DNA from: a virus
DNA length: 64,000 bases
Reading direction: 5' to 3' (one strand)
Virus record (IMG/VR): IMGVR_UViG_3300046804_005146
Location: 17,509-81,508 of that record
Below, one piece after another: positions 1 to 64,000 of the stretch; the first letter of the stretch is position 1; every line of letters starts with the position of its first letter. The notes beneath the pieces are model-generated. The model did no database searches, had not been told where the DNA came from, and saw only the letters and a program-made list of their open reading frames with translations. A program made the translations under genes and the position numbers.

Positions 1-319
1 ATCTTAATATATCAGAACGTTGACCAAAGTTTTTGCAACTTAAAAATAAATTCTTGTTATTGAAGTCAATTGTTTCAACCTCTTTATCAGTCCATAATCT
101 GTATTCGTAATCTGGGTTAGCAGATTTAACTGAATCCATATACTTTTTTAAATTACTGTCCGGCTCACTACCCAACCAAATTTGGTGAATTATTTTAGGT
201 ATCACTTTAGCACCTGACGTTTGTCTATTATTAAAAAGGTATTCAAGTAATTGCCATTTTTCCGGTAAATTTTTATCTCTATAACTAGAGCTTCTAGCCA
301 TTAATTCATTAAATTTCAT
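1..319 (-). CDS. GT32/OCH1-like glycosyltransferase, truncated at window edge
   Basis: Read manually from ATG 319 (ATGA overlap with upstream stop): IPKIIHQIWLG...NPDYEYRLWTD...FGQRSDILR, the typical GT32 N-terminus; not in the ORF track. Confidence 0.8.
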   Translation of the reverse strand, partial: MKFNELMARSSSYRDKNLPEKWQLLEYLFNNRQTSGAKVIPKIIHQIWLGSEPDSNLKKYMDSVKSANPDYEYRLWTDKEVETIDFNNKNLFLSCKNFGQRSDILR

Positions 320-1080
320 AGTATAAATTTCTCCACATTTGGTAAATTGATATAAAGATCACTATCATCTCTGTCTGGTTTAAGCTTCCACATGCCACCT
401 TCTTTAGTAAAAGGCATAATAATTCTTTTATGATTTCCTAAAAATGCAGCCCACCAAGAAAATGATGATTGTGATGTTGCTATATTTTCACTACAAAGCA
501 GTGTCGTAAAATCTACCATACCTCTTTTATCACTGTGATGTTCAAATTTATCTACATACCCTTCAGTATTTAAAGTGCACCCATCACTAATTAATCTTCT
601 AACTGTTTCGCAGTTAGAGTTATCTGTTACTATAATAATGTCTTTAAATCCAGAGCTATCTATCATTTTTCTATAAAAATCGTAACCTAAAAATTTACCT
701 ATTTCTATATAATCTGTCTCTCTAACATGTACCACTAATTTATCTTTATTTGTTACAATTGGTTGTATGTTAAAAAAATACTTTAAACTTTGTTGGTGAA
801 AATAATAATATAATGTTTTCTGTACAAAAGAGTCAACGATAATATCTCTATCAGTTAACAGTAACTCATCATAGTTTACGTGATTATTACCGTAACTACG
901 CGTATGAATAGGGTTAACCGGTTTTACAGCTTCATTCATACTACCTGTAACATTAAAGTTAGGTAACGGTGGTGTGTATAATTTACATCCTTTGTCTTTT
1001 GCCAAACAGTATCCAAAGGCAAATTGAAATAATCTATTACCCATTCTACCCCAATCATCATATTGTACGAAAACACTCAC
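316..1080 (-). CDS. GT11 alpha-1,2-fucosyltransferase-like protein
   Basis: GRMGNRLFQFA, HVRETDY and SSFSWWAAFL motifs; probable GTG start at 1080 overlapping the upstream TGA. Confidence 0.8.
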   Translation of the reverse strand: MSVFVQYDDWGRMGNRLFQFAFGYCLAKDKGCKLYTPPLPNFNVTGSMNEAVKPVNPIHTRSYGNNHVNYDELLLTDRDIIVDSFVQKTLYYYFHQQSLKYFFNIQPIVTNKDKLVVHVRETDYIEIGKFLGYDFYRKMIDSSGFKDIIIVTDNSNCETVRRLISDGCTLNTEGYVDKFEHHSDKRGMVDFTTLLCSENIATSQSSFSWWAAFLGNHKRIIMPFTKEGGMWKLKPDRDDSDLYINLPNVEKFIL

Positions 1081-1919
1081 CAGTAACATCCTCCTTCCAC
1101 TAAATCTTTCTTTTCAGGTATTTCATGTTTCATAGGCTCTGTCCAATGTTCATTGAATAGTGGTTGAAATTCTTTTATCTCTTTCCATCTTTGACCTTTT
1201 ATACCAAAAAGTATTTGAGTAGCTCCACCTAAATGTATACCGGCTTTACCTAATCGTTTGCATTCAGCTGCTAATAAAAACGATGTGTAGCCTGTGCCTA
1301 TAATAGCTACATCAAATGTTTCTTTACGTATAGCTTCTATATAAAATTTATACACTTCATCAGAAGTTTTATATTTGTTTGTAGATGTAATTTTTAAAGC
1401 AAACGGATATTTTAAAACTTTTAAAGTGAAATTAGGTATTATTTTTCCTTTCCAAATTCTTTCTAAATTAGAAAAGTTTTGACGAATAGAGTCTCCGAAA
1501 GGACTTATAACCAACACTACTTTATTTTCTAGATATTTAGTCCACGGTTTTTCAAAAAAATATGGTTCTAAATGTTGTAGCTGCGTAAAATATGTATTTT
1601 TAGAGCAATATTTTTCAAAAACAAATTTTTCAAAATCTGGAATTACTCTATTCCAAATAGGTAATAAATCTGCTATAGATAGAGCGTTTTTCATATCTGC
1701 AGCAAACTGTTTAGTTGTTTCCGGTGTATAAGGATACAACCCAGCAATATCTTCTACTTCATGCTGTAAATGAGGTAAAAAATTATTTGCAGAGTTTAAT
1801 AAATGATCGCAATATAACAGATTCAACTCTGTTACACCTATTTTACCTGCGCATAATGGTTTATTGTTCTTTAAATAATGAGAGATAAAATTGTTTCCAT
1901 CAACAACCATTGTTCTCAT
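1077..1919 (-). CDS. Putative glycan-modifying protein (GT-D fold-like)
   Basis: C-terminal FDVAIIGTG...GKAGIHLGGATQILFGIKGQRW resembles GT-D-like proteins; inside the GT operon. Confidence 0.5.
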   Translation of the reverse strand: MRTMVVDGNNFISHYLKNNKPLCAGKIGVTELNLLYCDHLLNSANNFLPHLQHEVEDIAGLYPYTPETTKQFAADMKNALSIADLLPIWNRVIPDFEKFVFEKYCSKNTYFTQLQHLEPYFFEKPWTKYLENKVVLVISPFGDSIRQNFSNLERIWKGKIIPNFTLKVLKYPFALKITSTNKYKTSDEVYKFYIEAIRKETFDVAIIGTGYTSFLLAAECKRLGKAGIHLGGATQILFGIKGQRWKEIKEFQPLFNEHWTEPMKHEIPEKKDLVEGGCYW

Positions 1920-2685
1920 ATATAATGTATGTCTGTGTATTACTCCACCATACCTTATCTCCCAACAAAGCTTTAATATCCATAGTGCTTCTATTTTCTT
2001 GCACTTTTAACCAGCGTTCATGTAATCCTTCATAGCCTTGATAATACACTTCTTTAAAAATTACATCTTCCTCGTAATAGTAAGCATAATGTTTGAATCT
2101 TTGAGGTAATAACAGCCCTGGTCCGTTTTTACCTTTTAACGTAGGTGGTTCATGTTTTTCAAATTCTTCACCAAACCATGCCCACAATCTCCTATAAGGT
2201 ACACGTCTACCTTCACCCCATTCACCTATGACTTTTTGATTTGGACCGACATAATAGTCGCATAAAAAGCACCCCGTCTTACCTTCTTTTTGAATTAACA
2301 GTTGTTCTGCCGCATCCAAATCTTTTGCATCCCACTGTTCATCAACGTCAATCTGCCAGAGAAAACATTTATCTGTTATGCGTTTAATTTCTGATATAGC
2401 TGCGTTAACTTGTTGGTCTTTACTATCCCAAGGTCTATCTACAGGTCTCAATACTCTAATTTTAGCATTTACATACTTATCTAAAAACTCGGTAGTGCCG
2501 TCTACAGAGCAGAAATTAGAATGAAATATGTCAGGTATAGGTTTACACCAATTGGTTGATCCTCCTGGGTTAGCCACTCCTTCAACTATGATCCAATGAT
2601 CAAAATTTTTGATCATATTTTCATAAAAGTTGTTGTGTAGTAAATGTTTAAAGCCGTTTAATACTATGGTGAATGCAATTCTCAT
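1900..2685 (-). CDS. Glycosyltransferase (GT-A/GT2-like)
   Basis: WIIVEG, SVDGTTEFL and LWQIDVDEQW (DxD) motifs. Confidence 0.65.
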   Translation of the reverse strand: MRIAFTIVLNGFKHLLHNNFYENMIKNFDHWIIVEGVANPGGSTNWCKPIPDIFHSNFCSVDGTTEFLDKYVNAKIRVLRPVDRPWDSKDQQVNAAISEIKRITDKCFLWQIDVDEQWDAKDLDAAEQLLIQKEGKTGCFLCDYYVGPNQKVIGEWGEGRRVPYRRLWAWFGEEFEKHEPPTLKGKNGPGLLLPQRFKHYAYYYEEDVIFKEVYYQGYEGLHERWLKVQENRSTMDIKALLGDKVWWSNTQTYIIYENNGC

Positions 2686-3377
2686 TTAATTATCCAGTTT
2701 GATTTGAAGGTTGGTGTTGGGTGATTTTCTTTCTTTAATAATATCTTTTTATTAGGTATATTCAACTGTTCGACAAAATTAGCCATAGCACTATCTACTA
2801 ATGCAATACAATTAGCTTTTTCAATAATTTTACGCCAATAAAAAATACTGTGTTTATCATTAATTTCTATAATTTGATGTTTACTTTCAAATTTAACATT
2901 TAATTGTCCTCTAGAATGTTTAATACCGACAAGATCATATTTTTCTTGTTTAACATACAAATCATAAACTTCATTTTCTTTTTCTATATTTCTATTGTAA
3001 GTTAATGACCATTTTTTATCAAAAGGTACTTTAGCTTTTCTATATTTAAATTCATCAAATTTTTCAGGTCCAAATCCATCGCCTTCTTTTACATACTCAT
3101 CTGTAACCATGCTACCAGGAAATGTTGCAGCTAAATCAAAAATAGCATCAGGTTTGTAATTAATTAAAGTGCCTTTAGCTTGTGGTACACAATTGTAAAC
3201 ATCATCTGTTACCGGTAAAAAACTAACATAAGGTGCAGCTTCAGTAAACATACTAACATACTGATGAAATATAGGCCAAATTACCTTTACACCTAACTCG
3301 TTATAATAACTTGCTATAGGTAAGCATATTATTAAATCTCCAAGTTTACCAGGTTGGATTATACCTACTGTTTTCAT
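2682..3377 (-). CDS. Glycosyltransferase (GT9-like)
   Basis: N-terminal GKLGDLIICLP and C-terminal VDSAMANF resemble GT9 motifs. Confidence 0.55.
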   Translation of the reverse strand: MKTVGIIQPGKLGDLIICLPIASYYNELGVKVIWPIFHQYVSMFTEAAPYVSFLPVTDDVYNCVPQAKGTLINYKPDAIFDLAATFPGSMVTDEYVKEGDGFGPEKFDEFKYRKAKVPFDKKWSLTYNRNIEKENEVYDLYVKQEKYDLVGIKHSRGQLNVKFESKHQIIEINDKHSIFYWRKIIEKANCIALVDSAMANFVEQLNIPNKKILLKKENHPTPTFKSNWIIK

Positions 3378-3970
3378 ATTTTAATAGACGATTTATAAAC
3401 TCCGGTGTATACTCCTTCTTGAATTGCAGGTCTAGTGTAACAAGATCTTAACCCTTCTTTTTCAATCATTTCATTTAAAAAGTGATCTGGTGTTTTTGGA
3501 TTAATACTCCAATGCTTTAATATTTTTCTAACCGCGTCTAAAGTTACCATATAGCAGTGAGCACAACGTGTTCTATAATCAGGGTGATAATAAACATGTT
3601 TACCTTCTATATTTTCATATGGTTCTATTTCACAACAAGTACCATGAAACATAATATCTCCTTTTAACCCTCTAAACTCCTTTAAAAAAATCTCTTCATA
3701 TTTCCTATATTCTTTCCATAACACTACATCATCTTCAAATATAGTAGCTATTTCTACATTGTTCTTATCCATGTGTTCAAAAACGTATTTGTGCTTAAGA
3801 TACAAAGAGTATTCTCTAATATTAATAAATCTATGTTGCTCAGGTAGTTCGATGTGTTCTGGTAAATACCCGGTAACCCAAATGGGATCAATATTTAGAA
3901 GTTTGAAACAGTGATCTAAATATTTTTTACGTTGAGTTAGTGGTGTGTGATGTAAAACGTAGTAATTCAA
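3374..3970 (-). CDS. GT25 family glycosyltransferase
   Basis: SLYLKH, IFEDDV and AHCYMVT motifs. Confidence 0.7.
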   Translation of the reverse strand: MNYYVLHHTPLTQRKKYLDHCFKLLNIDPIWVTGYLPEHIELPEQHRFINIREYSLYLKHKYVFEHMDKNNVEIATIFEDDVVLWKEYRKYEEIFLKEFRGLKGDIMFHGTCCEIEPYENIEGKHVYYHPDYRTRCAHCYMVTLDAVRKILKHWSINPKTPDHFLNEMIEKEGLRSCYTRPAIQEGVYTGVYKSSIKI

Positions 3971-4716
3971 ATTGCACCTCCTTGGGTGTCAACTTTACTC
4001 CAGTCAGGAGTAACACCGGTACGTATACTAACAATCTTAACATCGTTAATTCTTTCTTGAACTAAATCGTACCATAATTTATCGCTTATTTTATTAGTAT
4101 CAGCTATTGCCATTCTATCTGCTACCCCGTCTTTTTTATCTTTACCTAGTACCCAATGACGGTGTTCTATCATAATATCACCACGATACTTAAGTCTACC
4201 TACTGATGAGAACACTTGATGTAACCATTGATCGACCCAGTTAATTTTAAACTCTTCTCTCATGAACTTACCGTCCATTATATTTGCATACTCTCTATGA
4301 CAGAAAAAATTAACGGCTAATTTTTCGCCATGATATCCATCGTTACAATGTATTCCTAAAATTTTATCATCTGGTGCATTTTTAAATTCTGTTAATAGCA
4401 TTTCATCCCAATTAGGTGTCTTGAATACCATATCATCACCTATCATTGAAATAATTTCTTCATTAGACGCAGCTACACATTCATTCCACATTTTACCGAG
4501 ACCTATAAATTTACCTTCATTGTGAATGTTAACTATTTTAACGCAAGGTATAGCATTAGCTACCTTTGTAATGATTGGTAATGTGGGATCATCGTCATCC
4601 ACACCAAAATAGATATTAACGTTATTAATATCTTTAACAGTGGTTAAAATAGACATTAACATTGTTAAACGTCTGTTCATTCGTTCACGAGATGGTACTA
4701 ATATTGCAATTTTCAT
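3967..4716 (-). CDS. GT2-like glycosyltransferase
   Basis: IAILVPSRER, GVDDDD, IGDDMVF and IEHRHW motifs. Confidence 0.7.
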   Translation of the reverse strand: MKIAILVPSRERMNRRLTMLMSILTTVKDINNVNIYFGVDDDDPTLPIITKVANAIPCVKIVNIHNEGKFIGLGKMWNECVAASNEEIISMIGDDMVFKTPNWDEMLLTEFKNAPDDKILGIHCNDGYHGEKLAVNFFCHREYANIMDGKFMREEFKINWVDQWLHQVFSSVGRLKYRGDIMIEHRHWVLGKDKKDGVADRMAIADTNKISDKLWYDLVQERINDVKIVSIRTGVTPDWSKVDTQGGAI

Positions 4717-5978
4717 TCTGGATATCCTTTGTCAAATTCATCAAAAACCTGACCGACAAACTCACCGTCAGGTAAAGCCACGTGAGGCGGGAAAGGTTTC
4801 TTTTCTATATATGTGCAGTGCACTTGAGCTGCGTTTTTAATCAACGGGTATACTCTATCTGCTAAAAAGAACTGATCGCACGAATATTTGTCATATTGAT
4901 TCCAATTAGCAATCATACCCCGTATATTGTTTATATATCCTGGAGTACCTCCCCACAAACCACCTTGAATTGGAAATACGTGATTCTTATGATCTCTCAT
5001 AATATGGAAGGGTTGCTTTGAATCAATCCAATCAGTTACTGCCACTGCTTCTTTTCTATTAAATCTTGAGTCAGCATCTCTTATACAAAAACGTTTAACT
5101 GATAAATCGTCATTTACCCAGAAACGCCAGTACATACCTTCAAATGAGCCTAAACCACCTGGAGTTTGATAAACTTGGCAACCTAAACCATGTAGTTTTT
5201 TAGCAAACTCCATATCTATTGTCTTGTCAATATAGAATCTTAATTTCCACCCAGGGTAAACAGATTTTGCTAATTCAATATTTTTTAAAGCACCGTAACG
5301 ATATTTTTCTTTATTACCCCATAGACTTATTGAGATGATATTTGAACCGTTTAAGCTATATAAATATGCAAAGTCTTTTAATGTTTTAACATAATGATAC
5401 GAAACAGGTTCATTATACTCATCGTTATATACTGTATAGTTATGAGGATGTATACCTTCTAAATGATCAAATTTTATTTTCAATCTTCTCATTACAGACC
5501 CAAAAGTAACGTCACCGTAACCTGTTCTCTCTAGAGGTATTTCAGGTAAAGATGTAATTAAATTTCTACTTATACAATAACCAGCTCCACCAGAACAATA
5601 TTCAAAATCTTGACCCATTGCAGTGTATACTGGATTCAATGGGTCACTTTTTTTGTTTAAGACGTATCCCCAAACTCTATTAGGGTCAACGATTCTAAGC
5701 TTTTTCTTTAAATTTTCTGTAAAAATAAAAGTATCATTATCACAAAAACAGAACCAGTCATATTGTAAATGTTTGTAATTCTTAATTACATAATTGATAC
5801 CAAAAATTTGCTTCTCTTCATTACTTGCATATGTATCGTTATCTGTACATTTTAGTTTGTAATCACCCTCTTCATCAGTTAGATAAAGATACTCTTGACC
5901 TTTCAACCAAGTGTTTAGTTGATTATAATCCCTTTCAGGTTGATGTTTTGTTGTAAGTATTAAATACAGTACTTTCAT
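4713..5978 (-). CDS. Two-domain glycosyltransferase: Fringe/GT31-like N-terminal domain plus a second GT-A-like domain
   Basis: WFCFCDNDTF, YCSGGAGYCIS, DVTFG, VSYHY (GT31); then ISISLWG, IRDADSR, HIMRDH, DQFFL. Confidence 0.7.
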   Translation of the reverse strand: MKVLYLILTTKHQPERDYNQLNTWLKGQEYLYLTDEEGDYKLKCTDNDTYASNEEKQIFGINYVIKNYKHLQYDWFCFCDNDTFIFTENLKKKLRIVDPNRVWGYVLNKKSDPLNPVYTAMGQDFEYCSGGAGYCISRNLITSLPEIPLERTGYGDVTFGSVMRRLKIKFDHLEGIHPHNYTVYNDEYNEPVSYHYVKTLKDFAYLYSLNGSNIISISLWGNKEKYRYGALKNIELAKSVYPGWKLRFYIDKTIDMEFAKKLHGLGCQVYQTPGGLGSFEGMYWRFWVNDDLSVKRFCIRDADSRFNRKEAVAVTDWIDSKQPFHIMRDHKNHVFPIQGGLWGGTPGYINNIRGMIANWNQYDKYSCDQFFLADRVYPLIKNAAQVHCTYIEKKPFPPHVALPDGEFVGQVFDEFDKGYPE

Positions 5979-6801
5979 TTTTCAATTTTTTAATGATTTG
6001 AATTACTTCTTCTTTACCAACAAAAGGAGGCTGATTAGGGTAATGGCCGTGTTTACGTAAGTAAATTTCTCTACCACCATACACGTTTTTAGCCCACTGT
6101 TCGGATTTATTTGCAATGGAAGAGTTATCTATAGCTCCCGGTGCTTCAGTTAAATACTCTGTGCTATCAGCTAAATCAGCAAACCACCAAAATGGTGGGT
6201 GGTAACCTGCTTTGATAATACGGTATGTATGGTCTACATGCTCCCATGCGTTATAAAATTCTTCATCAATATAACCTACCTTTTCTAAAACTTCTCTTGT
6301 AAAAAAAGAAAACATAGCTACTGTATGCTCATATAGTGCAATCTTCAAATCTTTACTATATTCTATAACAATTTTTGGATTAGGTTCACTGTGTTGATCT
6401 AATAAATGTCTGTTATGTAAATCAAAATTTTGAATAGTTTGTTTTCTATTAAAAGGAGAGCCAGGGCCGTAATTAAAGTGATGTATACCTGATAATTTAA
6501 ATGCTTTAATATACTTGTCGAATATTTCTCCGTTTTTAATAAGCATATCATCTTCAATAATAAAGATGTAATCGCAATCTTTATCATAAAGATATTTCAT
6601 GGCTTTATTTTTAGATTTACCTACCCCTAAATTTTTAGGATTATCTAACCAAACACCAAAAGATAAATCAAAATCGTTGATAGGGGATCCGTCATTTACA
6701 ACTACCAATTCATTAATTTTGCTGTATGGAATCGTGTTTAAAAGGTTGCGTAAGTAATCGGGTCTATTACAAGTAATGATGCCTACACCTATTTTAGCCA
6801 T
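5935..6801 (-). CDS. GT2 family glycosyltransferase
   Basis: IITCNRP, VVNDGS, IEDDM and VGYIDEEF...EHVDHTYR motifs. Confidence 0.8.
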   Translation of the reverse strand: MAKIGVGIITCNRPDYLRNLLNTIPYSKINELVVVNDGSPINDFDLSFGVWLDNPKNLGVGKSKNKAMKYLYDKDCDYIFIIEDDMLIKNGEIFDKYIKAFKLSGIHHFNYGPGSPFNRKQTIQNFDLHNRHLLDQHSEPNPKIVIEYSKDLKIALYEHTVAMFSFFTREVLEKVGYIDEEFYNAWEHVDHTYRIIKAGYHPPFWWFADLADSTEYLTEAPGAIDNSSIANKSEQWAKNVYGGREIYLRKHGHYPNQPPFVGKEEVIQIIKKLKNESTVFNTYNKTST

Positions 6802-6806
6802 AAGCT

Positions 6807-6834
6807 ATTTTAATAAATAATTGATATATGTCAA
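6807..6834 (-). promoter_or_regulatory. Sigma70-type promoter for the GT operon (leaderless)
   Basis: TTGACA (6834-6829), 16 nt spacer, TAAAAT (6812-6807), 5 nt to ATG 6801. Confidence 0.7.
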
Positions 6835-7541
6835 CTACGAAGATTAACTTCAATCAACTTCCAGTAGCGGATGAAGTAAAGAATAACGATTACTTTATTA
6901 TTGATGATGAAGTTGTAACTAAAAGAGTTCAATTTACAAATATAGTTTTTGGTTTAGATAATGTAACATTTGCAAGTACTATTTCTGCTAACTCTACTGA
7001 TATAAATACCCTATCATCTGATGTAATTACATTATCAGGTGAGCTGTATCAGGAAGCTGATATATTAACTTCGTTAATTACAACTACCGTACAAGCTGCT
7101 ACCGGTTCTTTAGTTAACTTATTGTATCCAGTTGGTAGTATAAAATACACTGTAGCTAACGTTAGTCCAAGTGTAACGTTGCCTGGTACAAGTTGGATTC
7201 AAATTTCTCAGGGTAGATATATTGCTGGTGTTGGTACTGGTACAGATGCTAATAGTAATATATTTGAGGTTAGAGAAAGAGTTGTTGGTACTAATACTAC
7301 AGAGACTGAATACGTTCACACATTAACAACAGCAGAAATACCTGCTCATAGTCATACTATCAATCCATTGTATGCTGGTAATGCAGACGGTAATGACTCG
7401 TTTAAAGATGAAGGTACACCAAGAACTGTACCAGGCACTACTAATACATACTTTAATGCAACTAACAATGCAGGTGGAGGTAGTGCTCACAATAACAAGC
7501 CTCCTGTGTATGGTTTATACGTTTGGGAAAGAGTATCTTAA
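6828..7541 (+). CDS. Baseplate/short tail fiber protein (gp10 C-terminal-like)
   Basis: LYPVGSI...W...GRYIAGVG...HTLTTAEIPAHSH...AHNNKPP.YGLYVWER; late TAAATA at 6814. Confidence 0.7.
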   Translation: MSTTKINFNQLPVADEVKNNDYFIIDDEVVTKRVQFTNIVFGLDNVTFASTISANSTDINTLSSDVITLSGELYQEADILTSLITTTVQAATGSLVNLLYPVGSIKYTVANVSPSVTLPGTSWIQISQGRYIAGVGTGTDANSNIFEVRERVVGTNTTETEYVHTLTTAEIPAHSHTINPLYAGNADGNDSFKDEGTPRTVPGTTNTYFNATNNAGGGSAHNNKPPVYGLYVWERVS

Positions 7542-8311
7542 CGTTTTGTCTTTTTGACGAAATCTTTAATTTTGTTTATCTCTTTCTTATAAGCCGTTTC
7601 ATTATTTGCAATCTTTTTTTGCTCTTTTAACAACGCTTCCATAGCTGTTAAATTTTCAGGATTGAAAAGATTATCAGGTGTTGAAGGATCTCCTCCAATA
7701 GGTTGACCGTCCTTATCAACATAAAACTTTATCATTTGAATTCTCTCAAGAGGATTACCAAATATTTCAATCATACCTGGTTGATCATTTTTAGGAAAGA
7801 AAGGGTTCTTACCACTGTTTAAGGTGTATTGATTGTATATTGCTTTAAAAATACTATCGATCTCTTTAATATAAACAGGGTCTATTTCTCTTTCTTTACT
7901 CTTATCTTCTTTAATGGGCACGGGAGCTACTTTAGTAATTGGTGTAAAGAAAATAATATCTAAAAATCTCATACTTTCTCTTACGATAGGTATACATTTA
8001 TCGATAAATTCTTTATCGATATCGCTGGTTTGTTTTTCCATACACCACATAGAATAGACAAGATTGTCTAAAGGACAGCGATCAAAAATTACATTGTCAG
8101 TTCTTTTATATTTTTGCAATTCATCAACCATAAAGTTGAGAATTTTCCATTGAGAGTCTTTAGTAGCGTTTTTACTGTGTGGTAGTTTTTCTTTCTTTAA
8201 AAGTTCTCTGTATGTAGAGCTTTCTTTCTTATAAACAGGCCATTCAGCTAAAAAATCGTTTATTAACGTAGTCTTACCTTGATTTGCAGAACCGGATATT
8301 GCTAGACGCAT
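7538..8311 (-). CDS. P-loop nucleotide kinase-like ATPase (AAA_28/dNMP kinase-like)
   Basis: GSANQGKTT Walker A and FDRCPLD motif. Confidence 0.65.
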   Translation of the reverse strand: MRLAISGSANQGKTTLINDFLAEWPVYKKESSTYRELLKKEKLPHSKNATKDSQWKILNFMVDELQKYKRTDNVIFDRCPLDNLVYSMWCMEKQTSDIDKEFIDKCIPIVRESMRFLDIIFFTPITKVAPVPIKEDKSKEREIDPVYIKEIDSIFKAIYNQYTLNSGKNPFFPKNDQPGMIEIFGNPLERIQMIKFYVDKDGQPIGGDPSTPDNLFNPENLTAMEALLKEQKKIANNETAYKKEINKIKDFVKKTKR

Positions 8312-8346
8312 TTAATAATTTAGATACGTCTGATATTAAATCAATA

Positions 8347-8877
8347 TTACTGTTTCCAGGCCTGACCTACTGAACCCGGTTGCTGTTGTGCTGATTGTTG
8401 AGGCTGTTGCCCTGTTGCTTGTTGCTGAGGTTGCGCTGGTGATAAAGCACCAGCTTGAGGGTTTTGCACTTGCATTCCAGCATCTTGTTTTATTCTGTTA
8501 ACGATTTCGTTAAACGAGTTTTGTAATGAGTTTAATACGTTGCTAGGATCTACGTCTATCTCAATTCCTAGTTTATTTAAATCGTTTTGAATATCGTTCA
8601 TCACTTTTGTTACTTTATTAGCAGCAGAATTTCTATAACTCTCGACCTTTGCAATATCGGACTGTGCTTTAGCTTGACCACCTGCTGCAGCTGCTTGTTG
8701 ACTTGCTGCTACATTGCCTGTGAACCCAGCTTTAGCTGCTTTTGCACTTGCTTTAGCTCTAGCTGGTAAATTTTTAACAGTTGCTTTAGCTTGACTACCT
8801 CTTGCTTTTAAACGATCCAAAATGCCTTCGTTCACGTTATTGTAAGCCTCAAAAATCAAGTGGGAGTCCTTATTCAT
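8347..8877 (-). CDS. Hypothetical protein, probably virion-internal
   Basis: A/Q-rich; LIFE and VNE cleavage-like sites; TAAATA 6 nt upstream. Confidence 0.5.
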   Translation of the reverse strand: MNKDSHLIFEAYNNVNEGILDRLKARGSQAKATVKNLPARAKASAKAAKAGFTGNVAASQQAAAAGGQAKAQSDIAKVESYRNSAANKVTKVMNDIQNDLNKLGIEIDVDPSNVLNSLQNSFNEIVNRIKQDAGMQVQNPQAGALSPAQPQQQATGQQPQQSAQQQPGSVGQAWKQ

Positions 8878-8901
8878 ATGTATTATTTATTAAATACTTA
8901 T

Positions 8902-9873
8902 ATGCGCACCTTAAAAATATCTTCTCTCATATTATTAACGTTTCTAATGACTGGCTGCCAAATGATACCTAGTTTTAAATGGCCTTTTGGAGATAAAAAA
9001 CCAGATATTGATGTACCAGCTTTAACAGCTAAAATAGCAGCAGAAGAAGCTGCTAAAATGGCTGCTAAATTAGCTGAAGCAGATAAAAAGGTAGAAGAAG
9101 CTCGTAAAAAAATGGAGTTAGATTATGCAAAACAAAAAGAAGAGTTACAAAAGATTTACGATGAAAGAGCTCAAAAAGTAAGAGAAAATATGACTAAAGT
9201 AGGTGAATTGAATTATGGTATTTTTTATGTTTCAGAAGAAAAACGTAAACAGGATATAAACACAACTATATCATATCTACGTTCAAAAGAAATAATGAAT
9301 CGTATGGACACTTTAACTGAAAACTCTATCGATAAAGTAAAAAGAGAAGTTGAAGAAGAAAAGAAAAAATCTTTTGATGAATTATTTGCAAAATATAAAG
9401 CAAGTACAGATTTAGCTATTCATCAAAAACAAGCACTTGATGCTGCACAGGCTTTAATTGAACAAAGAGAAAAAGAAATGGCAGCTTTAAGAGAAGCTAA
9501 CAAAGTAACTATAGAAAAATTAGAAGCAGAAAAACGTCTTGAATACGCTAAACAGCAAAATGAAGCGGAAAATAAAGCTAAAGCAGCTAAAGAAGCAATG
9601 AGAATGGAAATGATAGGTTATATCATGAAAGCTCTTGTAGGTGTAGGTGTAGTATTTCTACTTCTTGCTGGTATAATGAAAAGTCTAACATTTATGGGAG
9701 CAGCTGTATTTTCGTTTGGTCTAGCTTATTTAGCAGCTACCGTTCCTTTCTGGATTATTGCTAGTGTTATGGGTGTAATAGTAATGCTTGTAATATTTAT
9801 AGATCCTAAGACCGGCAAATTTACTTGGATAAGTAAACCTACTTCAGTTGCAAAAGATAAAGCAAGTGGTTAA
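8902..9873 (+). CDS. Lipoprotein with long coiled coil and three C-terminal TM segments (spanin-like candidate)
   Basis: Signal MRTLKISSLILLTFLMTG-C; about 200 aa E/K/A coiled coil; 3 hydrophobic helices; TAAATA 5 nt upstream of ATG 8902. Confidence 0.55.
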   Translation: MRTLKISSLILLTFLMTGCQMIPSFKWPFGDKKPDIDVPALTAKIAAEEAAKMAAKLAEADKKVEEARKKMELDYAKQKEELQKIYDERAQKVRENMTKVGELNYGIFYVSEEKRKQDINTTISYLRSKEIMNRMDTLTENSIDKVKREVEEEKKKSFDELFAKYKASTDLAIHQKQALDAAQALIEQREKEMAALREANKVTIEKLEAEKRLEYAKQQNEAENKAKAAKEAMRMEMIGYIMKALVGVGVVFLLLAGIMKSLTFMGAAVFSFGLAYLAATVPFWIIASVMGVIVMLVIFIDPKTGKFTWISKPTSVAKDKASG

Positions 9874-10204
9874 TATTACCTTCTATATCATCTGCAATAT
9901 TGTGTAAATCTCTATCATTTTCTGTAAGTAATTCGGTACGTATGTAAGAAAGTAATGCACGTTTCTTATTACCTATTACCTTTGTTATATCGATATCCTC
10001 ACTATAACTCTCAACGTTTAAAACGAATTCAACCTTTAAAATATTTTTACCATACTTACCGTAATACGTTTCGATAAATTTATCGAACAGTTCACTCAAT
10101 TCGTCGTATGCTTTACCTAAAGCTTTATGTTCTGCATATGAAAATGTCTGCCAATGGAAAATTCTAATTTGATCTAAAAACGATAAAAACGGTACTAGTT
10201 TCAC
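9839..10204 (-). CDS. Dps/ferritin-like four-helix protein
   Basis: QIRIFHWQT.SYAEHKALG.AYD...DKFIE; GTG start at 10204, 5 nt after TATAAATA. Confidence 0.65.
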   Translation of the reverse strand: MKLVPFLSFLDQIRIFHWQTFSYAEHKALGKAYDELSELFDKFIETYYGKYGKNILKVEFVLNVESYSEDIDITKVIGNKKRALLSYIRTELLTENDRDLHNIADDIEGNINHLLYLLQLK

Positions 10205-10212
10205 ATAATTAT

Positions 10213-10371
10213 TTATACTAGCTCTTCTACAATGCCTAGTATTTCTGACGCGATAACTAGAGAACCAGCCCCGTAAAGGCCGCCCCATAATAAATACAAA
10301 CCAGCACCGATACGCAGAATACTCTTAATAACACTGATTCTAAAATGCCATTTAGGGTCTGGAGTATTCAT
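10213..10371 (-). CDS. 52-aa small membrane protein downstream of queE
   Basis: Read manually: MNTPDPKWHFRISVIKSILRIGAGLYLLWGGLYGAGSLVIASEILGIVEELV; starts just after the queE stop; below ORF-track cutoff. Confidence 0.65.
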   Translation of the reverse strand: MNTPDPKWHFRISVIKSILRIGAGLYLLWGGLYGAGSLVIASEILGIVEELV

Positions 10372-10372
10372 A

Positions 10373-11179
10373 TTAAACCTTTAATGCTTTATCCCAAATT
10401 TGTAGATGCAGTCTATTGGAAAACTTAAAGCCATGTTTCTTACAAATATCAGCTACAGCTGGCGCAACATTTGTAAGCTCATTACGGCTACCACACATAG
10501 GCATAATCCAAACACGATTGCGTGGGAGATTAATGTCAGGGTTATTAATAAATTTAGTAAAAACTTCATCTAGATCTGATTCTTGTTTAGCTACAAATTT
10601 AAAGCACGCATATTGTTGTACTAAAAACTTAAGGACGTCCGGCTTGAAACGTTTATCTTCCGGGTCTCCATTATTAGTTAGTTTTGGTGAAGTTGTGAAT
10701 GTACAAATCCATTTACCACTATCAACCCATTCCTGATCTGGCATAACAGTACCATTAGTTTCAAAGTCAATATAAAGATCAGGTTTGTCATTTTCTGACC
10801 TATCTACTACTTTATCAAAACTACTAAACCCCCAACGTTCGTGTATAAATTTAACAAATTCAATTAAATTTTTCTGTTGAATAAAAGGTTCACCACCAGT
10901 AATCTTAAAAATTGCACCTTCTCTTAAACGATCATGGTATCCGTTCTTTTCAAAAAATTGAGCAATCTCTTCGAAAGTCATTTTATTCTTTTTAGACCAA
11001 CTTACGTAGCTATCACACCCAAAAGGTGCATCTTCACTCTTAAAACCAATGCACGTGAGATTACACATTGATAGTCTCATGAATACTGACGGCCATCCGA
11101 TATACTCACCTTCACCTTCAAGAGTGTAAAATACAAAGTCGTCTGATAAAAACAAGGTCTTACTCGGATCAATATTCAT
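10373..11179 (-). CDS. queE: 7-carboxy-7-deazaguanine synthase (radical SAM)
   Basis: FYTLEGEG, CNLTC-x11-CDS, ITGGEP, ETNGT, TSPKL, RLHLQIW. Confidence 0.88.
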   Translation of the reverse strand: MNIDPSKTLFLSDDFVFYTLEGEGEYIGWPSVFMRLSMCNLTCIGFKSEDAPFGCDSYVSWSKKNKMTFEEIAQFFEKNGYHDRLREGAIFKITGGEPFIQQKNLIEFVKFIHERWGFSSFDKVVDRSENDKPDLYIDFETNGTVMPDQEWVDSGKWICTFTTSPKLTNNGDPEDKRFKPDVLKFLVQQYACFKFVAKQESDLDEVFTKFINNPDINLPRNRVWIMPMCGSRNELTNVAPAVADICKKHGFKFSNRLHLQIWDKALKV

Positions 11180-11235
11180 ACTTTATATTGTATGACATAC
11201 AGTGAAAAATCAAATAACAATCTAAATATTTTTAG

Positions 11236-11973
11236 ATGTCTAAAAAAACTAAGCGTAAAAAAATAAAAGAAATAGAAGAATTAGAAACAGCATTAGTTAA
11301 AAGTAAATGGGAGTATGATTTCGAAGTAACCAATAGATATACGCTAAACTATAATCAACAAAGTTTAGTTGAAACTATGCTTCGTGATGATACTTTTATG
11401 AGTATAGTAGATGGTCCAGCAGGTACAGCAAAAACTTATTTAGCTGTATATGCTGCATTAAAGTTAATATCGCAGCGTAAATTAGAAAGCATAGTTTACA
11501 TTAGAAGTGTAGTGGAAAGTGCTAGTAAGAGTATTGGATCATTACCAGGTGAAATCGATGAAAAGTTTGCACCGTGGTCTATGCCTTTAAATGATAAACT
11601 AGAAGAATTAGTTTCTACAACGGTAATTAAAAATTTACATAGTACTAATGTACTTCGTAGTATACCTGTTAATTTCGTAAGAGGATTAACGTTTAGAAAC
11701 TGTTTTGTTATAGTAGATGAAGCTCAAAATTTAACTTTAGGTGAGTTAACTACTATTCTCACTAGATTTGGCCGCAATACTAAATACGTAATAGCCGGTG
11801 ATACTTCTCAAAGTGACATTGGTAAAAATAGCGGATTTCCTTCTATATGTAATAAATTTGCTGGAGTTGAATGTGAACAAAAAGGTATATTCAACTTTAA
11901 GTTTACCGAAGACGATATAGTTAGAAGTGAGATATTACGTTTTATTGTCAGTAGACTTCAAAAGAGCGGCTAA
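11236..11973 (+). CDS. phoH: PhoH family ATPase
   Basis: GPAGTAKT, GSLPG, RGLTF, DEAQN, GDTSQSD, DIVRS. Confidence 0.92.
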   Translation: MSKKTKRKKIKEIEELETALVKSKWEYDFEVTNRYTLNYNQQSLVETMLRDDTFMSIVDGPAGTAKTYLAVYAALKLISQRKLESIVYIRSVVESASKSIGSLPGEIDEKFAPWSMPLNDKLEELVSTTVIKNLHSTNVLRSIPVNFVRGLTFRNCFVIVDEAQNLTLGELTTILTRFGRNTKYVIAGDTSQSDIGKNSGFPSICNKFAGVECEQKGIFNFKFTEDDIVRSEILRFIVSRLQKSG

Positions 11974-12201
11974 TTCTTTTAAAGCCTCTTCAGTACTAAC
12001 ATGTCTTACGTTATTTTTAGGTAAGACGGGGTCAGGCTTTTTATTCTGTTCAATTAACTTTTGATTCATTAGTTTGTTGACGTTGTTCTCAAGCTGAACT
12101 AATTTTGGATCTCTAGTTTTTTCTTGAAAAGAAGATTTTACTTCGTGTAAATTATTTTTGGGTAAAATTTTTAAAAGCCTGACCTGTTGTTCTAAGTTCA
12201 C
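11935..12201 (-). CDS. Hypothetical protein
   Basis: 88-aa ORF overlapping the queD stop (GTGA). Confidence 0.5.
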   Translation of the reverse strand: MNLEQQVRLLKILPKNNLHEVKSSFQEKTRDPKLVQLENNVNKLMNQKLIEQNKKPDPVLPKNNVRHVSTEEALKELAALLKSTDNKT

Positions 12202-12881
12202 CGTTTGTTATTATTTCCCCATGAGGTTCCAGCAAATGGGTCTTTAAATGTATTTATTACTTTTTTGTTATATAATGGCGGAACGTTGTTAGTATTCTCA
12301 GTCTTTTGACTCATAGGAGAAGTCAAATTCTTATTAACAAATGTAGGATTATCTTGTTTAGTTTCAGTTGGCTGTACTGGAGTAGCTTCTTGAATTGTTA
12401 CTGTAGTATCAGTTGTAGATGTTAGATTAACTTTTTCAAAAACAGCTGAATTACCTTCATGCTCCCACACTTCAACTTTTTCGCACCAGCAACGTCCATC
12501 AGTGCTATTTTTCACGTAGCTATCAGCTATATTGTGACAATATTCAGCAAACTTTTCTATACCTACACCGTCATCAAATACGCGTAAGTCAATAATCTTC
12601 TTTTCATGTAATAGTTGAAAGATGGGTAGCTCAGGATCGTTACGCCATACACAAGTAGTATGATCAAATGCATCTTCTAATTGTTTTTTAAGCTCTTTAA
12701 GTGATCCAAAATCTACCACCCAATTATTGTTATCAAGTTGATTGCAACTAAACCAAAACTTTGCTTGTAATCTATATCCATGTAAAAATTTACAATGAGA
12801 GTCTGCAAAGGGTTGTCTAAAAGCTGTGGAGCCGAGGGGAAGTACTTTAGTCGACTGGTAAATGTTTTTCGCGAGAATCAT
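12198..12881 (-). CDS. queD: 6-carboxytetrahydropterin synthase-like protein with low-complexity C-terminal extension
   Basis: AFRQ...SHCKFLHGY, WVVDFG, FDHT, VEVWEHEGNSA; ATG 12881 lies 6 nt after TATAAT. Confidence 0.8.
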   Translation of the reverse strand: MILAKNIYQSTKVLPLGSTAFRQPFADSHCKFLHGYRLQAKFWFSCNQLDNNNWVVDFGSLKELKKQLEDAFDHTTCVWRNDPELPIFQLLHEKKIIDLRVFDDGVGIEKFAEYCHNIADSYVKNSTDGRCWCEKVEVWEHEGNSAVFEKVNLTSTTDTTVTIQEATPVQPTETKQDNPTFVNKNLTSPMSQKTENTNNVPPLYNKKVINTFKDPFAGTSWGNNNKR

Positions 12882-12913
12882 AGAATTATTATAGTTTAGA
12901 TTTTTCAAATTTC

Positions 12914-13015
12914 CAGAGCCGTCGCGGATATTATTTGTTTCTACAAATTCCGAGATAATTTACTACAGTAAAACTCTCTGACCTCTCAGAAGTTCTTACA
13001 GTCTCCGTGTCTCTG
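12914..13015 (-). ncRNA. Candidate structured non-coding RNA (~100 nt)
   Basis: Own promoter immediately upstream; closing stems CAGAG/CUCUG and CGGA/UCCG; 13-bp and 6-bp internal hairpins; no ATG. Confidence 0.45.
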
Positions 13016-13020
13016 TTAAG

Positions 13021-13092
13021 ATTTTAATCTCAGTTATTATAAAAATCAACTAAAAAAGTTTTGGTTGATTTAACTTTTATATAGTCTATAAT
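13021..13092. promoter_or_regulatory. Divergent sigma70-type promoter pair (ncRNA/queD versus folE)
   Basis: Minus: TTGATT (13049-13044), 17 nt, TAAAAT (13026-13021). Plus: TTGATT (13065-13070), 16 nt, TATAAT (13087-13092), 6 nt, ATG. Confidence 0.7.
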
Positions 13093-13098
13093 CTTGGT

Positions 13099-13755
13099 AT
13101 GAAATGTGAACGTGTGAAGCACCCGACTATTCCAACAGCTAATAGTAATCTTCCAAGATCAGAAGAAGAAAAGCAACAAATCATTGAAAATGCAACCATT
13201 GCTTATGAAGCGTTTTTAGATGCTCTATGCATTGATTGGCGTAATGATCCTAATAGTGAAGGTACGCCACGTAGAGTAGCTAAAGCTTATGTTCATGACA
13301 TTGCTTCTGGCTGTTATGATGAGCCACCTAAGATTACTTCATTTCCAGCTGACGGTTATGATGGTATGGTATTTCAGGGAGGTATTCCTGTAAAGTCACT
13401 TTGTTCACATCATCACCTTGCTTTTACTGGAGTAGCACATGTTGCTTATATTCCAAGTCTTGAAGGTAGAGTAATTGGACTTTCAAAGCTCAATAGAATT
13501 GTTGAGTTTTACGCACGTAGACCTCAGATTCAAGAAGGTCTAACAATGCAGATTCATAAGGCAATAGACGAGGTTTGTGAGAAGAACCAAGGTGTTGCAG
13601 TTATGGTGAGCGCAACTCACACTTGCGCTTGTAATAGAGGTGTTCGTCACGATGGGTGCGAGATGAACACCTCAAAACTTTCAAAAGACTTCTTAACTGA
13701 CGCAGCTGTTAGAGCTGAATTTTATCAGTTTATTTCACATTGGGCTCGTCAGTAA
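13099..13755 (+). CDS. folE: GTP cyclohydrolase I
   Basis: TPRRVAK, SLCSHHHLAF, IGLSKLNR, RRPQIQE, HTCACNRG. Confidence 0.92.
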   Translation: MKCERVKHPTIPTANSNLPRSEEEKQQIIENATIAYEAFLDALCIDWRNDPNSEGTPRRVAKAYVHDIASGCYDEPPKITSFPADGYDGMVFQGGIPVKSLCSHHHLAFTGVAHVAYIPSLEGRVIGLSKLNRIVEFYARRPQIQEGLTMQIHKAIDEVCEKNQGVAVMVSATHTCACNRGVRHDGCEMNTSKLSKDFLTDAAVRAEFYQFISHWARQ

Positions 13756-14061
13756 TGATTTTTTAATATAATGGCTGACTAATTGTTTAGAAGTGTTTAG
13801 TCTTTTAGCAATTTCTGAACAATTTAAGTCTTGATTAAAATACATATCATACATTTGTTTTATCACTTTTGGTGAAGTTTTTCTATTAACTTCTGCATAT
13901 GCGTTAGCTTTTCTAAGATGATATAAAACAGTTGAAGCTGGTATGTTCAAAGCTTTAGATATTTGAGACAAAGTTTTACCTTGTTTTTGATACATATCAA
14001 AAATTGCATTTATAGCATCCTGAGAATAAGCTTCATTTAAAAATTGTTTATATGTTTTCAT
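13735..14061 (-). CDS. Tandem 2xHTH DNA-binding protein with capsid-targeting-like N-terminus
   Basis: MKTYKQFLNE; HTHs TLSQISKALNIPASTVLYHL and NCSEIAKRLNTSKQLVSHYI. Confidence 0.7.
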   Translation of the reverse strand: MKTYKQFLNEAYSQDAINAIFDMYQKQGKTLSQISKALNIPASTVLYHLRKANAYAEVNRKTSPKVIKQMYDMYFNQDLNCSEIAKRLNTSKQLVSHYIKKSLLTSPM

Positions 14062-16463
14062 GATTTTAAAAACACAGCACGAAACATTACATTATTGAAC
14101 GAACCTTTATATATGTTCGCATAAACTATATCTAAATTAACACTAGATGTTTTAGCATAATTTACAATACCATTTATGTACAGGTTAGCTATTGGTGCAC
14201 TTTCATTGTATCGGTTTAAATTAAAACCAACAGTTTCACTTTCCATACTTTGTTGGGTAGCATCGTTTGGCTTATTTTGTTTAAAATAACCTTTATCATC
14301 TAGCTTTAAATCAAATAAGTTCTTTTGTTTATTATACACATTTGTTTTAGTTATATTTGCATTTTTAGCAGCAAACAATGTATATGTCACAAATAATAAA
14401 CCACCAGGAGCTAATAATTCTTTAGCAGCTTTTACCGGGTATAAAAACGGGTTATGTAGAACGTTAAGTCTCATTGGTGTATTCCCTATTAAAGTGCCTG
14501 GTATACCTAAATAGTCGAGATCAATTATATTAAAATTATTCGGTACGTATAATCTTTTTTTATCACCTTCAGTTTTATAAAAAAAGTGTTTATCAGGTGC
14601 ATTAATTAATTCATTTATATTAGCATCAGTGACATTTGCGTGTATTTTATTGCCGGAGTCTTTTTGAGCTTTTAATCCAAATTGTTTTGCTAATTTTAAT
14701 CCTCTTGCTTCTGCTCCATATACTTCAACGTTTTTGTTAAACGTTGATGATATACCTTTCTCAAAAGAGTATTCTTCAGGTAAACTTAATACTTTAATGG
14801 TATCAGGCATTGCATTAACGTAGCTTGAAATAGCGTCAAATTCAAACTTTCTATTTTTAAGTTTCCCTTGTATGCTACTAAATTCCACTCCAGGATCAAA
14901 AACTTCACCTTTTTCTTCAGCTTGTGTTCTCAGCTCTTTATAACGTTTTTTTAGATTTGCAATTATCTCTTCTTTTGATAGGTTATCCTTCAATCCTTGC
15001 TTTCTTATCTTCTTACCTTCGGCTGAATTTTTGAATTTTTTAAATCTACGATTCATCGTTTCAATAGCCTTACGTCCTGCTCTAGAATATTTTGTAATAC
15101 CACCATGTCTAAACATTTTTAGCCAATTGTATTCGTTTAAATTAAATGATATATTATAGTCTTTTAATTGTTGTAAGAATTTTGCAAATGGCATCTTTTT
15201 AACTCGATTCATTAGCATAGTTATTTCGTCAATATAATTGACGTTAATAATATTGTTTAATTCTCTAGATGTAAATTTGGAAGGATCTACTGGCTGAAAT
15301 TTTGGATCATTTATAGATCCTATTTTTTGCTTAGCATATAATTTAATTAAATCACTTTCCTTTTCCTGTAAATATTTTATAAATTTTTCAGTTATTTCAG
15401 AGTTATTGATAATATTGGGAGGTAATGAAACAGAATCTACACTATACACTCTGCCTGTATCTTTTGCTGGTTTTAATGTTTTTGGTGACAACTTATTACG
15501 AGGTTCATGCGGGGGTTTAGTTGGTATTTCTCCACTCTTGTAAAGTTTGTGATTTTTTAAGACAATCACTACTGTTTTTGGAGACACATGCAACGCATTA
15601 GCAATTTTTATTATTTTTACACCCTCCTGGCGCATCCTTATAATTTCATCGATTATTTTTTGTCGTTGTTGCTTACGTATATCTTTACCAAATCTAGCTA
15701 TTACAGTTGCTACTGTACTATAAGGTAAATCTATTATATCTGAAATCTCACCATTAGATTTACCTTGTTTAGCTAGATCTAAAATTTGATTACGCTTATT
15801 AAGCATTTTTGAATTAACTGTTAATTTAGCGTAATCTGGTAATGATCTTAAATAATCTGTAATAGTAGAATGGCCGATACCGACCCTTTTTCCTATTTCT
15901 GTAACACTTAAACCTTGCTGTCTCAGACGCTTAATCTCTTTTTTCTTTAACAGTGTTAATTTAGATTCACGTGCGTAGTCACTCGGGTTTAACAAACCTT
16001 TTGCAATCAACTGTTTTCTTATTCTATACACTGTACCTTCGTCAACATTTAACATTTTTGCTATTTTTGCGCCACTATACCCCTTTATAGTTAAATCACG
16101 TATTTTATTGTATCTTGAACTTATATGTTTTATACCCAGTTCATTTAAGAATCTTGATATTGCATTACTACTAAATCCTAACGCTTTACCGATTTCAGTG
16201 TAATCGTAATTTTTATTAACATAATCCAATATTTGATCTTTAAAATCACTTACTGATCGATTTGGAGATATAGTTTTGTGTGAAATTTTAAAATCGGGGT
16301 TATTTTGTAATACAATTCTTCTTATCGTTTTATTATCCAGTTTAAACTGATTACTTAGAGAATTTATACTAACTCCCGGCTGTTTAGAAGCTTGAGTCAC
16401 CTGTTGTTCTATTTCAGGTGAAACTTTAAAAACTTCAGATAAGAAAAAATTTTTAAAATTCAT
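14058..16463 (-). CDS. Six-HTH protein fused to a C-terminal SAM-methyltransferase-like domain
   Basis: Six HTH repeats in about aa 29-305; C-terminal KVLSLP, VYGAE, IIDLDYLG and LLAPGGLLFVTY. Confidence 0.6.
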   Translation of the reverse strand: MNFKNFFLSEVFKVSPEIEQQVTQASKQPGVSINSLSNQFKLDNKTIRRIVLQNNPDFKISHKTISPNRSVSDFKDQILDYVNKNYDYTEIGKALGFSSNAISRFLNELGIKHISSRYNKIRDLTIKGYSGAKIAKMLNVDEGTVYRIRKQLIAKGLLNPSDYARESKLTLLKKKEIKRLRQQGLSVTEIGKRVGIGHSTITDYLRSLPDYAKLTVNSKMLNKRNQILDLAKQGKSNGEISDIIDLPYSTVATVIARFGKDIRKQQRQKIIDEIIRMRQEGVKIIKIANALHVSPKTVVIVLKNHKLYKSGEIPTKPPHEPRNKLSPKTLKPAKDTGRVYSVDSVSLPPNIINNSEITEKFIKYLQEKESDLIKLYAKQKIGSINDPKFQPVDPSKFTSRELNNIINVNYIDEITMLMNRVKKMPFAKFLQQLKDYNISFNLNEYNWLKMFRHGGITKYSRAGRKAIETMNRRFKKFKNSAEGKKIRKQGLKDNLSKEEIIANLKKRYKELRTQAEEKGEVFDPGVEFSSIQGKLKNRKFEFDAISSYVNAMPDTIKVLSLPEEYSFEKGISSTFNKNVEVYGAEARGLKLAKQFGLKAQKDSGNKIHANVTDANINELINAPDKHFFYKTEGDKKRLYVPNNFNIIDLDYLGIPGTLIGNTPMRLNVLHNPFLYPVKAAKELLAPGGLLFVTYTLFAAKNANITKTNVYNKQKNLFDLKLDDKGYFKQNKPNDATQQSMESETVGFNLNRYNESAPIANLYINGIVNYAKTSSVNLDIVYANIYKGSFNNVMFRAVFLKS

Positions 16464-16873
16464 GAACCTAAATTGTACTCCTTTGTAACATCAATTACAC
16501 CGCCATTTTTAATAATAAAATCTTTACCAATTAAAACTTGCTGTTCATTGGTGCTTCTATCTGAAATAGAAAATGGTATATTTTTCCAATGTTTACCAGC
16601 AAATTCAATATCAAATACAACAACAGGTCTTTTTTCTACTTTACCAGCACCTATGTTTATGTTTATATAATCATGTATTTTCTTAGTTAAACCTTTACCA
16701 CCTATTGTTTTGAAATTTACTTTATCTCCATACTCTTCTAAATCTGTACCATGTAAGACATTAAAAGCCCCGTTACCGCTATCTACCTTAGCGTCAACGG
16801 GGCCGAGTTCTCTAAAGTTAACTACTTCAATAAGTCCTAATGCTCTTTCGAAAAATAATTTGAATGGTACCAC
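16460..16873 (-). CDS. Retropepsin-like aspartic protease (RimB-like, 'ATP-dependent zinc protease' family)
   Basis: AKVDSGNG catalytic motif, EKRPVV, FSISDRS, VLIGKDF; GTG 16873 is 5 nt after TAAATA. Confidence 0.75.
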   Translation of the reverse strand: MVPFKLFFERALGLIEVVNFRELGPVDAKVDSGNGAFNVLHGTDLEEYGDKVNFKTIGGKGLTKKIHDYININIGAGKVEKRPVVVFDIEFAGKHWKNIPFSISDRSTNEQQVLIGKDFIIKNGGVIDVTKEYNLGS

Positions 16874-16894
16874 CAAATTATTTATTAAAAAGCA

Positions 16895-17104
16895 TCAAGC
16901 CTTAGGTGCAGACTTCATTGCTTTCTTTCTCTCTTGAATCTGCTTACGAAGATCACGGGTGATCTTACCGATAGCAAGAAGAGACTTACGTGCTCTTGCT
17001 GCTGCAGAAGCGTTATCCTTTTCAACAAACTTTGCTACATTCTCATTGAATTCAACAAAGTGTGTGTTAAGCTGGGTTGTTTGTTCTGTAATAATATTAC
17101 TCAT
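16895..17104 (-). CDS. Hc1-like (histone H1-like) nucleoid protein
   Basis: KDNASAAARARKSLLAIGKITRDLRK resembles the Hc1 core GNKAA..R.R....L.K..K..RK. Confidence 0.65.
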   Translation of the reverse strand: MSNIITEQTTQLNTHFVEFNENVAKFVEKDNASAAARARKSLLAIGKITRDLRKQIQERKKAMKSAPKA

Positions 17105-17144
17105 ACATTTTAATTTAGAATGAGTAACTATTAAATCAACTACC

Positions 17145-17450
17145 TCATTTACTGTTTTTTACGCAATTATTAACACGCACGCCACCCTTCATTTTGGTAC
17201 CTTCTTTATGGTAACCTTTCCAACACTTAGGATCCAATCTCTGTTTCTTTTTTTCGTTTAATTGAGTAAACTCTAGCAGATAATAATTTACGGCAAAATC
17301 AAAACTTTCTTTCTTCAAAAAGTCTTTAATCTGACCTTTTGTCATTTCTTTAGCAGCTTTTTTAGCTGCACCTTTAACACCTTTTTGACCTTTTTTAGCA
17401 CCCATTACCGCACCAAAAAATTTTCTTTGTTTTTCACTTGTTGATGGCAT
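17145..17450 (-). CDS. Basic late protein with CWKGY motif
   Basis: MPSTSEKQRKFFG N-terminus; CWKGY...GTKMKGG..VNNCVK; TAAATA 5 nt upstream. Confidence 0.6.
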   Translation of the reverse strand: MPSTSEKQRKFFGAVMGAKKGQKGVKGAAKKAAKEMTKGQIKDFLKKESFDFAVNYYLLEFTQLNEKKKQRLDPKCWKGYHKEGTKMKGGVRVNNCVKNSK

Positions 17451-17465
17451 GATATTATTTATATT

Positions 17466-17738
17466 TTACCAGTTTTTACAAGAATAGTATTTTGCTGTAC
17501 CAGGTTTAGCTGTAGAGCATTTATGACGAGCTCTGAAAGACTTGCGTCGCTTAGGGTTAGATTTTTTAATACGTAAGTTAGGGTCACCGTAATGTATTCT
17601 TTTTAATTTACCATCTACTCTAGCGCAACGCATATATTTCTTATCTTTACGTGTAGATGCTTGTTGACCAGTTACCTTAGTACAACGTGAACCTTTCTTT
17701 TCTGTTAACACATAATCTACTAATTCATCAAATCGCAT
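17466..17738 (-). CDS. Basic conserved phage protein (RRKSFRARHKC motif)
   Basis: Likely start ATG 17738, 5 nt after TAAATA; YGDPNLRIKKSNPKRRKSFRARHKC...YYSCKNW. Confidence 0.65.
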   Translation of the reverse strand: MRFDELVDYVLTEKKGSRCTKVTGQQASTRKDKKYMRCARVDGKLKRIHYGDPNLRIKKSNPKRRKSFRARHKCSTAKPGTAKYYSCKNW

Positions 17739-17743
17739 ACAGA

Positions 17744-17755
17744 TATTTATAAATA
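17744..17755. promoter_or_regulatory. Back-to-back late promoters
   Basis: TATTTATAAATA with an ATG 5 nt away on each strand (17738 and 17761). Confidence 0.65.
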
Positions 17756-17760
17756 TTAAC

Positions 17761-18219
17761 ATGAGAATATCGCCTAATGATGTAAAATTAATCACCGAGA
17801 AGTATAAAAAAGTTAACGAGAATTTAGGTCTCGGACCAACAATGTCTGGTGTAGGTACTGTAGGTGGCGGTCTAAACGTTGTAACAGCTGTAGGTAATGC
17901 AGCATCAAGAGAAAATTTTAATAAACTAGCATCAGCAGTACATGGCGGTGAAGTACCAGGTGGCGATAGAATAGCAGATGAAAGTGAAGAAAGTGCTTTA
18001 CCAATGGCTAAAGGTAACATCAATAACTTAGTACATAGAGCACAAATGCTTCAAGAATTGATACAACATGAATCAGAAATAGAACCTTGGATAGCAGCAA
18101 AAATTACTTTAGCTACTGATTACGTCGAGACAATTGTAAACTATTTAAAGTTTAGAGATGAAGGTGGGTTTGAACACGAGATAGGCGTTAATATTATAGA
18201 TTTGGAGACCCGGGAGTAA
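17761..18219 (+). CDS. Hypothetical late protein
   Basis: 152-aa ORF; LEPW..AKITLA.DY-type motif; LITE and VNE sites. Confidence 0.6.
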   Translation: MRISPNDVKLITEKYKKVNENLGLGPTMSGVGTVGGGLNVVTAVGNAASRENFNKLASAVHGGEVPGGDRIADESEESALPMAKGNINNLVHRAQMLQELIQHESEIEPWIAAKITLATDYVETIVNYLKFRDEGGFEHEIGVNIIDLETRE

Positions 18220-18373
18220 GCATTCTACCTTCAGTACCATACGGTGGGTTCAAATAGGTATCCTTATTAAGAGGATTGGTATTGTTGTCTAAATTTTTAT
18301 TACCAGTACTACCTAACGTCTGTTTTTTATTTTTACGTTTGCGTAATTTAAAGTATTTACTGAACGATTGCAT
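18194..18373 (-). CDS. 59-aa hypothetical protein
   Basis: Read manually: MQSFSKYFKLRKRKNKKQ...PGSPNL; fills the gap downstream of 18357..19331. Confidence 0.4.
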   Translation of the reverse strand: MQSFSKYFKLRKRKNKKQTLGSTGNKNLDNNTNPLNKDTYLNPPYGTEGRMLTPGSPNL

Positions 18374-19331
18374 CGACGTTATTTAATGTAACCTTTGGGT
18401 ACAAATCGTTAAATTTAAATTCACCGATGTTTAAAACGTTAATATCTATTAAACCATTATCTTTAAGTACATCGTATCTTTCTGCAAACATATATTCATT
18501 GTTATCATTAATGAATAGTATATGAGCAATATTTTTTGATAAAATTTTACCGTAAATGTAAATTTTAGCTATTTTATTTTTTAATTGATTAGATATAATG
18601 TCTTCTTCTTGTAAGAACAGCTTTGATATCTTGTTACCTCTTCCATAGATATCATCCAATGTATCACAAACAGTTAAATAATATTCAAATTTATTGTAAT
18701 GGGATTCATAACCATTTTTTAAATGAATACAAACATTTTTTAAATCACCGTATTGTCTTTCATATGTTTCAATGCTGTTGACATCAAATAATTTATGTAT
18801 GAATTCAGATATCGACATTTGATTACTTTTAGACGGTCTATCTCCAAAGCGTGCATGTCTACATTTTACCTCTATGTTAACATCGTTAAATAGCAAATCA
18901 CTATCAGTGTCGCTATTCTTGAGATCACTAAAAAATAAACTGAATAAAATTTCACCTGGACCTATAGCATTGCCTTTTTGGTCTATGGCAGTTGTGTTCA
19001 GTAATTTAGTTGCAAATGCTTCACTCAAACCATTTTCAACACATTTTTGTATGATATTACCGCGTCTGTTATCATACAACATAACTTCTTTATTTTCTAT
19101 AAAATTTACAAAATTTGATAAGTGTTGAGGGTCTAATGACAAAAACATGTTTACTAACATGTCATATCCGTTATGCTTAAATGTTAATGGAGTATAATTT
19201 TTACTATTTAAAAAGTTGCGTATCTTTTCTTCGTAAACAAAGTTAAAGGCATACTTTTTTAATTTTTCAAACTGCAAACCACTTAACTCTAATAATTCGG
19301 TATTTGTTTCACCAACAAACTGAATCTGCAT
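18357..19331 (-). CDS. Putative PD-(D/E)xK nuclease-fold protein
   Basis: IGPGEIL...SDLLFNDVNIEVK; TATAAATA 6 nt upstream. Confidence 0.5.
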   Translation of the reverse strand: MQIQFVGETNTELLELSGLQFEKLKKYAFNFVYEEKIRNFLNSKNYTPLTFKHNGYDMLVNMFLSLDPQHLSNFVNFIENKEVMLYDNRRGNIIQKCVENGLSEAFATKLLNTTAIDQKGNAIGPGEILFSLFFSDLKNSDTDSDLLFNDVNIEVKCRHARFGDRPSKSNQMSISEFIHKLFDVNSIETYERQYGDLKNVCIHLKNGYESHYNKFEYYLTVCDTLDDIYGRGNKISKLFLQEEDIISNQLKNKIAKIYIYGKILSKNIAHILFINDNNEYMFAERYDVLKDNGLIDINVLNIGEFKFNDLYPKVTLNNVDAIVQ

Positions 19332-19347
19332 TTTACATATTTATACT

Positions 19348-19683
19348 TCACGTCTCAATATCTATGTCTGCAGAATAATTTTTCATTATGGTTATCAATC
19401 TATCTAAAATTTCACTAGCATTGTTTTCATTTACATCACCCATGCCTTTAATTTCACTAATGTCTTCTGGATCAATATCCATTACAAGAGCTTTAATTAA
19501 AAGTCTGACTAAAAGTACATTACTTTCTGGTAATGGTTCTTCAGCTCCTGCTTGCTCAGTGTCAGCTGGCATTTGAGCTGGTTCAGTAGGGTTTTGACCC
19601 GGTCCAGGTGCCGGTGGTTGTATGGCATCATCCTGCTCAAACAGAATCTGATTATAGTAATTAATTTTTTCTGTAAATTTCAT
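19348..19683 (-). CDS. Hypothetical acidic late protein
   Basis: ILFEQ site, P/A-rich linker. Confidence 0.55.
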   Translation of the reverse strand: MKFTEKINYYNQILFEQDDAIQPPAPGPGQNPTEPAQMPADTEQAGAEEPLPESNVLLVRLLIKALVMDIDPEDISEIKGMGDVNENNASEILDRLITIMKNYSADIDIET

Positions 19684-19994
19684 TTAATGTTGGCTAGTTT
19701 GCTTAATGCTGCAGTAGCATTTTGACCTAATTTAGCTGCTAACATATTGATTTTCTTTTTAGCATCTTGCTCTTCTCTGGTAGGAGCATTTTCTGCGTCT
19801 CTTGCTAATCTTTGAGCTATTTTAGCATTTTTGATGTTAGATTCATCTTGATCAGTTAAAGCGCCTTTTTTATCTAAAGGTGATGCTATAGTTTCAGCAT
19901 CTTCTTCTGAAGCTTTACCTCTAGCTGTGTATACTAATGATTTTTCGTCAATGAGTCTTAGGAATTCATTAGTCTTCTCAGTAAATTTGTCCAT
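19680..19994 (-). CDS. Hypothetical late protein
   Basis: 104-aa ORF; TAAATA 5 nt upstream. Confidence 0.55.
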   Translation of the reverse strand: MDKFTEKTNEFLRLIDEKSLVYTARGKASEEDAETIASPLDKKGALTDQDESNIKNAKIAQRLARDAENAPTREEQDAKKKINMLAAKLGQNATAALSKLANIK

Positions 19995-20002
19995 AATATT
20001 AT

Positions 20003-20563
20003 TTATTTAATGAGAATCTGTTTAGTCTTTATTCTATTAAAATAATCTATATTGAGAAACGTTAATTCGTACTTCTTAGTTAATCTCTTTATTTTCTCAA
20101 AACTATAGTCATTAACGTTAAATGTGTTACTCTTTTCTATTAATTTTGTTAGCAAAGTTAATGCTCTACCATCGTTTTTCTCTTTTAAATGCACTACAGT
20201 CTGAACGTTCAATTTAGTTTTAAAAATTTTGATAGGTAAATTGCGTTCTATCTTTTGAATAACATGTGATAGAAATTCTAATAGCTTATCTTCTTTGTAA
20301 TACTCTTTAATAACGCAGTCATCTAACTGAGTGTAGTTAAAAAGAATTATAGGCTTACCACTTGATGACTTTAACAAATCTTCGCATATAACATGTATAA
20401 TGTGATGGTAAAAAATCTTTTGAACGTCCTTATTATTTAAAGATTTGTCCAATAACTTATACTTGTACAAATCATCAAGGATATTAATCTGTATTTCTTT
20501 TATAAAAACTTTATTAAAGTCGATTAATGTTATATTGTATTCAGGTATTATGTAATCGACCAT
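20003..20563 (-). CDS. Hypothetical protein, possibly a degenerate RNase H/PIN-like fold
   Basis: N-terminal TLIDFN recalls the first strand of T4 RNase H; other acidic motifs not evident. Confidence 0.4.
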   Translation of the reverse strand: MVDYIIPEYNITLIDFNKVFIKEIQINILDDLYKYKLLDKSLNNKDVQKIFYHHIIHVICEDLLKSSSGKPIILFNYTQLDDCVIKEYYKEDKLLEFLSHVIQKIERNLPIKIFKTKLNVQTVVHLKEKNDGRALTLLTKLIEKSNTFNVNDYSFEKIKRLTKKYELTFLNIDYFNRIKTKQILIK

Positions 20564-20565
20564 AT

Positions 20566-20991
20566 CTAATGATATAGTTTTTCTAGTAATAATCTAGGAG
20601 CCCTACCTATTCTACAATTTATAATTCCATTATAAAATCCATCTTTTATTAATACATCATTATCGAATTGCATTTTAGCTTCAAAATACGCTAGTTCAAA
20701 TTTACTATCACATACTCTAACAATTTCGAAAGTAAAGTTATCTTTTCCAAGCTTTTGAATATCTTCATTTAATTCTGTGGACGAAGATGTGTATTCTTTC
20801 CAATCAGTTTCAATATCAAAATGTCTTTTATTTTTACGTCCCTTTAACGGCTTTAACTTTTTAACCGTTTTCATTTGTTTTTTACCGATATATTTTCTAC
20901 CGTTAGTTTTATTAGTTATAATGTATATAAAACCATACGGCAGATTTGTTTCATCAATCTGTAAAGTTGTTTGCCAGTGACCTAAATCCAT
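20566..20991 (-). CDS. GIY-YIG endonuclease
   Basis: GFIYIITNKTNGRKYIGKK, YTSSS, FYNGII; start 20991 or 21012. Confidence 0.85.
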   Translation of the reverse strand: MDLGHWQTTLQIDETNLPYGFIYIITNKTNGRKYIGKKQMKTVKKLKPLKGRKNKRHFDIETDWKEYTSSSTELNEDIQKLGKDNFTFEIVRVCDSKFELAYFEAKMQFDNDVLIKDGFYNGIINCRIGRAPRLLLEKLYH

Positions 20992-21386
20992 TGTAAATGG
21001 GTACAGTTGCAATTAATTATTTTATCCAAAGTATTTTTGTAAATTGAAGCAATTTTATATATTTTTTCTTCAGAAAAATCGTTTAACCAATTAATAAGAT
21101 ATTCACTACCAGGTGTAAATGCGGCTTTTAAACGTGTGACTCCCGCTCCAGGTACATCACTTATGTTACCGTTAATGAGCCTTTTTTGAACAATGCTAAG
21201 AGTTTTTTGCATATGGTTTACGATATATTCTTTTGACAATATATTAGTATCGCTATCTTCATACAATTTAATAATGTCTGCATCAACTTCTTCAGACTCT
21301 GGACATGTTTCATTGACAGGGGTTAAAAGAGTCGTGATATCAACAACTTTGCGTTTGTTTTCAACAAATACTTTAAAAGATTCCAT
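20982..21386 (-). CDS. Hypothetical protein
   Basis: MESFKVFVE N-terminus. Confidence 0.5.
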   Translation of the reverse strand: MESFKVFVENKRKVVDITTLLTPVNETCPESEEVDADIIKLYEDSDTNILSKEYIVNHMQKTLSIVQKRLINGNISDVPGAGVTRLKAAFTPGSEYLINWLNDFSEEKIYKIASIYKNTLDKIINCNCTHLQWI

Positions 21387-21625
21387 TATTTTTTCTTCTT
21401 ACGTGGTTTGTTGCGTCTTTGAACAGCACCTAACATTTTAGGTAGTCTATAGTCTCCAGTCGCGTAAGTATCTGTACCAGGTGTACCAGATGCTGAGCCT
21501 GGCTGATACATATTTGGTGCATTGCCTAATGCTCCACCAGCTCCTGCAGTATTAGGGTATGTTGGTACATATCCTGGTCCATTTTCACCTAAAACCTTTT
21601 TAAATCTTTGTTCGTAATTACGCAT
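21386..21625 (-). CDS. Hypothetical G/P-rich protein with basic tail
   Basis: YATGDYRLPKMLG..QRR motif. Confidence 0.55.
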   Translation of the reverse strand: MRNYEQRFKKVLGENGPGYVPTYPNTAGAGGALGNAPNMYQPGSASGTPGTDTYATGDYRLPKMLGAVQRRNKPRKKKK

Positions 21626-21658
21626 TGAAATGTATACTATAGTATTTATAATTAAATA

Positions 21659-22054
21659 ATGGATTTATTAGATAGATATATTAAAGAGATCGAAGAAGAC
21701 CTCAAAATAGATGAATTCAATATAAAAGAGGCTTCTTTAAAATCCCCTAGTAAAAAGCATTATTGGGTTGCTAAATTAATTCAGCATAAAAAGAATATAA
21801 GTAAACTAGAGTTTGAAAAAGAGCAATTACGTAAAAAACTCACTCAAGAAATTCAGTATCAATCCCCAGTTAAACTGTCTCCTATGACGTTAGAGAAGAC
21901 AGCAGAAGACGCTGACCTATTAAAAGAAATTACCCGTAAAATAGCTGATGAAAAATTGATAGTAGAGTTTTTAGAAAGAACTGAAAAAACATTCAGCTCA
22001 CTTACATACGATATTAAAAATATCGTTGAAATAATGAAATTAGAGCAAATGTAA
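21659..22054 (+). CDS. uvsY: Recombination mediator
   Basis: DLKIDE, KHYW, YDIKNIVEIMKLE; directly upstream of uvsW. Confidence 0.75.
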   Translation: MDLLDRYIKEIEEDLKIDEFNIKEASLKSPSKKHYWVAKLIQHKKNISKLEFEKEQLRKKLTQEIQYQSPVKLSPMTLEKTAEDADLLKEITRKIADEKLIVEFLERTEKTFSSLTYDIKNIVEIMKLEQM

Positions 22055-22055
22055 A

Positions 22056-23480
22056 ATGTTTAACATCGAATATTTACCTAACAGAAGAATGTGTAAACTC
22101 ACGGGTGATAAATTCGATGAGATTAGAGAACATTTTAGTGAGAAAATACAAGGAGCATTTTTTGCTAAAAAACGTAATCCGTGGTTAAGTGATAGATCTT
22201 ATGCTTTAACACCCACAGGCTTATTTGAACCTGGTATGTTTTATCCAATATTACGTTATATTAAACAAACATACCCTAATGAAAATATAACTTTATCATC
22301 AAATCTAACCGAAAATATTAAACCAACATATAACTCGTCTGTGTTTAATGATTTAAATCTTAAACTAAGAGATTATCAGATAGAGGCAGTAGAACATGCG
22401 TTAAAATTTGGTAAAGGTATTATTAAACTCGGTACCGGTGGAGGCAAAACTCTTACAATAGCTTCACTACTAACCTCTATATATCTATATAACAAAGATA
22501 ACTTCAAATGCTTATTGATTGTACCTGATTTAACATTGGTGAATCAAACATTTAATGATTTTGTTCAATATGGAGTTCCAATGAAAATGACAAGGTGGAC
22601 AGGGTCTATTGATCCAGACTTAACAAGCCAACTTGTTATAGCAAATACCAGTGTAATTCAAAGTAGAATTGAAGACAACGATTGGATATTCAATGTTAGT
22701 GTCGTTGTGGTGGATGAATGTCATAAATTAAGAAAGGGTAATAAAATTTGTAAAATTATAACAGGCATTAAAACTAACAACAAATATGGATTAACAGGTA
22801 CTTTACCTGATAATAAAACAGATGAATGGAATATTGTAGGTAAACTTGGTGATGTATTTTTTGAAAAAACTAGCCATGAATTAAAACTTGAAGAATATCT
22901 AACTAATGCTGAGATAAAAATATTAGAAATAAAATATAAACTGCCGTTACAATACCCTGCAAATACTAACAAATATAGGTATGAGTTAGACTTTATTTAC
23001 AGTAACGATTATAGGAATGGTATTATAGAAACAGTGTGTAAAAACGTAAAAAACAATACTCTTGTATTAGTTAATCATATTGCTCATGGTGAAGCTTTGT
23101 ACAATAAAATGAGTAAAAGTTTAACCAATAAAAAGGTTTACTTTATACGTGGTGAAGTAGATGTAGATGAAAGAAGCAGAGTAATTTCTGAAATGGAACA
23201 AAGAGACGATGTGGTATGTATTGCTATTAGCGCTATTTTTTCTACCGGTGTTAACATCAAAAATCTTCATATGATCATTTTTGCTTCCGGAGGTAAGAGT
23301 TTTATAAGAACTGTGCAGTCAATCGGTCGTGGATTACGTTTAAATCCAAACAAAAATAAATTATATATTATAGATTTAGTAGATGACTTGAAATACAGTA
23401 GAGAACATAGTGAAAAACGTAAGAGTATATATACATCCGAAAAGATACAATACAAGGTAGTTCCGATCATGGAACGATAA
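22056..23480 (+). CDS. uvsW: SF2 DNA helicase
   Basis: LRDYQ, TGGGKT, DECH, GLTGT, QSIGRGLR. Confidence 0.92.
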   Translation: MFNIEYLPNRRMCKLTGDKFDEIREHFSEKIQGAFFAKKRNPWLSDRSYALTPTGLFEPGMFYPILRYIKQTYPNENITLSSNLTENIKPTYNSSVFNDLNLKLRDYQIEAVEHALKFGKGIIKLGTGGGKTLTIASLLTSIYLYNKDNFKCLLIVPDLTLVNQTFNDFVQYGVPMKMTRWTGSIDPDLTSQLVIANTSVIQSRIEDNDWIFNVSVVVVDECHKLRKGNKICKIITGIKTNNKYGLTGTLPDNKTDEWNIVGKLGDVFFEKTSHELKLEEYLTNAEIKILEIKYKLPLQYPANTNKYRYELDFIYSNDYRNGIIETVCKNVKNNTLVLVNHIAHGEALYNKMSKSLTNKKVYFIRGEVDVDERSRVISEMEQRDDVVCIAISAIFSTGVNIKNLHMIIFASGGKSFIRTVQSIGRGLRLNPNKNKLYIIDLVDDLKYSREHSEKRKSIYTSEKIQYKVVPIMER

Positions 23481-23502
23481 GATTCTAATATATAATTGTA
23501 CT

Positions 23503-23949
23503 ATGGCAAAACGCGGACCTAAACCAAAGAAGACAGAATACTACGTAGACCCAGAAATATTTAAAGCTCAGCTTGTAACCTATTACACAAAAAACACAGG
23601 GTTAGATGATTTAGCAAATTCTATCAATAAGATAGCTCACGGGTTAAGTTATTCTTCCAATTTTATTAACTATACTTATCGAGATGAGATGGTAGGTGAC
23701 GCGTTAGTAAAAATGTTCACTGCTGTAAAAAATAAGAAATTTGACATCACATCAGAACATAGCCCTTTTTCATATTTTACTACCATAGCTTTCCATGCTT
23801 TTATTAATAGAATTAAAAAAGAAAAGAAACATAATGAAGCGGTAAATGAATTCAAGAGCAGATTTTACGAAGAAGAAATGAAAGATAGCTCAGACATAAA
23901 CATTTATGTAAAACCAGACGGCGATACTGACGATACTAACGATGAATAA
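23503..23949 (+). CDS. 55: Late transcription sigma factor gp55
   Basis: NFINYTYRDEMVGDA and PFSYFTTIAFHAFINRIKKEKK. Confidence 0.9.
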   Translation: MAKRGPKPKKTEYYVDPEIFKAQLVTYYTKNTGLDDLANSINKIAHGLSYSSNFINYTYRDEMVGDALVKMFTAVKNKKFDITSEHSPFSYFTTIAFHAFINRIKKEKKHNEAVNEFKSRFYEEEMKDSSDINIYVKPDGDTDDTNDE

Positions 23950-24972
23950 TAAAGTAGCAATATTTTCAGATTTACATTTAGGTGTACATCAAAATTCAAA
24001 TTATTGGATAGAAATTGCACTAAATGGTTTAAACAAGAACTAGATAGTCAAGGTATAAATGACGTAATTTTCTGTGGAGATTTTTTCCATTATAGAGATG
24101 AAATTAGTCTAATTTCATTAGATGCAGCAAATCAATTTCTAGATGAATTAAATGACAAACGCATTTATATGATAACAGGTAATCACGACTGTTATTATAA
24201 AGAAACATCGGAGGTAAATAGTTTATCTATTTTTAAAGGCAGATCTAATATCACCGTTTATGATGAACTAACTACTATCCACATTAACGGTAAATCGGTA
24301 ACTTTTTGCCCTTGGGGTACTCAAATTAAAGACATACCAAAAAGTGATTTATTATTCGGACATTTTGAATTGCAAAATTTCAAAATGAATGCATTTAAAG
24401 TTTGTGATACAGGTGATGACCCAGAAATATTATCAAATAAATCACCGTTAACTTTTTCAGGACATTTTCATTCTAGAGATGAAAAGACATTTGGTGATAA
24501 TAAAATTATTTACGTCGGTAACCCTTTTCAAATGGATTTTGCTGATGCAAATCAGTACAAAGGCTACTATACTCTCGAATTTGATACAGGCGAATATAAA
24601 TTCATACCTAACAAGAAAACACCAATCCATGTAAAAATTAATCTATCTAAATTAATTCAATTAAAAGATGCTGATAAAGAATTTAACGATTATTTACCAA
24701 ATAATATCGTAAAATTAGTTGTTGATAAAAACATTAGTACAGAACATTTAGATATATTGACAGCTAAATTCTTTTCATACAAACCAGATGATTTCAGTAT
24801 AGATTACGACGTCAATTATAATAAAATCAAAGTTGAACAAGATGTCGATCACCACCTATCAGGTGTTTCTATTGAAAATGCTATTGAAGAATTTGTTAAC
24901 ATGCTAGATATTAACAATAAAAAAGAAGTAATAGATTATACTATTAACTTGCTACAAAAAGCAAAACTATGA
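23942..24972 (+). CDS. 47: Recombination endonuclease gp47 (Mre11/SbcD-like), frameshifted near 24022-24024
   Basis: SDLHLG in the frame from ATG 23942; GDFFH, GNHD and GHFH in the 24004 frame. Confidence 0.85.
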
Positions 24973-26771
24973 AATTTGTAACGTTTAAACAGCTTAAAAT
25001 TAAAAATTTTCTGTCTATTGGTAACACTCCAGTAATAGTAGACTTCACTAAAGGCGTTCACATTATAACTGGCATCAATAGAGATAAAGAAGATAGAAGA
25101 AATGGAGTAGGTAAGTCGACAGTAGCTGATGCTCTATATTTTGCAATATTTGGTAGTACTATTAGAGACATTAAAAAAGACTTTGTTGTTAATAATATTA
25201 CTCAAGGTCAATGCGAGGTTCAGTTAGAATTTCATGTTAATTCGCCTAGAGGTAGCGATGATTTTCTAATTGTTCGAACACTTAACCCATCAAAATTGTA
25301 CGTCTACAAAAATGGTAAGGATAAGACTAGAGATAGTATAGCAAATACAACTGAATACATCGAAGCAGTTTTATCATCATCTTCTGAGATTTTTCAAAAC
25401 TGCGTTATTATGACACTTAATAATACCATACCTTTTATGGCTAAAGGTAAGGTAGAGAAACGTAAATTTATTGAGCAAATTTTTAATCTACAAATATTTT
25501 CACAAATGATGTCTATTCTTAGAGATGAACATAATGAAGTGAAAAAGACGTTTGATATTGAAGTAGCAAAACATGATGAAATCAAGAACTCCATTGAAAC
25601 ATACAAACAATCTAAAGAACAAAAGACAAAAGAAAAGAATTTAAAAATACAGAATATCAAACAAAAAATACAGCAAAATATCACTACAATTGAAAACTTA
25701 AAACTGCAGCATAACACAGAGTTGCTCATGGATTTTGAAGGTAAAAATAAAGATCTTACAAATCTAAATGAAGCTTATGATAGACTTGAAAGTAAAATAG
25801 AGCAACTAGTGATCGATATTACAGAAATTAATTCAAACGTTAAGAATAAGAGTAAGCTTTTGTCTGAAGTAGGTACAGATAATGATGTATGCCCTACATG
25901 TTTGAGACCGATAACAGATCATGATAAAACAGAATTAAATGAAAAGAAAAATAAGTTTGAGTGCGAAATTGTGAATTTAAATTCAGACTTAAACAGTAAG
26001 AAAAATATCTTAATTGAATATAAAGATAAACATACAAAAATTAAAAAACATATTGGTATCATTAACGATGAACTTAATAATTTTAAAATTGCTTTAAACA
26101 ATAAAAATGCTTTGCAAAGTCGTATTGAAGGGTTAATTGACATCAATAACCAGTTAAATGAAAGTATTAATAGTATTAGTGACAGTGATAATACCTTTGA
26201 TACATTAATACAAGAAACATCTACAAGACTAGAAAATGTTAAAACTGAAATTGATAATATTAAGAAGGTTATCAATTTACTCGATGTTGTTAAATTTGTA
26301 GTAAGTGAAGAAGGTGTAAAAAGCTACATAGTTAAAAAAATATTACAAAATTTTAACAGTAAATTAGCTTTTTATCTAAAGAGATTAGATAGCAATAGTA
26401 TATGTGTGTTCAATGAATATTTTGAAGAAGAGATATTAAATGAAAAAGGTAAATTATGCTCATACAACAATTTTTCCGGAGCTGAACGTAAAGCCATTGA
26501 TTTAGCATGTTTATTTTCATTTATGGATATGCGTAAGTCGCAAGGAGATGTTCATTACAACATTAGTTTGTATGATGAATTATTTGATAGTAGTTTAGAT
26601 GAAAAGGGTGTGGAACTTGTGTTAGATATCTTGAAAGAACGTTGCGAAAAACATAATGAAGCTATCTATATTATTAGTCATAGAAAAGAGAGCACTAAAT
26701 TTGCAACCGGAGACATCATATTCTTAGAAAAACATAACGGTATAACAAAAAGAGTTAATTTTGTTGACTAA
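24969..26771 (+). CDS. 46: Recombination ATPase gp46 (Rad50/SbcC-like)
   Basis: NGVGKS, CPTC zinc hook, FSGAE, YDELFDSSLD, ISH. Confidence 0.92.
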   Translation: MKFVTFKQLKIKNFLSIGNTPVIVDFTKGVHIITGINRDKEDRRNGVGKSTVADALYFAIFGSTIRDIKKDFVVNNITQGQCEVQLEFHVNSPRGSDDFLIVRTLNPSKLYVYKNGKDKTRDSIANTTEYIEAVLSSSSEIFQNCVIMTLNNTIPFMAKGKVEKRKFIEQIFNLQIFSQMMSILRDEHNEVKKTFDIEVAKHDEIKNSIETYKQSKEQKTKEKNLKIQNIKQKIQQNITTIENLKLQHNTELLMDFEGKNKDLTNLNEAYDRLESKIEQLVIDITEINSNVKNKSKLLSEVGTDNDVCPTCLRPITDHDKTELNEKKNKFECEIVNLNSDLNSKKNILIEYKDKHTKIKKHIGIINDELNNFKIALNNKNALQSRIEGLIDINNQLNESINSISDSDNTFDTLIQETSTRLENVKTEIDNIKKVINLLDVVKFVVSEEGVKSYIVKKILQNFNSKLAFYLKRLDSNSICVFNEYFEEEILNEKGKLCSYNNFSGAERKAIDLACLFSFMDMRKSQGDVHYNISLYDELFDSSLDEKGVELVLDILKERCEKHNEAIYIISHRKESTKFATGDIIFLEKHNGITKRVNFVD

Positions 26772-26796
26772 TTAACACTTACATATAAATTTTAAT

Positions 26797-28023
26797 ATGA
26801 TATTGCCACCTGGTAGAGTGCCTTTTGCTAATAATGTAGCTATTCCTTTTCAATCATCAAATCCTTTAAATGCATCTACAAATGCACCAAAAACATCTGA
26901 ACCTGAACAACCAAAAGAGCTTCAATTACCTAGATTTTTAAGTTACTATGCTGATTATAGTGGATGTGGTCATTGGAGACTGATTTGGCCAGAACAAGTT
27001 TTAAATGCACATCAAAAAGCAGTCTGTCAAGGTACAACAGTAATGAACCTTGATCCAAGATATTATATAATGGCTAAAGGTGTTAGAGTTCAAAGACAAG
27101 CAACTAAACAACAATTGGAATTTGTTAAATTACTGAAGGATATATCTAGACAGAATGGAATGAAAGTAATGTATGAAATTGACGATTTGTGCTTTAAAGA
27201 AGATATTCCAGACTATAACAAGTATAAACCAGCATTTGAAAATCCTGAAATAAGAGCATCTGCACAAGAAATAATGTCTTTATGTGATGAAATTACTGTT
27301 ACCTGTAAATTCATGAAAGATTATTACATGAATAAAACAGGTAATAAAAATGTCACTATTATTCCAAATTTTATGCCTAAGTTTTGGTTAGGTCATTATT
27401 ATGATTTAACTAAAAATATGAATAATCTTGATAGGTGTAAAAAGAAACCACGTATTTTATACGCCGGTTCCGGTGCACACTTTGATGTTGATAATAGAAC
27501 AGGTCAAAAAGACGATTTTTACCATGTTAATGAAGTTATTAGAAAAACAGTAGACAAATATCAGTGGGTGTTTTTAGGTGCATTTCCATTACCATTAATA
27601 GATTTAGTGAGAAACGGTAAAATTGAATTCCATCAATGGAAAAGAATATATGAATACGGTCAAGGTATTAGTGATTTGAATGTTAATATGATGGTAGCTC
27701 CTTTACAAAATAATAATTTTAATAAGTCTAAGAGTGACTTAAAGTATATTGAAGCATGTGCATTTGGATTACCCATTGCATGTCAAAATCTTTGTACATA
27801 CGAAAATGCACCTATTAAATTCGACACAGGTGCTGAAATGATTGATAGAATAGATGAAACAATAAAGGATGTAGACAAATATAGAGCTATGTGTAAGAAA
27901 GCAAGACAATACGCGGACACAAGATGGTTAGAAAACGACGACAATATTGATTGCTACATGGAATTGTATATGACTCCTTTCGGCTCTAAAGAAAGAAAAC
28001 ATATTAGTAGATTTAACACGTAG
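26797..28023 (+). CDS. GT-B (GT4-like) glycosyltransferase in the replication module
   Basis: SGCGHWR, YEIDDL, FNKSKSDLKYIEACAFGLP. Confidence 0.7.
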   Translation: MILPPGRVPFANNVAIPFQSSNPLNASTNAPKTSEPEQPKELQLPRFLSYYADYSGCGHWRLIWPEQVLNAHQKAVCQGTTVMNLDPRYYIMAKGVRVQRQATKQQLEFVKLLKDISRQNGMKVMYEIDDLCFKEDIPDYNKYKPAFENPEIRASAQEIMSLCDEITVTCKFMKDYYMNKTGNKNVTIIPNFMPKFWLGHYYDLTKNMNNLDRCKKKPRILYAGSGAHFDVDNRTGQKDDFYHVNEVIRKTVDKYQWVFLGAFPLPLIDLVRNGKIEFHQWKRIYEYGQGISDLNVNMMVAPLQNNNFNKSKSDLKYIEACAFGLPIACQNLCTYENAPIKFDTGAEMIDRIDETIKDVDKYRAMCKKARQYADTRWLENDDNIDCYMELYMTPFGSKERKHISRFNT

Positions 28024-28043
28024 ATGGTATATTATTAACGGTA

Positions 28044-30605
28044 ATGAGTTACCGTAATATTTACTATAATGGTAAAGAGCATGAGATTGTACTGTTTACT
28101 TGGGATAAAGACGGTAAAAGAGTACAACTAAAAGTCACCCATGACCCGTACATTTATCTAGAAAATGTAAAAGGTGAAGCTGAATCTATTTACGGTACAA
28201 AGCTAACTAAAAAGATATTTAGAAATCAGTATGAACGTTATAAATTTCTGAAAGAATCAGAGATCAAACGCGTATTTGAAAACTTAAACATAACACAACA
28301 ATATCTTGTAGATACATTCTGGCAAAATAACGAAACACCTGAATTTAGCAAACATCCTATCAAGATATTATTTTTAGACATTGAGGTCCACGCACCAGAT
28401 GAGTTTCCAAAACCAACTGAAGCAAAGCAACCGGTAAACGTTATTACTGTTTACGATAATATAACTAACAAATACCATACATGGGGTTGTGGTAAATATA
28501 CACCAGAAGAAAATGACGTTGTTTACTATAACTGCAAGACAGAAAAGGAAATTTTAATCAAGTTTTTAGAGTATCTTGAGAAAGATTATCCTGACGTTCT
28601 ATCAGGCTGGAACTCAGAGTTTTTCGATATACCTTATTTAATTAACAGAATAACAAATCTTTTAGGTGAAGAGTATGCAAGAAGATTGTCACCTGTAAAT
28701 TCAATTTACTACAGAACAATACCCAATCAATTTGGACAAGAAACAATTCGTTGGCATATTGACGGAGTATCTCTTATCGATTATCTCGATGTTTACAAAA
28801 GATTCTGTTTAGGTGAAAGAGAAAGCTATAAACTGAATAGTATAGCAGAAGCTGAATTGGGTGAGAAAAAGATAGATTTCGGTGTAATGAATCTAGCAAC
28901 GTTAGCAGATAACGATTGGCAAACATTTGTAAAGTATAATATTCAGGACGTTAGACTAGTATCAAAGCTAGAAAACAAACTGAAATATCTAGAACTTATT
29001 CGTATGTTAGCATACGTTGGGTTAACTTCATTTGAAGGGGCAATGGGTACGTTATCTGTAATTAACGGAGCTACTGCTATTAGAGCTCGTTATAGAGGTC
29101 AAAAAATACCAACATTCATACGTAATGAAGATGATGGTAAGAAAAATCCTGGAGCATATGTAGGTGAGCCATTGAGTGGGTTTCAACAATACATCGTATC
29201 TTTTGATGCTAATTCTCTATACCCTAACGTGATGATTAGCTTGAATATATCACCAGAGACAAAAGTAGGTGGTATAACTCATAGAGAAAATGGTAAAGTT
29301 TTTATTAAAACTACTAACGGTAAAGTGCATGAATTGACCGAGGATAATTTTCAGCTTTTTGTACAACAGAAAAAGATTGCAATTAGTAAAGCAAATATTT
29401 TGTTTACTCAGGTTAAAAAAGGTATAATGCCAGAGATTCTTGATTACTATTACAATCAAAGACAAGAGATCAAAAAAGATCTAAAGAAGTATAAGAAGCA
29501 ATATGCAGAGAAATCCGATAAAAACGTGAAGATGAAAATAGATCAGTTAGACGCAAAACAGCTATGTATCAAAGTTTTCATCAATTCAATTTACGGTTAT
29601 TTCGGTAATAAAAATGCATCTTTTGGTGATGATGATATTGCATCCTCAATTACTTTAACCGGTCAAGCAGTTATTAAACAGTCAAACGAGTTACTTAAAG
29701 AGTTTTTAAAACAAAAAACTAACATTGCAGATGAAGTTATTCTAAATAAAAACATCATTTACAATGACACTGATTCTAGTTACGTTTCTATTAAACCTCT
29801 TATTGAAAACAATATTGTAACTTTTAATGATGGAAAAAAACTAACTGAAGAAACATACAACGTGGTTCAAGAAATTGAAGATTATCTAAACAAGAAAATT
29901 AAAATTTGGGGTAGTAAAGAATTAAATTCCAATGACTGTAGATTTAATTTTAAGAGAGAAGCTATAGCGGATGTCGGTATTTTTCTACAGAAGAAACGTT
30001 ACGTTATGCATGTAATGGATGATGAAGGCATACCTTGTGATAAATTTAAATACACAGGGGTAGAAGTGGTGCGTAGTACCATGCCTAGCGCAATTAAACC
30101 ACATGTAAAGCGTATTATAGAAACGATGTTAATGTCTAGAAACGTTAATGATACAAATAAAGTGGTTAATGAAATATATGATATTTTTAAGAATCTACCG
30201 GTAGAAGATATTACGTTTGTTAGTAACATTAATGGATATGAGGAGTATGCTTCTAAATGTGATGAGTTTAAAACATGTAAAGGTATGCCTGCACATGTAA
30301 AAGCAGCATACTACTATAACTTACTTTTAGATAGGTTTGGTGTAAGCAACAAATATGAAAAAATCGGTTCAGGTGACAAAGTAAGACATTTTTACGTTAA
30401 GCAGCCTAATAGTTACAAGATAAATGGTATAGCATACAAATACTATTACCCAGAAGAATTTAAAAGTAAATTCGAACCAGATTACAATCTCATGTTTGAG
30501 AAACATATCTTTTCTGTGGTAGATAGATTTTATAAAAACGTCAATTGGACAGCTCAAAAACCTGGCAGTCAAGTACAGACAGATTTGTTCAGCTTATTAT
30601 CTTGA
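28044..30605 (+). CDS. 43: Family B DNA polymerase gp43
   Basis: DIE, GWNSEFFDIPY, YNIQDV, DANSLYP, KVFINSIYG, YNDTDS, KKRY. Confidence 0.96.
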   Translation: MSYRNIYYNGKEHEIVLFTWDKDGKRVQLKVTHDPYIYLENVKGEAESIYGTKLTKKIFRNQYERYKFLKESEIKRVFENLNITQQYLVDTFWQNNETPEFSKHPIKILFLDIEVHAPDEFPKPTEAKQPVNVITVYDNITNKYHTWGCGKYTPEENDVVYYNCKTEKEILIKFLEYLEKDYPDVLSGWNSEFFDIPYLINRITNLLGEEYARRLSPVNSIYYRTIPNQFGQETIRWHIDGVSLIDYLDVYKRFCLGERESYKLNSIAEAELGEKKIDFGVMNLATLADNDWQTFVKYNIQDVRLVSKLENKLKYLELIRMLAYVGLTSFEGAMGTLSVINGATAIRARYRGQKIPTFIRNEDDGKKNPGAYVGEPLSGFQQYIVSFDANSLYPNVMISLNISPETKVGGITHRENGKVFIKTTNGKVHELTEDNFQLFVQQKKIAISKANILFTQVKKGIMPEILDYYYNQRQEIKKDLKKYKKQYAEKSDKNVKMKIDQLDAKQLCIKVFINSIYGYFGNKNASFGDDDIASSITLTGQAVIKQSNELLKEFLKQKTNIADEVILNKNIIYNDTDSSYVSIKPLIENNIVTFNDGKKLTEETYNVVQEIEDYLNKKIKIWGSKELNSNDCRFNFKREAIADVGIFLQKKRYVMHVMDDEGIPCDKFKYTGVEVVRSTMPSAIKPHVKRIIETMLMSRNVNDTNKVVNEIYDIFKNLPVEDITFVSNINGYEEYASKCDEFKTCKGMPAHVKAAYYYNLLLDRFGVSNKYEKIGSGDKVRHFYVKQPNSYKINGIAYKYYYPEEFKSKFEPDYNLMFEKHIFSVVDRFYKNVNWTAQKPGSQVQTDLFSLLS

Positions 30606-30634
30606 TTTTTAATACATCTTAAATATTATAAGAT

Positions 30635-30982
30635 ATGTCATATATTACTTTTATTGATAACACCGGTCGCAATATTATCGGTCAATTAAGTTCTGAAACT
30701 CCTAACACCATTACAGTTAAGAATCCGGTAATGGTTTTAGTTCAACCACAGCAAAATGGTCAACTATCAGTTCAATTGATTCCACTATTTTTGAATGAAT
30801 TTGTAAAAGCTGTAAATAATAGTAGAGAATTTAGCTTTACTTTTACTAAGTCATCTATTGCAATTGGTACAGATTTTTCTATTGATGATAGAATTCTTTC
30901 TCAATACGAAAAGCTTTTAAACTCAACTGCTAGAAAGCAAGAAGAAAAGGGACCAGAAGTTATTAAACTCTTTGATGAATAA
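30635..30982 (+). CDS. Hypothetical protein (small beta-barrel-like)
   Basis: 115-aa ORF with TTGATT-16-TATTAT promoter. Confidence 0.55.
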   Translation: MSYITFIDNTGRNIIGQLSSETPNTITVKNPVMVLVQPQQNGQLSVQLIPLFLNEFVKAVNNSREFSFTFTKSSIAIGTDFSIDDRILSQYEKLLNSTARKQEEKGPEVIKLFDE

Positions 30983-31016
30983 TTAAAAAAGAGCTGTAAT
31001 TTGAATAAATAATTGT

Positions 31017-31253
31017 ATGAGCTTACCAGTAAAATTAAACACAACAAAAGAATTAGTAGTTCGTCCAGCAGAAACAATTACTACCGATACATTAGTAATT
31101 GAAAGAATTGTTGACATTCCAGAAGAAAAATCAGTATTCGTATTTATCAGAGGTTTAGGCAGAGTTAAAGTCGCTGCCTTGAGTGATGCTAAATATGATG
31201 CCCCTCAATGGACCAATGAATCATTAGCTGCTGCAGTAGCTGCTCAATTCTAA
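31017..31253 (+). CDS. Hypothetical late protein
   Basis: TAAATA 5 nt upstream and terminator downstream. Confidence 0.55.
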   Translation: MSLPVKLNTTKELVVRPAETITTDTLVIERIVDIPEEKSVFVFIRGLGRVKVAALSDAKYDAPQWTNESLAAAVAAQF

Positions 31254-31270
31254 TAAAACCATAATTATTT

Positions 31271-31298
31271 AAACCGCCTCGAAAGAGGCGGTTTTTTT
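31271..31298 (+). terminator. Rho-independent terminator
   Basis: ACCGCCTC-GAAA-GAGGCGGT followed by a T run. Confidence 0.85.
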
Positions 31299-31334
31299 GT
31301 GGTTGAATACCTGGAAATACAGTTTAATTATAGT

Positions 31335-31592
31335 ATGAACAAAAAACTATTAGCAGAAGAATTTAAGAGAGGTCAAACGGATGGGTTAGTAGGAACTGCA
31401 ATTGTAATGACCAAAATTATTAATGGTACTGATAAAGGTAACGGGGTTCTAGCTAATAAAGAGTTAGAAAAAATTCGTAGAGTATTTTTATCTTGGAGAG
31501 ATGTTATGATTGAAAACATGGATAAAAATAATGCAGTATCCAAGAGATTGACAGAAACACTTATCAATACTAAAAAGATAATGGATTCTTAA
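31335..31592 (+). CDS. Hypothetical protein
   Basis: ORF with likely start ATG 31335. Confidence 0.5.
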   Translation: MNKKLLAEEFKRGQTDGLVGTAIVMTKIINGTDKGNGVLANKELEKIRRVFLSWRDVMIENMDKNNAVSKRLTETLINTKKIMDS

Positions 31593-31615
31593 TTTCTGTA
31601 CGCTATAATTAGCGT

Positions 31616-32713
31616 ATGGAAAAAGACATTGACGAAATTTTAGGTGAAATAGATAAGATTAATCCGTATGCTTCCTATCTTAATGAAGGAGCATTATCTA
31701 ATGTAGATGGTTGGATTGACACAGGGTCAATGGTCTTGAACGGATTAGTTTCTGGTTCCCTCTTCGGAGGTGTACCTAAGAGTAGACTTACAATGTTTGC
31801 AGGGCCGTCTATGACTGGTAAGTCTTATATTGTTCAAAAAATTCTAGCAGCAGCTCAAAAAGACGGTTTAGTTCCTGTTATCTTTGATAGTGAAAATGCA
31901 ATTGATAAAGACGGAGCTGCTGCTCTTGGTTTAGATACTAGTAGAGTAAAATATGTTCCTACTTTTAGTATTGAAGAGTGTAGAAACACCATTTACAACT
32001 TTTTAACTAAAGCTAAAGAGAAGGGACAAACAGGTAAATTCATTATTGCAATTGATTCACTAGGTAATATGGAGAGTGAATTGCAGATCAACAGAATGGA
32101 AAAGCAGAGTACCAGTGCAGATATGGGCAGTAGAGCTAAAGCAGTTAAGTCTTTACTTAGAACTTGCACTCAGTTAGCTGCTATTACCAAGACTACTATA
32201 CTTTGCACTAATCATATCTACGAAGATCCTAGTGCAATGTTCCCGTCATTAGTAAAAGAGATGCCAGGTGGTAGAGCTGCAGTGTATTTACCATCTGTAA
32301 CAGTACAACTTGCAAGAAAGCCAATGAAAGAAGACAATCATATTGATTCTAAACTTGCAGTTGGTCAAAAAAGTTACCCCGGTGTTATTTTACGTGCATT
32401 AACTGCTAAGAATCGGTTTGTTAAACAGTATCTAGAAGGTGAGATGTATCTAAGTTTTGAAAGTGGTTTAGCTAAGTACTACGGTCTTCTAGAACTTGCA
32501 GTTGGGTTTGGTGTGTTGCAACAGTCTGGTAGTACATATACCAAAGCTGACGGTGAAAAGATCGGTCAATACGGTAGATGGAAAGATGATACTGAAATCT
32601 GGGACAAGTATATTGTACCTGGTATTGAAGATAAGATTAAAGTAGAGTGGAAATATGGTCAAAACAATAGTCAGAGAGACGAAGTGCCTGATGAGGTGGA
32701 AGAAAATGAATAA
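31616..32713 (+). CDS. uvsX: RecA-like recombinase
   Basis: DTGS, GPSMTGKS, FDSE, IDSLGN, DMGSRAK, TNH. Confidence 0.92.
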   Translation: MEKDIDEILGEIDKINPYASYLNEGALSNVDGWIDTGSMVLNGLVSGSLFGGVPKSRLTMFAGPSMTGKSYIVQKILAAAQKDGLVPVIFDSENAIDKDGAAALGLDTSRVKYVPTFSIEECRNTIYNFLTKAKEKGQTGKFIIAIDSLGNMESELQINRMEKQSTSADMGSRAKAVKSLLRTCTQLAAITKTTILCTNHIYEDPSAMFPSLVKEMPGGRAAVYLPSVTVQLARKPMKEDNHIDSKLAVGQKSYPGVILRALTAKNRFVKQYLEGEMYLSFESGLAKYYGLLELAVGFGVLQQSGSTYTKADGEKIGQYGRWKDDTEIWDKYIVPGIEDKIKVEWKYGQNNSQRDEVPDEVEENE

Positions 32714-33473
32714 TATATTGAACGAAACAAAAAAGTTAGTATTATCTTTTAGCGGTGGTATGGATTCAACTGTACTACTTTATATGGCAGCTAATATGGG
32801 TTATAATGACATTTATACCTTATCGTTTAATTACGGTCAAAGGCACCATAAAGAGCTTAAATGCATGAAGAAACAACTTAAGACTATTACTAAAAAGTAC
32901 CCTGATGTTAAAGTGAGTAATAAAATTGTAGATGTTTCGTATATTAAGGATATTGCTATTAATTCATCATTAACTAACCATGCATTAGCTAATCCAAACG
33001 TCAAAGAAATGGCAGGAGATGCTCAACCAGTATCATATGTGCCATTTAGAAATATGATGTTTTTATCTATTGCATGCTCTTATGCAGAATCAGTAGGATG
33101 TGATGATGTATGGTATGGAGCTGCTCAAGCAGATTCTTTAGCAGGTTATTGGGACGGTAGTCAAGAGTTTATAGCTTCTGTAAATGAAACTATTTCTCTT
33201 AATAGAAAAAGTAAGATTAAAATATCTGCACCTCTTTTAGTAATGTCGAAAAAGAGAATAGTAGAAGAAGGTATTAAATTAGGTGTTAACTTTGAAGACA
33301 CTTGGACATGCTATTCAAACAGAGATGATGGATTAGCAGATGCTGATACACCGTCAAGTAGTTTAAGATTACGTGGTTTTATAGAAGCAGGTTATCGTGA
33401 CCCTATTCAATACGTTCAACAAAAGAAGTTAAACGAGATTTATAAGCAAAAAGATTGTAAATCAATAACCTAA
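32706..33473 (+). CDS. queC: 7-cyano-7-deazaguanine synthase-like protein lacking three zinc-binding Cys
   Basis: SFSGGMDS, YGQRH, YVPFRNMMFLSIA, GYWD, TWTCY followed by DADTPSS instead of CGxCxxC. Confidence 0.85.
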   Translation: MNNILNETKKLVLSFSGGMDSTVLLYMAANMGYNDIYTLSFNYGQRHHKELKCMKKQLKTITKKYPDVKVSNKIVDVSYIKDIAINSSLTNHALANPNVKEMAGDAQPVSYVPFRNMMFLSIACSYAESVGCDDVWYGAAQADSLAGYWDGSQEFIASVNETISLNRKSKIKISAPLLVMSKKRIVEEGIKLGVNFEDTWTCYSNRDDGLADADTPSSSLRLRGFIEAGYRDPIQYVQQKKLNEIYKQKDCKSIT

Positions 33474-34820
33474 ACCGTATTTACGATCTACACGGTGGTT
33501 ATTCTGTTGTTTACGTCTAAAAGCTTCTACCATTTGTTTGTTTATTTGTTCGTTAGATAGCTTTATGACAACCTCAACAGGTTTATTTTGAGTTTGTGGT
33601 TTAACTTTTTGCATACATTTAGAACATTTGCAACCATGTACACATGGTATTTCTTCTTCATCTTCTGAATCCCAATCAGAAGACCCGCCACTGACTCTGT
33701 AACGTCTATCATTATCATCATCTTTAAAGAAGTCATCACTATCTTCTAGATCTTCAGTCTCTGGTTCTGGTGGTAATTCTTCGATATCACCTGGTTCTTC
33801 AGGGATTTTAGAATAATCTGGTTCAGTAGAAAATACTTTTGGTGGGGTTTCTCCCTTTTTAGGTTCTTTTGTTATATCATAAACAAAGATTTCACCAACA
33901 TTTTCTGGCTTTATTTGATCAATAGTAATATCACCACTACCAACCCCCTTTAGGTTAATTCTGTACTGATAATTACCTACTTCAGCTTCAAATATATTAA
34001 AACCACTTACGCCTCTCATTAAAAACTTTATTTCATCATCTGGTTGCAGATTTTTCTTCAATGTATCGTAAGCGTCTGTACCAGGTGTAAACTTTGTAGG
34101 TTCCTTTTCAGTAGCTACATCTATCACTTCTTCTCTTGTAGATAAATCTCTTTTACCAGTTTCTGGATTTATAGGTTTATTTTTAGCTGGAGTAAGCTCT
34201 CTTAAAGCAGCAGCAGTATTTAAAAATACTACCAATCTACTATCATCATACCCTTCTTCTTTTTCTTCGATATAATTATTAAACTCTTTATGAATATCTT
34301 CTAAAAATTTAGAAGGATCTTTTTGAGATACAATCATCTTATCAAACAAATGATTTACATCTGTACCAAACATTTTTCTGGTAAAGATTAACTTTGCACT
34401 TTCTATATCATCTAAATTTAAATCCTTTATTTTTAAATTCTTTTGATCATTCCCTTTAAGTTTAAATTCATATCTATTACTACCAAAACGAACAAAATAA
34501 ACAGTATCACCATCTTCATCTACATCTCTAACTAGCCTTTTTTCAGGCTTTTCCATAGAAACTACATCAGTTAAAGCTTCTTCTGGTGAAATGTCTCTTT
34601 CCGTCTTATAATCATTTGGTAAGTCTTCTATATGTTTGTCTTGAAGAAACTGGTAAAATAATAGTCTAGCATCTCTATAAGGAGTACCAATATTGAGCTT
34701 CTTCATCTTGCTCATTGCATTTTTTAATATAGGAGCAGTATTTTCATTTAAAATGGTATATGCAGATTCATTCAAAACAGCAGTTTTTTGAACCCAGCTA
34801 CAACTAAATAGACTATTCAT
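33462..34820 (-). CDS. Acidic late protein with internal domain duplication
   Basis: TAAATA 7 nt upstream; VLNE and ILNE sites; two similar segments (RYEFKLKG and QYRINLKG); C-terminal Cys cluster. Confidence 0.6.
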   Translation of the reverse strand: MNSLFSCSWVQKTAVLNESAYTILNENTAPILKNAMSKMKKLNIGTPYRDARLLFYQFLQDKHIEDLPNDYKTERDISPEEALTDVVSMEKPEKRLVRDVDEDGDTVYFVRFGSNRYEFKLKGNDQKNLKIKDLNLDDIESAKLIFTRKMFGTDVNHLFDKMIVSQKDPSKFLEDIHKEFNNYIEEKEEGYDDSRLVVFLNTAAALRELTPAKNKPINPETGKRDLSTREEVIDVATEKEPTKFTPGTDAYDTLKKNLQPDDEIKFLMRGVSGFNIFEAEVGNYQYRINLKGVGSGDITIDQIKPENVGEIFVYDITKEPKKGETPPKVFSTEPDYSKIPEEPGDIEELPPEPETEDLEDSDDFFKDDDNDRRYRVSGGSSDWDSEDEEEIPCVHGCKCSKCMQKVKPQTQNKPVEVVIKLSNEQINKQMVEAFRRKQQNNHRVDRKYGLGY

Positions 34821-34876
34821 ATGTTAATATTTAATGCTGATCTTGATTTAAATTAGAGGTTGTCTATAATTATGAT

Positions 34877-35539
34877 ATGTGTGGAATCTATGGTAGCACA
34901 AAGGTAAGTAAGTTTGAAATACTTGATCAAGCTAACAGACAGAGAGGTAATTTTGCATCAGGTATATATTACAGTGATGGTAAAAGCTATGATTTTCAGA
35001 AAACAGAAGGAAGCTTTAATTGGAACAAAATACCTTTAGAAGAAGGTCTAGTTTACTTAGGCCATAATCAAGCACCTACATCCACTGAACGTGTGTTTAA
35101 AGAGCATAACAGCCATCCTTTTGTTAGAGATAACTGGATTGTAGCTCATAACGGAGTGTTAACCAATTTTGAAGAACTTAAAAGAGACTATATACCAGAT
35201 CATGAAAATGTAGTTGATAGTAGTATAATTCCAGCATTACTACTAATGTTTGAACAAAAAGCAGATGATTGTACATCTCAAGAAAAAGAACAAAATGTTA
35301 TTAAAACAGTGTTAGAATTGTTAGAAGGTACGTTCGGTCTATGGATAGTTAATTTGAGGACTTTAAACATTTATATTACTAGACAAGGTAGTACACTATT
35401 CTATGATCATAATAGTTTTAGTTCAGTAAAAGGAACTGATTTTAAAGAAATCGAAGAAGGTAGTTTATATAGATTTAACAAAAAGGGTGTAACTAAAGTA
35501 GGTACCTTTAAATCTAAATCACCATTTTTAGAATTATGA
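34877..35539 (+). CDS. Stand-alone class II (Ntn) glutamine amidotransferase
   Basis: MCGI catalytic Cys2, GHNQAPT, HPF, HNGVLTN, VDS. Confidence 0.88.
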   Translation: MCGIYGSTKVSKFEILDQANRQRGNFASGIYYSDGKSYDFQKTEGSFNWNKIPLEEGLVYLGHNQAPTSTERVFKEHNSHPFVRDNWIVAHNGVLTNFEELKRDYIPDHENVVDSSIIPALLLMFEQKADDCTSQEKEQNVIKTVLELLEGTFGLWIVNLRTLNIYITRQGSTLFYDHNSFSSVKGTDFKEIEEGSLYRFNKKGVTKVGTFKSKSPFLEL

Positions 35540-36006
35540 CATACGAATATTGTTACGAACCATCTCAGTCAGATAAAATGAAGATGATGGAATTCATTTA
35601 CAAGAATACAGATTCTTTTATTTTGAATACATTCGGTTATCTGTGGGAGTCAAGAAACTGGTGGGAAACATTTCCAGTTCAATTAGTGAAAATTGATAGT
35701 GACATTATTTGTTTGCATGCCTATACTAAAAATAATAAAGCTCCTGGATTAATGAAAACTTACTACGTTGTAACTCATAAAGCTTTTAGAGGTCAAGGGT
35801 TAGCTAAAAAACTGACAATTCAATCTATAAGAGATAGCCAGTATGATTGTGAAAATTATTTTGTAAATTCAGAAGAAAATAGCCCCGGTGTAAGTTTTTA
35901 TAAAAAACTTTTCAACGACAATTACACGATGACTAAGAACGAATTTGGTACTTTAGATTACAATTTTCAAGCACCGATTAAGACATTATTATTAGAACAC
36001 GCATGA
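35536..36006 (+). CDS. GNAT acetyltransferase
   Basis: VVTHKAFRGQGLAKKL acetyl-CoA motif A and SFYKK. Confidence 0.78.
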   Translation: MTYEYCYEPSQSDKMKMMEFIYKNTDSFILNTFGYLWESRNWWETFPVQLVKIDSDIICLHAYTKNNKAPGLMKTYYVVTHKAFRGQGLAKKLTIQSIRDSQYDCENYFVNSEENSPGVSFYKKLFNDNYTMTKNEFGTLDYNFQAPIKTLLLEHA

Positions 36007-36683
36007 ATAAGCTAATCATTTACACAGTATCAGCTAAACCTAACGATAAAATAGGTAAAACCCCTATTGCTAAATCACTAGATGACCATTATTTTGATTT
36101 CAAAGCTAATAATACAGAATCACTGTCAAAAGTATATAATAAAGCCATAGAACATTACTCTCAAAAAGATTACACATATCTAGTTTTAGTCCATGATGAT
36201 GTTTATATTAATTGTAAAGATTTTTATCAAAGAGTAGAAAAATATCTAAACACATACACTGTATTTGGATTAGCGGGAAATACAGAAGCAACCATAACAG
36301 AGCCAACTTTATGGCATTTAATGGGTGGTAGACATGAACTAGTTGGTTGTGTTGCTCACGGTACCCCGGAAAAATATTATTACACTTCTTTCGGACCATT
36401 ACCAAAAAGAGCATTAATGATTGACGGTGTAATGATTGGTATTAATCTTAAAAAATTACCAAAGCAAGTTAGATTTGATGAGAATTGCCCAGCAAGATTT
36501 CATTTTTATGATTTAATTTTCTCAATGGAATGCGCTCTTAACAAAGTGCCAGTTGGAGTAGTGGATGTACCTATCATTCATGAATCACCTGGCTTGAGAG
36601 AGTATACAGATGAATGGAAAAAAGGTCAGGAATACTTTTTAACCAAGTATAATAAATTTAAAGGCAAGACTTTAAGACTTTGA
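36003..36683 (+). CDS. GT2-like glycosyltransferase
   Basis: YNKAI, LVHDDV, IDGV, RFDE, FHFYD, HESPG. Confidence 0.75.
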   Translation: MNKLIIYTVSAKPNDKIGKTPIAKSLDDHYFDFKANNTESLSKVYNKAIEHYSQKDYTYLVLVHDDVYINCKDFYQRVEKYLNTYTVFGLAGNTEATITEPTLWHLMGGRHELVGCVAHGTPEKYYYTSFGPLPKRALMIDGVMIGINLKKLPKQVRFDENCPARFHFYDLIFSMECALNKVPVGVVDVPIIHESPGLREYTDEWKKGQEYFLTKYNKFKGKTLRL

Positions 36684-36711
36684 TTGTCTAATATTGTATC
36701 TATAATAAAGT

Positions 36712-38040
36712 ATGGATTTGAAACTGAATCTAGATGAGTATGAAAATGTGATTGTATATAAATCACTTACAGATGATAGATATTTGGCTACTATTATAGG
36801 TCATATTAATCCTTCTTACTTTAAAGACAAAAATATTAAGCATATCTTTGAAATTATTAAGTCATTTTACTTAAAACGCAATGCAGTACCTACTATAACT
36901 GAACTAAAATCATATATCAATAGTGGTGAACTTAAAGAAGCTTTTAAAGTAGTTATACGTAATTTTTCTAATATAGATAAAAACTTAAATCCAGAAGAAT
37001 TAATTGAAAATACAGAGAGATACTTAAAAGAAAGAGCTATTTACCATACAATGTTGGATATTGCTGAAGATGTTGGAAATGGTAAAATAGATACAGGGTT
37101 TATTTTAGATAAATTTGAAAAAAGTTGCAATGTCAATTTAAAGACTGATGTTGGCTTAGATTTGTTTAAAAACTTTGATAAAGTTGTAGATGACTTAAAC
37201 GTTGCTCAACCTGTAATATCTAGTGGGTGGGGTTGGTTAGATGAAAAACTAGATGGAGGTTTTCTTCAAAATGGTAGAGCAATTTATATTTTTGCAGGTG
37301 AGACTAACGTTGGTAAGAGTATCTTTCTTGGAAACATAGCTAGTAATATTGCATTGCAAGGTAAAACAGTACTACTCATATCACTAGAAATGAGTGAGTT
37401 AATTTACGCAAGAAGACTATCATCTAACATTACGAAGATACCTATCAGAGAGTTGAAGTCAGAGGTAACTACCTTGAAGCAGCAAATAGACGAGGTTAGT
37501 CAAGAAAATCCTAATTGCAAAATTCTTATTAAAGAGTTTCCTCCAAGTACAGTTACTTCAAATCAAATTAAATCTTTTATAACTGGTATTTTAACTAAAG
37601 GTGTAAAAATTGATGCTGTTGTGTTGGATTACGTCAATCTACTTAAAGGTAACTCAGGGGTCAATAGTTACGAGAGAATTAAAGAAGTTACCGAACAAGT
37701 TAGAGCTTTAAGTTATGTTTTTAATTGCCCGTTTATTACAGCAACTCAATTGAATAGATCTGGGTATGATGTCAATAACCCAGGTCTTGAAACAATCGGT
37801 GAAAGTATAGGGTTAGCAGCTACTGCTGATGTTATTATTAGTATCTTTCAAGATGATGAAGACAAGGAGCTCGGGGTAGTCAAGATTGGTATGATGAAAA
37901 ATCGTTTCGGTGCTAATTTTGGAACTGTTTCAATGAAAATAGATTATAGTACATTGACTATTACAGAAGATGAAAGTCTTAATCAAGATGGAGATATGGA
38001 CGATTTGAATAGTACTCTTCAAAAATTGAGTAAAAGTTGA
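36712..38040 (+). CDS. 41: Replicative DnaB-like helicase gp41
   Basis: GETNVGKS, SLEMSE, LDYVNL, TATQLNR, KNRFG. Confidence 0.93.
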   Translation: MDLKLNLDEYENVIVYKSLTDDRYLATIIGHINPSYFKDKNIKHIFEIIKSFYLKRNAVPTITELKSYINSGELKEAFKVVIRNFSNIDKNLNPEELIENTERYLKERAIYHTMLDIAEDVGNGKIDTGFILDKFEKSCNVNLKTDVGLDLFKNFDKVVDDLNVAQPVISSGWGWLDEKLDGGFLQNGRAIYIFAGETNVGKSIFLGNIASNIALQGKTVLLISLEMSELIYARRLSSNITKIPIRELKSEVTTLKQQIDEVSQENPNCKILIKEFPPSTVTSNQIKSFITGILTKGVKIDAVVLDYVNLLKGNSGVNSYERIKEVTEQVRALSYVFNCPFITATQLNRSGYDVNNPGLETIGESIGLAATADVIISIFQDDEDKELGVVKIGMMKNRFGANFGTVSMKIDYSTLTITEDESLNQDGDMDDLNSTLQKLSKS

Positions 38041-38075
38041 ATATGTGGGAGCTTAACTAAATAGTTAAAGCTCAT

Positions 38076-38372
38076 ATGTCAAGAGAACAAGATTTAATGC
38101 GAATGCCGCATGCTTTTATTGAAGATGAAGAGCTATCCCATGCATTTTATTCTTTTTGCACATTTTGTTACTTGTATTACGGTAAAAAGATAAATTTTGC
38201 TACTATCTTTACAAAGATATTACAAGAAGAAAAACTAAAAACTCTATATAAAATGTCAATTGCTGAGCCTAGCGATTTTGAAGCATTGAAAATTTTTATA
38301 ATGTTTGAGCCTTCAATTACTAAAAGCAAATACATTACAAAAATAATTAATAAAGGTCAGATTTTTAAGTAA
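38076..38372 (+). CDS. Hypothetical protein
   Basis: 98-aa ORF in the replication cluster. Confidence 0.5.
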   Translation: MSREQDLMRMPHAFIEDEELSHAFYSFCTFCYLYYGKKINFATIFTKILQEEKLKTLYKMSIAEPSDFEALKIFIMFEPSITKSKYITKIINKGQIFK

Positions 38373-38390
38373 AACACTCTATAATTAGGT

Positions 38391-39038
38391 GTGACGTTAC
38401 AAGAGAAGTACATTTACAATTGTTACTTAGAAACATCGCGTAAACTGAATGATAAGCCGTTCAGATATAGGAAAGATTTTGATGGGTTTGAAGATAAAGA
38501 AGAATACATCTACATTAATAAGTTAGGACTGCTTTTTAAAAAGTTTCCTAATTTAAACATTAAAGATTTTTTTGAAGCTCCATTTTTTGTTTACAATGAA
38601 AAATATTTTGATTTGAAGTTTTACACTTCTCAAAGAGCTATCAAAGCGTATACAATTTATCAATCAAAATTTTTGCTTGATACTCCAGATCATGAGCAGG
38701 TAATTGAAAAAATTAAAGACAGCTACAAATTTATATACAAGTTTTGTAAAGAAAACTCTATTGTAATTGAAAAGTACGTTGAATATAAAAATGAAAAAAA
38801 TAACGTACACGACTTTCTTATTCACTTGAAAGATAGAAAAGTGTCATTATACTGTCTTTTTACTTTTCCAAACTTTGATAAAATTTTACGTGAATATGAC
38901 AACGAAACTAAAAAATTTCTATTTGGCGATACTCTTCAAAATCTCAATTTTTATCGGACGAAGTATTACAGTAGTTCGAGAGCTAAAAAATTGTGTACAT
39001 TGATATACGAAGGGTTGATTTCTAAGCAAAATGGCTAA
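38391..39038 (+). CDS. Hypothetical protein, possibly gp59-like helicase loader
   Basis: Size, aromatic/basic composition and position before gene 32; no diagnostic motif. Confidence 0.35.
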   Translation: MTLQEKYIYNCYLETSRKLNDKPFRYRKDFDGFEDKEEYIYINKLGLLFKKFPNLNIKDFFEAPFFVYNEKYFDLKFYTSQRAIKAYTIYQSKFLLDTPDHEQVIEKIKDSYKFIYKFCKENSIVIEKYVEYKNEKNNVHDFLIHLKDRKVSLYCLFTFPNFDKILREYDNETKKFLFGDTLQNLNFYRTKYYSSSRAKKLCTLIYEGLISKQNG

Positions 39039-39068
39039 ATATCTTTTTTCTAAACTTCTAAATTTCTT

Positions 39069-39932
39069 ATGACTAATATGATTAATAATAATATATTCCA
39101 AAGCATTAAAAACGCACTATCTAAAGATACTAATAATTCGTCTCTAGGCGAGATTATTAAAATGGAGCCAGGTAACACTTACACTGTTAGATTGTTGCCA
39201 GCTAAAGATGCAGATAAGACATTCTTTCATTATTATCAGCATGGTTGGAATAGTTTTGCAAACGGACAATATGTAGGAGCATTGAGTCTTCAGACATTTG
39301 GTGAACGTGATCCTATTGCAGAAGAGCGTTATCGTATTATTCGTACCGGCTCTGATGCAGATAAGAAGAAGGCTGAAACTATTAAGAGAGCAGAGAAGTG
39401 GTTGGTTAACGTTTATGTCGTTAACGATCCGGTTACTCCTGAGAACAATGGTAAAGTTAAGATTATGCGTTATGGTAAGCAGCTTCATACTATTATTCAG
39501 GACGCTATTAGCGGTGAGTCTGCAGAAGATTTCGGTCCTAGAGTATTTGATCTCGGACCTAACGGTGTTAATCTGAAGGTAAAAGTAGAGAAGCAAGGCG
39601 AATATCCTTCATACGTTACATCGAAGTTTGCTATGCCTTCAGAGATTAAAGACTTGACTGAGGAAAAGGCAAAGAAGGTTTATGAAAGTGTCTTTGATCT
39701 TACTAAAGTGTTTCAAGTAAGAAGTACTGATGAGCTCAAACAGATGCTAGCAGAGCATTTCTATTGCGTTGATACAAAGGCTACTGATGATGTTGAAGAA
39801 GAAGCTCCTGTAGTTAAGCCAGTTGCTAAAGTTCAATCTAAGCCAGAAGTTAAGCCAGCTGCAAAAAGAGCTAGCGTAGACGATGAAGATGAGGTAGAGA
39901 AGTTGTTAGCAGATCTAGACGTTAATTCTTAA
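39069..39932 (+). CDS. 32: Single-stranded DNA-binding protein gp32
   Basis: VRLLP, NVYVVNDPVTPENNGKVKIMRYGK, acidic C-terminal tail. Confidence 0.88.
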   Translation: MTNMINNNIFQSIKNALSKDTNNSSLGEIIKMEPGNTYTVRLLPAKDADKTFFHYYQHGWNSFANGQYVGALSLQTFGERDPIAEERYRIIRTGSDADKKKAETIKRAEKWLVNVYVVNDPVTPENNGKVKIMRYGKQLHTIIQDAISGESAEDFGPRVFDLGPNGVNLKVKVEKQGEYPSYVTSKFAMPSEIKDLTEEKAKKVYESVFDLTKVFQVRSTDELKQMLAEHFYCVDTKATDDVEEEAPVVKPVAKVQSKPEVKPAAKRASVDDEDEVEKLLADLDVNS

Positions 39933-40462
39933 TGGAACAAGACCATAAAAGTTTACTAATCGGTTTAATAGGATCTACTTTTGGTGATCTTAAAAAGCTA
40001 GATGATTCTATTGTTAGTAGATCTAGTACTTTAACTCGCAGAAGTGATGATGTTAAACAAGAGTTAGTAAAAGTTATGGGTACAAACTTCAGACCACAAC
40101 CAGTGGCTGTTCCAACTAATCCAGTTATACAACCTGTGGTTCCATCGCAACCACAGGTTGTTATACCTCCACCTCAAGCAGTTACTCCACCGCAATTTAT
40201 CCCTTCGACACCTGTTCCTATTGTACAAGAAGAAATAAGAGTTAATGACCCTCAACTAGAGTTCGATTTTGATAAAAAAGCTAGATATATTGAGGTCGTC
40301 GATGCATTAAAAGTAGTGGAAGTTAAGATAGATTCACTTGATAAAAAATTAGATAAAATTTTAGAAATTTTAAATTCACAGGAGCCTAAAATTGCACGTC
40401 AACGCAAAAAAGCTACTCAACCCATTCAAGTAGAAGAGAAAAAAAAAGTCCCTGGTATTTAA
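39932..40462 (+). CDS. Hypothetical protein with P/Q/V-rich linker
   Basis: ORF; DPQLEFDF motif. Confidence 0.5.
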   Translation: MEQDHKSLLIGLIGSTFGDLKKLDDSIVSRSSTLTRRSDDVKQELVKVMGTNFRPQPVAVPTNPVIQPVVPSQPQVVIPPPQAVTPPQFIPSTPVPIVQEEIRVNDPQLEFDFDKKARYIEVVDALKVVEVKIDSLDKKLDKILEILNSQEPKIARQRKKATQPIQVEEKKKVPGI

Positions 40463-40486
40463 GACTACTGACCCTATAATGAGTCA

Positions 40487-41224
40487 ATGAAGGTAAGAAT
40501 TATTAATAAGAAGGATTTTGTTTCTAACTTTTTAGGGTCAATTTCTAACGTAAATGAATCATGCGTTTTAAAAGTATCTCAAAATTCTATTGAAACTTTA
40601 CTAGCATCTGCAGATTCTACTTTAGTGGTGCACGGTAAAACAGCTGCTGTAGCAGATGGTACTAAGCAAATTAATATACCAGACGTTAAAAAGTTTGTAA
40701 GAGTTCTAGATTGCGTTAATATTTCTGATGAAACTCCGTTGGAGTTCAATGTAACTAATAATTGTATCAAATACACAAGTAGTGAATATAAATTTTCATA
40801 TCATTTGCTAGAAGACGGTATTATTAAATCACCGTCTCTTAATATTGATAGGGTTAATGAGCTAAAGTTTGATACGACGTTTAATATTACAGAGAATGAG
40901 CTTAATAATTTGTTTAAAGGCAGCTCATTTACAACTAATACCAACAAGCTTTATATATTTTGCGAAAATAACTGCATTTTTGGTGAGTTAGGCGATAAGA
41001 CAAGACACAATACTGATAACTTTCAATGTGTTTTAAGTAAAACTTACACCGGTCAACCACTATCTAAGTCTATTCCTATTAATTTTGATACATTTAGACT
41101 CATTAACTACAATAAATGTAAAGAGTTGCAAGTTAGCGTTAGTATGTCTTTTGGTGTTTTGAAAGTATCTATAACTAAAGGAGATACTAATTTGATTTAT
41201 GTAATCTCAGCTTTAATTAATTGA
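40487..41224 (+). CDS. 45: Sliding clamp gp45
   Basis: 245 aa, clamp-like alpha/beta pattern, replication-cluster context. Confidence 0.65.
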   Translation: MKVRIINKKDFVSNFLGSISNVNESCVLKVSQNSIETLLASADSTLVVHGKTAAVADGTKQINIPDVKKFVRVLDCVNISDETPLEFNVTNNCIKYTSSEYKFSYHLLEDGIIKSPSLNIDRVNELKFDTTFNITENELNNLFKGSSFTTNTNKLYIFCENNCIFGELGDKTRHNTDNFQCVLSKTYTGQPLSKSIPINFDTFRLINYNKCKELQVSVSMSFGVLKVSITKGDTNLIYVISALIN

Positions 41225-41225
41225 T

Positions 41226-41618
41226 ATGATTAATAAATTTTTTGATAAGCAAGAAAGAAAAGTCTCAAATAAGATTAAGACTGCAGGCTATTTTATCAAA
41301 AGATTGAAAGATAGCGGTTTTGTTGTATTTAAAATCTTTAATGCCTACGGTGCTAGTGATCCTAGACGTTGGACTGTATTAGTAGACCCAGGGGTAGCTT
41401 CTGTTTATATTACTTGCTATACCAATAAGAACGAATTAGGAGAAGTTTTATTTGAAATTGATGATGGTGGTCAAAAAATACCAAACAAATTATATTTTAA
41501 AACAGAAAGTATTGAAACTTTAGTTACATATTTAATTGAAAATGGGGTTAATAATGATCCAGCCAAAAGCCCATTTGCAAAACTAAATAATGAATATGGA
41601 CGGCGCAACCAACAATAA
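41226..41618 (+). CDS. Hypothetical protein
   Basis: DPRRWTVLVDPG; 130 aa. Confidence 0.55.
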   Translation: MINKFFDKQERKVSNKIKTAGYFIKRLKDSGFVVFKIFNAYGASDPRRWTVLVDPGVASVYITCYTNKNELGEVLFEIDDGGQKIPNKLYFKTESIETLVTYLIENGVNNDPAKSPFAKLNNEYGRRNQQ

Positions 41619-41964
41619 TGACGCAAACGAGGCGCCTAAGACAGAGAAAAAAGTGACTTCAAAAAAAATAGTAAAACAGATTAATAGTCCTGAAGTAAAC
41701 GAAGTTATCAAGCAAGCGTTACGTGAGTATATAAGAAAAAATAACGAAATTTCACGTACTGAAATTGAATTAGATGCAATGGTTTCTACTTGTCAAGAAT
41801 TTCTACAAAGTTTCATAATTTTTGGTTACACATTTGACGGTCAACCAATAGATCCAATATTTTTTGCACACAATCAACAAGAAGCGGATGCATTGAGTAT
41901 GTATTTGACAAAATTTTTCAATGCTCATGTAGTGAACGGTGGACAAAATAATTCATTCAAGTAA
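41596..41964 (+). CDS. Hypothetical protein
   Basis: ORF; ATG 41596 is 6 nt after TAAATA. Confidence 0.5.
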   Translation: MDGATNNNDANEAPKTEKKVTSKKIVKQINSPEVNEVIKQALREYIRKNNEISRTEIELDAMVSTCQEFLQSFIIFGYTFDGQPIDPIFFAHNQQEADALSMYLTKFFNAHVVNGGQNNSFK

Positions 41965-41976
41965 AATACTTGAATA

Positions 41977-42651
41977 ATGTACACCAATTTAATTGCTATC
42001 ACTAATCCGCAAATTGAAGCTACATCTGTAAACCGTACTTACAGTGCTTTGTCACCAGAAGAGTTTATTGTTTATATTGCACGAGTTAGCAATCCGAACA
42101 ATCAATTAAATTTAGAGACAGGTCATAAGCTTATACGTTATCTTATCAAACATAAGCATTGGTCTCCTTTCGAACACGTAAGCTGTACGTTTGAGATAAA
42201 GACGTCGAGAGCTATTGCTGCACAAATTCTTAGACACCGTTCATTCACTTTTCAAGAATTTTCACAGCGATACGCACAAGTCACAGAACTTGAATCTGTA
42301 GAGTGGCGAAAGCAAGGTAAAACTAACAGACAAGTAGGAGACGAAGTAATTAAATTACCAGATCATTTACAATATGCTGTAGATGAAACTCTACGCAACA
42401 CCGAAGCTCTTTATAATCAGTTAATTAATGAAGGCATCGCAAAGGAGTGTGCTAGAATGATATTGCCTCTGAATACTAGCACCACTATTTACATGACTGG
42501 CTCATTAAGAAGTTGGATTCATTACTTAAATTTACGTTGCGAAGCTGGTACACAGAAAGAACATAGAGAGATAGCTGATTCTATCAAAGAAAGACTCAAG
42601 ATAGTGTTTCCAACAGTGTTCGAAACGTTAGAAACTATGGAATCCACGTGA
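41977..42651 (+). CDS. thyX: Flavin-dependent thymidylate synthase
   Basis: HWSPFE, RHRSFTFQEFSQRY, ECARMILP, TQKEH. Confidence 0.95.
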   Translation: MYTNLIAITNPQIEATSVNRTYSALSPEEFIVYIARVSNPNNQLNLETGHKLIRYLIKHKHWSPFEHVSCTFEIKTSRAIAAQILRHRSFTFQEFSQRYAQVTELESVEWRKQGKTNRQVGDEVIKLPDHLQYAVDETLRNTEALYNQLINEGIAKECARMILPLNTSTTIYMTGSLRSWIHYLNLRCEAGTQKEHREIADSIKERLKIVFPTVFETLETMEST

Positions 42652-42667
42652 TTCCCGTTAAAATTCA

Positions 42668-43024
42668 ATGGTCAAAATGGAAACCTTAGATAAGTTTAAT
42701 GTAGTTAAGGGAATCATTGATAGTTTAAAGAAAAGGAACTGTAAACCTAAGAAAAAACAGGTTTATGCTGTAGGTACCGGTACATATGTTGGTGAGATGT
42801 TAGTTTTTGTTAGAGAACATGGAGATAGCTATCATTTCTTATCAATTCCAAAGAATAGGAACAGGAAAGTGCCTATAGAAAAGTTTAATTTTGCTGTAGA
42901 GCATAAAATCATCGAATTAGTACAAGAGCTACCTAGTAAAATATACAAAATTTGTGTAGCACAGTTTGCATACAATGAAAGACATCCAGTAAAACAAGAA
43001 AGCCCTAAAGAAACGCTTAAGTAA
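42668..43024 (+). CDS. Hypothetical protein
   Basis: 118-aa ORF. Confidence 0.5.
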   Translation: MVKMETLDKFNVVKGIIDSLKKRNCKPKKKQVYAVGTGTYVGEMLVFVREHGDSYHFLSIPKNRNRKVPIEKFNFAVEHKIIELVQELPSKIYKICVAQFAYNERHPVKQESPKETLK

Positions 43025-43028
43025 TATT

Positions 43029-43271
43029 ATGGACATGTTCATAGAACCAAAAAACATACTATCACCTTACACAGGAAATTCGGTTTTTCCTAAAATTTCA
43101 ACATACACACATGACGGGAAAACATACGAACAAGCAGTTTACACAGATCCAATTACAGGTCACTTTGTAAAAAAGGGATTAGTCAGTATTAAAGATGCAA
43201 AAACTGGTGAAATTCTTCAAAGTTACGAAAAGAACCAGTTAAATTCATTGAATAATCAGAGTTATAGATAA
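43029..43271 (+). CDS. Hypothetical protein
   Basis: SPYTG and DPITG turns resemble a Cys-less zinc ribbon. Confidence 0.5.
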   Translation: MDMFIEPKNILSPYTGNSVFPKISTYTHDGKTYEQAVYTDPITGHFVKKGLVSIKDAKTGEILQSYEKNQLNSLNNQSYR

Positions 43272-43281
43272 TAATAACAGG

Positions 43282-44334
43282 GTGATCCCTGTACCTGAGC
43301 AATATGTAGTAGAAACTTTTTATAAATGCGTTAGTCATCCGACGTATAATAAATTTTCAAAAGTTTATAACGGTAGTTGCCCATTTTGTAGAGAAGGAAA
43401 AAGCTTTGGAAAAAAGACTCGCTTCTTTTACATACCAGAAAAAGAGTTAGCTTTCTGTCATAACTGTGGTTATAGCAAAAAAGCATTTAATTTTATTATC
43501 GATGTTACAGGTAAACCTTTTAATATTGTTATTAATGAAATAAAACAGGGTGAATACTCCAGTACACCACAACCTACAGTTCAAAAAAAAGAAGAAACTG
43601 CAATATTCGAACAACCAAAAAATAGTTTACCAGCAGATTGTATAAATCTTACTGATAAAACACAGACAGACTTCTATAAAGACAATAATGTAGTTCAAAT
43701 AGCGTTGGATTATATTAAAAAAAGACGTTTAGATATTGCTATAAACCGTCCTCGAACATTTTATCTATCGTTAACAGATCCAACCCATAAAAATAGACTT
43801 GTTTTACCGTTTTATGATACGTTTGGAGACATAATTTACTATCAAACACGTACATTACTTGAAGCTGATAACAGAATCAAACCAAAATACTTGAGTAAAA
43901 AGGGAGCTGAGCGTAGTTTATCAGGTATACATAGTATCGACCCGTATCTACAACATGTTTTTCTTTTTGAAGGACCTATTGACAGCTATTTTTGTAAAAA
44001 TGGATTAGCAGTTTGTGGTATTACAGAAGAATCTTCTAAAGTTTTTACTAATTTACAACAACAGCAGATAGCTTCTTTATCTTTGCATCAAAAAGTTTGG
44101 TGTTTAGATAATCAATGGCAAGATAAAGCATCCTTAAAAAAGAGTATAGCACTGTCAGATACAGATGATAGCATTTTTATTTGGCCAGAAGAGCTTAAAA
44201 CAGTAAAAGACCTCAATGATTATTGCATTGAGGTCGGTGTAAATGGTGTTGATCCAGACTTTATATTAAAAAATACGTATAAAGGGCTGAAAGCTAAACT
44301 TATTTTAACTAAGATTAAGTGTACTTGTACTTAG
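43282..44334 (+). CDS. 61: DNA primase gp61
   Basis: CPFC...CHNCG zinc domain, KPKYL, FEGPIDS, LDN, KDLND. Confidence 0.9.
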   Translation: MIPVPEQYVVETFYKCVSHPTYNKFSKVYNGSCPFCREGKSFGKKTRFFYIPEKELAFCHNCGYSKKAFNFIIDVTGKPFNIVINEIKQGEYSSTPQPTVQKKEETAIFEQPKNSLPADCINLTDKTQTDFYKDNNVVQIALDYIKKRRLDIAINRPRTFYLSLTDPTHKNRLVLPFYDTFGDIIYYQTRTLLEADNRIKPKYLSKKGAERSLSGIHSIDPYLQHVFLFEGPIDSYFCKNGLAVCGITEESSKVFTNLQQQQIASLSLHQKVWCLDNQWQDKASLKKSIALSDTDDSIFIWPEELKTVKDLNDYCIEVGVNGVDPDFILKNTYKGLKAKLILTKIKCTCT

Positions 44335-44743
44335 GATCATTAGCAGTAGCTAAATAACCCTTTAACATTTCACTTAATGAACTAATTTCAACTGCAACAC
44401 GTGCAATTTTCTTAGTTTCAGCAGTACTAATCTTATCAAATAGAGTGTCAGATTCAGCTGAATTCAATTTCGACTGAATACTTTCAGGTCCTGTGCCGTT
44501 TAGGTATGTGGAAAACTCATCTAATCTGGCAATCCATTGTTTTAGATCTTCATACATCTTCTTTTGAATGGAAGTCATTGTAGCTTCACCAGCAGGTACG
44601 TTAGGAACATTAGCATCAAAGTCAGAAATATTAGTATCTTTATCGAGAGTCTGCTGCATAGCAGCTTGATCATCGGTTAGCTCAGGAGTTTCAACGTCTT
44701 GCTCCACTAAAAACCTTTTAAATCTGTTTTCATACATACTCAT
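44315..44743 (-). CDS. Hypothetical late protein, probably virion-internal
   Basis: RFKRFLVEQ N-terminus; TAAATA 7 nt upstream. Confidence 0.6.
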   Translation of the reverse strand: MSMYENRFKRFLVEQDVETPELTDDQAAMQQTLDKDTNISDFDANVPNVPAGEATMTSIQKKMYEDLKQWIARLDEFSTYLNGTGPESIQSKLNSAESDTLFDKISTAETKKIARVAVEISSLSEMLKGYLATANDPKYKYT

Positions 44744-44779
44744 ATGCTATTATTTATTAGTCTCCCATAAATATTTAAG

Positions 44780-45148
44780 ATGAAAAGGCTAATTTCAGAG
44801 GACCAAAAGATATACGATGTTCAACGTCAACAACAAGGTATAAAAAACCAATATGACCCTCAATTAAACAAAGTTGACACGTTAGTTAAACAGAACAACA
44901 AGGATAATCATTTAGCTCCACGTATTAAACCGTATCCTCTTGATTTGCATGATCAAATACTATCAAACATGTATATTGATATGATGAATTACAACAAAAT
45001 GCTGCTTAATGGTATAGATACAATACAAGGTATGAATAAACCTGAGCTACAGCAAATGATACCTGTTCTTAGAGAAATAGAAAAGAAAATTAAACATATT
45101 AATGAAGTTTTAGTTGAAGTAGACGGACTTATGACTAAAATCTCTTAA
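44780..45148 (+). CDS. Hypothetical late protein
   Basis: MKRLISE N-terminus; TAAATA 6 nt upstream. Confidence 0.55.
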   Translation: MKRLISEDQKIYDVQRQQQGIKNQYDPQLNKVDTLVKQNNKDNHLAPRIKPYPLDLHDQILSNMYIDMMNYNKMLLNGIDTIQGMNKPELQQMIPVLREIEKKIKHINEVLVEVDGLMTKIS

Positions 45149-45528
45149 TGTTGCAAAGAATTTTTATTTCTTTAGGTATTACTAGTTTAGTTAGCGTTTT
45201 AGTTGGACTTTTAGTATCAAAATTTTGGTTGGGGTTTGCTTTAAGCTTTATTTTACAAGTAGTCTTTTTTTACTTGTTTAATAGTGTTTATGAAAATAGA
45301 CTTATAGAAAGAGCTCAAATTTTAAAATTGGAAGAAGTGAAAGAACTTTCAAAAAATAAAGTAATCTTGGAGTGTCCTTGTGCAGAAAAAAATAAACAAG
45401 AAATTAATATGAGATTTGATGAAAATGTGGTTTACGAATGTTCAAAATGCAAAAAGAATATTAAAGCTGATGCAATAGTGAAGAATGTATTAACAACTCA
45501 ACCAATTTACTTCAATGACAGAACTTGA
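45148..45528 (+). CDS. Membrane protein with C-terminal zinc ribbon
   Basis: Two N-terminal TM helices; CPC...CSKC. Confidence 0.55.
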   Translation: MLQRIFISLGITSLVSVLVGLLVSKFWLGFALSFILQVVFFYLFNSVYENRLIERAQILKLEEVKELSKNKVILECPCAEKNKQEINMRFDENVVYECSKCKKNIKADAIVKNVLTTQPIYFNDRT

Positions 45529-45922
45529 AAGAGTAATTAAAGACGTATCACCGACATCTTTTGATGTCAAAATACCTGACCCTGTATATAACATTCAAGA
45601 AGTACATGATTCTATTTCTAAAAATTTAAGATTTGGAGTAGACCAAACACTTAGTTACAGAGAAGGTTTAGAAACAGAAAAAAATAAAAATTCTAACATT
45701 GTTGCGCTTGTACAAGACGTTTTTCTTCAAATGCTTGACAAGCATGAAACGATTACTGATGATAAAACTACTAAAACAGTTTATTTACAAAATAAAAAGA
45801 TTGCAAGAGACCTTTTAATCAACACCTTTACTATTATAAATCACTTTAACAGTAATGATGTTAGCAACAAAACGGTCCTACTAGGAAAACTAATACAATC
45901 TATACATGACAGAAGATTTTAA
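45515..45922 (+). CDS. Hypothetical protein
   Basis: 135-aa ORF overlapping neighbours. Confidence 0.5.
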   Translation: MTELERVIKDVSPTSFDVKIPDPVYNIQEVHDSISKNLRFGVDQTLSYREGLETEKNKNSNIVALVQDVFLQMLDKHETITDDKTTKTVYLQNKKIARDLLINTFTIINHFNSNDVSNKTVLLGKLIQSIHDRRF

Positions 45923-46118
45923 AATTGAATACAACGTAGAATTTCTTGCAAGATTTGCTTGTCTTATGGAAGCCGTAAATTTAGCTTGCCAGAAAGCAGA
46001 ACAGCTTGGAATTAATCCGGATAAGGATTCAAGTTGGATTAAACCTCTAGCTTTTCAGAAATATATTGAAGAGCGAGAGAAAGACATGAAGCACCAAATT
46101 GTTAAGTGGTATCAATAA
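45906..46118 (+). CDS. Hypothetical protein
   Basis: 70-aa ORF, WIKP.A..KYI.ER motif. Confidence 0.5.
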   Translation: MTEDFKIEYNVEFLARFACLMEAVNLACQKAEQLGINPDKDSSWIKPLAFQKYIEEREKDMKHQIVKWYQ

Positions 46119-47029
46119 TAATCACCGTAAACACTGGTGTTATTATTAGCAGACATGTTAAACACAACTGTCTTACTAACCTGGTCAACGGAAATATTCT
46201 GTTTTAATTCAGGATATTTCTTAGCAGGTGACGGATCTTGTGTACCACCAGGTAATATACCGCTTTTAGCATCTTCAAATACTTGATCACTAAGTCTTTC
46301 TGCTGAAAGACCAGGTTCAAAGCTGTAATCAAATCTCTTAGCCTTCAACATCCACACGTAATGTCCTCCTAAAAGGTTTATTTTGGAAATATCTTGATCA
46401 AGAACTTCAGTTACTTCAAATTGAATACCACTTCTACCACCAGGACGACCTTTACCATACTCAGTCATTACAAATACGTCGCCAGCTTTTGGTTGTACCT
46501 GATTAAATTGAGTTTCGTATGTGGTAGGTTGCTCTAAACGAATATTTTCATTATTTTCTGTATCTATAATCGTACCTTCAGTGAAGGTTATTGATCCACC
46601 GTCAGCTGGACATGGGTTAGAAGTAGTTGAAACTGTATCAGTCTCAGTTGTTAAAAACTTCATACCTATATCCCAGAATGCATCATAGAAAGTAGATATA
46701 TGTACGTACGCAGTAATCTGATCATCAGATTGAAACCCAAATTTAGTTAGTGTATAAGCATTTTCATTAAGCTCGACGGCTAATATTAATGGTCTACCTT
46801 CACTATAACGTTTTGTAGGTTGTTCACCGTAGAAATTGTCAGCTGTTTTCACATCGTACTGATTAACATAATATGTTACCTTTGTACCATAAGTAGCAAG
46901 CTGTTCTTTCCACATACTGGAAATTAAAAACTGCTCATTTTCATTTAAACATTTATCATTATAGCGAAAACAAAAATCGCTACTTTGGGGATCACCCATA
47001 CCTGGATAACAATCACTTAAGTTAGTCAT
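46112..47029 (-). CDS. 14: Neck/head-closure protein gp14-like
   Basis: EQLATYG.KVTY, FYGE, LTKFG, PKAGD, FEVTEV, RFDYS. Confidence 0.7.
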   Translation of the reverse strand: MTNLSDCYPGMGDPQSSDFCFRYNDKCLNENEQFLISSMWKEQLATYGTKVTYYVNQYDVKTADNFYGEQPTKRYSEGRPLILAVELNENAYTLTKFGFQSDDQITAYVHISTFYDAFWDIGMKFLTTETDTVSTTSNPCPADGGSITFTEGTIIDTENNENIRLEQPTTYETQFNQVQPKAGDVFVMTEYGKGRPGGRSGIQFEVTEVLDQDISKINLLGGHYVWMLKAKRFDYSFEPGLSAERLSDQVFEDAKSGILPGGTQDPSPAKKYPELKQNISVDQVSKTVVFNMSANNNTSVYGDYY

Positions 47030-47433
47030 TTTTTAATTTTCCAACAATTGTTTCTATTGTCGTAGTACATTTGTATTCCCATTTTACCACCTAAAGTATA
47101 AAGTTCACCTCTCACTGGTTGCTTATCTTTAAGAAAATGCTTTACAATAAATCCTATATCTTTACTATTTAAAGTATACTCTCTACCAGAGCCTATTGGT
47201 AAAGCTTTTAAATCTTCTATTTTTTTATTACTACCTTCTTTAAATCCTAAATAATCAGGCATTAAGTTTAAATGCTTTCTTTTACCACTCTTATTTGCAT
47301 TACCAAGAGGGTTTTGTTGTCTATGCTTTACAGACTTGACACCAGATAATGCAGGTCTGTTAATATCCCTTTTTACTGGAGTAGCAGGGTTTCTTTTAGC
47401 TTTATCTTTAAAAAAATCTCCAAACTTAATCAC
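47026..47433 (-). CDS. Basic hypothetical late protein
   Basis: Likely GTG start at 47433, 5 nt after TATAAATA. Confidence 0.5.
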   Translation of the reverse strand: MIKFGDFFKDKAKRNPATPVKRDINRPALSGVKSVKHRQQNPLGNANKSGKRKHLNLMPDYLGFKEGSNKKIEDLKALPIGSGREYTLNSKDIGFIVKHFLKDKQPVRGELYTLGGKMGIQMYYDNRNNCWKIKK

Positions 47434-47446
47434 ATTATTATTTATA

Positions 47447-47477
47447 CAAAAAAAAGCCTGCATTGCTGCAGGCTTTT
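47447..47477 (-). terminator. Rho-independent terminator
   Basis: AAAAGCCTGCA-GCAA-TGCAGGCTTTT followed by a T run, downstream of 47497..48474. Confidence 0.8.
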
Positions 47478-47496
47478 AATTTAATCTACTTTATTT

Positions 47497-48474
47497 TTAT
47501 ACCCCGAAGAACTCCTGGTTATTACCAGTGATTTTACTGTGTGGCTTGTTTGCGCCATGCTTTGTTAAGCCAAGACCAGCTGAATCTGCTACAGCTGAAC
47601 CTTTTCCGTCTACTGTGCTACCTACTTTACCTTCGCCTGGACCTTTACCTTTACTTGATAAACTGCTGGTCTTGTCACCGACTTTATTATTCTTACCGGT
47701 CATCATACCAACCTTATCTGGTAAGTCTTTACCTTTACCGTCCACTTGAGCACCCTTTAGCTTACCATGACCTTTTCCTTTTGTCTTCATGTTAGCTTCT
47801 ACGATGGTTGATTCTTTCTTAACTTCGTGTTCATCTTCTTCTGCATCTTCTTCACCATCAGCATCTTCTTCTGAACCTAGGTCTTCACCACCCATATCTT
47901 CACCTTCTAAATCTTCACCACCCATATCTTCTAGGCCTTCATCTCCTAAACCTTCGTCTGTATCAACTTGAGCAAGAATTGCTCTTAAACATTCAACTTG
48001 ATCAGCGGTTAATGTGACTGTAATATCACCGCCAATTTCTTCTCCTCCCATATCTTCACCAGCATCGTCACCGATACCGAGAGCATCGAGGTCAGCTGCT
48101 TGTTCATTTCCGTCCATTACTTCTTCGAATAGTTTATCAAAAGTAGAATTCATATTATTATTTATATGTGCTTTAGTTGTTTTTTCCATATTTTTGTCAA
48201 AATTTTCGCCTGCAAGAGTGAATCTATCAACTTCGAACGCATGTTCTTTCTTTTGTTTATCACTCATTGTGTGAGTGTCAATGATGTCTTTATTTACCCC
48301 GCTTGCTTCTCCGGGTCCAGAATTTTTAAAAGCAAATCCTTGTACCTTTTTATCATTTAGATCCATAGGCTTAGGACCAGGCTTGGTGTTCATTTTTACT
48401 GTTTTAGCTTTTTCAGTTAAAACTTGTTTAGAGTATAAATCCCATATCTCTAATAGATTACGTGCTTGCGACAT
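47497..48474 (-). CDS. Acidic/basic block protein, prohead core or scaffold-like
   Basis: VLTE, LFEE and IVEA sites; GGED repeats; K/G-rich tail; late promoter and own terminator. Confidence 0.5.
   Translation of the reverse strand: MSQARNLLEIWDLYSKQVLTEKAKTVKMNTKPGPKPMDLNDKKVQGFAFKNSGPGEASGVNKDIIDTHTMSDKQKKEHAFEVDRFTLAGENFDKNMEKTTKAHINNNMNSTFDKLFEEVMDGNEQAADLDALGIGDDAGEDMGGEEIGGDITVTLTADQVECLRAILAQVDTDEGLGDEGLEDMGGEDLEGEDMGGEDLGSEEDADGEEDAEEDEHEVKKESTIVEANMKTKGKGHGKLKGAQVDGKGKDLPDKVGMMTGKNNKVGDKTSSLSSKGKGPGEGKVGSTVDGKGSAVADSAGLGLTKHGANKPHSKITGNNQEFFGV
47882..47931. repeat. 20-bp direct repeat with 30-nt period
   Basis: TCTTCACCACCCATATCTTC at 47882 and 47912, encoding EDMGGED twice. Confidence 0.7.
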
Positions 48475-48475
48475 G

Positions 48476-48485
48476 TAAATATTTA
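48476..48485. promoter_or_regulatory. Palindromic bidirectional late promoter
   Basis: TAAATATTTA lies 6 nt before terminase GTG 48488 and 5 nt before ATG 48474 on the minus strand. Confidence 0.65.
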
Positions 48486-48487
48486 TT

Positions 48488-50179
48488 GTGAGCGCTGTTA
48501 AAAACAGACAAAACTACCTGAATAACCCGAATTTACCTTCGGTCGATGCAGTTCATGAATATACACCGGAGATGGTGGCTCAAATAAAAAAGTGTTCTTT
48601 AAACATACTTTATTTTGCAGAAAACTTCTTTCACATAGTATCTCTTGATGAAGGTAAACAAACAATAGCCTTGCATCCTTGTCAAAAAAGAGTGTTACGC
48701 AAGATGAGAGATAATAGATTTTTCGTTCTATTAGCAAGTAGACAGATTGGTAAAACCACTCTAATGACAATCTATGCATTATGGATAGCTTGCTTTCAAA
48801 AAGATCAATCTATATTAATAGTAGCAAATAAAGAAGACACTGCAATAGAAATTTTCAGAAGAGTACGTTTAGCGTATGAAGAGTTACCAAATTGGCTCAA
48901 ACCCGGTGTAAAAGAATACGGTAAAACGTCCATGGCCCTTGGTAACGGTACAATGATCGGTATATCAACCACCACTGGTACAGCTGCCAGAGGTAAATCT
49001 ATAAATGTATTAATTCTGGACGAGCTTGCATTTATTGATGATGGTTTAGTGAATGATTTTTGGAAATCAGTCTACCCTATCGTATCGTCTTCTAAAAAAT
49101 CAAAAATTTTAATTGCATCTACAGCAAACGGTACAGGTAATTTGTTCTATAATTTATATACAGGAGCAGAGCAAAATAAAAACGGATGGGCTTGTGATAA
49201 AATTTTATGGAATGAAATTCCAGGTAGAAATGAATTGTGGAAATTGCAAACAATGGCCACGATTGGTAGTAAAGAAGCATTTGATCAAGAATTTGGATGC
49301 GAATTTATAGATGGTGGTGACAGTATTATTGATGATGAGTTGAACAATAGATTAAATGCAGGAGTAAAACAGCCAAAATATGTAATGGATGAAGGGTGTT
49401 ATCAAGTATGGGAAGAACCAAAAGATGATAAAATTTATGTAGCTGGTGTTGATACTAGTGAAGGTGTAGGTAAAGACGCTTCTGTTATTAATATATTCGA
49501 CATAACAGATTTAACTAATATTAAACAGGTAGCATGTTTTCATAGTAATCAAATACCTCCAGCTAAATTTGTCGTTAAATTGGTGGAGATACTAACACAA
49601 TGGGGTAAACCAATAACTTGTGTTGAAAGAAATAGCTGTGGGTCACAAGTGGTAGATAATCTCAGACACTATTACAATTACGAAAACATTGTATCATGGG
49701 GAGCTTCAGCAGCTGGAAGAGAAAAAGCTCAATTAGGCATAGTTAACCATACGAACACAAAGTTTACAGGTATCACAAACATGAGATACTGGGTAAATCA
49801 GCTACAAGTAGTACAAATAAGAGATACAAACTTAGTTAAAGAACTAAAAAACTTTGTAAGAAATCCTAACTTAACTTGGAGTGCAAAAAAAGGTACAAAT
49901 ATACATGATGATAGAGTTATGAGTATGGTTTGGGGTCTAATTGTATTAGACCCACTAGTAGCTCCAAATTATTTTGAAATAGTTCAAAATGATAATAACA
50001 ATCGACCCTTAATAATTAAGCAACTAGATTTTGGAATTAAATATTTTACAAGTCCTAACTCAATGTATAATGAAAGTGGTGAATACGCATCAGCCTTACC
50101 CTTTATGTTCGGTGGTAACAATAAAGTAAATGATGATATGTCTGCATTATTTGAACAAGGTTATAGACCATTATTATGA
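48488..50179 (+). CDS. 17: Terminase large subunit gp17
   Basis: YLNNPNL, SRQIGKTT, LDELAF, STANG, QEFGCEF, VDTSEG, HDDRVM. Confidence 0.95.
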   Translation: MSAVKNRQNYLNNPNLPSVDAVHEYTPEMVAQIKKCSLNILYFAENFFHIVSLDEGKQTIALHPCQKRVLRKMRDNRFFVLLASRQIGKTTLMTIYALWIACFQKDQSILIVANKEDTAIEIFRRVRLAYEELPNWLKPGVKEYGKTSMALGNGTMIGISTTTGTAARGKSINVLILDELAFIDDGLVNDFWKSVYPIVSSSKKSKILIASTANGTGNLFYNLYTGAEQNKNGWACDKILWNEIPGRNELWKLQTMATIGSKEAFDQEFGCEFIDGGDSIIDDELNNRLNAGVKQPKYVMDEGCYQVWEEPKDDKIYVAGVDTSEGVGKDASVINIFDITDLTNIKQVACFHSNQIPPAKFVVKLVEILTQWGKPITCVERNSCGSQVVDNLRHYYNYENIVSWGASAAGREKAQLGIVNHTNTKFTGITNMRYWVNQLQVVQIRDTNLVKELKNFVRNPNLTWSAKKGTNIHDDRVMSMVWGLIVLDPLVAPNYFEIVQNDNNNRPLIIKQLDFGIKYFTSPNSMYNESGEYASALPFMFGGNNKVNDDMSALFEQGYRPLL

Positions 50180-50757
50180 TACAACAAGAAATTTTACAAT
50201 CTCAGCTTAATAAAAGTAGAAAAGATAAATTTCTATTAATTTTAACCGTTCCACCTGCATTAAAAGAAGTAAACAAGACAGGAATGACTCAAAGACAGGT
50301 AAATGCTTTATCAATAGATACTTTACAATTTTCCGTATACGGTGATATATTACCTAAAATAGAGATACCAGCGGTGGTAGCAACTTATTCTAATCAATCT
50401 TATAAATTATCATCTTATACCCGTCCTCCATACGAAGATGTAACAGTTAACTTTACAATAGATAACAAATTTAACAATTATTGGGTTATCTACAAGTGGT
50501 TAGATGTATTGAATGATGATAAAAGATCATATCATGACGCTAAAAATATTACAGACGGTAAAATACAGCCTTTAAATTATCAAGCTAATTTTACTTTACT
50601 GGGATTAGATGAATTTGATACACCTATCATAAAATTTATATATACTCAAGCCTTTCCAGTGTCTCTAGATGGGATAAACTATTCGTATAGAGATGCAGGT
50701 GAAATAGAAAGCAGTTTCACATTCGCATTTTCTCAATTCCTAGCTGAACCTTTATAA
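50176..50757 (+). CDS. Tail completion/tube-fold protein (gp3/gp19-like)
   Basis: VTVNFTID, NYWVIYKW, AFPVSLDGINYS, FTFAFS. Confidence 0.65.
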   Translation: MIQQEILQSQLNKSRKDKFLLILTVPPALKEVNKTGMTQRQVNALSIDTLQFSVYGDILPKIEIPAVVATYSNQSYKLSSYTRPPYEDVTVNFTIDNKFNNYWVIYKWLDVLNDDKRSYHDAKNITDGKIQPLNYQANFTLLGLDEFDTPIIKFIYTQAFPVSLDGINYSYRDAGEIESSFTFAFSQFLAEPL

Positions 50758-50788
50758 TAATTGTCCGCAAAACCATAAATAATATCAT

Positions 50789-53200
50789 ATGGCGCGTACA
50801 ATTCAAAGTCCCGGTGTTGAAATCAACGAAATCGATCTTAGTCAGACAGCAGCGTTACCTACTGGTACAAATGTTTTAGTTGCAGGTTTCGCTCCAAAAG
50901 GTCCGACTGATGAGCTTCTCACAGTTACCACTCTTAGCGAATTTGAGCAAATTTACGGTACCCCTGTAGCTCCTGCAGAAAGATACTTTTATCATACAGT
51001 AGCTCCTCTGTTTAATTCACCAGCTACCGTTCAAGTATATAGATTACCATACGGCGCTAATAACGGTACAGGGTTTGGCAGCAATTATGGTACCTTAATT
51101 TACCCAGTTACTGCTGTAGATATTTCAAATGACGGTGGTGATCGTCAATTCGGTAGAGTTTTAACAACCTACACACAATTTAATTCAGGTGTATTATATC
51201 TTGTTGGTCAACCAACACACGCTGAACTAAATTACGATCAATATAAGGATTTTACAACAAATAATGTATGGTCTAATTCCATGATTGCAAAGCCAACATC
51301 AGTTGGTCTTTCAACAGCATTAAGTAGAGCCGGTATTGTTGTTGTCAACAAAGCACAAACCACTATTAACAATAGTTTTGAAGGTTATTATGTAGGTTTA
51401 GCTGATAACACGAAAATGTCACCAGCTTACAATTACGATAATGTTGTGAGAGTTGAGACAGTAACACAATCAGCCACACAAACTCTAGATTATATTACAC
51501 TTCCGTTCACTAGATTGAATTTCAATCTATCTTCTACTACTGACAGTGTACTTAACACCCAATTCAATAGTAGTATTTCACAGGTAATGGAAGACGCTGC
51601 ACAATTTGACATCAATGTAAGAGGTTACGACGATACCTTAACATTAGGTGTATTTAAATTACGTCAATCTACATTTTCACCAGATACAACAAAGCTTGAT
51701 TACTCATTAGCTGAACGTTATGTTGGATCTGTTGACTATTATAGAGAAGTAAATTCACAAAACGGTGGAAAGCCAAGAAGTTTCTTTATTGGTACTGCAG
51801 AAGATCAATCACCAAACATTGAAGTATATGTTAATGATTATCTTTCACATAAAAATGGCACAACTTGGCTAAACCTCTCTGGTAATCCAGGTAATAAGAT
51901 AAGAATGATTACCACTGAATACGCTAATGTAGCAAACATGATGATACAATTAAGTGCTGCATATGGCTGTCAATCAACTGGTAACGTTACAACATTAACT
52001 AACGTACTACAAACTATCTACAATAACGGTGTAGGTAGTAGTAATAACAGCGGTTCAATGTATAGAGCAGACTCATTACTACCAGTAGGTGCATATCAAA
52101 GTTCAAATACTCTATCAAAAGACTTAGGTTCAATTCCTGCTAAACTTGACAGAATGTTTGATATAGTTGAAGACACTGAACTGTTTAATATTGATCTAAC
52201 AACCGATGGTGGTCTATCAACAATATTTGCAGTATCAGAATACTTAAATGACACTGCACCATTACCATCAGGCATCAAATACTTTAATGATAATATTGAT
52301 GTAGCAGCTATTGACGGTCTATCACAAACAGATCCAACATCTATTGGAGGTAGTGCTGGTAAATTTAGAGAAGACTGGTCAACAATCTTCTTAAGATACA
52401 ACAACTTTGCACAATACAGAAGAAAAGATCACTTGTTTATAGCAGATCTACCAAGACACATCTTTATCCAAGGTGCAAATACACTAACCTTAAGTGATCC
52501 AAACAATACGTTCTCACAAAACATATTCAACCCAATTAAGAATATACTAGCAGTTGCTAATACAAGCTATGCTACAACATATGCAAATTGGGCTAAAGTA
52601 TATGACTCATATCTTGATGATCAATGCTGGGTACCATTCTCAGGTTCAATTGCAGCAACAATGGCAAACACAGATGCTAACTTCCAGCCATGGTATGCAC
52701 CAGCAGGCTTTACAAGAGGTGTAGTAGCTGGCGTTAATAACGTTGCTCTATTCCCGAAACAGAAGCAAAGAGACCAATTATACAAGATTAGCGTAAATCC
52801 AATCACATTGTTCCCAAATGATGGTATTGTAATTTACGGTCAAAAGACACTTCTTAAGAGACCAAGTGCATTTGACAGAATTAACGTACGTAGATTGTTC
52901 TTAGCATTAGAGAAAGCTACAAATGCAACAGTTAAATACTTTGTATTTGAGCCAAACACTCTACTAACAAGAACAAGAGTCGTTAATACACTCAATCCTA
53001 TATTCGATAATGCTAAAAACACTGAAGGTGTTTATGATTACCTAATCGTATGCGATGAACGTAACAACACACCAGCAGTAATTGATGCAAACGAATTAGT
53101 AGTAGACATTTATCTAAAGCCAGTTCGTACAGCAGAGTTCATTCTAGTCAACTTCTATGCTACTAGAACAGATACAAACTTTAACGAACTTGTAAGTTAA
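50789..53200 (+). CDS. 18: Tail sheath protein gp18
   Basis: SPGVEINEIDLS, PWYAPAGFTRG, FDRINVRRLF, FEPN. Confidence 0.95.
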   Translation: MARTIQSPGVEINEIDLSQTAALPTGTNVLVAGFAPKGPTDELLTVTTLSEFEQIYGTPVAPAERYFYHTVAPLFNSPATVQVYRLPYGANNGTGFGSNYGTLIYPVTAVDISNDGGDRQFGRVLTTYTQFNSGVLYLVGQPTHAELNYDQYKDFTTNNVWSNSMIAKPTSVGLSTALSRAGIVVVNKAQTTINNSFEGYYVGLADNTKMSPAYNYDNVVRVETVTQSATQTLDYITLPFTRLNFNLSSTTDSVLNTQFNSSISQVMEDAAQFDINVRGYDDTLTLGVFKLRQSTFSPDTTKLDYSLAERYVGSVDYYREVNSQNGGKPRSFFIGTAEDQSPNIEVYVNDYLSHKNGTTWLNLSGNPGNKIRMITTEYANVANMMIQLSAAYGCQSTGNVTTLTNVLQTIYNNGVGSSNNSGSMYRADSLLPVGAYQSSNTLSKDLGSIPAKLDRMFDIVEDTELFNIDLTTDGGLSTIFAVSEYLNDTAPLPSGIKYFNDNIDVAAIDGLSQTDPTSIGGSAGKFREDWSTIFLRYNNFAQYRRKDHLFIADLPRHIFIQGANTLTLSDPNNTFSQNIFNPIKNILAVANTSYATTYANWAKVYDSYLDDQCWVPFSGSIAATMANTDANFQPWYAPAGFTRGVVAGVNNVALFPKQKQRDQLYKISVNPITLFPNDGIVIYGQKTLLKRPSAFDRINVRRLFLALEKATNATVKYFVFEPNTLLTRTRVVNTLNPIFDNAKNTEGVYDYLIVCDERNNTPAVIDANELVVDIYLKPVRTAEFILVNFYATRTDTNFNELVS

Positions 53201-53202
53201 TT

Positions 53203-53400
53203 ATGAGTCTAAATAAAGGACAAACAGTATATTTCACCACTTCGTTTGATAATAATGAACGAAGTGGTGTTATCCAAGAAGTAACCTCAGTTGGTTACTT
53301 GATAAACGGTGTGTGGTATTCTAGAAATGATGTTAAAGTAAGAAACGTACTTTTAGACAGCCGAAACACAACAAACACTCATCAATTAATACTAGGATAA
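53203..53400 (+). CDS. Small SH3/KOW-like hypothetical protein
   Basis: 65-aa beta-rich ORF between sheath and tube genes. Confidence 0.45.
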   Translation: MSLNKGQTVYFTTSFDNNERSGVIQEVTSVGYLINGVWYSRNDVKVRNVLLDSRNTTNTHQLILG

Positions 53401-53412
53401 TTAAATAATAAT

Positions 53413-53955
53413 ATGGCCGACGTAAAACAAACAATTCAAGACTTTTACACACAAGCGCAGTCAAAAGATTTCGCACGTACAAATCTTTTTAGAGTATTAA
53501 ACATTGACTTCGGTAATGGTACCCCGTTATTTGGTGAAACTGACCTAGTATATGCAAGAACAGCAACATTACCAGCTAAAGCTATCAATAATGTTGAAGC
53601 CCCATACATGGGTCTCAAGTTTAACGTACCTGGTGTAGTAGATTACCCAAACAGCAGTAACTATACGATTAATTTTTATTGCGATGAAGCTCAAGCTTTA
53701 AGAGAAAAGTTTTTAAATATTGTTACAAATACATTTGATGATGCTACCAGTACAGGTAACTATTTCATGCCTAAGCAGACATCAGTAATGGACTTAGTGC
53801 AATTAAACAAACAGTTAGTAAGAGTTGCACAATATCAATTAGTGGGTGTTTCAATCAGAAATGTCGGTGAATTATCTTACGATATGACATCAAACGGTGA
53901 TATAGTAAGTTTCGATGTTTCAGTTGCTTATCACTATTTCAGAAAAACAGGTTAA
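53413..53955 (+). CDS. 19: Tail tube protein gp19
   Basis: FARTNLF, ATLPA, PYMG, INFYCDE, FDVSVAY; follows the sheath gene. Confidence 0.85.
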   Translation: MADVKQTIQDFYTQAQSKDFARTNLFRVLNIDFGNGTPLFGETDLVYARTATLPAKAINNVEAPYMGLKFNVPGVVDYPNSSNYTINFYCDEAQALREKFLNIVTNTFDDATSTGNYFMPKQTSVMDLVQLNKQLVRVAQYQLVGVSIRNVGELSYDMTSNGDIVSFDVSVAYHYFRKTG

Positions 53956-53976
53956 TAGGTATAGTTTCACTGTTGT

Positions 53977-54009
53977 AAAGCGATACGAATAATCGTATCG
54001 CTTTTTTTT
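53977..54009 (+). terminator. Rho-independent terminator
   Basis: AAAGCGATACGA-ATAA-TCGTATCGCTTT followed by a T run. Confidence 0.85.
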
Positions 54010-54024
54010 GCTTAAATATTTGAT

Positions 54025-54930
54025 ATGGCAAGCCCTTTAGACCCATCTAATGCTTTTTTACAAGCAGCTAGTGAACCTGTAGTAGGGTTACCACCATTTG
54101 AAGTAGCAGGAAACGTTGTTAGAGGGGTACCAGTTCCTTTTAATGCTGCTCAACCAAGTTTAAATCTATTAGGAGTTAATATACCAGGTGTACCTTTAAT
54201 TAGTTTCAGAGATTATTTCCTAACTCAAATGGAATCTTGGGTCACAGCTCTTCCATTAAGAACTCAGTGGGTGTTATTTTTTGATACCTTTCCAGCAGGC
54301 ATTAATTCATCTCTAATTCAAAGTTTAGAACCAACAGACGGTAACAAATTAAATTTCAATGTAAGTAAAGCTAAAAATATATTAACATCTTACCCATTAC
54401 AAGGTGTTGTTGGCTGTATTTTTGCACAAGGCATCAGTATTCCGACTGAAAATTTGATAGCAGATTCTGCTAACTTAGATAATAATAGAGGCTTTATAAA
54501 AGGAACTATATTAAGAGATAGAGATTCTTTTGCTGCTAATCCTTTAACTGTTGAATTTAGAGAAACCAACACATCATTTGTTGACCTAGTATTAAGACCA
54601 TGGCTTATGTTAGCTAGTCATGCTGGATATGTAGCAAGGAAAAAAACAGATCCAAAATACTGTAAAGCTAACATCACCATTATTCAGTATACAAGATCTT
54701 ATCAAAAATTATCTCAAGTACCAAGAAAAATTTGGCAATTTTATAATTGCGTACCATTGAATATTGCGGTACGTAATTTAACATATGATACAGAAGCGAT
54801 GGAAAAGTATGATGTATCATTTGCTTACGATTCATATGGTGTACAAGACAACTTGTATTTACCAGTTCCTGATTTAATCAAAAGATTCACAAGCGGTCAA
54901 ATTCCTCGTATTTCACCGTTTCAAAGATGA
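54025..54930 (+). CDS. Tube-fold baseplate protein (gp54-like tube initiator)
   Basis: LTVEFRETN, RPW, FYNCVP, VSFAYD. Confidence 0.55.
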   Translation: MASPLDPSNAFLQAASEPVVGLPPFEVAGNVVRGVPVPFNAAQPSLNLLGVNIPGVPLISFRDYFLTQMESWVTALPLRTQWVLFFDTFPAGINSSLIQSLEPTDGNKLNFNVSKAKNILTSYPLQGVVGCIFAQGISIPTENLIADSANLDNNRGFIKGTILRDRDSFAANPLTVEFRETNTSFVDLVLRPWLMLASHAGYVARKKTDPKYCKANITIIQYTRSYQKLSQVPRKIWQFYNCVPLNIAVRNLTYDTEAMEKYDVSFAYDSYGVQDNLYLPVPDLIKRFTSGQIPRISPFQR

Positions 54931-55709
54931 GTTTTAAATTTGTTTTACCAGTAGAAATAAACGGCACCACTTATCATCTTGATGAACCGTCTTATTACGA
55001 TTACAAAAATTTAGTTAAAACTATTATAGACGATGATCCAGATAAACTAAATAGAGCTTTTGAAAATTTTTTAGCTACTTATACAAATTACAGCTCATCA
55101 AAGACGAATAATATTGTCAAATTTTTATTATTAATAAAATTACGAACACTTATATTAGGAAATTATGTAGAGTTTGATGTCAATAAAACGAGAGTTAATT
55201 ACGACTTAAATAAAGTGTTTGAGTTTTTTAATAAACCAACTATTAACTATACAACTAATATATCAGGGACGGAGTTTGAATTTGGTCCTCCCACTTCATT
55301 ATATGTGAGTGATAATATTTTTAATCTAGTTATGGACTGTTTGTATAGAATGGATGGTATAGAACTATCTAACCAGGATAAACAAAATTTACCTGCATTA
55401 CCGGTAATGTCTATATCTAAAAATTTACTAGAAAATATATCAATAACTATGAAAATCGATTTTATTGATATAACTTTATGGCCATTTGATACATCATTTT
55501 TGTATTTTCTTAAATCAATCTATATGTATAATATACAAGGTCTATACGATCTAGAATACACGTTAAGACGGAACTTAAATTTTTCTGCTTTAGATTTTAG
55601 TTCCGTATCTTTTGCTGAATGTAACGTGTTGTATAAGAATTTTGAAAAAGAGGTAACAGATCAAGAAAAACGGAACAGTATTGATAACAACAAAGGGCCT
55701 ATTATATAA
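54927..55709 (+). CDS. Baseplate hub assembly protein (gp26/gp51-like)
   Basis: Context; LLLIKLRTL motif. Confidence 0.4.
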   Translation: MSFKFVLPVEINGTTYHLDEPSYYDYKNLVKTIIDDDPDKLNRAFENFLATYTNYSSSKTNNIVKFLLLIKLRTLILGNYVEFDVNKTRVNYDLNKVFEFFNKPTINYTTNISGTEFEFGPPTSLYVSDNIFNLVMDCLYRMDGIELSNQDKQNLPALPVMSISKNLLENISITMKIDFIDITLWPFDTSFLYFLKSIYMYNIQGLYDLEYTLRRNLNFSALDFSSVSFAECNVLYKNFEKEVTDQEKRNSIDNNKGPII

Positions 55710-55713
55710 TATT

Positions 55714-56421
55714 ATGAGCGAACAAAGCTTAAACGATATTCTATCTAAAGTTAAATCAAATAATACGTTTAAAGTTTATATCCCATCATTAAAGACGGAA
55801 CTAGATTTTAAGCCTTTAACACTGTTACAACAAAAAAATATAATTGATCGTATCAGTATTTCAGGATACGGGTTAGTAGACTTTTTTGTAAATGTAAATG
55901 AAATGTTAAAAGCTAACTGTGTTAATAATTTTAACACTTTAAATACAATCGACAGAGTCAACATAGTTGTATCATATAGGAGAGCTATTAATTCCATTTA
56001 TCAAAATGTTGATCTTAACAAACTATTAGATAAAAACAAATTAATCACAGATTTACCTACAAACACCACCATTACCACAGATAGGTTTGTATTTGATGTG
56101 TCTGTTCCGACAATTATTGAAGACACAAAAGTAAACACTTTCTTAATTAACACTTATAAAGATGATAGACAGCTTTTAGGTAAGCTAATGGTAAATGAAT
56201 TATGTAAGTTTATTAACAGTATAACTGTTACCGATAGTAATACTGTAGTAAATCTATCAACACAGTCAATTAAAAACAGATGGGTCATACTAGAAGCTAT
56301 AGAATCATCAGAATTTAACAAAGTTTTTGAATTTATAACAAAAGTTCGTAATACAGAAGAAGAGTTTGTAAAGCTAGAAAACGATAAAATTGATATAGGG
56401 CCTGAATTATTCGTTACCTAA
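55714..56421 (+). CDS. Baseplate hub subunit (gp26-like)
   Basis: VYIPSLK.ELDFKPLT..QQK N-terminus. Confidence 0.55.
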   Translation: MSEQSLNDILSKVKSNNTFKVYIPSLKTELDFKPLTLLQQKNIIDRISISGYGLVDFFVNVNEMLKANCVNNFNTLNTIDRVNIVVSYRRAINSIYQNVDLNKLLDKNKLITDLPTNTTITTDRFVFDVSVPTIIEDTKVNTFLINTYKDDRQLLGKLMVNELCKFINSITVTDSNTVVNLSTQSIKNRWVILEAIESSEFNKVFEFITKVRNTEEEFVKLENDKIDIGPELFVT

Positions 56422-56432
56422 TAAATAATTAG

Positions 56433-58127
56433 ATGGCGGACACTTCTTTAGCCGAAGCATTGACCTTATTTACAAAGGTAAATGTTTCTATGTTAAAAAG
56501 AATAGAAACGTTAGAGAAGAAAGGCACTACAAACAAATATCTGACACCGAAAGATAAGCCAGATAAACCGGAAAGTGTTGTAGAAGAAGCACAACCCACT
56601 GAAGTTGAAAGTTTTGGTAGAAAAGCTTTAGAAGATTTAGGTAAAATACTTAAAACCGGAGCAACACCTACAAAACAAAAAGAAGAAATAAAGAAATCTA
56701 AAGGATTCGATGATAGTATGTGGGATTTCTTTAAAACAGGATCCACGATAACGGCTTTAGGTTTCATACTTCAAAATCTTTTAGAAGATTTTAGAAAAGG
56801 TGAAACAGGTGCAGTTAATGCTGTAGTTAAAACAGTTCAGCTAGCAGTTGAAGGGTTATTGAAAGCTACTGAAAAAACAGTAGAGAAGATACTTTCATCA
56901 ACACAAGGTAAATTGAACGCAATGGCTGCAGAAAAGGCAGCTAAACCACCTAAACCTCCTCCAGAACCTACTGGTTGGAGAGAAAAAATGGCTTCAAAAG
57001 AAGCTAAAGCGTTGCAAGCAAGAGTAGCTGCATCAAATCAACTTAAAGCAGCAGGCTTTGATCCAAATTATAGAGGGGTAGAACAAGGTAAACCAGGAGC
57101 TGGTAGCTCTAAATTTCAATTAAAAGCAACACTTGCTGATTTTGAAAAAGTAAATTTACCTGAGCCTAAAGTTGCACCAGTCGGTCCAGCAAAACCGTCA
57201 TTATATCAAAGAATGAAAGGAGCTGCAGGTAGTGCTTGGGAGACTACTAAAGAATTTGGCACAAGTGTAAAAGAAAAAGCTTTAGAGAGAGTGAATAAAG
57301 TCCTAGCACCTATACAAAAGATTTTTCAATCAACCCCTATGAAAGTCATTAGAGGGGTTATGAAAATCCCTGGTATATTTGATGCAGTTTTCGGTTACAT
57401 AGATATGAGAAAGGCCGTAACTGAGTTTGAACAAGGTAAAATAACAAGAGATGAATTAAGTGTTAGATTAGCGCAATCATTTGGTGGAGCTTTTGGTAGT
57501 GCCGGTGGCGGTCTATTATTAGGTAAAGCTTTAGGTACTGCAGGAGCATTAGCAGGTACTGCATTAGGTCCGGTAGGTACAGCTATAGGAGCATTTGGTG
57601 GAGGAGCTTTAGGTACATTAGCTGGTTCATATGCAGGTGATAAAATTGGTAGAATGATTGTTAATGGTTTCGCAGAAGCATCTCCACAAACAACAAAGCA
57701 GTTAGGCGACTATTTAGGTAATTTACTTTTAGAGTCTCGAATAAATGAGGCTACAGCAAATAGAGTTGAACAAAAACAGGAAGAAAATGAGGTGGAAATA
57801 GATGATGGTATAATTACCAAACATGGTAAAATAGTTATACCTAATGCTGAAGACTCTATTTACGCAATGAAGAGCGATGGTCCGTTTGAAAAGTTCTTCC
57901 AAAATAATACCAAAGTTTTAGAAAAAACAAATACGCTATTGGAGAGTCTAAATGAAAATAACGACAAACAGATGAACTATCATTCAGAGCTATTAATTGA
58001 AACTAATCAATTATTAACTCAAATGATGGCTAAACTGCAACAAGTCACGGTTAATCGCGCTAATATTGTTAATAACAACTACAACGATGGTGTAACACTT
58101 AGAGGTCTCCAAGCTGTAGTTTCATAA
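56433..58127 (+). CDS. Tape-measure/hub protein (gp29-like) with glycine zipper
   Basis: Helical, A/G/K-rich; GxxxG zipper at about aa 350-400; baseplate context. Confidence 0.55.
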   Translation: MADTSLAEALTLFTKVNVSMLKRIETLEKKGTTNKYLTPKDKPDKPESVVEEAQPTEVESFGRKALEDLGKILKTGATPTKQKEEIKKSKGFDDSMWDFFKTGSTITALGFILQNLLEDFRKGETGAVNAVVKTVQLAVEGLLKATEKTVEKILSSTQGKLNAMAAEKAAKPPKPPPEPTGWREKMASKEAKALQARVAASNQLKAAGFDPNYRGVEQGKPGAGSSKFQLKATLADFEKVNLPEPKVAPVGPAKPSLYQRMKGAAGSAWETTKEFGTSVKEKALERVNKVLAPIQKIFQSTPMKVIRGVMKIPGIFDAVFGYIDMRKAVTEFEQGKITRDELSVRLAQSFGGAFGSAGGGLLLGKALGTAGALAGTALGPVGTAIGAFGGGALGTLAGSYAGDKIGRMIVNGFAEASPQTTKQLGDYLGNLLLESRINEATANRVEQKQEENEVEIDDGIITKHGKIVIPNAEDSIYAMKSDGPFEKFFQNNTKVLEKTNTLLESLNENNDKQMNYHSELLIETNQLLTQMMAKLQQVTVNRANIVNNNYNDGVTLRGLQAVVS

Positions 58128-58139
58128 TTAAATAATATT

Positions 58140-59336
58140 ATGAGTGCAGCTAAAAATTTATGGAGACTAGATAACTCTATAACTCAAAAAAATTCATCCG
58201 GAAATGCTGCACCTATTGCTTTACCATATATTGTTAGAGATACTGGAGGAGTTAATGCTGAGTCAAGCGTAGCAAGTAGTGTAGCTTCAAATATCAAAGA
58301 TATGAAGCAGCTATATGTATACAATCAAGATGTAGCTTTTGAAGATATAGATATAGTTAGAGATTTTCCATGGACTAAATCACCTCAAACAAGTAGAGGA
58401 GATGTTCCATACATTTACCTAATTGAAAAAAGACTTGTAACAAGCAGTATTGTGTCTAATATAGCAAACTCCATTTTAGTCGCTAAAGACATAGGTCAGA
58501 CAAATTTACCAGATGTGGTTTTAAATTATTTTGATAAAGGAGCAACTTACGCTACAAACTTTCTACAAGGGGCTTTTCAAGTAAATAATCCTAATGCTAA
58601 TGGCCCGGTATCAACTTTTGGAAAAGCTACTGCTAAGGCTGTAAGGCAAGCTAAAAAATTGGTATTTGAAAATGACTTAAAAAGCCCTACACTAACACCG
58701 TACAATAATTTATATGTATTAGAAAATACAGGGTTTAAGTATAAGCTACCTTATTTTGATAGTTCTATCAACAGCAGTAACACATTTGGAGAATCAAGTG
58801 ATAATATTTTAGAAGCAATAGCAGAAAAAGGTAGAACAGCTGCAAATGTATTGACTTCAGTTACATCGTTTCTTAAACCTGGTGTTTATATAGAAAAAAC
58901 AAAACAATTTTCAATGAACGAAGGGGGTAGAACTATAGGAGTTAAATTCCCTCTATTGAACACTATTAACTATGACGATATTAGAAAAAATTGGCAATTA
59001 ATATTTGCGTTAGTGTATCAAAATAAACCAGGCAGAGTAACAAGAAGTGTTATAGATGTACCTGTATTATACGAAGTGAGCTTACCAGGTAATGTTTATC
59101 TACCATACGCTTACATTTCATCATTATCTATAAACTTTTTAGGTAACAGACGCATGATGTCTATAGAATTACCTCCAGGGTTTGAAACAAAAACGGTGGA
59201 AACCATAGTACCAGATGCATATGAAATATCTTTAGAAGTCACCGGTTTAAATCCAGACTCTAGAAACTTTATGATAGCTGGCGTCAATAAAAACCCAGTA
59301 ACAGTAAATCAGTCACCAACCCCGCAAAACGCATAA
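58140..59336 (+). CDS. Baseplate tail-tube cap (gp48-like)
   Basis: RTIGVKFPLLNT, PVLYEV, AYISSLSINF; context. Confidence 0.5.
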   Translation: MSAAKNLWRLDNSITQKNSSGNAAPIALPYIVRDTGGVNAESSVASSVASNIKDMKQLYVYNQDVAFEDIDIVRDFPWTKSPQTSRGDVPYIYLIEKRLVTSSIVSNIANSILVAKDIGQTNLPDVVLNYFDKGATYATNFLQGAFQVNNPNANGPVSTFGKATAKAVRQAKKLVFENDLKSPTLTPYNNLYVLENTGFKYKLPYFDSSINSSNTFGESSDNILEAIAEKGRTAANVLTSVTSFLKPGVYIEKTKQFSMNEGGRTIGVKFPLLNTINYDDIRKNWQLIFALVYQNKPGRVTRSVIDVPVLYEVSLPGNVYLPYAYISSLSINFLGNRRMMSIELPPGFETKTVETIVPDAYEISLEVTGLNPDSRNFMIAGVNKNPVTVNQSPTPQNA

Positions 59337-59337
59337 C

Positions 59338-59703
59338 ATGAACGGACAATATCAAAATTTTATAGAAGAATTACCTTCTCTACAACCTTATAGATACGAA
59401 AATATATTTAAATTGTATCAAACAGAAGAAGGTAAATTTTACTTTTACAATATTTTAAAAACAATTCAATCTCCTAAAGACCTTAATAATACAATATTTG
59501 ATGTTGCAATATTACCACCTAGTGTACCATTAACAACTTTAAGTTACAATCTATACGGTACCACATATCTTTGGTGGTTAATTTGCTTAATTAACGATAT
59601 TAAAACCCCGTTTGATCCATCACTTTCAGGTAAAAGTTTAAAAATAATAAAAAGAGAATATATAAAACCGATATTAGATAATATACAGCAGCAACTACAA
59701 TGA
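59338..59703 (+). CDS. 53: Baseplate wedge protein gp53-like
   Basis: LSYNLYGTTYLWWLICLIN. Confidence 0.75.
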   Translation: MNGQYQNFIEELPSLQPYRYENIFKLYQTEEGKFYFYNILKTIQSPKDLNNTIFDVAILPPSVPLTTLSYNLYGTTYLWWLICLINDIKTPFDPSLSGKSLKIIKREYIKPILDNIQQQLQ

Positions 59704-61259
59704 GAAATAGCGATTTTTTTAGTTATAATGTGGATTCTTATCTAGATTATGTAAGCCTAATAAACAAGAAAAATTATTTGTTTAAAGCTACATTGATTAA
59801 CCCATCAGGTGTAACAGTAGATCTTTATAAAAGTGCTATAAAAGAATTATATTTAAACGATAATCTATTTAGCCCATTTTTTACAGGTAAATTAGTGGTA
59901 GATAACAGGGAAGATGCTATTGAACGATATTTTTCTGATCAAACAAAAGCAGAATTTTCAGATTATAATATTATATTGAGAGGTTATAGAACAAGAGGCG
60001 ACGGAAGAGATCTTCTACTACTAACTATTATACCTTTATTGGATAATAATAACCCATATGATGAATCATCTGAAGAATTTAATAAAGAGTATGGGCTTCA
60101 ATATAGATTCGTATTAGCAAATGAGACTGACGCATTTGATGAACAAGGTAAGCTTAAAAAATACGATATAAAAGATTTTGATTTACAAATATTATCAGAA
60201 AAGAAGATATTTTTTAGTTCTTCTAAATTATTAGAGCAAAAAAATATTTCTAACTTATCTAATGCCGATAGAAGTGTTGAAACAGGTAAAATGTTAAAAA
60301 AGATTTTAACAGACGGGTTAAATTCTAATAATTTATTTTATTACGACAATAATGGTCAAACTCCATATTTTGAAGATGGTGATAGTAAGTTTTTTTATAC
60401 ATCACCAGCAGAATCTACAGCTTTAGATGATTTAAATTATGTAATGGATTATCATGTATCAAATAGCCCAGCAAAAGATTTTTCATTTCTTAAAAAAGAT
60501 AATTATACAGGTGAATACACACTCTTAAGTTTGAGTAATTTGTTTAAAAATGCTTATGATAAACAAAATGATGCTGGAGGAGGATTATTTACTGAAAACT
60601 TTACCATATCGAATGCTCAAAGCGTAAATTCAGTTATACCTAACGATTTAAAAAAGCCAAGACTATCATTTGAATTTGGTGAAATAGGTGACGTAAAAGA
60701 AATAAAGTTTTTTAACCCCTCAGGTTCAAGCTACCAAAATAAAGTAAAAACGTCTTTAGTGCACAGTCATAACTTTAATGCAAAACAGTTTATTATTAAT
60801 TGTGTGGATGGAAATATAGAAAACGTGAAGACAGTTTTTACTGAAAATTACGTCAAACCGATGAAAGGTAAAAACGACTCACCAGCACCAAATTTAATAT
60901 TAAATAATACCCAAAAAACTAATCAAAACTATGATAACAAATTTCTAGTATATGCAAATCATTCAGATTCATTGCAATTAGCGCTAGGAAGGAATAGAAT
61001 ACTTAAAAATGCATTTTTACAGAATTTAGGTATTGAATTAGTTGTTGAAGGGTCAATGCATAGAAAAACTGGAAGATTCATTAGTATAGATAGAAATGGT
61101 ACTTACGTTGATAATGATTTTGATGATAAATTTTTAGGAATATATCTTATCGTTAACGTTGAACATGTATTTGTAAATGATGAGCAATATTTCAATAAAA
61201 TAATAGCGATAAAAACGTACCAATTTAAAGATCTTAAAAACAGTGAAGATGTAATATGA
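59700..61259 (+). CDS. Baseplate hub protein (gp27-like)
   Basis: DNLFSPFFTGKL, VEGSMHRKTG, GIYLIVNVEHVF. Confidence 0.55.
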   Translation: MRNSDFFSYNVDSYLDYVSLINKKNYLFKATLINPSGVTVDLYKSAIKELYLNDNLFSPFFTGKLVVDNREDAIERYFSDQTKAEFSDYNIILRGYRTRGDGRDLLLLTIIPLLDNNNPYDESSEEFNKEYGLQYRFVLANETDAFDEQGKLKKYDIKDFDLQILSEKKIFFSSSKLLEQKNISNLSNADRSVETGKMLKKILTDGLNSNNLFYYDNNGQTPYFEDGDSKFFYTSPAESTALDDLNYVMDYHVSNSPAKDFSFLKKDNYTGEYTLLSLSNLFKNAYDKQNDAGGGLFTENFTISNAQSVNSVIPNDLKKPRLSFEFGEIGDVKEIKFFNPSGSSYQNKVKTSLVHSHNFNAKQFIINCVDGNIENVKTVFTENYVKPMKGKNDSPAPNLILNNTQKTNQNYDNKFLVYANHSDSLQLALGRNRILKNAFLQNLGIELVVEGSMHRKTGRFISIDRNGTYVDNDFDDKFLGIYLIVNVEHVFVNDEQYFNKIIAIKTYQFKDLKNSEDVI

Positions 61260-62143
61260 GCTATAAAACAACACTTTTACCAGATTATGTGGGAGTTATA
61301 CAAGCTACTAGTGTAGACTTCTACAATAAAACAACAAACATACTAGATGCTATTGGAGATTATTTGGCTGAATTAAATGAAAACATTGAGTTTGATAAGG
61401 CTAAATTATCCCCGGACATGTTGAAAGCTTATGGTAATTTATATAATGTATTAAATGCTACCAATTTTACAGTTCCTAATTATAATGAATCTGGTGAAGA
61501 AGTGGGTATGAAACGTATGGATAATAATTTTAAAATGTATTTTATAGAAAAATACATGTCGTTATCTGAGGAGTATAAAGCTAGAGTCGATGAATCTATA
61601 CAAAACAACACCTTATTTAAACCATTTTCAGATGATATAGGTATGATATCTGATACAGTGTCCGTTTTTGATAATAGTGTTAATCCTATATTCGACGTTT
61701 ACGGTACTTTATACTTCACTCAAACAAATATACCAGCTTCTATTTTAAATAAAATTTCCAACAATGAATTAACAGTATCAAAGACGTTTAGTTTTTATGC
61801 TGACTGTTTATTAAAGAAAAATTTAAGTTTAATACAAAATAACGTAAGTCAAATTACAGCTACTTTACCTCACGGTACAAATTTAGTTACTGATTTGTAT
61901 TATTATAATAGGTCGATAGTTAATCAAATACCTACACTGAATGTAATAAGAAGTGTGTTAGGTAATTTAACTAGTTTTGTATTTTTCTTCAAACAACTAA
62001 ATCCTAAAGATTTAGATCCAGAACGTAAAGCAATTCTATTTAAGTATACAAACACTAATATGGAGAATGCAATTATAAACTTAGATACCTTAAAGAACCA
62101 GTTAACTAAGTTGGAAGTTTCTTCTCAGTTTGCACTGTCGTAG
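61256..62143 (+). CDS. Hypothetical structural-module protein
   Basis: 295-aa ORF coupled to the upstream gene by an ATGA overlap. Confidence 0.5.
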   Translation: MSYKTTLLPDYVGVIQATSVDFYNKTTNILDAIGDYLAELNENIEFDKAKLSPDMLKAYGNLYNVLNATNFTVPNYNESGEEVGMKRMDNNFKMYFIEKYMSLSEEYKARVDESIQNNTLFKPFSDDIGMISDTVSVFDNSVNPIFDVYGTLYFTQTNIPASILNKISNNELTVSKTFSFYADCLLKKNLSLIQNNVSQITATLPHGTNLVTDLYYYNRSIVNQIPTLNVIRSVLGNLTSFVFFFKQLNPKDLDPERKAILFKYTNTNMENAIINLDTLKNQLTKLEVSSQFALS

Positions 62144-62621
62144 CTTCTACATTAACTATCTTTGCTTCGTTTAATAGTTTCTCTAACAATTCTTCTCTAT
62201 TCATTGTTAGTTTACCTTGAATGCTGACTTGTTGCATTTGCTTTCTACTTTCAATATCCATGGTTTTGATCTTCACTTTAGTATCTGTATCCATGTTTTT
62301 AAGTTTAACTCTACTCTCTTCTTCTTTATTAGCTAATAAAATTTTATTAAGACTTTCTATGGCAGCAGCTGATGAAGCGACTAACTTAGCCAATGCTTCT
62401 ACATCTTCAGAAGTAGGGGAAGAAGATATAAACTGTTTCATATCATCTACGAAATCTACACTACCTTTAACTAACTTACCAGAATACTGCAATAAAAACT
62501 GCTCTAAATTCTCTTTCTTAACTGGATCATCTGTATTACGTATCTCTTTAGAAATAGTCTGAGTTTGATTAAGCTGATCAATTAATTGATTAACTGCTGA
62601 ATCTACATCTTTATCATCCAT
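62106..62621 (-). CDS. Probable terminase small subunit (gp16-like)
   Basis: Helical SPTSEDVEALAKLV...LNKI core and C-terminal REELLEKL resemble gp16; ATG 62621 is 5 nt after TAAGTA. Confidence 0.45.
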   Translation of the reverse strand: MDDKDVDSAVNQLIDQLNQTQTISKEIRNTDDPVKKENLEQFLLQYSGKLVKGSVDFVDDMKQFISSSPTSEDVEALAKLVASSAAAIESLNKILLANKEEESRVKLKNMDTDTKVKIKTMDIESRKQMQQVSIQGKLTMNREELLEKLLNEAKIVNVEATTVQTEKKLPT

Positions 62622-62677
62622 ACTATTACTTATGGTGTTCTTTATTGATTTAAAGTGCATGTATTCTATAATAGGTT

Positions 62678-63169
62678 ATGTTTCCAGTAGATATTGAATT
62701 TTTAATGACACATGATTCGGCTGTACTACCTAAGTACAACCACGCAGATCCATACACAGGTGATTCAGGCCTGGATGTATGTTCAGTAGCAGAAGTTATG
62801 ATTCCAGCTAGAGGTTCAGCAGTAATTCCTGTTGGATTGAAGCTTGCTTATATTACACCAGGTTATTGGTTTAGAGTTGAAGGTAGATCTGGGCTAGGAT
62901 TTAATAAGAGTATCTTCCCTCATTTTGGCATTATTGATAACCCGTATAGAGGTGATATGGGCATCAAGCTCTACAATAATAGTGATTTAAATTATACGGT
63001 TAAATCTGGTGATAAGATTGCTCAACTTATTGTTTACCCTCTCATTCAGGCCAATGTTAAGTGGACAACCCAAGTAAAAGATTCAAAACGTGGTGAAAAG
63101 GGTTTTGGTTCCTCTGATAAGCTTCTACCTAATGAAACGACTGTAAACGGAACTATTACACAAATCTAA
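62678..63169 (+). CDS. dut: Trimeric dUTPase
   Basis: SGLDV, GRSGLG, GIIDNPYRG, GDKIAQL, RGEKGFGSS. Confidence 0.93.
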   Translation: MFPVDIEFLMTHDSAVLPKYNHADPYTGDSGLDVCSVAEVMIPARGSAVIPVGLKLAYITPGYWFRVEGRSGLGFNKSIFPHFGIIDNPYRGDMGIKLYNNSDLNYTVKSGDKIAQLIVYPLIQANVKWTTQVKDSKRGEKGFGSSDKLLPNETTVNGTITQI

Positions 63170-63170
63170 T

Positions 63171-64000
63171 ATGTTCAATAACCTTTGGATCGAAAAGTAT
63201 AGACCTACAACTCTGGAGGAGATGATTCTTTCTCCAGAGAATAGGAACTATTTTCAGAATATTAAAGACGAAATACCTAATATGCTATTAGTAGGAACTC
63301 CTGGTATTGGAAAAACTACTATAGCTCGTATTTTAGTTAGAGATATTCTTAAATGTAATTATTATTACATTAACGCATCAGATGAAAATGGTATTGATAC
63401 AATTCGATACAAAGTTAGTGGGTTTTCACAGACAAAAAGTATTGATGGTAAAATTAAAGTAGTAGTTCTAGATGAAGCAGACGGTATAACCATTGACGGT
63501 CAAAGAGCTCTTCGTAATATTATGGAGGAGTACAGTGGTTATACCCGCTTTATTTTAACTGCAAACTACAAACACAAGATTATACCAGCTATTCAAAGTA
63601 GAACGCAATGCTTTGATTTAAATCCAAGCATTCAAGATGTAGTTAACCGTGTTATACACATTCTAAAGAATGAAAAGATCAAGGTACCTCCTACCGAACA
63701 GTCAAAGCTAGTTAAGATTATTAAGGAAAGTTTCCCTGATATTAGAAAGACCATCAATACAGTACAAAAATACTGTGTAGCAGGAACACTTACTATAACT
63801 GTTAATGATGTTCAGAAAGAGACACCAGGTGTAATTGATGAGTATCTACAGAATAAAAATGTATTAGGTTTGAGAAAGCATTTGATCGAGCATGAAACAG
63901 AGTTTCAAGCAGATTATAGTTCCGTTTTAAAGAGTTATCTCAACTTTATCTACAATTCAGCGTATGATGACATGAAAAAACGTCAAATGATCATCACTAT
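63171..64000 (+). CDS. 44: Clamp loader large subunit gp44, truncated at window edge
   Basis: Read manually: LWIEKYRP, GTPGIGKTT, INASDENGID, LDEADG, ALR; not in the ORF track. Confidence 0.9.
   Translation, partial: MFNNLWIEKYRPTTLEEMILSPENRNYFQNIKDEIPNMLLVGTPGIGKTTIARILVRDILKCNYYYINASDENGIDTIRYKVSGFSQTKSIDGKIKVVVLDEADGITIDGQRALRNIMEEYSGYTRFILTANYKHKIIPAIQSRTQCFDLNPSIQDVVNRVIHILKNEKIKVPPTEQSKLVKIIKESFPDIRKTINTVQKYCVAGTLTITVNDVQKETPGVIDEYLQNKNVLGLRKHLIEHETEFQADYSSVLKSYLNFIYNSAYDDMKKRQMIIT

Follow-up and report, generated by a model that had tools for sequence, protein, structure and literature searches.

A leader-bearing helix-turn-helix phage protein with a methyltransferase-like domain: a candidate packaged effector of a distant T4-like myovirus

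Proteins injected together with phage DNA act ahead of phage gene expression and determine if the incoming genome withstands the defences of the host. To our knowledge, few enzymes are known among such injected proteins, for example T4 Alt, P1 DarB and N4 vRNAP. In T4, according to the available text of the sources, the capsid-targeting sequence (CTS) reads MKTYQEFIAE, with residues 4 and 7 serving targeting and residues 8 and 10 processing, and gp21 cleavage takes place after L/I-X-E. Here we analyze P0001, an 801-aa protein encoded in a 64-kb window (the whole stretch of DNA analysed) of an 81.5-kb viral record. We tentatively propose that P0001 is a modular internal protein, packaged into the head and ejected from it, which would serve a distant T4-like myovirus as a DNA-bound methyltransferase-like effector.

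The ORF coding for P0001 has the limits and length given by an earlier first-pass annotation (Table 1). Its ATG overlaps the stop codon of the upstream 138-aa ORF (ATGA); its own stop codon likewise shares bases with the start (ATG) of the 108-aa ORF downstream. The six helix-turn-helix (HTH) units and the basic linker claimed by the same annotation also stand. Pfam and PHROG place their best stretches at six separate sites (aa 17-51, 69-106, 126-156, 167-201, 225-257 and 263-298), the matches including HTH_23 (2.2e-22) and HTH_38 (5.5e-21). A unit HMM delimits the units as aa 18-58, 73-113, 116-155, 173-212, 222-262 and 268-308; derived from P0001's own six units, it is circular for P0001, and it also detects one to six HTH units in 10 other proteins of the family described below. 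The final ~100 aa of the linker are common to P0002 only. P0001 as a whole is basic (pI 9.83, net charge +54) and has zero cysteines.

Table 1. Features of the P0001 locus, with positions counted within the window
Feature	Position (nt)	Strand	Basis
folE (GTP cyclohydrolase I), convergent neighbour, context only	13099..13755	+	Read from translation
108-aa gene, downstream, translationally coupled; leader MKTYKQFLNE and two HTH units	13735..14061	-	phrog_2667, HTH Pfam, unit HMM, strict CTS regular expression
801-aa ORF P0001, stop codon included	14058..16463	-	Homologs found
Conserved C-terminal domain (~276 aa), class I methyltransferase-fold-like, aa 526-801	14061..14888	-	Homologs, alignment, Atlas models
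Trm1-like motif IV to strand 5 block, IIDLDYLG ... LLAPGGLLFVTY, aa 646-694	14382..14528	-	hhalign, shuffle control
KVLSLPEEYSFE, aa 557-568, at the expected motif I place, without glycine	14760..14795	-	P562, Y565, E568 conserved
Basic linker, aa 309-525	14889..15539	-	Net charge +18, pI 9.87
Six-unit HTH array, aa 18-308	15540..16412	-	Pfam, PHROG, unit HMM
CTS-like leader MNFKNFFLSE, aa 1-10, with F7, L8, E10	16434..16463	-	Likeness to T4 CTS, regular expression counts
138-aa gene, upstream, coupled; leader M(V)VPFKLFFE	16460..16876	-	Relaxed CTS regular expression, PF05618

The N-terminal leader of P0001 agrees with the T4 CTS at three of the four mapped positions (7, 8 and 10); position 4 is a non-aromatic Lys, and a Phe stands at position 3. 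The leader fits a relaxed CTS pattern and not the strict one. Within the record the relaxed pattern occurs in 5 of 111 genes, as compared with 0.87 in shuffled sequences (maximum 4 in 500 shuffles), and three of these five genes belong to the P0001 operon. Among the family proteins, 11 of 21 carry the relaxed pattern and eight the strict one, whereas in 2021 cellular ORFs the corresponding counts are six and zero; the N-termini of the other 10 family proteins fail even the relaxed pattern. Two loci have leader residues common to the family member and a neighbouring gene (8/12 in L004, 7/12 in L005). Such sharing is weak or absent in L003 and L008, and the P0001 leader is identical to those of its operon neighbours at only 4 of 12 residues. 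The leader is found at the extreme N-terminus, whether the HTH array or the C-terminal domain comes next. AT-rich genomes are biased toward K-, N- and F-rich N-termini, which counts against reading these residues as a leader. On the strength of these sequence patterns P0001 is probably packaged via its leader. The first-pass annotation had missed this element, whose recognition shifts the likely biology toward a packaged, injected protein.

The operon neighbours and the phage itself fit a T4-like setting. The leader of the 108-aa protein is identical to the T4 CTS at 6 of 10 positions, and the protein matches phrog_2667, ‘internal head protein’, with an E value of 1.1e-5; by tblastn it gave only HTH-level matches in Bacillus phages (E 9e-3). 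The 138-aa protein has a weak retropepsin-like/PF05618 match (3.1e-6, 27.6 bits at a cut-off of 27). A AATAAATA box lies 2 nt upstream of the TTG of its ORF; we claim no late timing from this box. A scan for sigma-70 promoters found 38 sites where 47.4 were expected; since this is below expectation, the scan is uninformative and we make no claim of early or late promoters. TerL matches 2591 T4-superfamily records at 33-37% identity, and the record carries sheath, PolB, UvsX-like and DnaB-like genes. TerL and the replication genes are T4-like, and we take the source phage to be a distant T4-like myovirus. Neither a prohead protease (PF03420) nor portal or capsid genes were found in the 81.5-kb record, which is only 39% complete according to CheckV, and the processing machinery is unseen for this reason. 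Tandem repeats, considered as candidate DNA targets of the HTH array, showed nothing relevant.

The C-terminal domain represents an undescribed and rare phage protein family, with 19 representatives in 1.84 billion proteins. Stand-alone forms of the domain occur in at least 12 family proteins, and HTH arrays have been fused to it repeatedly, at either end. Throughout the family the proteins are basic, with pI values of 8.9-9.8. A word-indexed profile search added only P0020-P0022 to the family. A metagenome scan yielded 11 loci, their neighbour genes mostly lacking a Pfam family, and two pattern scans of IMG/VR viral contigs produced 60 and 94 pattern matches and no relatives. Neither aa 320-801 nor aa 530-801 matched Pfam at E values up to 10. 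Only chance-level rows were returned for aa 320-540 against Pfam (TACC_C, E 0.1; Myb_DNA-bind_4, E 6.1), for aa 515-801 and five homologs against NCBIfam and, from P0018 alone, for eight homologs against Pfam. PHROGs gave no match to aa 320-801 or its parts, and the domain was unmatched by tblastn across 50,697 phage records. Against PDB sequences, phmmer found GH31 only (E 0.04), and the domain profile reached bS16 (E 0.24) and the methyltransferase 2p8j (E 0.34).

Conservation within the family was assessed in alignment A1, which comprises 18 of the 19 proteins of the family search at 22-44% overall identity. As A1 is too diverse for pattern-making, a second alignment (A2) was built; a third (A3) holds 13 of ~27 family sequences, namely stand-alone forms and locus cuts. 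P0015 (2858 aa), in which seven short stretches match query residues 385-447, was excluded from every alignment. Nine residues are invariant in A1 (K534, R538, Y565, E568, I647, D648, D650, G688 and T693) and eight are near-invariant (P562, L649, Y651, N783, Y785, G787, R795 and K800). The motifs quoted in the first-pass annotation are all present, KVLSLP at aa 557-562, VYGAE at 581-585, IIDLDYLG at 646-653 and LLAPGGLLFVTY at 683-694, and their conservation in A1 shows that they exceed chance. With strands assigned by order and pattern only, position 585 at the presumed end of strand 2 (motif II) is E, D or N in 16 of 18 rows, and position 615 at the motif III place is N or D, likewise in 16 of 18.

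Structure models point to a class I methyltransferase fold. Among the structure neighbours of the ESM Atlas model of P0001 (aa 515-801), class I SAM-methyltransferase Pfam families occupy 8 of 10 rows; for the stand-alone homolog P0020 (pTM 0.69) they occupy 9 of 10. The neighbours of both models are modest in similarity (TM 0.47-0.60, ~180-210 residues aligned), and the mean pLDDT of the models is 0.58-0.65. PF28273 came up as an Atlas lead, present in 16-18% of cluster members. Judging from these models, the domain very likely has a methyltransferase-like fold. The earlier assignment of the motifs to class I strands is thus upheld at the level of fold likeness and not for the motif I-III half. 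This half reached a probability of 0.1% with each of the four methyltransferase families tested. Moreover, the glycine-rich motif I (E/DxGxGxG) is absent after strand 1, where the site reads S560-L-P562-x-x-Y565-x-F-E568.

These deviations could mean that the methyltransferase-fold domain is catalytically dead and that P0001 is a packaged or otherwise DNA-associated structural or regulatory protein. Its HTH array and basic regions would then act in DNA coating or organisation or as transcriptional regulators, and the domain would merely bind a nucleotide, a host protein or a restriction enzyme, in the manner of T4 IPI*. Consistent with this, motif I lacks glycines, no profile similarity extends across motifs I-III and no methyltransferase HMM matches the domain. 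In addition, T4 internal proteins are described, in the accessible part of the source, as basic, non-enzymatic anti-restriction proteins (PMC3012670). Proteins consisting of a leader and an HTH array without the domain also exist (the 108-aa gene here, and genes of 263 and 327 aa in L006 and L011). However, about 17 invariant or near-invariant, mostly polar residues fall at the motif II, III, IV and post-V places, a pattern typical of active sites, and the domain is kept in its stand-alone form. A dead domain is therefore, in our estimate, unlikely, though not strikingly so.

The best-defined part of the domain is the block spanning motif IV and strand 5. The first-pass annotation had read its DLDY.G motif as recalling Trm1, and profile comparison agrees. 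In hhalign, the family profile aligned with a motif-picked Trm1 set at 94.6% probability (E 6.6e-8, 38 columns), and with 30 Trm1 sequences chosen by the Pfam model without the motif (30 loci listed out of 41 matches) at 90.9% (E 1.1e-6, 36 columns). In the controls, 60 column shuffles did not exceed 0.7% and the reversed profile reached 0.3%. Other methyltransferases scored lower: RsmD 0.2% (30 of 41 used), N6_N4 4.1% (20 of 20 places, from 13 of 26 genomes) and Methyltransf_11 27.6% over 17 columns (30 of more than 100 places). In these comparison sets, L187, L190, L217 and L231 each had two reading frames compatible with the given length, and the first one was used. At the profile level the DLDY.G/GGLL.VT block is thus specifically Trm1-like. 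The similarity is local: global-mode alignment to Trm1 fails, extensions at low mact carry no confidence, and TRM (PF02005) matched neither the domain nor eight homologs at E values up to 10, nor any of the six frames of the record. Compared with the Trm1 block IDLDP(F/Y)G ... GGLL.VTATD, the domain lacks the Pro and has T(Y/F) in place of TATD. The motif IV consensus of amine methyltransferases is given as D/N-P/L-P-Y/F/H in the available text of the source (PMC3367198); D648-L649-D650-Y651 agrees with it at three of four places, the third being Asp instead of Pro.

With Trm1, a tRNA m2,2G methyltransferase, as the best profile match, P0001 might be expected to methylate host or phage tRNA or rRNA in the Trm1 manner, the HTH array being an unrelated DNA-binding add-on. 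We regard this as highly improbable. P0001 has neither the C-terminal domain of Trm1 nor the cysteines conserved there: in alignment A4 (28 of 56 full-length Trm1-like ORFs from 120 pattern loci) C255, C258 and C278 are near-invariant, as opposed to none in P0001. PF02005 is unmatched, and the window contains no tRNA gene. Finally, the repeated fusion of HTH arrays to either end of the domain argues for DNA as the target.

The first-pass annotation had envisaged a DNA-targeted base or protein methyltransferase and, from the position beside folE, possible methylation of a deazaguanine base. In such a scenario P0001 would be cytoplasmic and not packaged, acting on phage DNA during replication, and might methylate 7-deazaguanine at the preQ1 aminomethyl group or at N2 of the modified G. 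FolE, QueD and QueE, recognised from their translations, are encoded in the record along with QueC and QueF, so that preQ1, which has a free amine, can be made. Motif IV resembles that of amine-methylating enzymes, and the closest family, Trm1, methylates guanine N2, as its Pfam family name states. mdPreQ1 is known from phage DNA, according to the accessible part of the source (PMC10516641). On the other hand, folE and the P0001 gene are convergent and share no transcript, and elsewhere they lie side by side only in L001 and L002, two close relatives. There FolE is 82-89% identical and the P0001 homologs only 36-39%, and by these figures the P0001 gene evolves fast; a comparable diversity is described for T4 internal proteins in the part of the source available (PMC3012670). 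In five longer loci (~10-17 kb), from less closely related phages, none of the deazaguanine genes of the source phage finds a match. TGT/DpdA (PF01702) has no Pfam match in the record, and a 267-aa ORF considered as a DpdA-like candidate has no Pfam match either. Moreover, the validated dPreQ1 methylase DpdM is of another fold, a cysteine-rich DUF3109 metal-cluster protein by the same partial account (PMC10516641), and the conserved leader is left unexplained. The link to 7-deazaguanine thus draws only on position, namely on folE adjacency conserved in close relatives, and we consider a cytoplasmic methyltransferase quite improbable.

Taken as a packaged effector, P0001 may act as follows. The ten-residue leader, of the T4 capsid-targeting type with hydrophobic-x-Glu at positions 8-10, would carry the protein into the prohead core, where the prohead protease would cut it off. 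The six HTH units, which probably bind DNA as their family membership suggests, and the basic linker would tether P0001 to the packaged genome, and so P0001 would leave the capsid together with the DNA. The C-terminal domain would be a divergent class I (Rossmann-fold) methyltransferase-like module whose motif IV-strand 5 region is most like that of the tRNA guanine-N2 methyltransferase Trm1. It would most likely work as an enzyme at the very start of infection, and may transfer methyl to an exocyclic or primary amine, either of a host factor or of the nucleic acid that P0001 itself binds in cis. Such early action would resemble that of packaged T4 Alt or P1 DarB. That the domain is an active SAM-dependent methyltransferase is our prediction, though one falling slightly short of an even call. 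Still more speculative, and in our opinion doubtful, is that it founds an undescribed phage enzyme family: loaded by a T4-type leader, injected with DNA and equipped with a Trm1-derived active site and a non-glycine cofactor pocket, it would, in the first seconds of infection, methylate or alkylate an amine carried either in cis by the incoming 7-deazaguanine genome or by a host factor for defence or transcription, with HTH arrays, fused or alongside, as the tether.

If this were true, leader-tagged, HTH-tethered methyltransferase-like proteins would be a new cargo type in T4-like phages, and T4 capsid-targeting logic would reach very distant, environmental relatives. The family would be a candidate for shielding a hypermodified (preQ1-type) genome chemically, early and in cis, and with it the DarB principle of a packaged methylase riding on the DNA would have arisen a second time, independently. 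Gene clusters with shared leaders in related contigs also offer a sequence-only route to listing the packaged proteome of a phage. In a limited literature collection, we found no paper pairing a capsid-targeting sequence with a methyltransferase, or a Trm1-like protein with a phage.

Among the known systems, generic class I methyltransferases (Methyltransf_11/25/31) provide the nearest predicted Atlas structures, and their L-K-P-G-G-L motif aligns with the domain, yet there is no significant sequence or profile match and motif I of the domain is not glycine-rich. Trm1 (tRNA (guanine26-N2)-dimethyltransferase, PF02005) shares the class I fold likeness, as seen from the Atlas neighbours, and the block I-D-L-D-(P/Y)-x-G-x-P ... 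A ... GG-L-L-x-V-T, in which I, D, D, G and T are invariant in both. In contrast, its motif I reads A-T-G-I-R-G-I-R-Y-A-x-E as opposed to S-L-P-x-x-Y-x-F-E, and its D-P-F corresponds to D-Y, with Pro replaced; P0001 differs further in coming from a phage, in its leader and HTH arrays and in lacking the Trm1 C-terminal domain and cysteines. The dPreQ1 methyltransferase DpdM of phages phiSM and VH7D is, by the accessible text, likewise a phage protein with proposed amine methylation in genomes with 7-deazaguanine genes (PMC10516641). Unlike P0001, which has neither cysteines nor a DUF3109 match, it features CxxxCxxCC metal sites and a non-Rossmann fold (PMC10516641). Phage P1 DarB is close to our reading of P0001 in function, being described in the available part of the source as a head component with a methyltransferase domain that protects injected DNA in cis (PMC5512222). 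DarB, however, joins an EcoKI/TaqI-type adenine methylase to an SF2 helicase and LPD36 (PMC5512222), whereas P0001 has no helicase or N6-methylase Pfam match and no NPPY-type motif. [quoted passage not shown] They are also basic, fast-evolving and clustered with genes for like leaders, and Alt is a packaged enzyme. No sequence relation extends beyond the leader; P0001, at 91 kDa and only putatively packaged, is far larger than the T4 internal proteins and adds to their plan HTH arrays and a methyltransferase-like domain.

The gene under study encodes a strongly basic protein of 801 residues (P0001; net charge +54, pI 9.83, no cysteines). Because the starts and stops of the 138-, 801- and 108-aa ORFs overlap, the three genes are predicted to be translationally coupled. 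Pfam and PHROG models matched aa 17-298 at six separate places (HTH_23, 2.2e-22; HTH_38, 5.5e-21), in agreement with the six tandem units proposed in the first-pass annotation; a unit HMM built from these units placed them at 18-58, 73-113, 116-155, 173-212, 222-262 and 268-308. According to the unit HMM, this unit type is limited within the 81.5-kb record to P0001 and the 108-aa neighbor. The latter, with two units and a leader resembling the T4 capsid targeting sequence (CTS), looks like the N-terminal part of P0001 in small. In the homolog P0002 (671 aa) the five HTH units are almost the same in sequence (QDQIDKIIELRKQG...AKQLNI...), which suggests that arrays expand through recent tandem duplication.

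Features of the viral record and of related contigs (positions refer to the window unless a contig is named; L245:1390-2358 lies outside the window)
Feature	Location	Strand	Remark
801-aa ORF (P0001)	14058-16463	minus	by translation
138-aa ORF	16460-16876	minus	stop overlaps start of P0001 ORF
108-aa ORF	13735-14061	minus	start overlaps stop of P0001 ORF
Two-domain QueF, QueC, GATase-GNAT-glycosyltransferase trio	L245:1390-2358 (-); window 32655-33473, 34877-36683
267-aa ORF	L245:2890-3690		no Pfam match
142-aa gene	44315-44743	minus	starts MYENRFKRFLVE
121-aa gene	59338-59703	plus	starts MNGQYQNFIEE
Run of eight ORFs	316-6801	minus	198-421 aa, back to back
Tryptophan-halogenase-family gene	L004:5065-6693	minus	PF04820, E 3.5e-106
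Three consecutive genes	L008:2201-4187		directly after family member
Neighbors with common leader (examples)	L011:3721-6734, 7976-11989

Downstream of the array, aa 320-801 had no significant match in Pfam (E up to 10), PHROGs, NCBIfam or PDB sequences, and none among 50,697 phage records. When 1.84 billion representative proteins were searched exhaustively with phmmer, 19 passed an E-value limit of 1e-3, and the region they have in common is aa 526-801. Judged by sequence, this C-terminal domain is an undescribed family. In P0006, P0009, P0011, P0013 and P0017-P0020 (each about 280-325 aa) it is the sole domain, in others it follows arrays of 1-6 HTH units, and in P0005 it precedes the array; at least one unit was detected by the unit HMM in 11 of 27 family sequences. 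Across 18 aligned sequences K534, R538, Y565, E568, I647, D648, D650, G688 and T693 are invariant, and P562, L649, Y651, P732, N783, Y785, G787, R795 and K800 nearly so.

The ESM Atlas models have a pTM of 0.36 and a pLDDT of 0.58 for whole P0001, and 0.69 and 0.65 for the stand-alone homolog P0020. Class I SAM-methyltransferase Pfam families appear in 8 of the 10 nearest-structure rows for P0001 and in 9 of the 10 for P0020, at TM 0.47-0.60 across about 180-210 residues. For comparison with Trm1, a motif scan of genome contigs gave 120 loci, 56 of them with full-length Trm1-like ORFs; 28 were aligned, every one matching PF02005. Against these, a profile of 13 domain sequences (stand-alone forms and locus cuts) gave 94.6% in hhalign (E 6.6e-8, 38 columns), aligning fDIIDLDYtG.P...A...L..GGlL.VT of the family with fDVIDLDPFGSP...gglL.vTAT of Trm1. 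Since this set had been chosen by motif, the comparison was repeated with Trm1 chosen by the Pfam model, which had matches in 41 of 41 Thermoproteota genomes; 30 of these sequences gave 90.9% (E 1.1e-6, 36 columns). Control comparisons of the family profile in that run gave 0.2% with RsmD, 4.1% with N6_N4 DNA methylases and 27.6% with Methyltransf_11 (17 columns, LKPGG motif). In 60 column shuffles of the profile the score never exceeded 0.7%, and reversing the profile gave 0.3%. True methyltransferase families compared with one another in the run with the controls gave 31-97.5%: 96-97.5% over at least 100 columns for the three pairs without N6_N4, and 31-92% over 49-64 columns for the three with it.

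The Trm1-type motif of the first-pass annotation is partly borne out, as a local block confined to 36-38 columns; global alignment of the family profile with Trm1 fails. The Rossmann methyltransferase-like domain that it proposed is favored by the Atlas neighbors and the motif IV-V block but not by the first 122 residues, where motifs I-III are expected and which gave 0.1% in hhalign against each of four methyltransferase families. The expected place of the glycine loop reads S-L-P-x-x-Y-x-F-E in the family. Position 585 is E, D or N and position 615 is N or D, each in 16 of 18 rows, followed by D648-L-D-Y651, GG and T693, an order that still fits a class I enzyme. The D-L-D-Y of P0001 agrees at 3 of 4 places with the amine-methylase motif IV consensus, published as D/N-P/L-P-Y/F/H (PMC3367198). 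We consider a class I methyltransferase fold very probable for this domain; that it is an active methyltransferase is a possibility to which we give slightly less than even weight.

The T4 CTS is described as MKTYQEFIAE, with residues 4 and 7 serving targeting, residues 8 and 10 processing, and gp21 cleaving after L/I-X-E (PMC8442874, PMC9026906). P0001 starts with MNFKNFFLSE, in which F7, L8 and E10 occupy CTS-type places; the 138-aa neighbor starts with M(V)VPFKLFFE. The 108-aa neighbor starts with MKTYKQFLNE (6 of 10 residues identical to the T4 CTS), and its residues 1-89 match PHROG 2667 'internal head protein' (E 1.1e-5). A strict T4-shaped pattern matched 8 of the 21 family N-termini examined, two of the 111 record genes and none of 2021 cellular ORFs. 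With a relaxed pattern the counts were 11 of 21 family proteins against 6 of 2021 cellular ORFs, and five of 111 record genes, three of them in the operon, against 0.87 in N-terminus shuffles (maximum 4 in 500). Most of the 10 family N-termini that miss the relaxed pattern have aromatics and then hydrophobic-x-E slightly further in. The leader is always extreme N-terminal, ahead of HTH array or domain alike. Packaging of P0001 is, on this evidence, somewhat favored. The 142- and 121-aa genes also pass a CTS-like pattern, no Pfam family being found for the former. The 138-aa protein has a borderline PF05618 match (retropepsin-like 'Zn_protease'; 27.6 bits, cut-off 27) and, given its CTS-like start, is possibly a small packaged protease.

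Among related contigs, the L004 family member has 8 of 12 leader residues in common with a neighboring gene, and for the L005 member and the gene that follows it the figure is 7 of 12. In L006, L010 and L011 many neighboring genes (about ten, of unrelated lengths) start with one leader of the MRNQYKIL(A/S)EKY...E type, and two HTH-array proteins have MLPFKQFYTE in common. The impression is of a large cluster whose proteins carry a shared leader for targeting or processing. In the window, L003 and L008, likeness is at pattern level only (at most 4 of 12 residues). The three genes after the L008 member start with MIKLKPL(I/L)(Y/F)E or MIKLKSLISE. The halogenase-family gene of L004, a phage-like contig, lies head-to-head with the family member.

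The TerL of the record shares 33-37% identity with 2591 T4-superfamily records, and sheath, tube, PolB, UvsX-like, DnaB-like, clamp loader and primase-like genes are present. No PF03420 protease or head genes were seen in the 81,508-base record, which is 39% complete by CheckV. The eight-ORF run lies upstream of a tail-fibre-like gene and on visual inspection resembles a cluster of sugar-modifying or glycosyltransferase genes.

FolE, QueD and QueE were identified by reading translations, QueC and QueF by Pfam match. Since the record encodes two-domain QueF and QueC, preQ1 can be made; the trio that follows and adjoins queC may point to further hypermodification. No Pfam model match to TGT/DpdA was found in the record. 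In the relatives L001 and L002 (FolE 82-89% identical) the family homolog again adjoins folE, queD and phoH and, like the P0001 gene, is convergent with folE, at only 36-39% identity to P0001; such fast divergence agrees with a published account of T4 internal proteins (PMC3012670). The deazaguanine genes had no match in five longer loci (about 10-17 kb) of more distant phages, and the validated dPreQ1 methylase DpdM is described as a DUF3109 metal protein (PMC10516641). Adjacency to folE was seen only in close relatives, and the link of P0001 to deazaguanine is positional only.

The best-supported joint reading, which we hold tentatively, is that of a modular internal protein in which a leader is followed by a DNA tether and a Trm1-like methyltransferase-fold effector. 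Such a protein would enter the capsid and leave it with the genome by injection. Within the collection of papers searched, none joins a capsid targeting sequence with a methyltransferase, or a Trm1-like protein with a phage. P0001 is placed in none of the Alt, DarB and Trm1 families, lacking defining features of the latter two. Packaged enzymes as such are already known, as described for T4 Alt and for DarB of phage P1, a methylase-helicase that is carried in the head and gives DNA protection in cis (PMC5512222).
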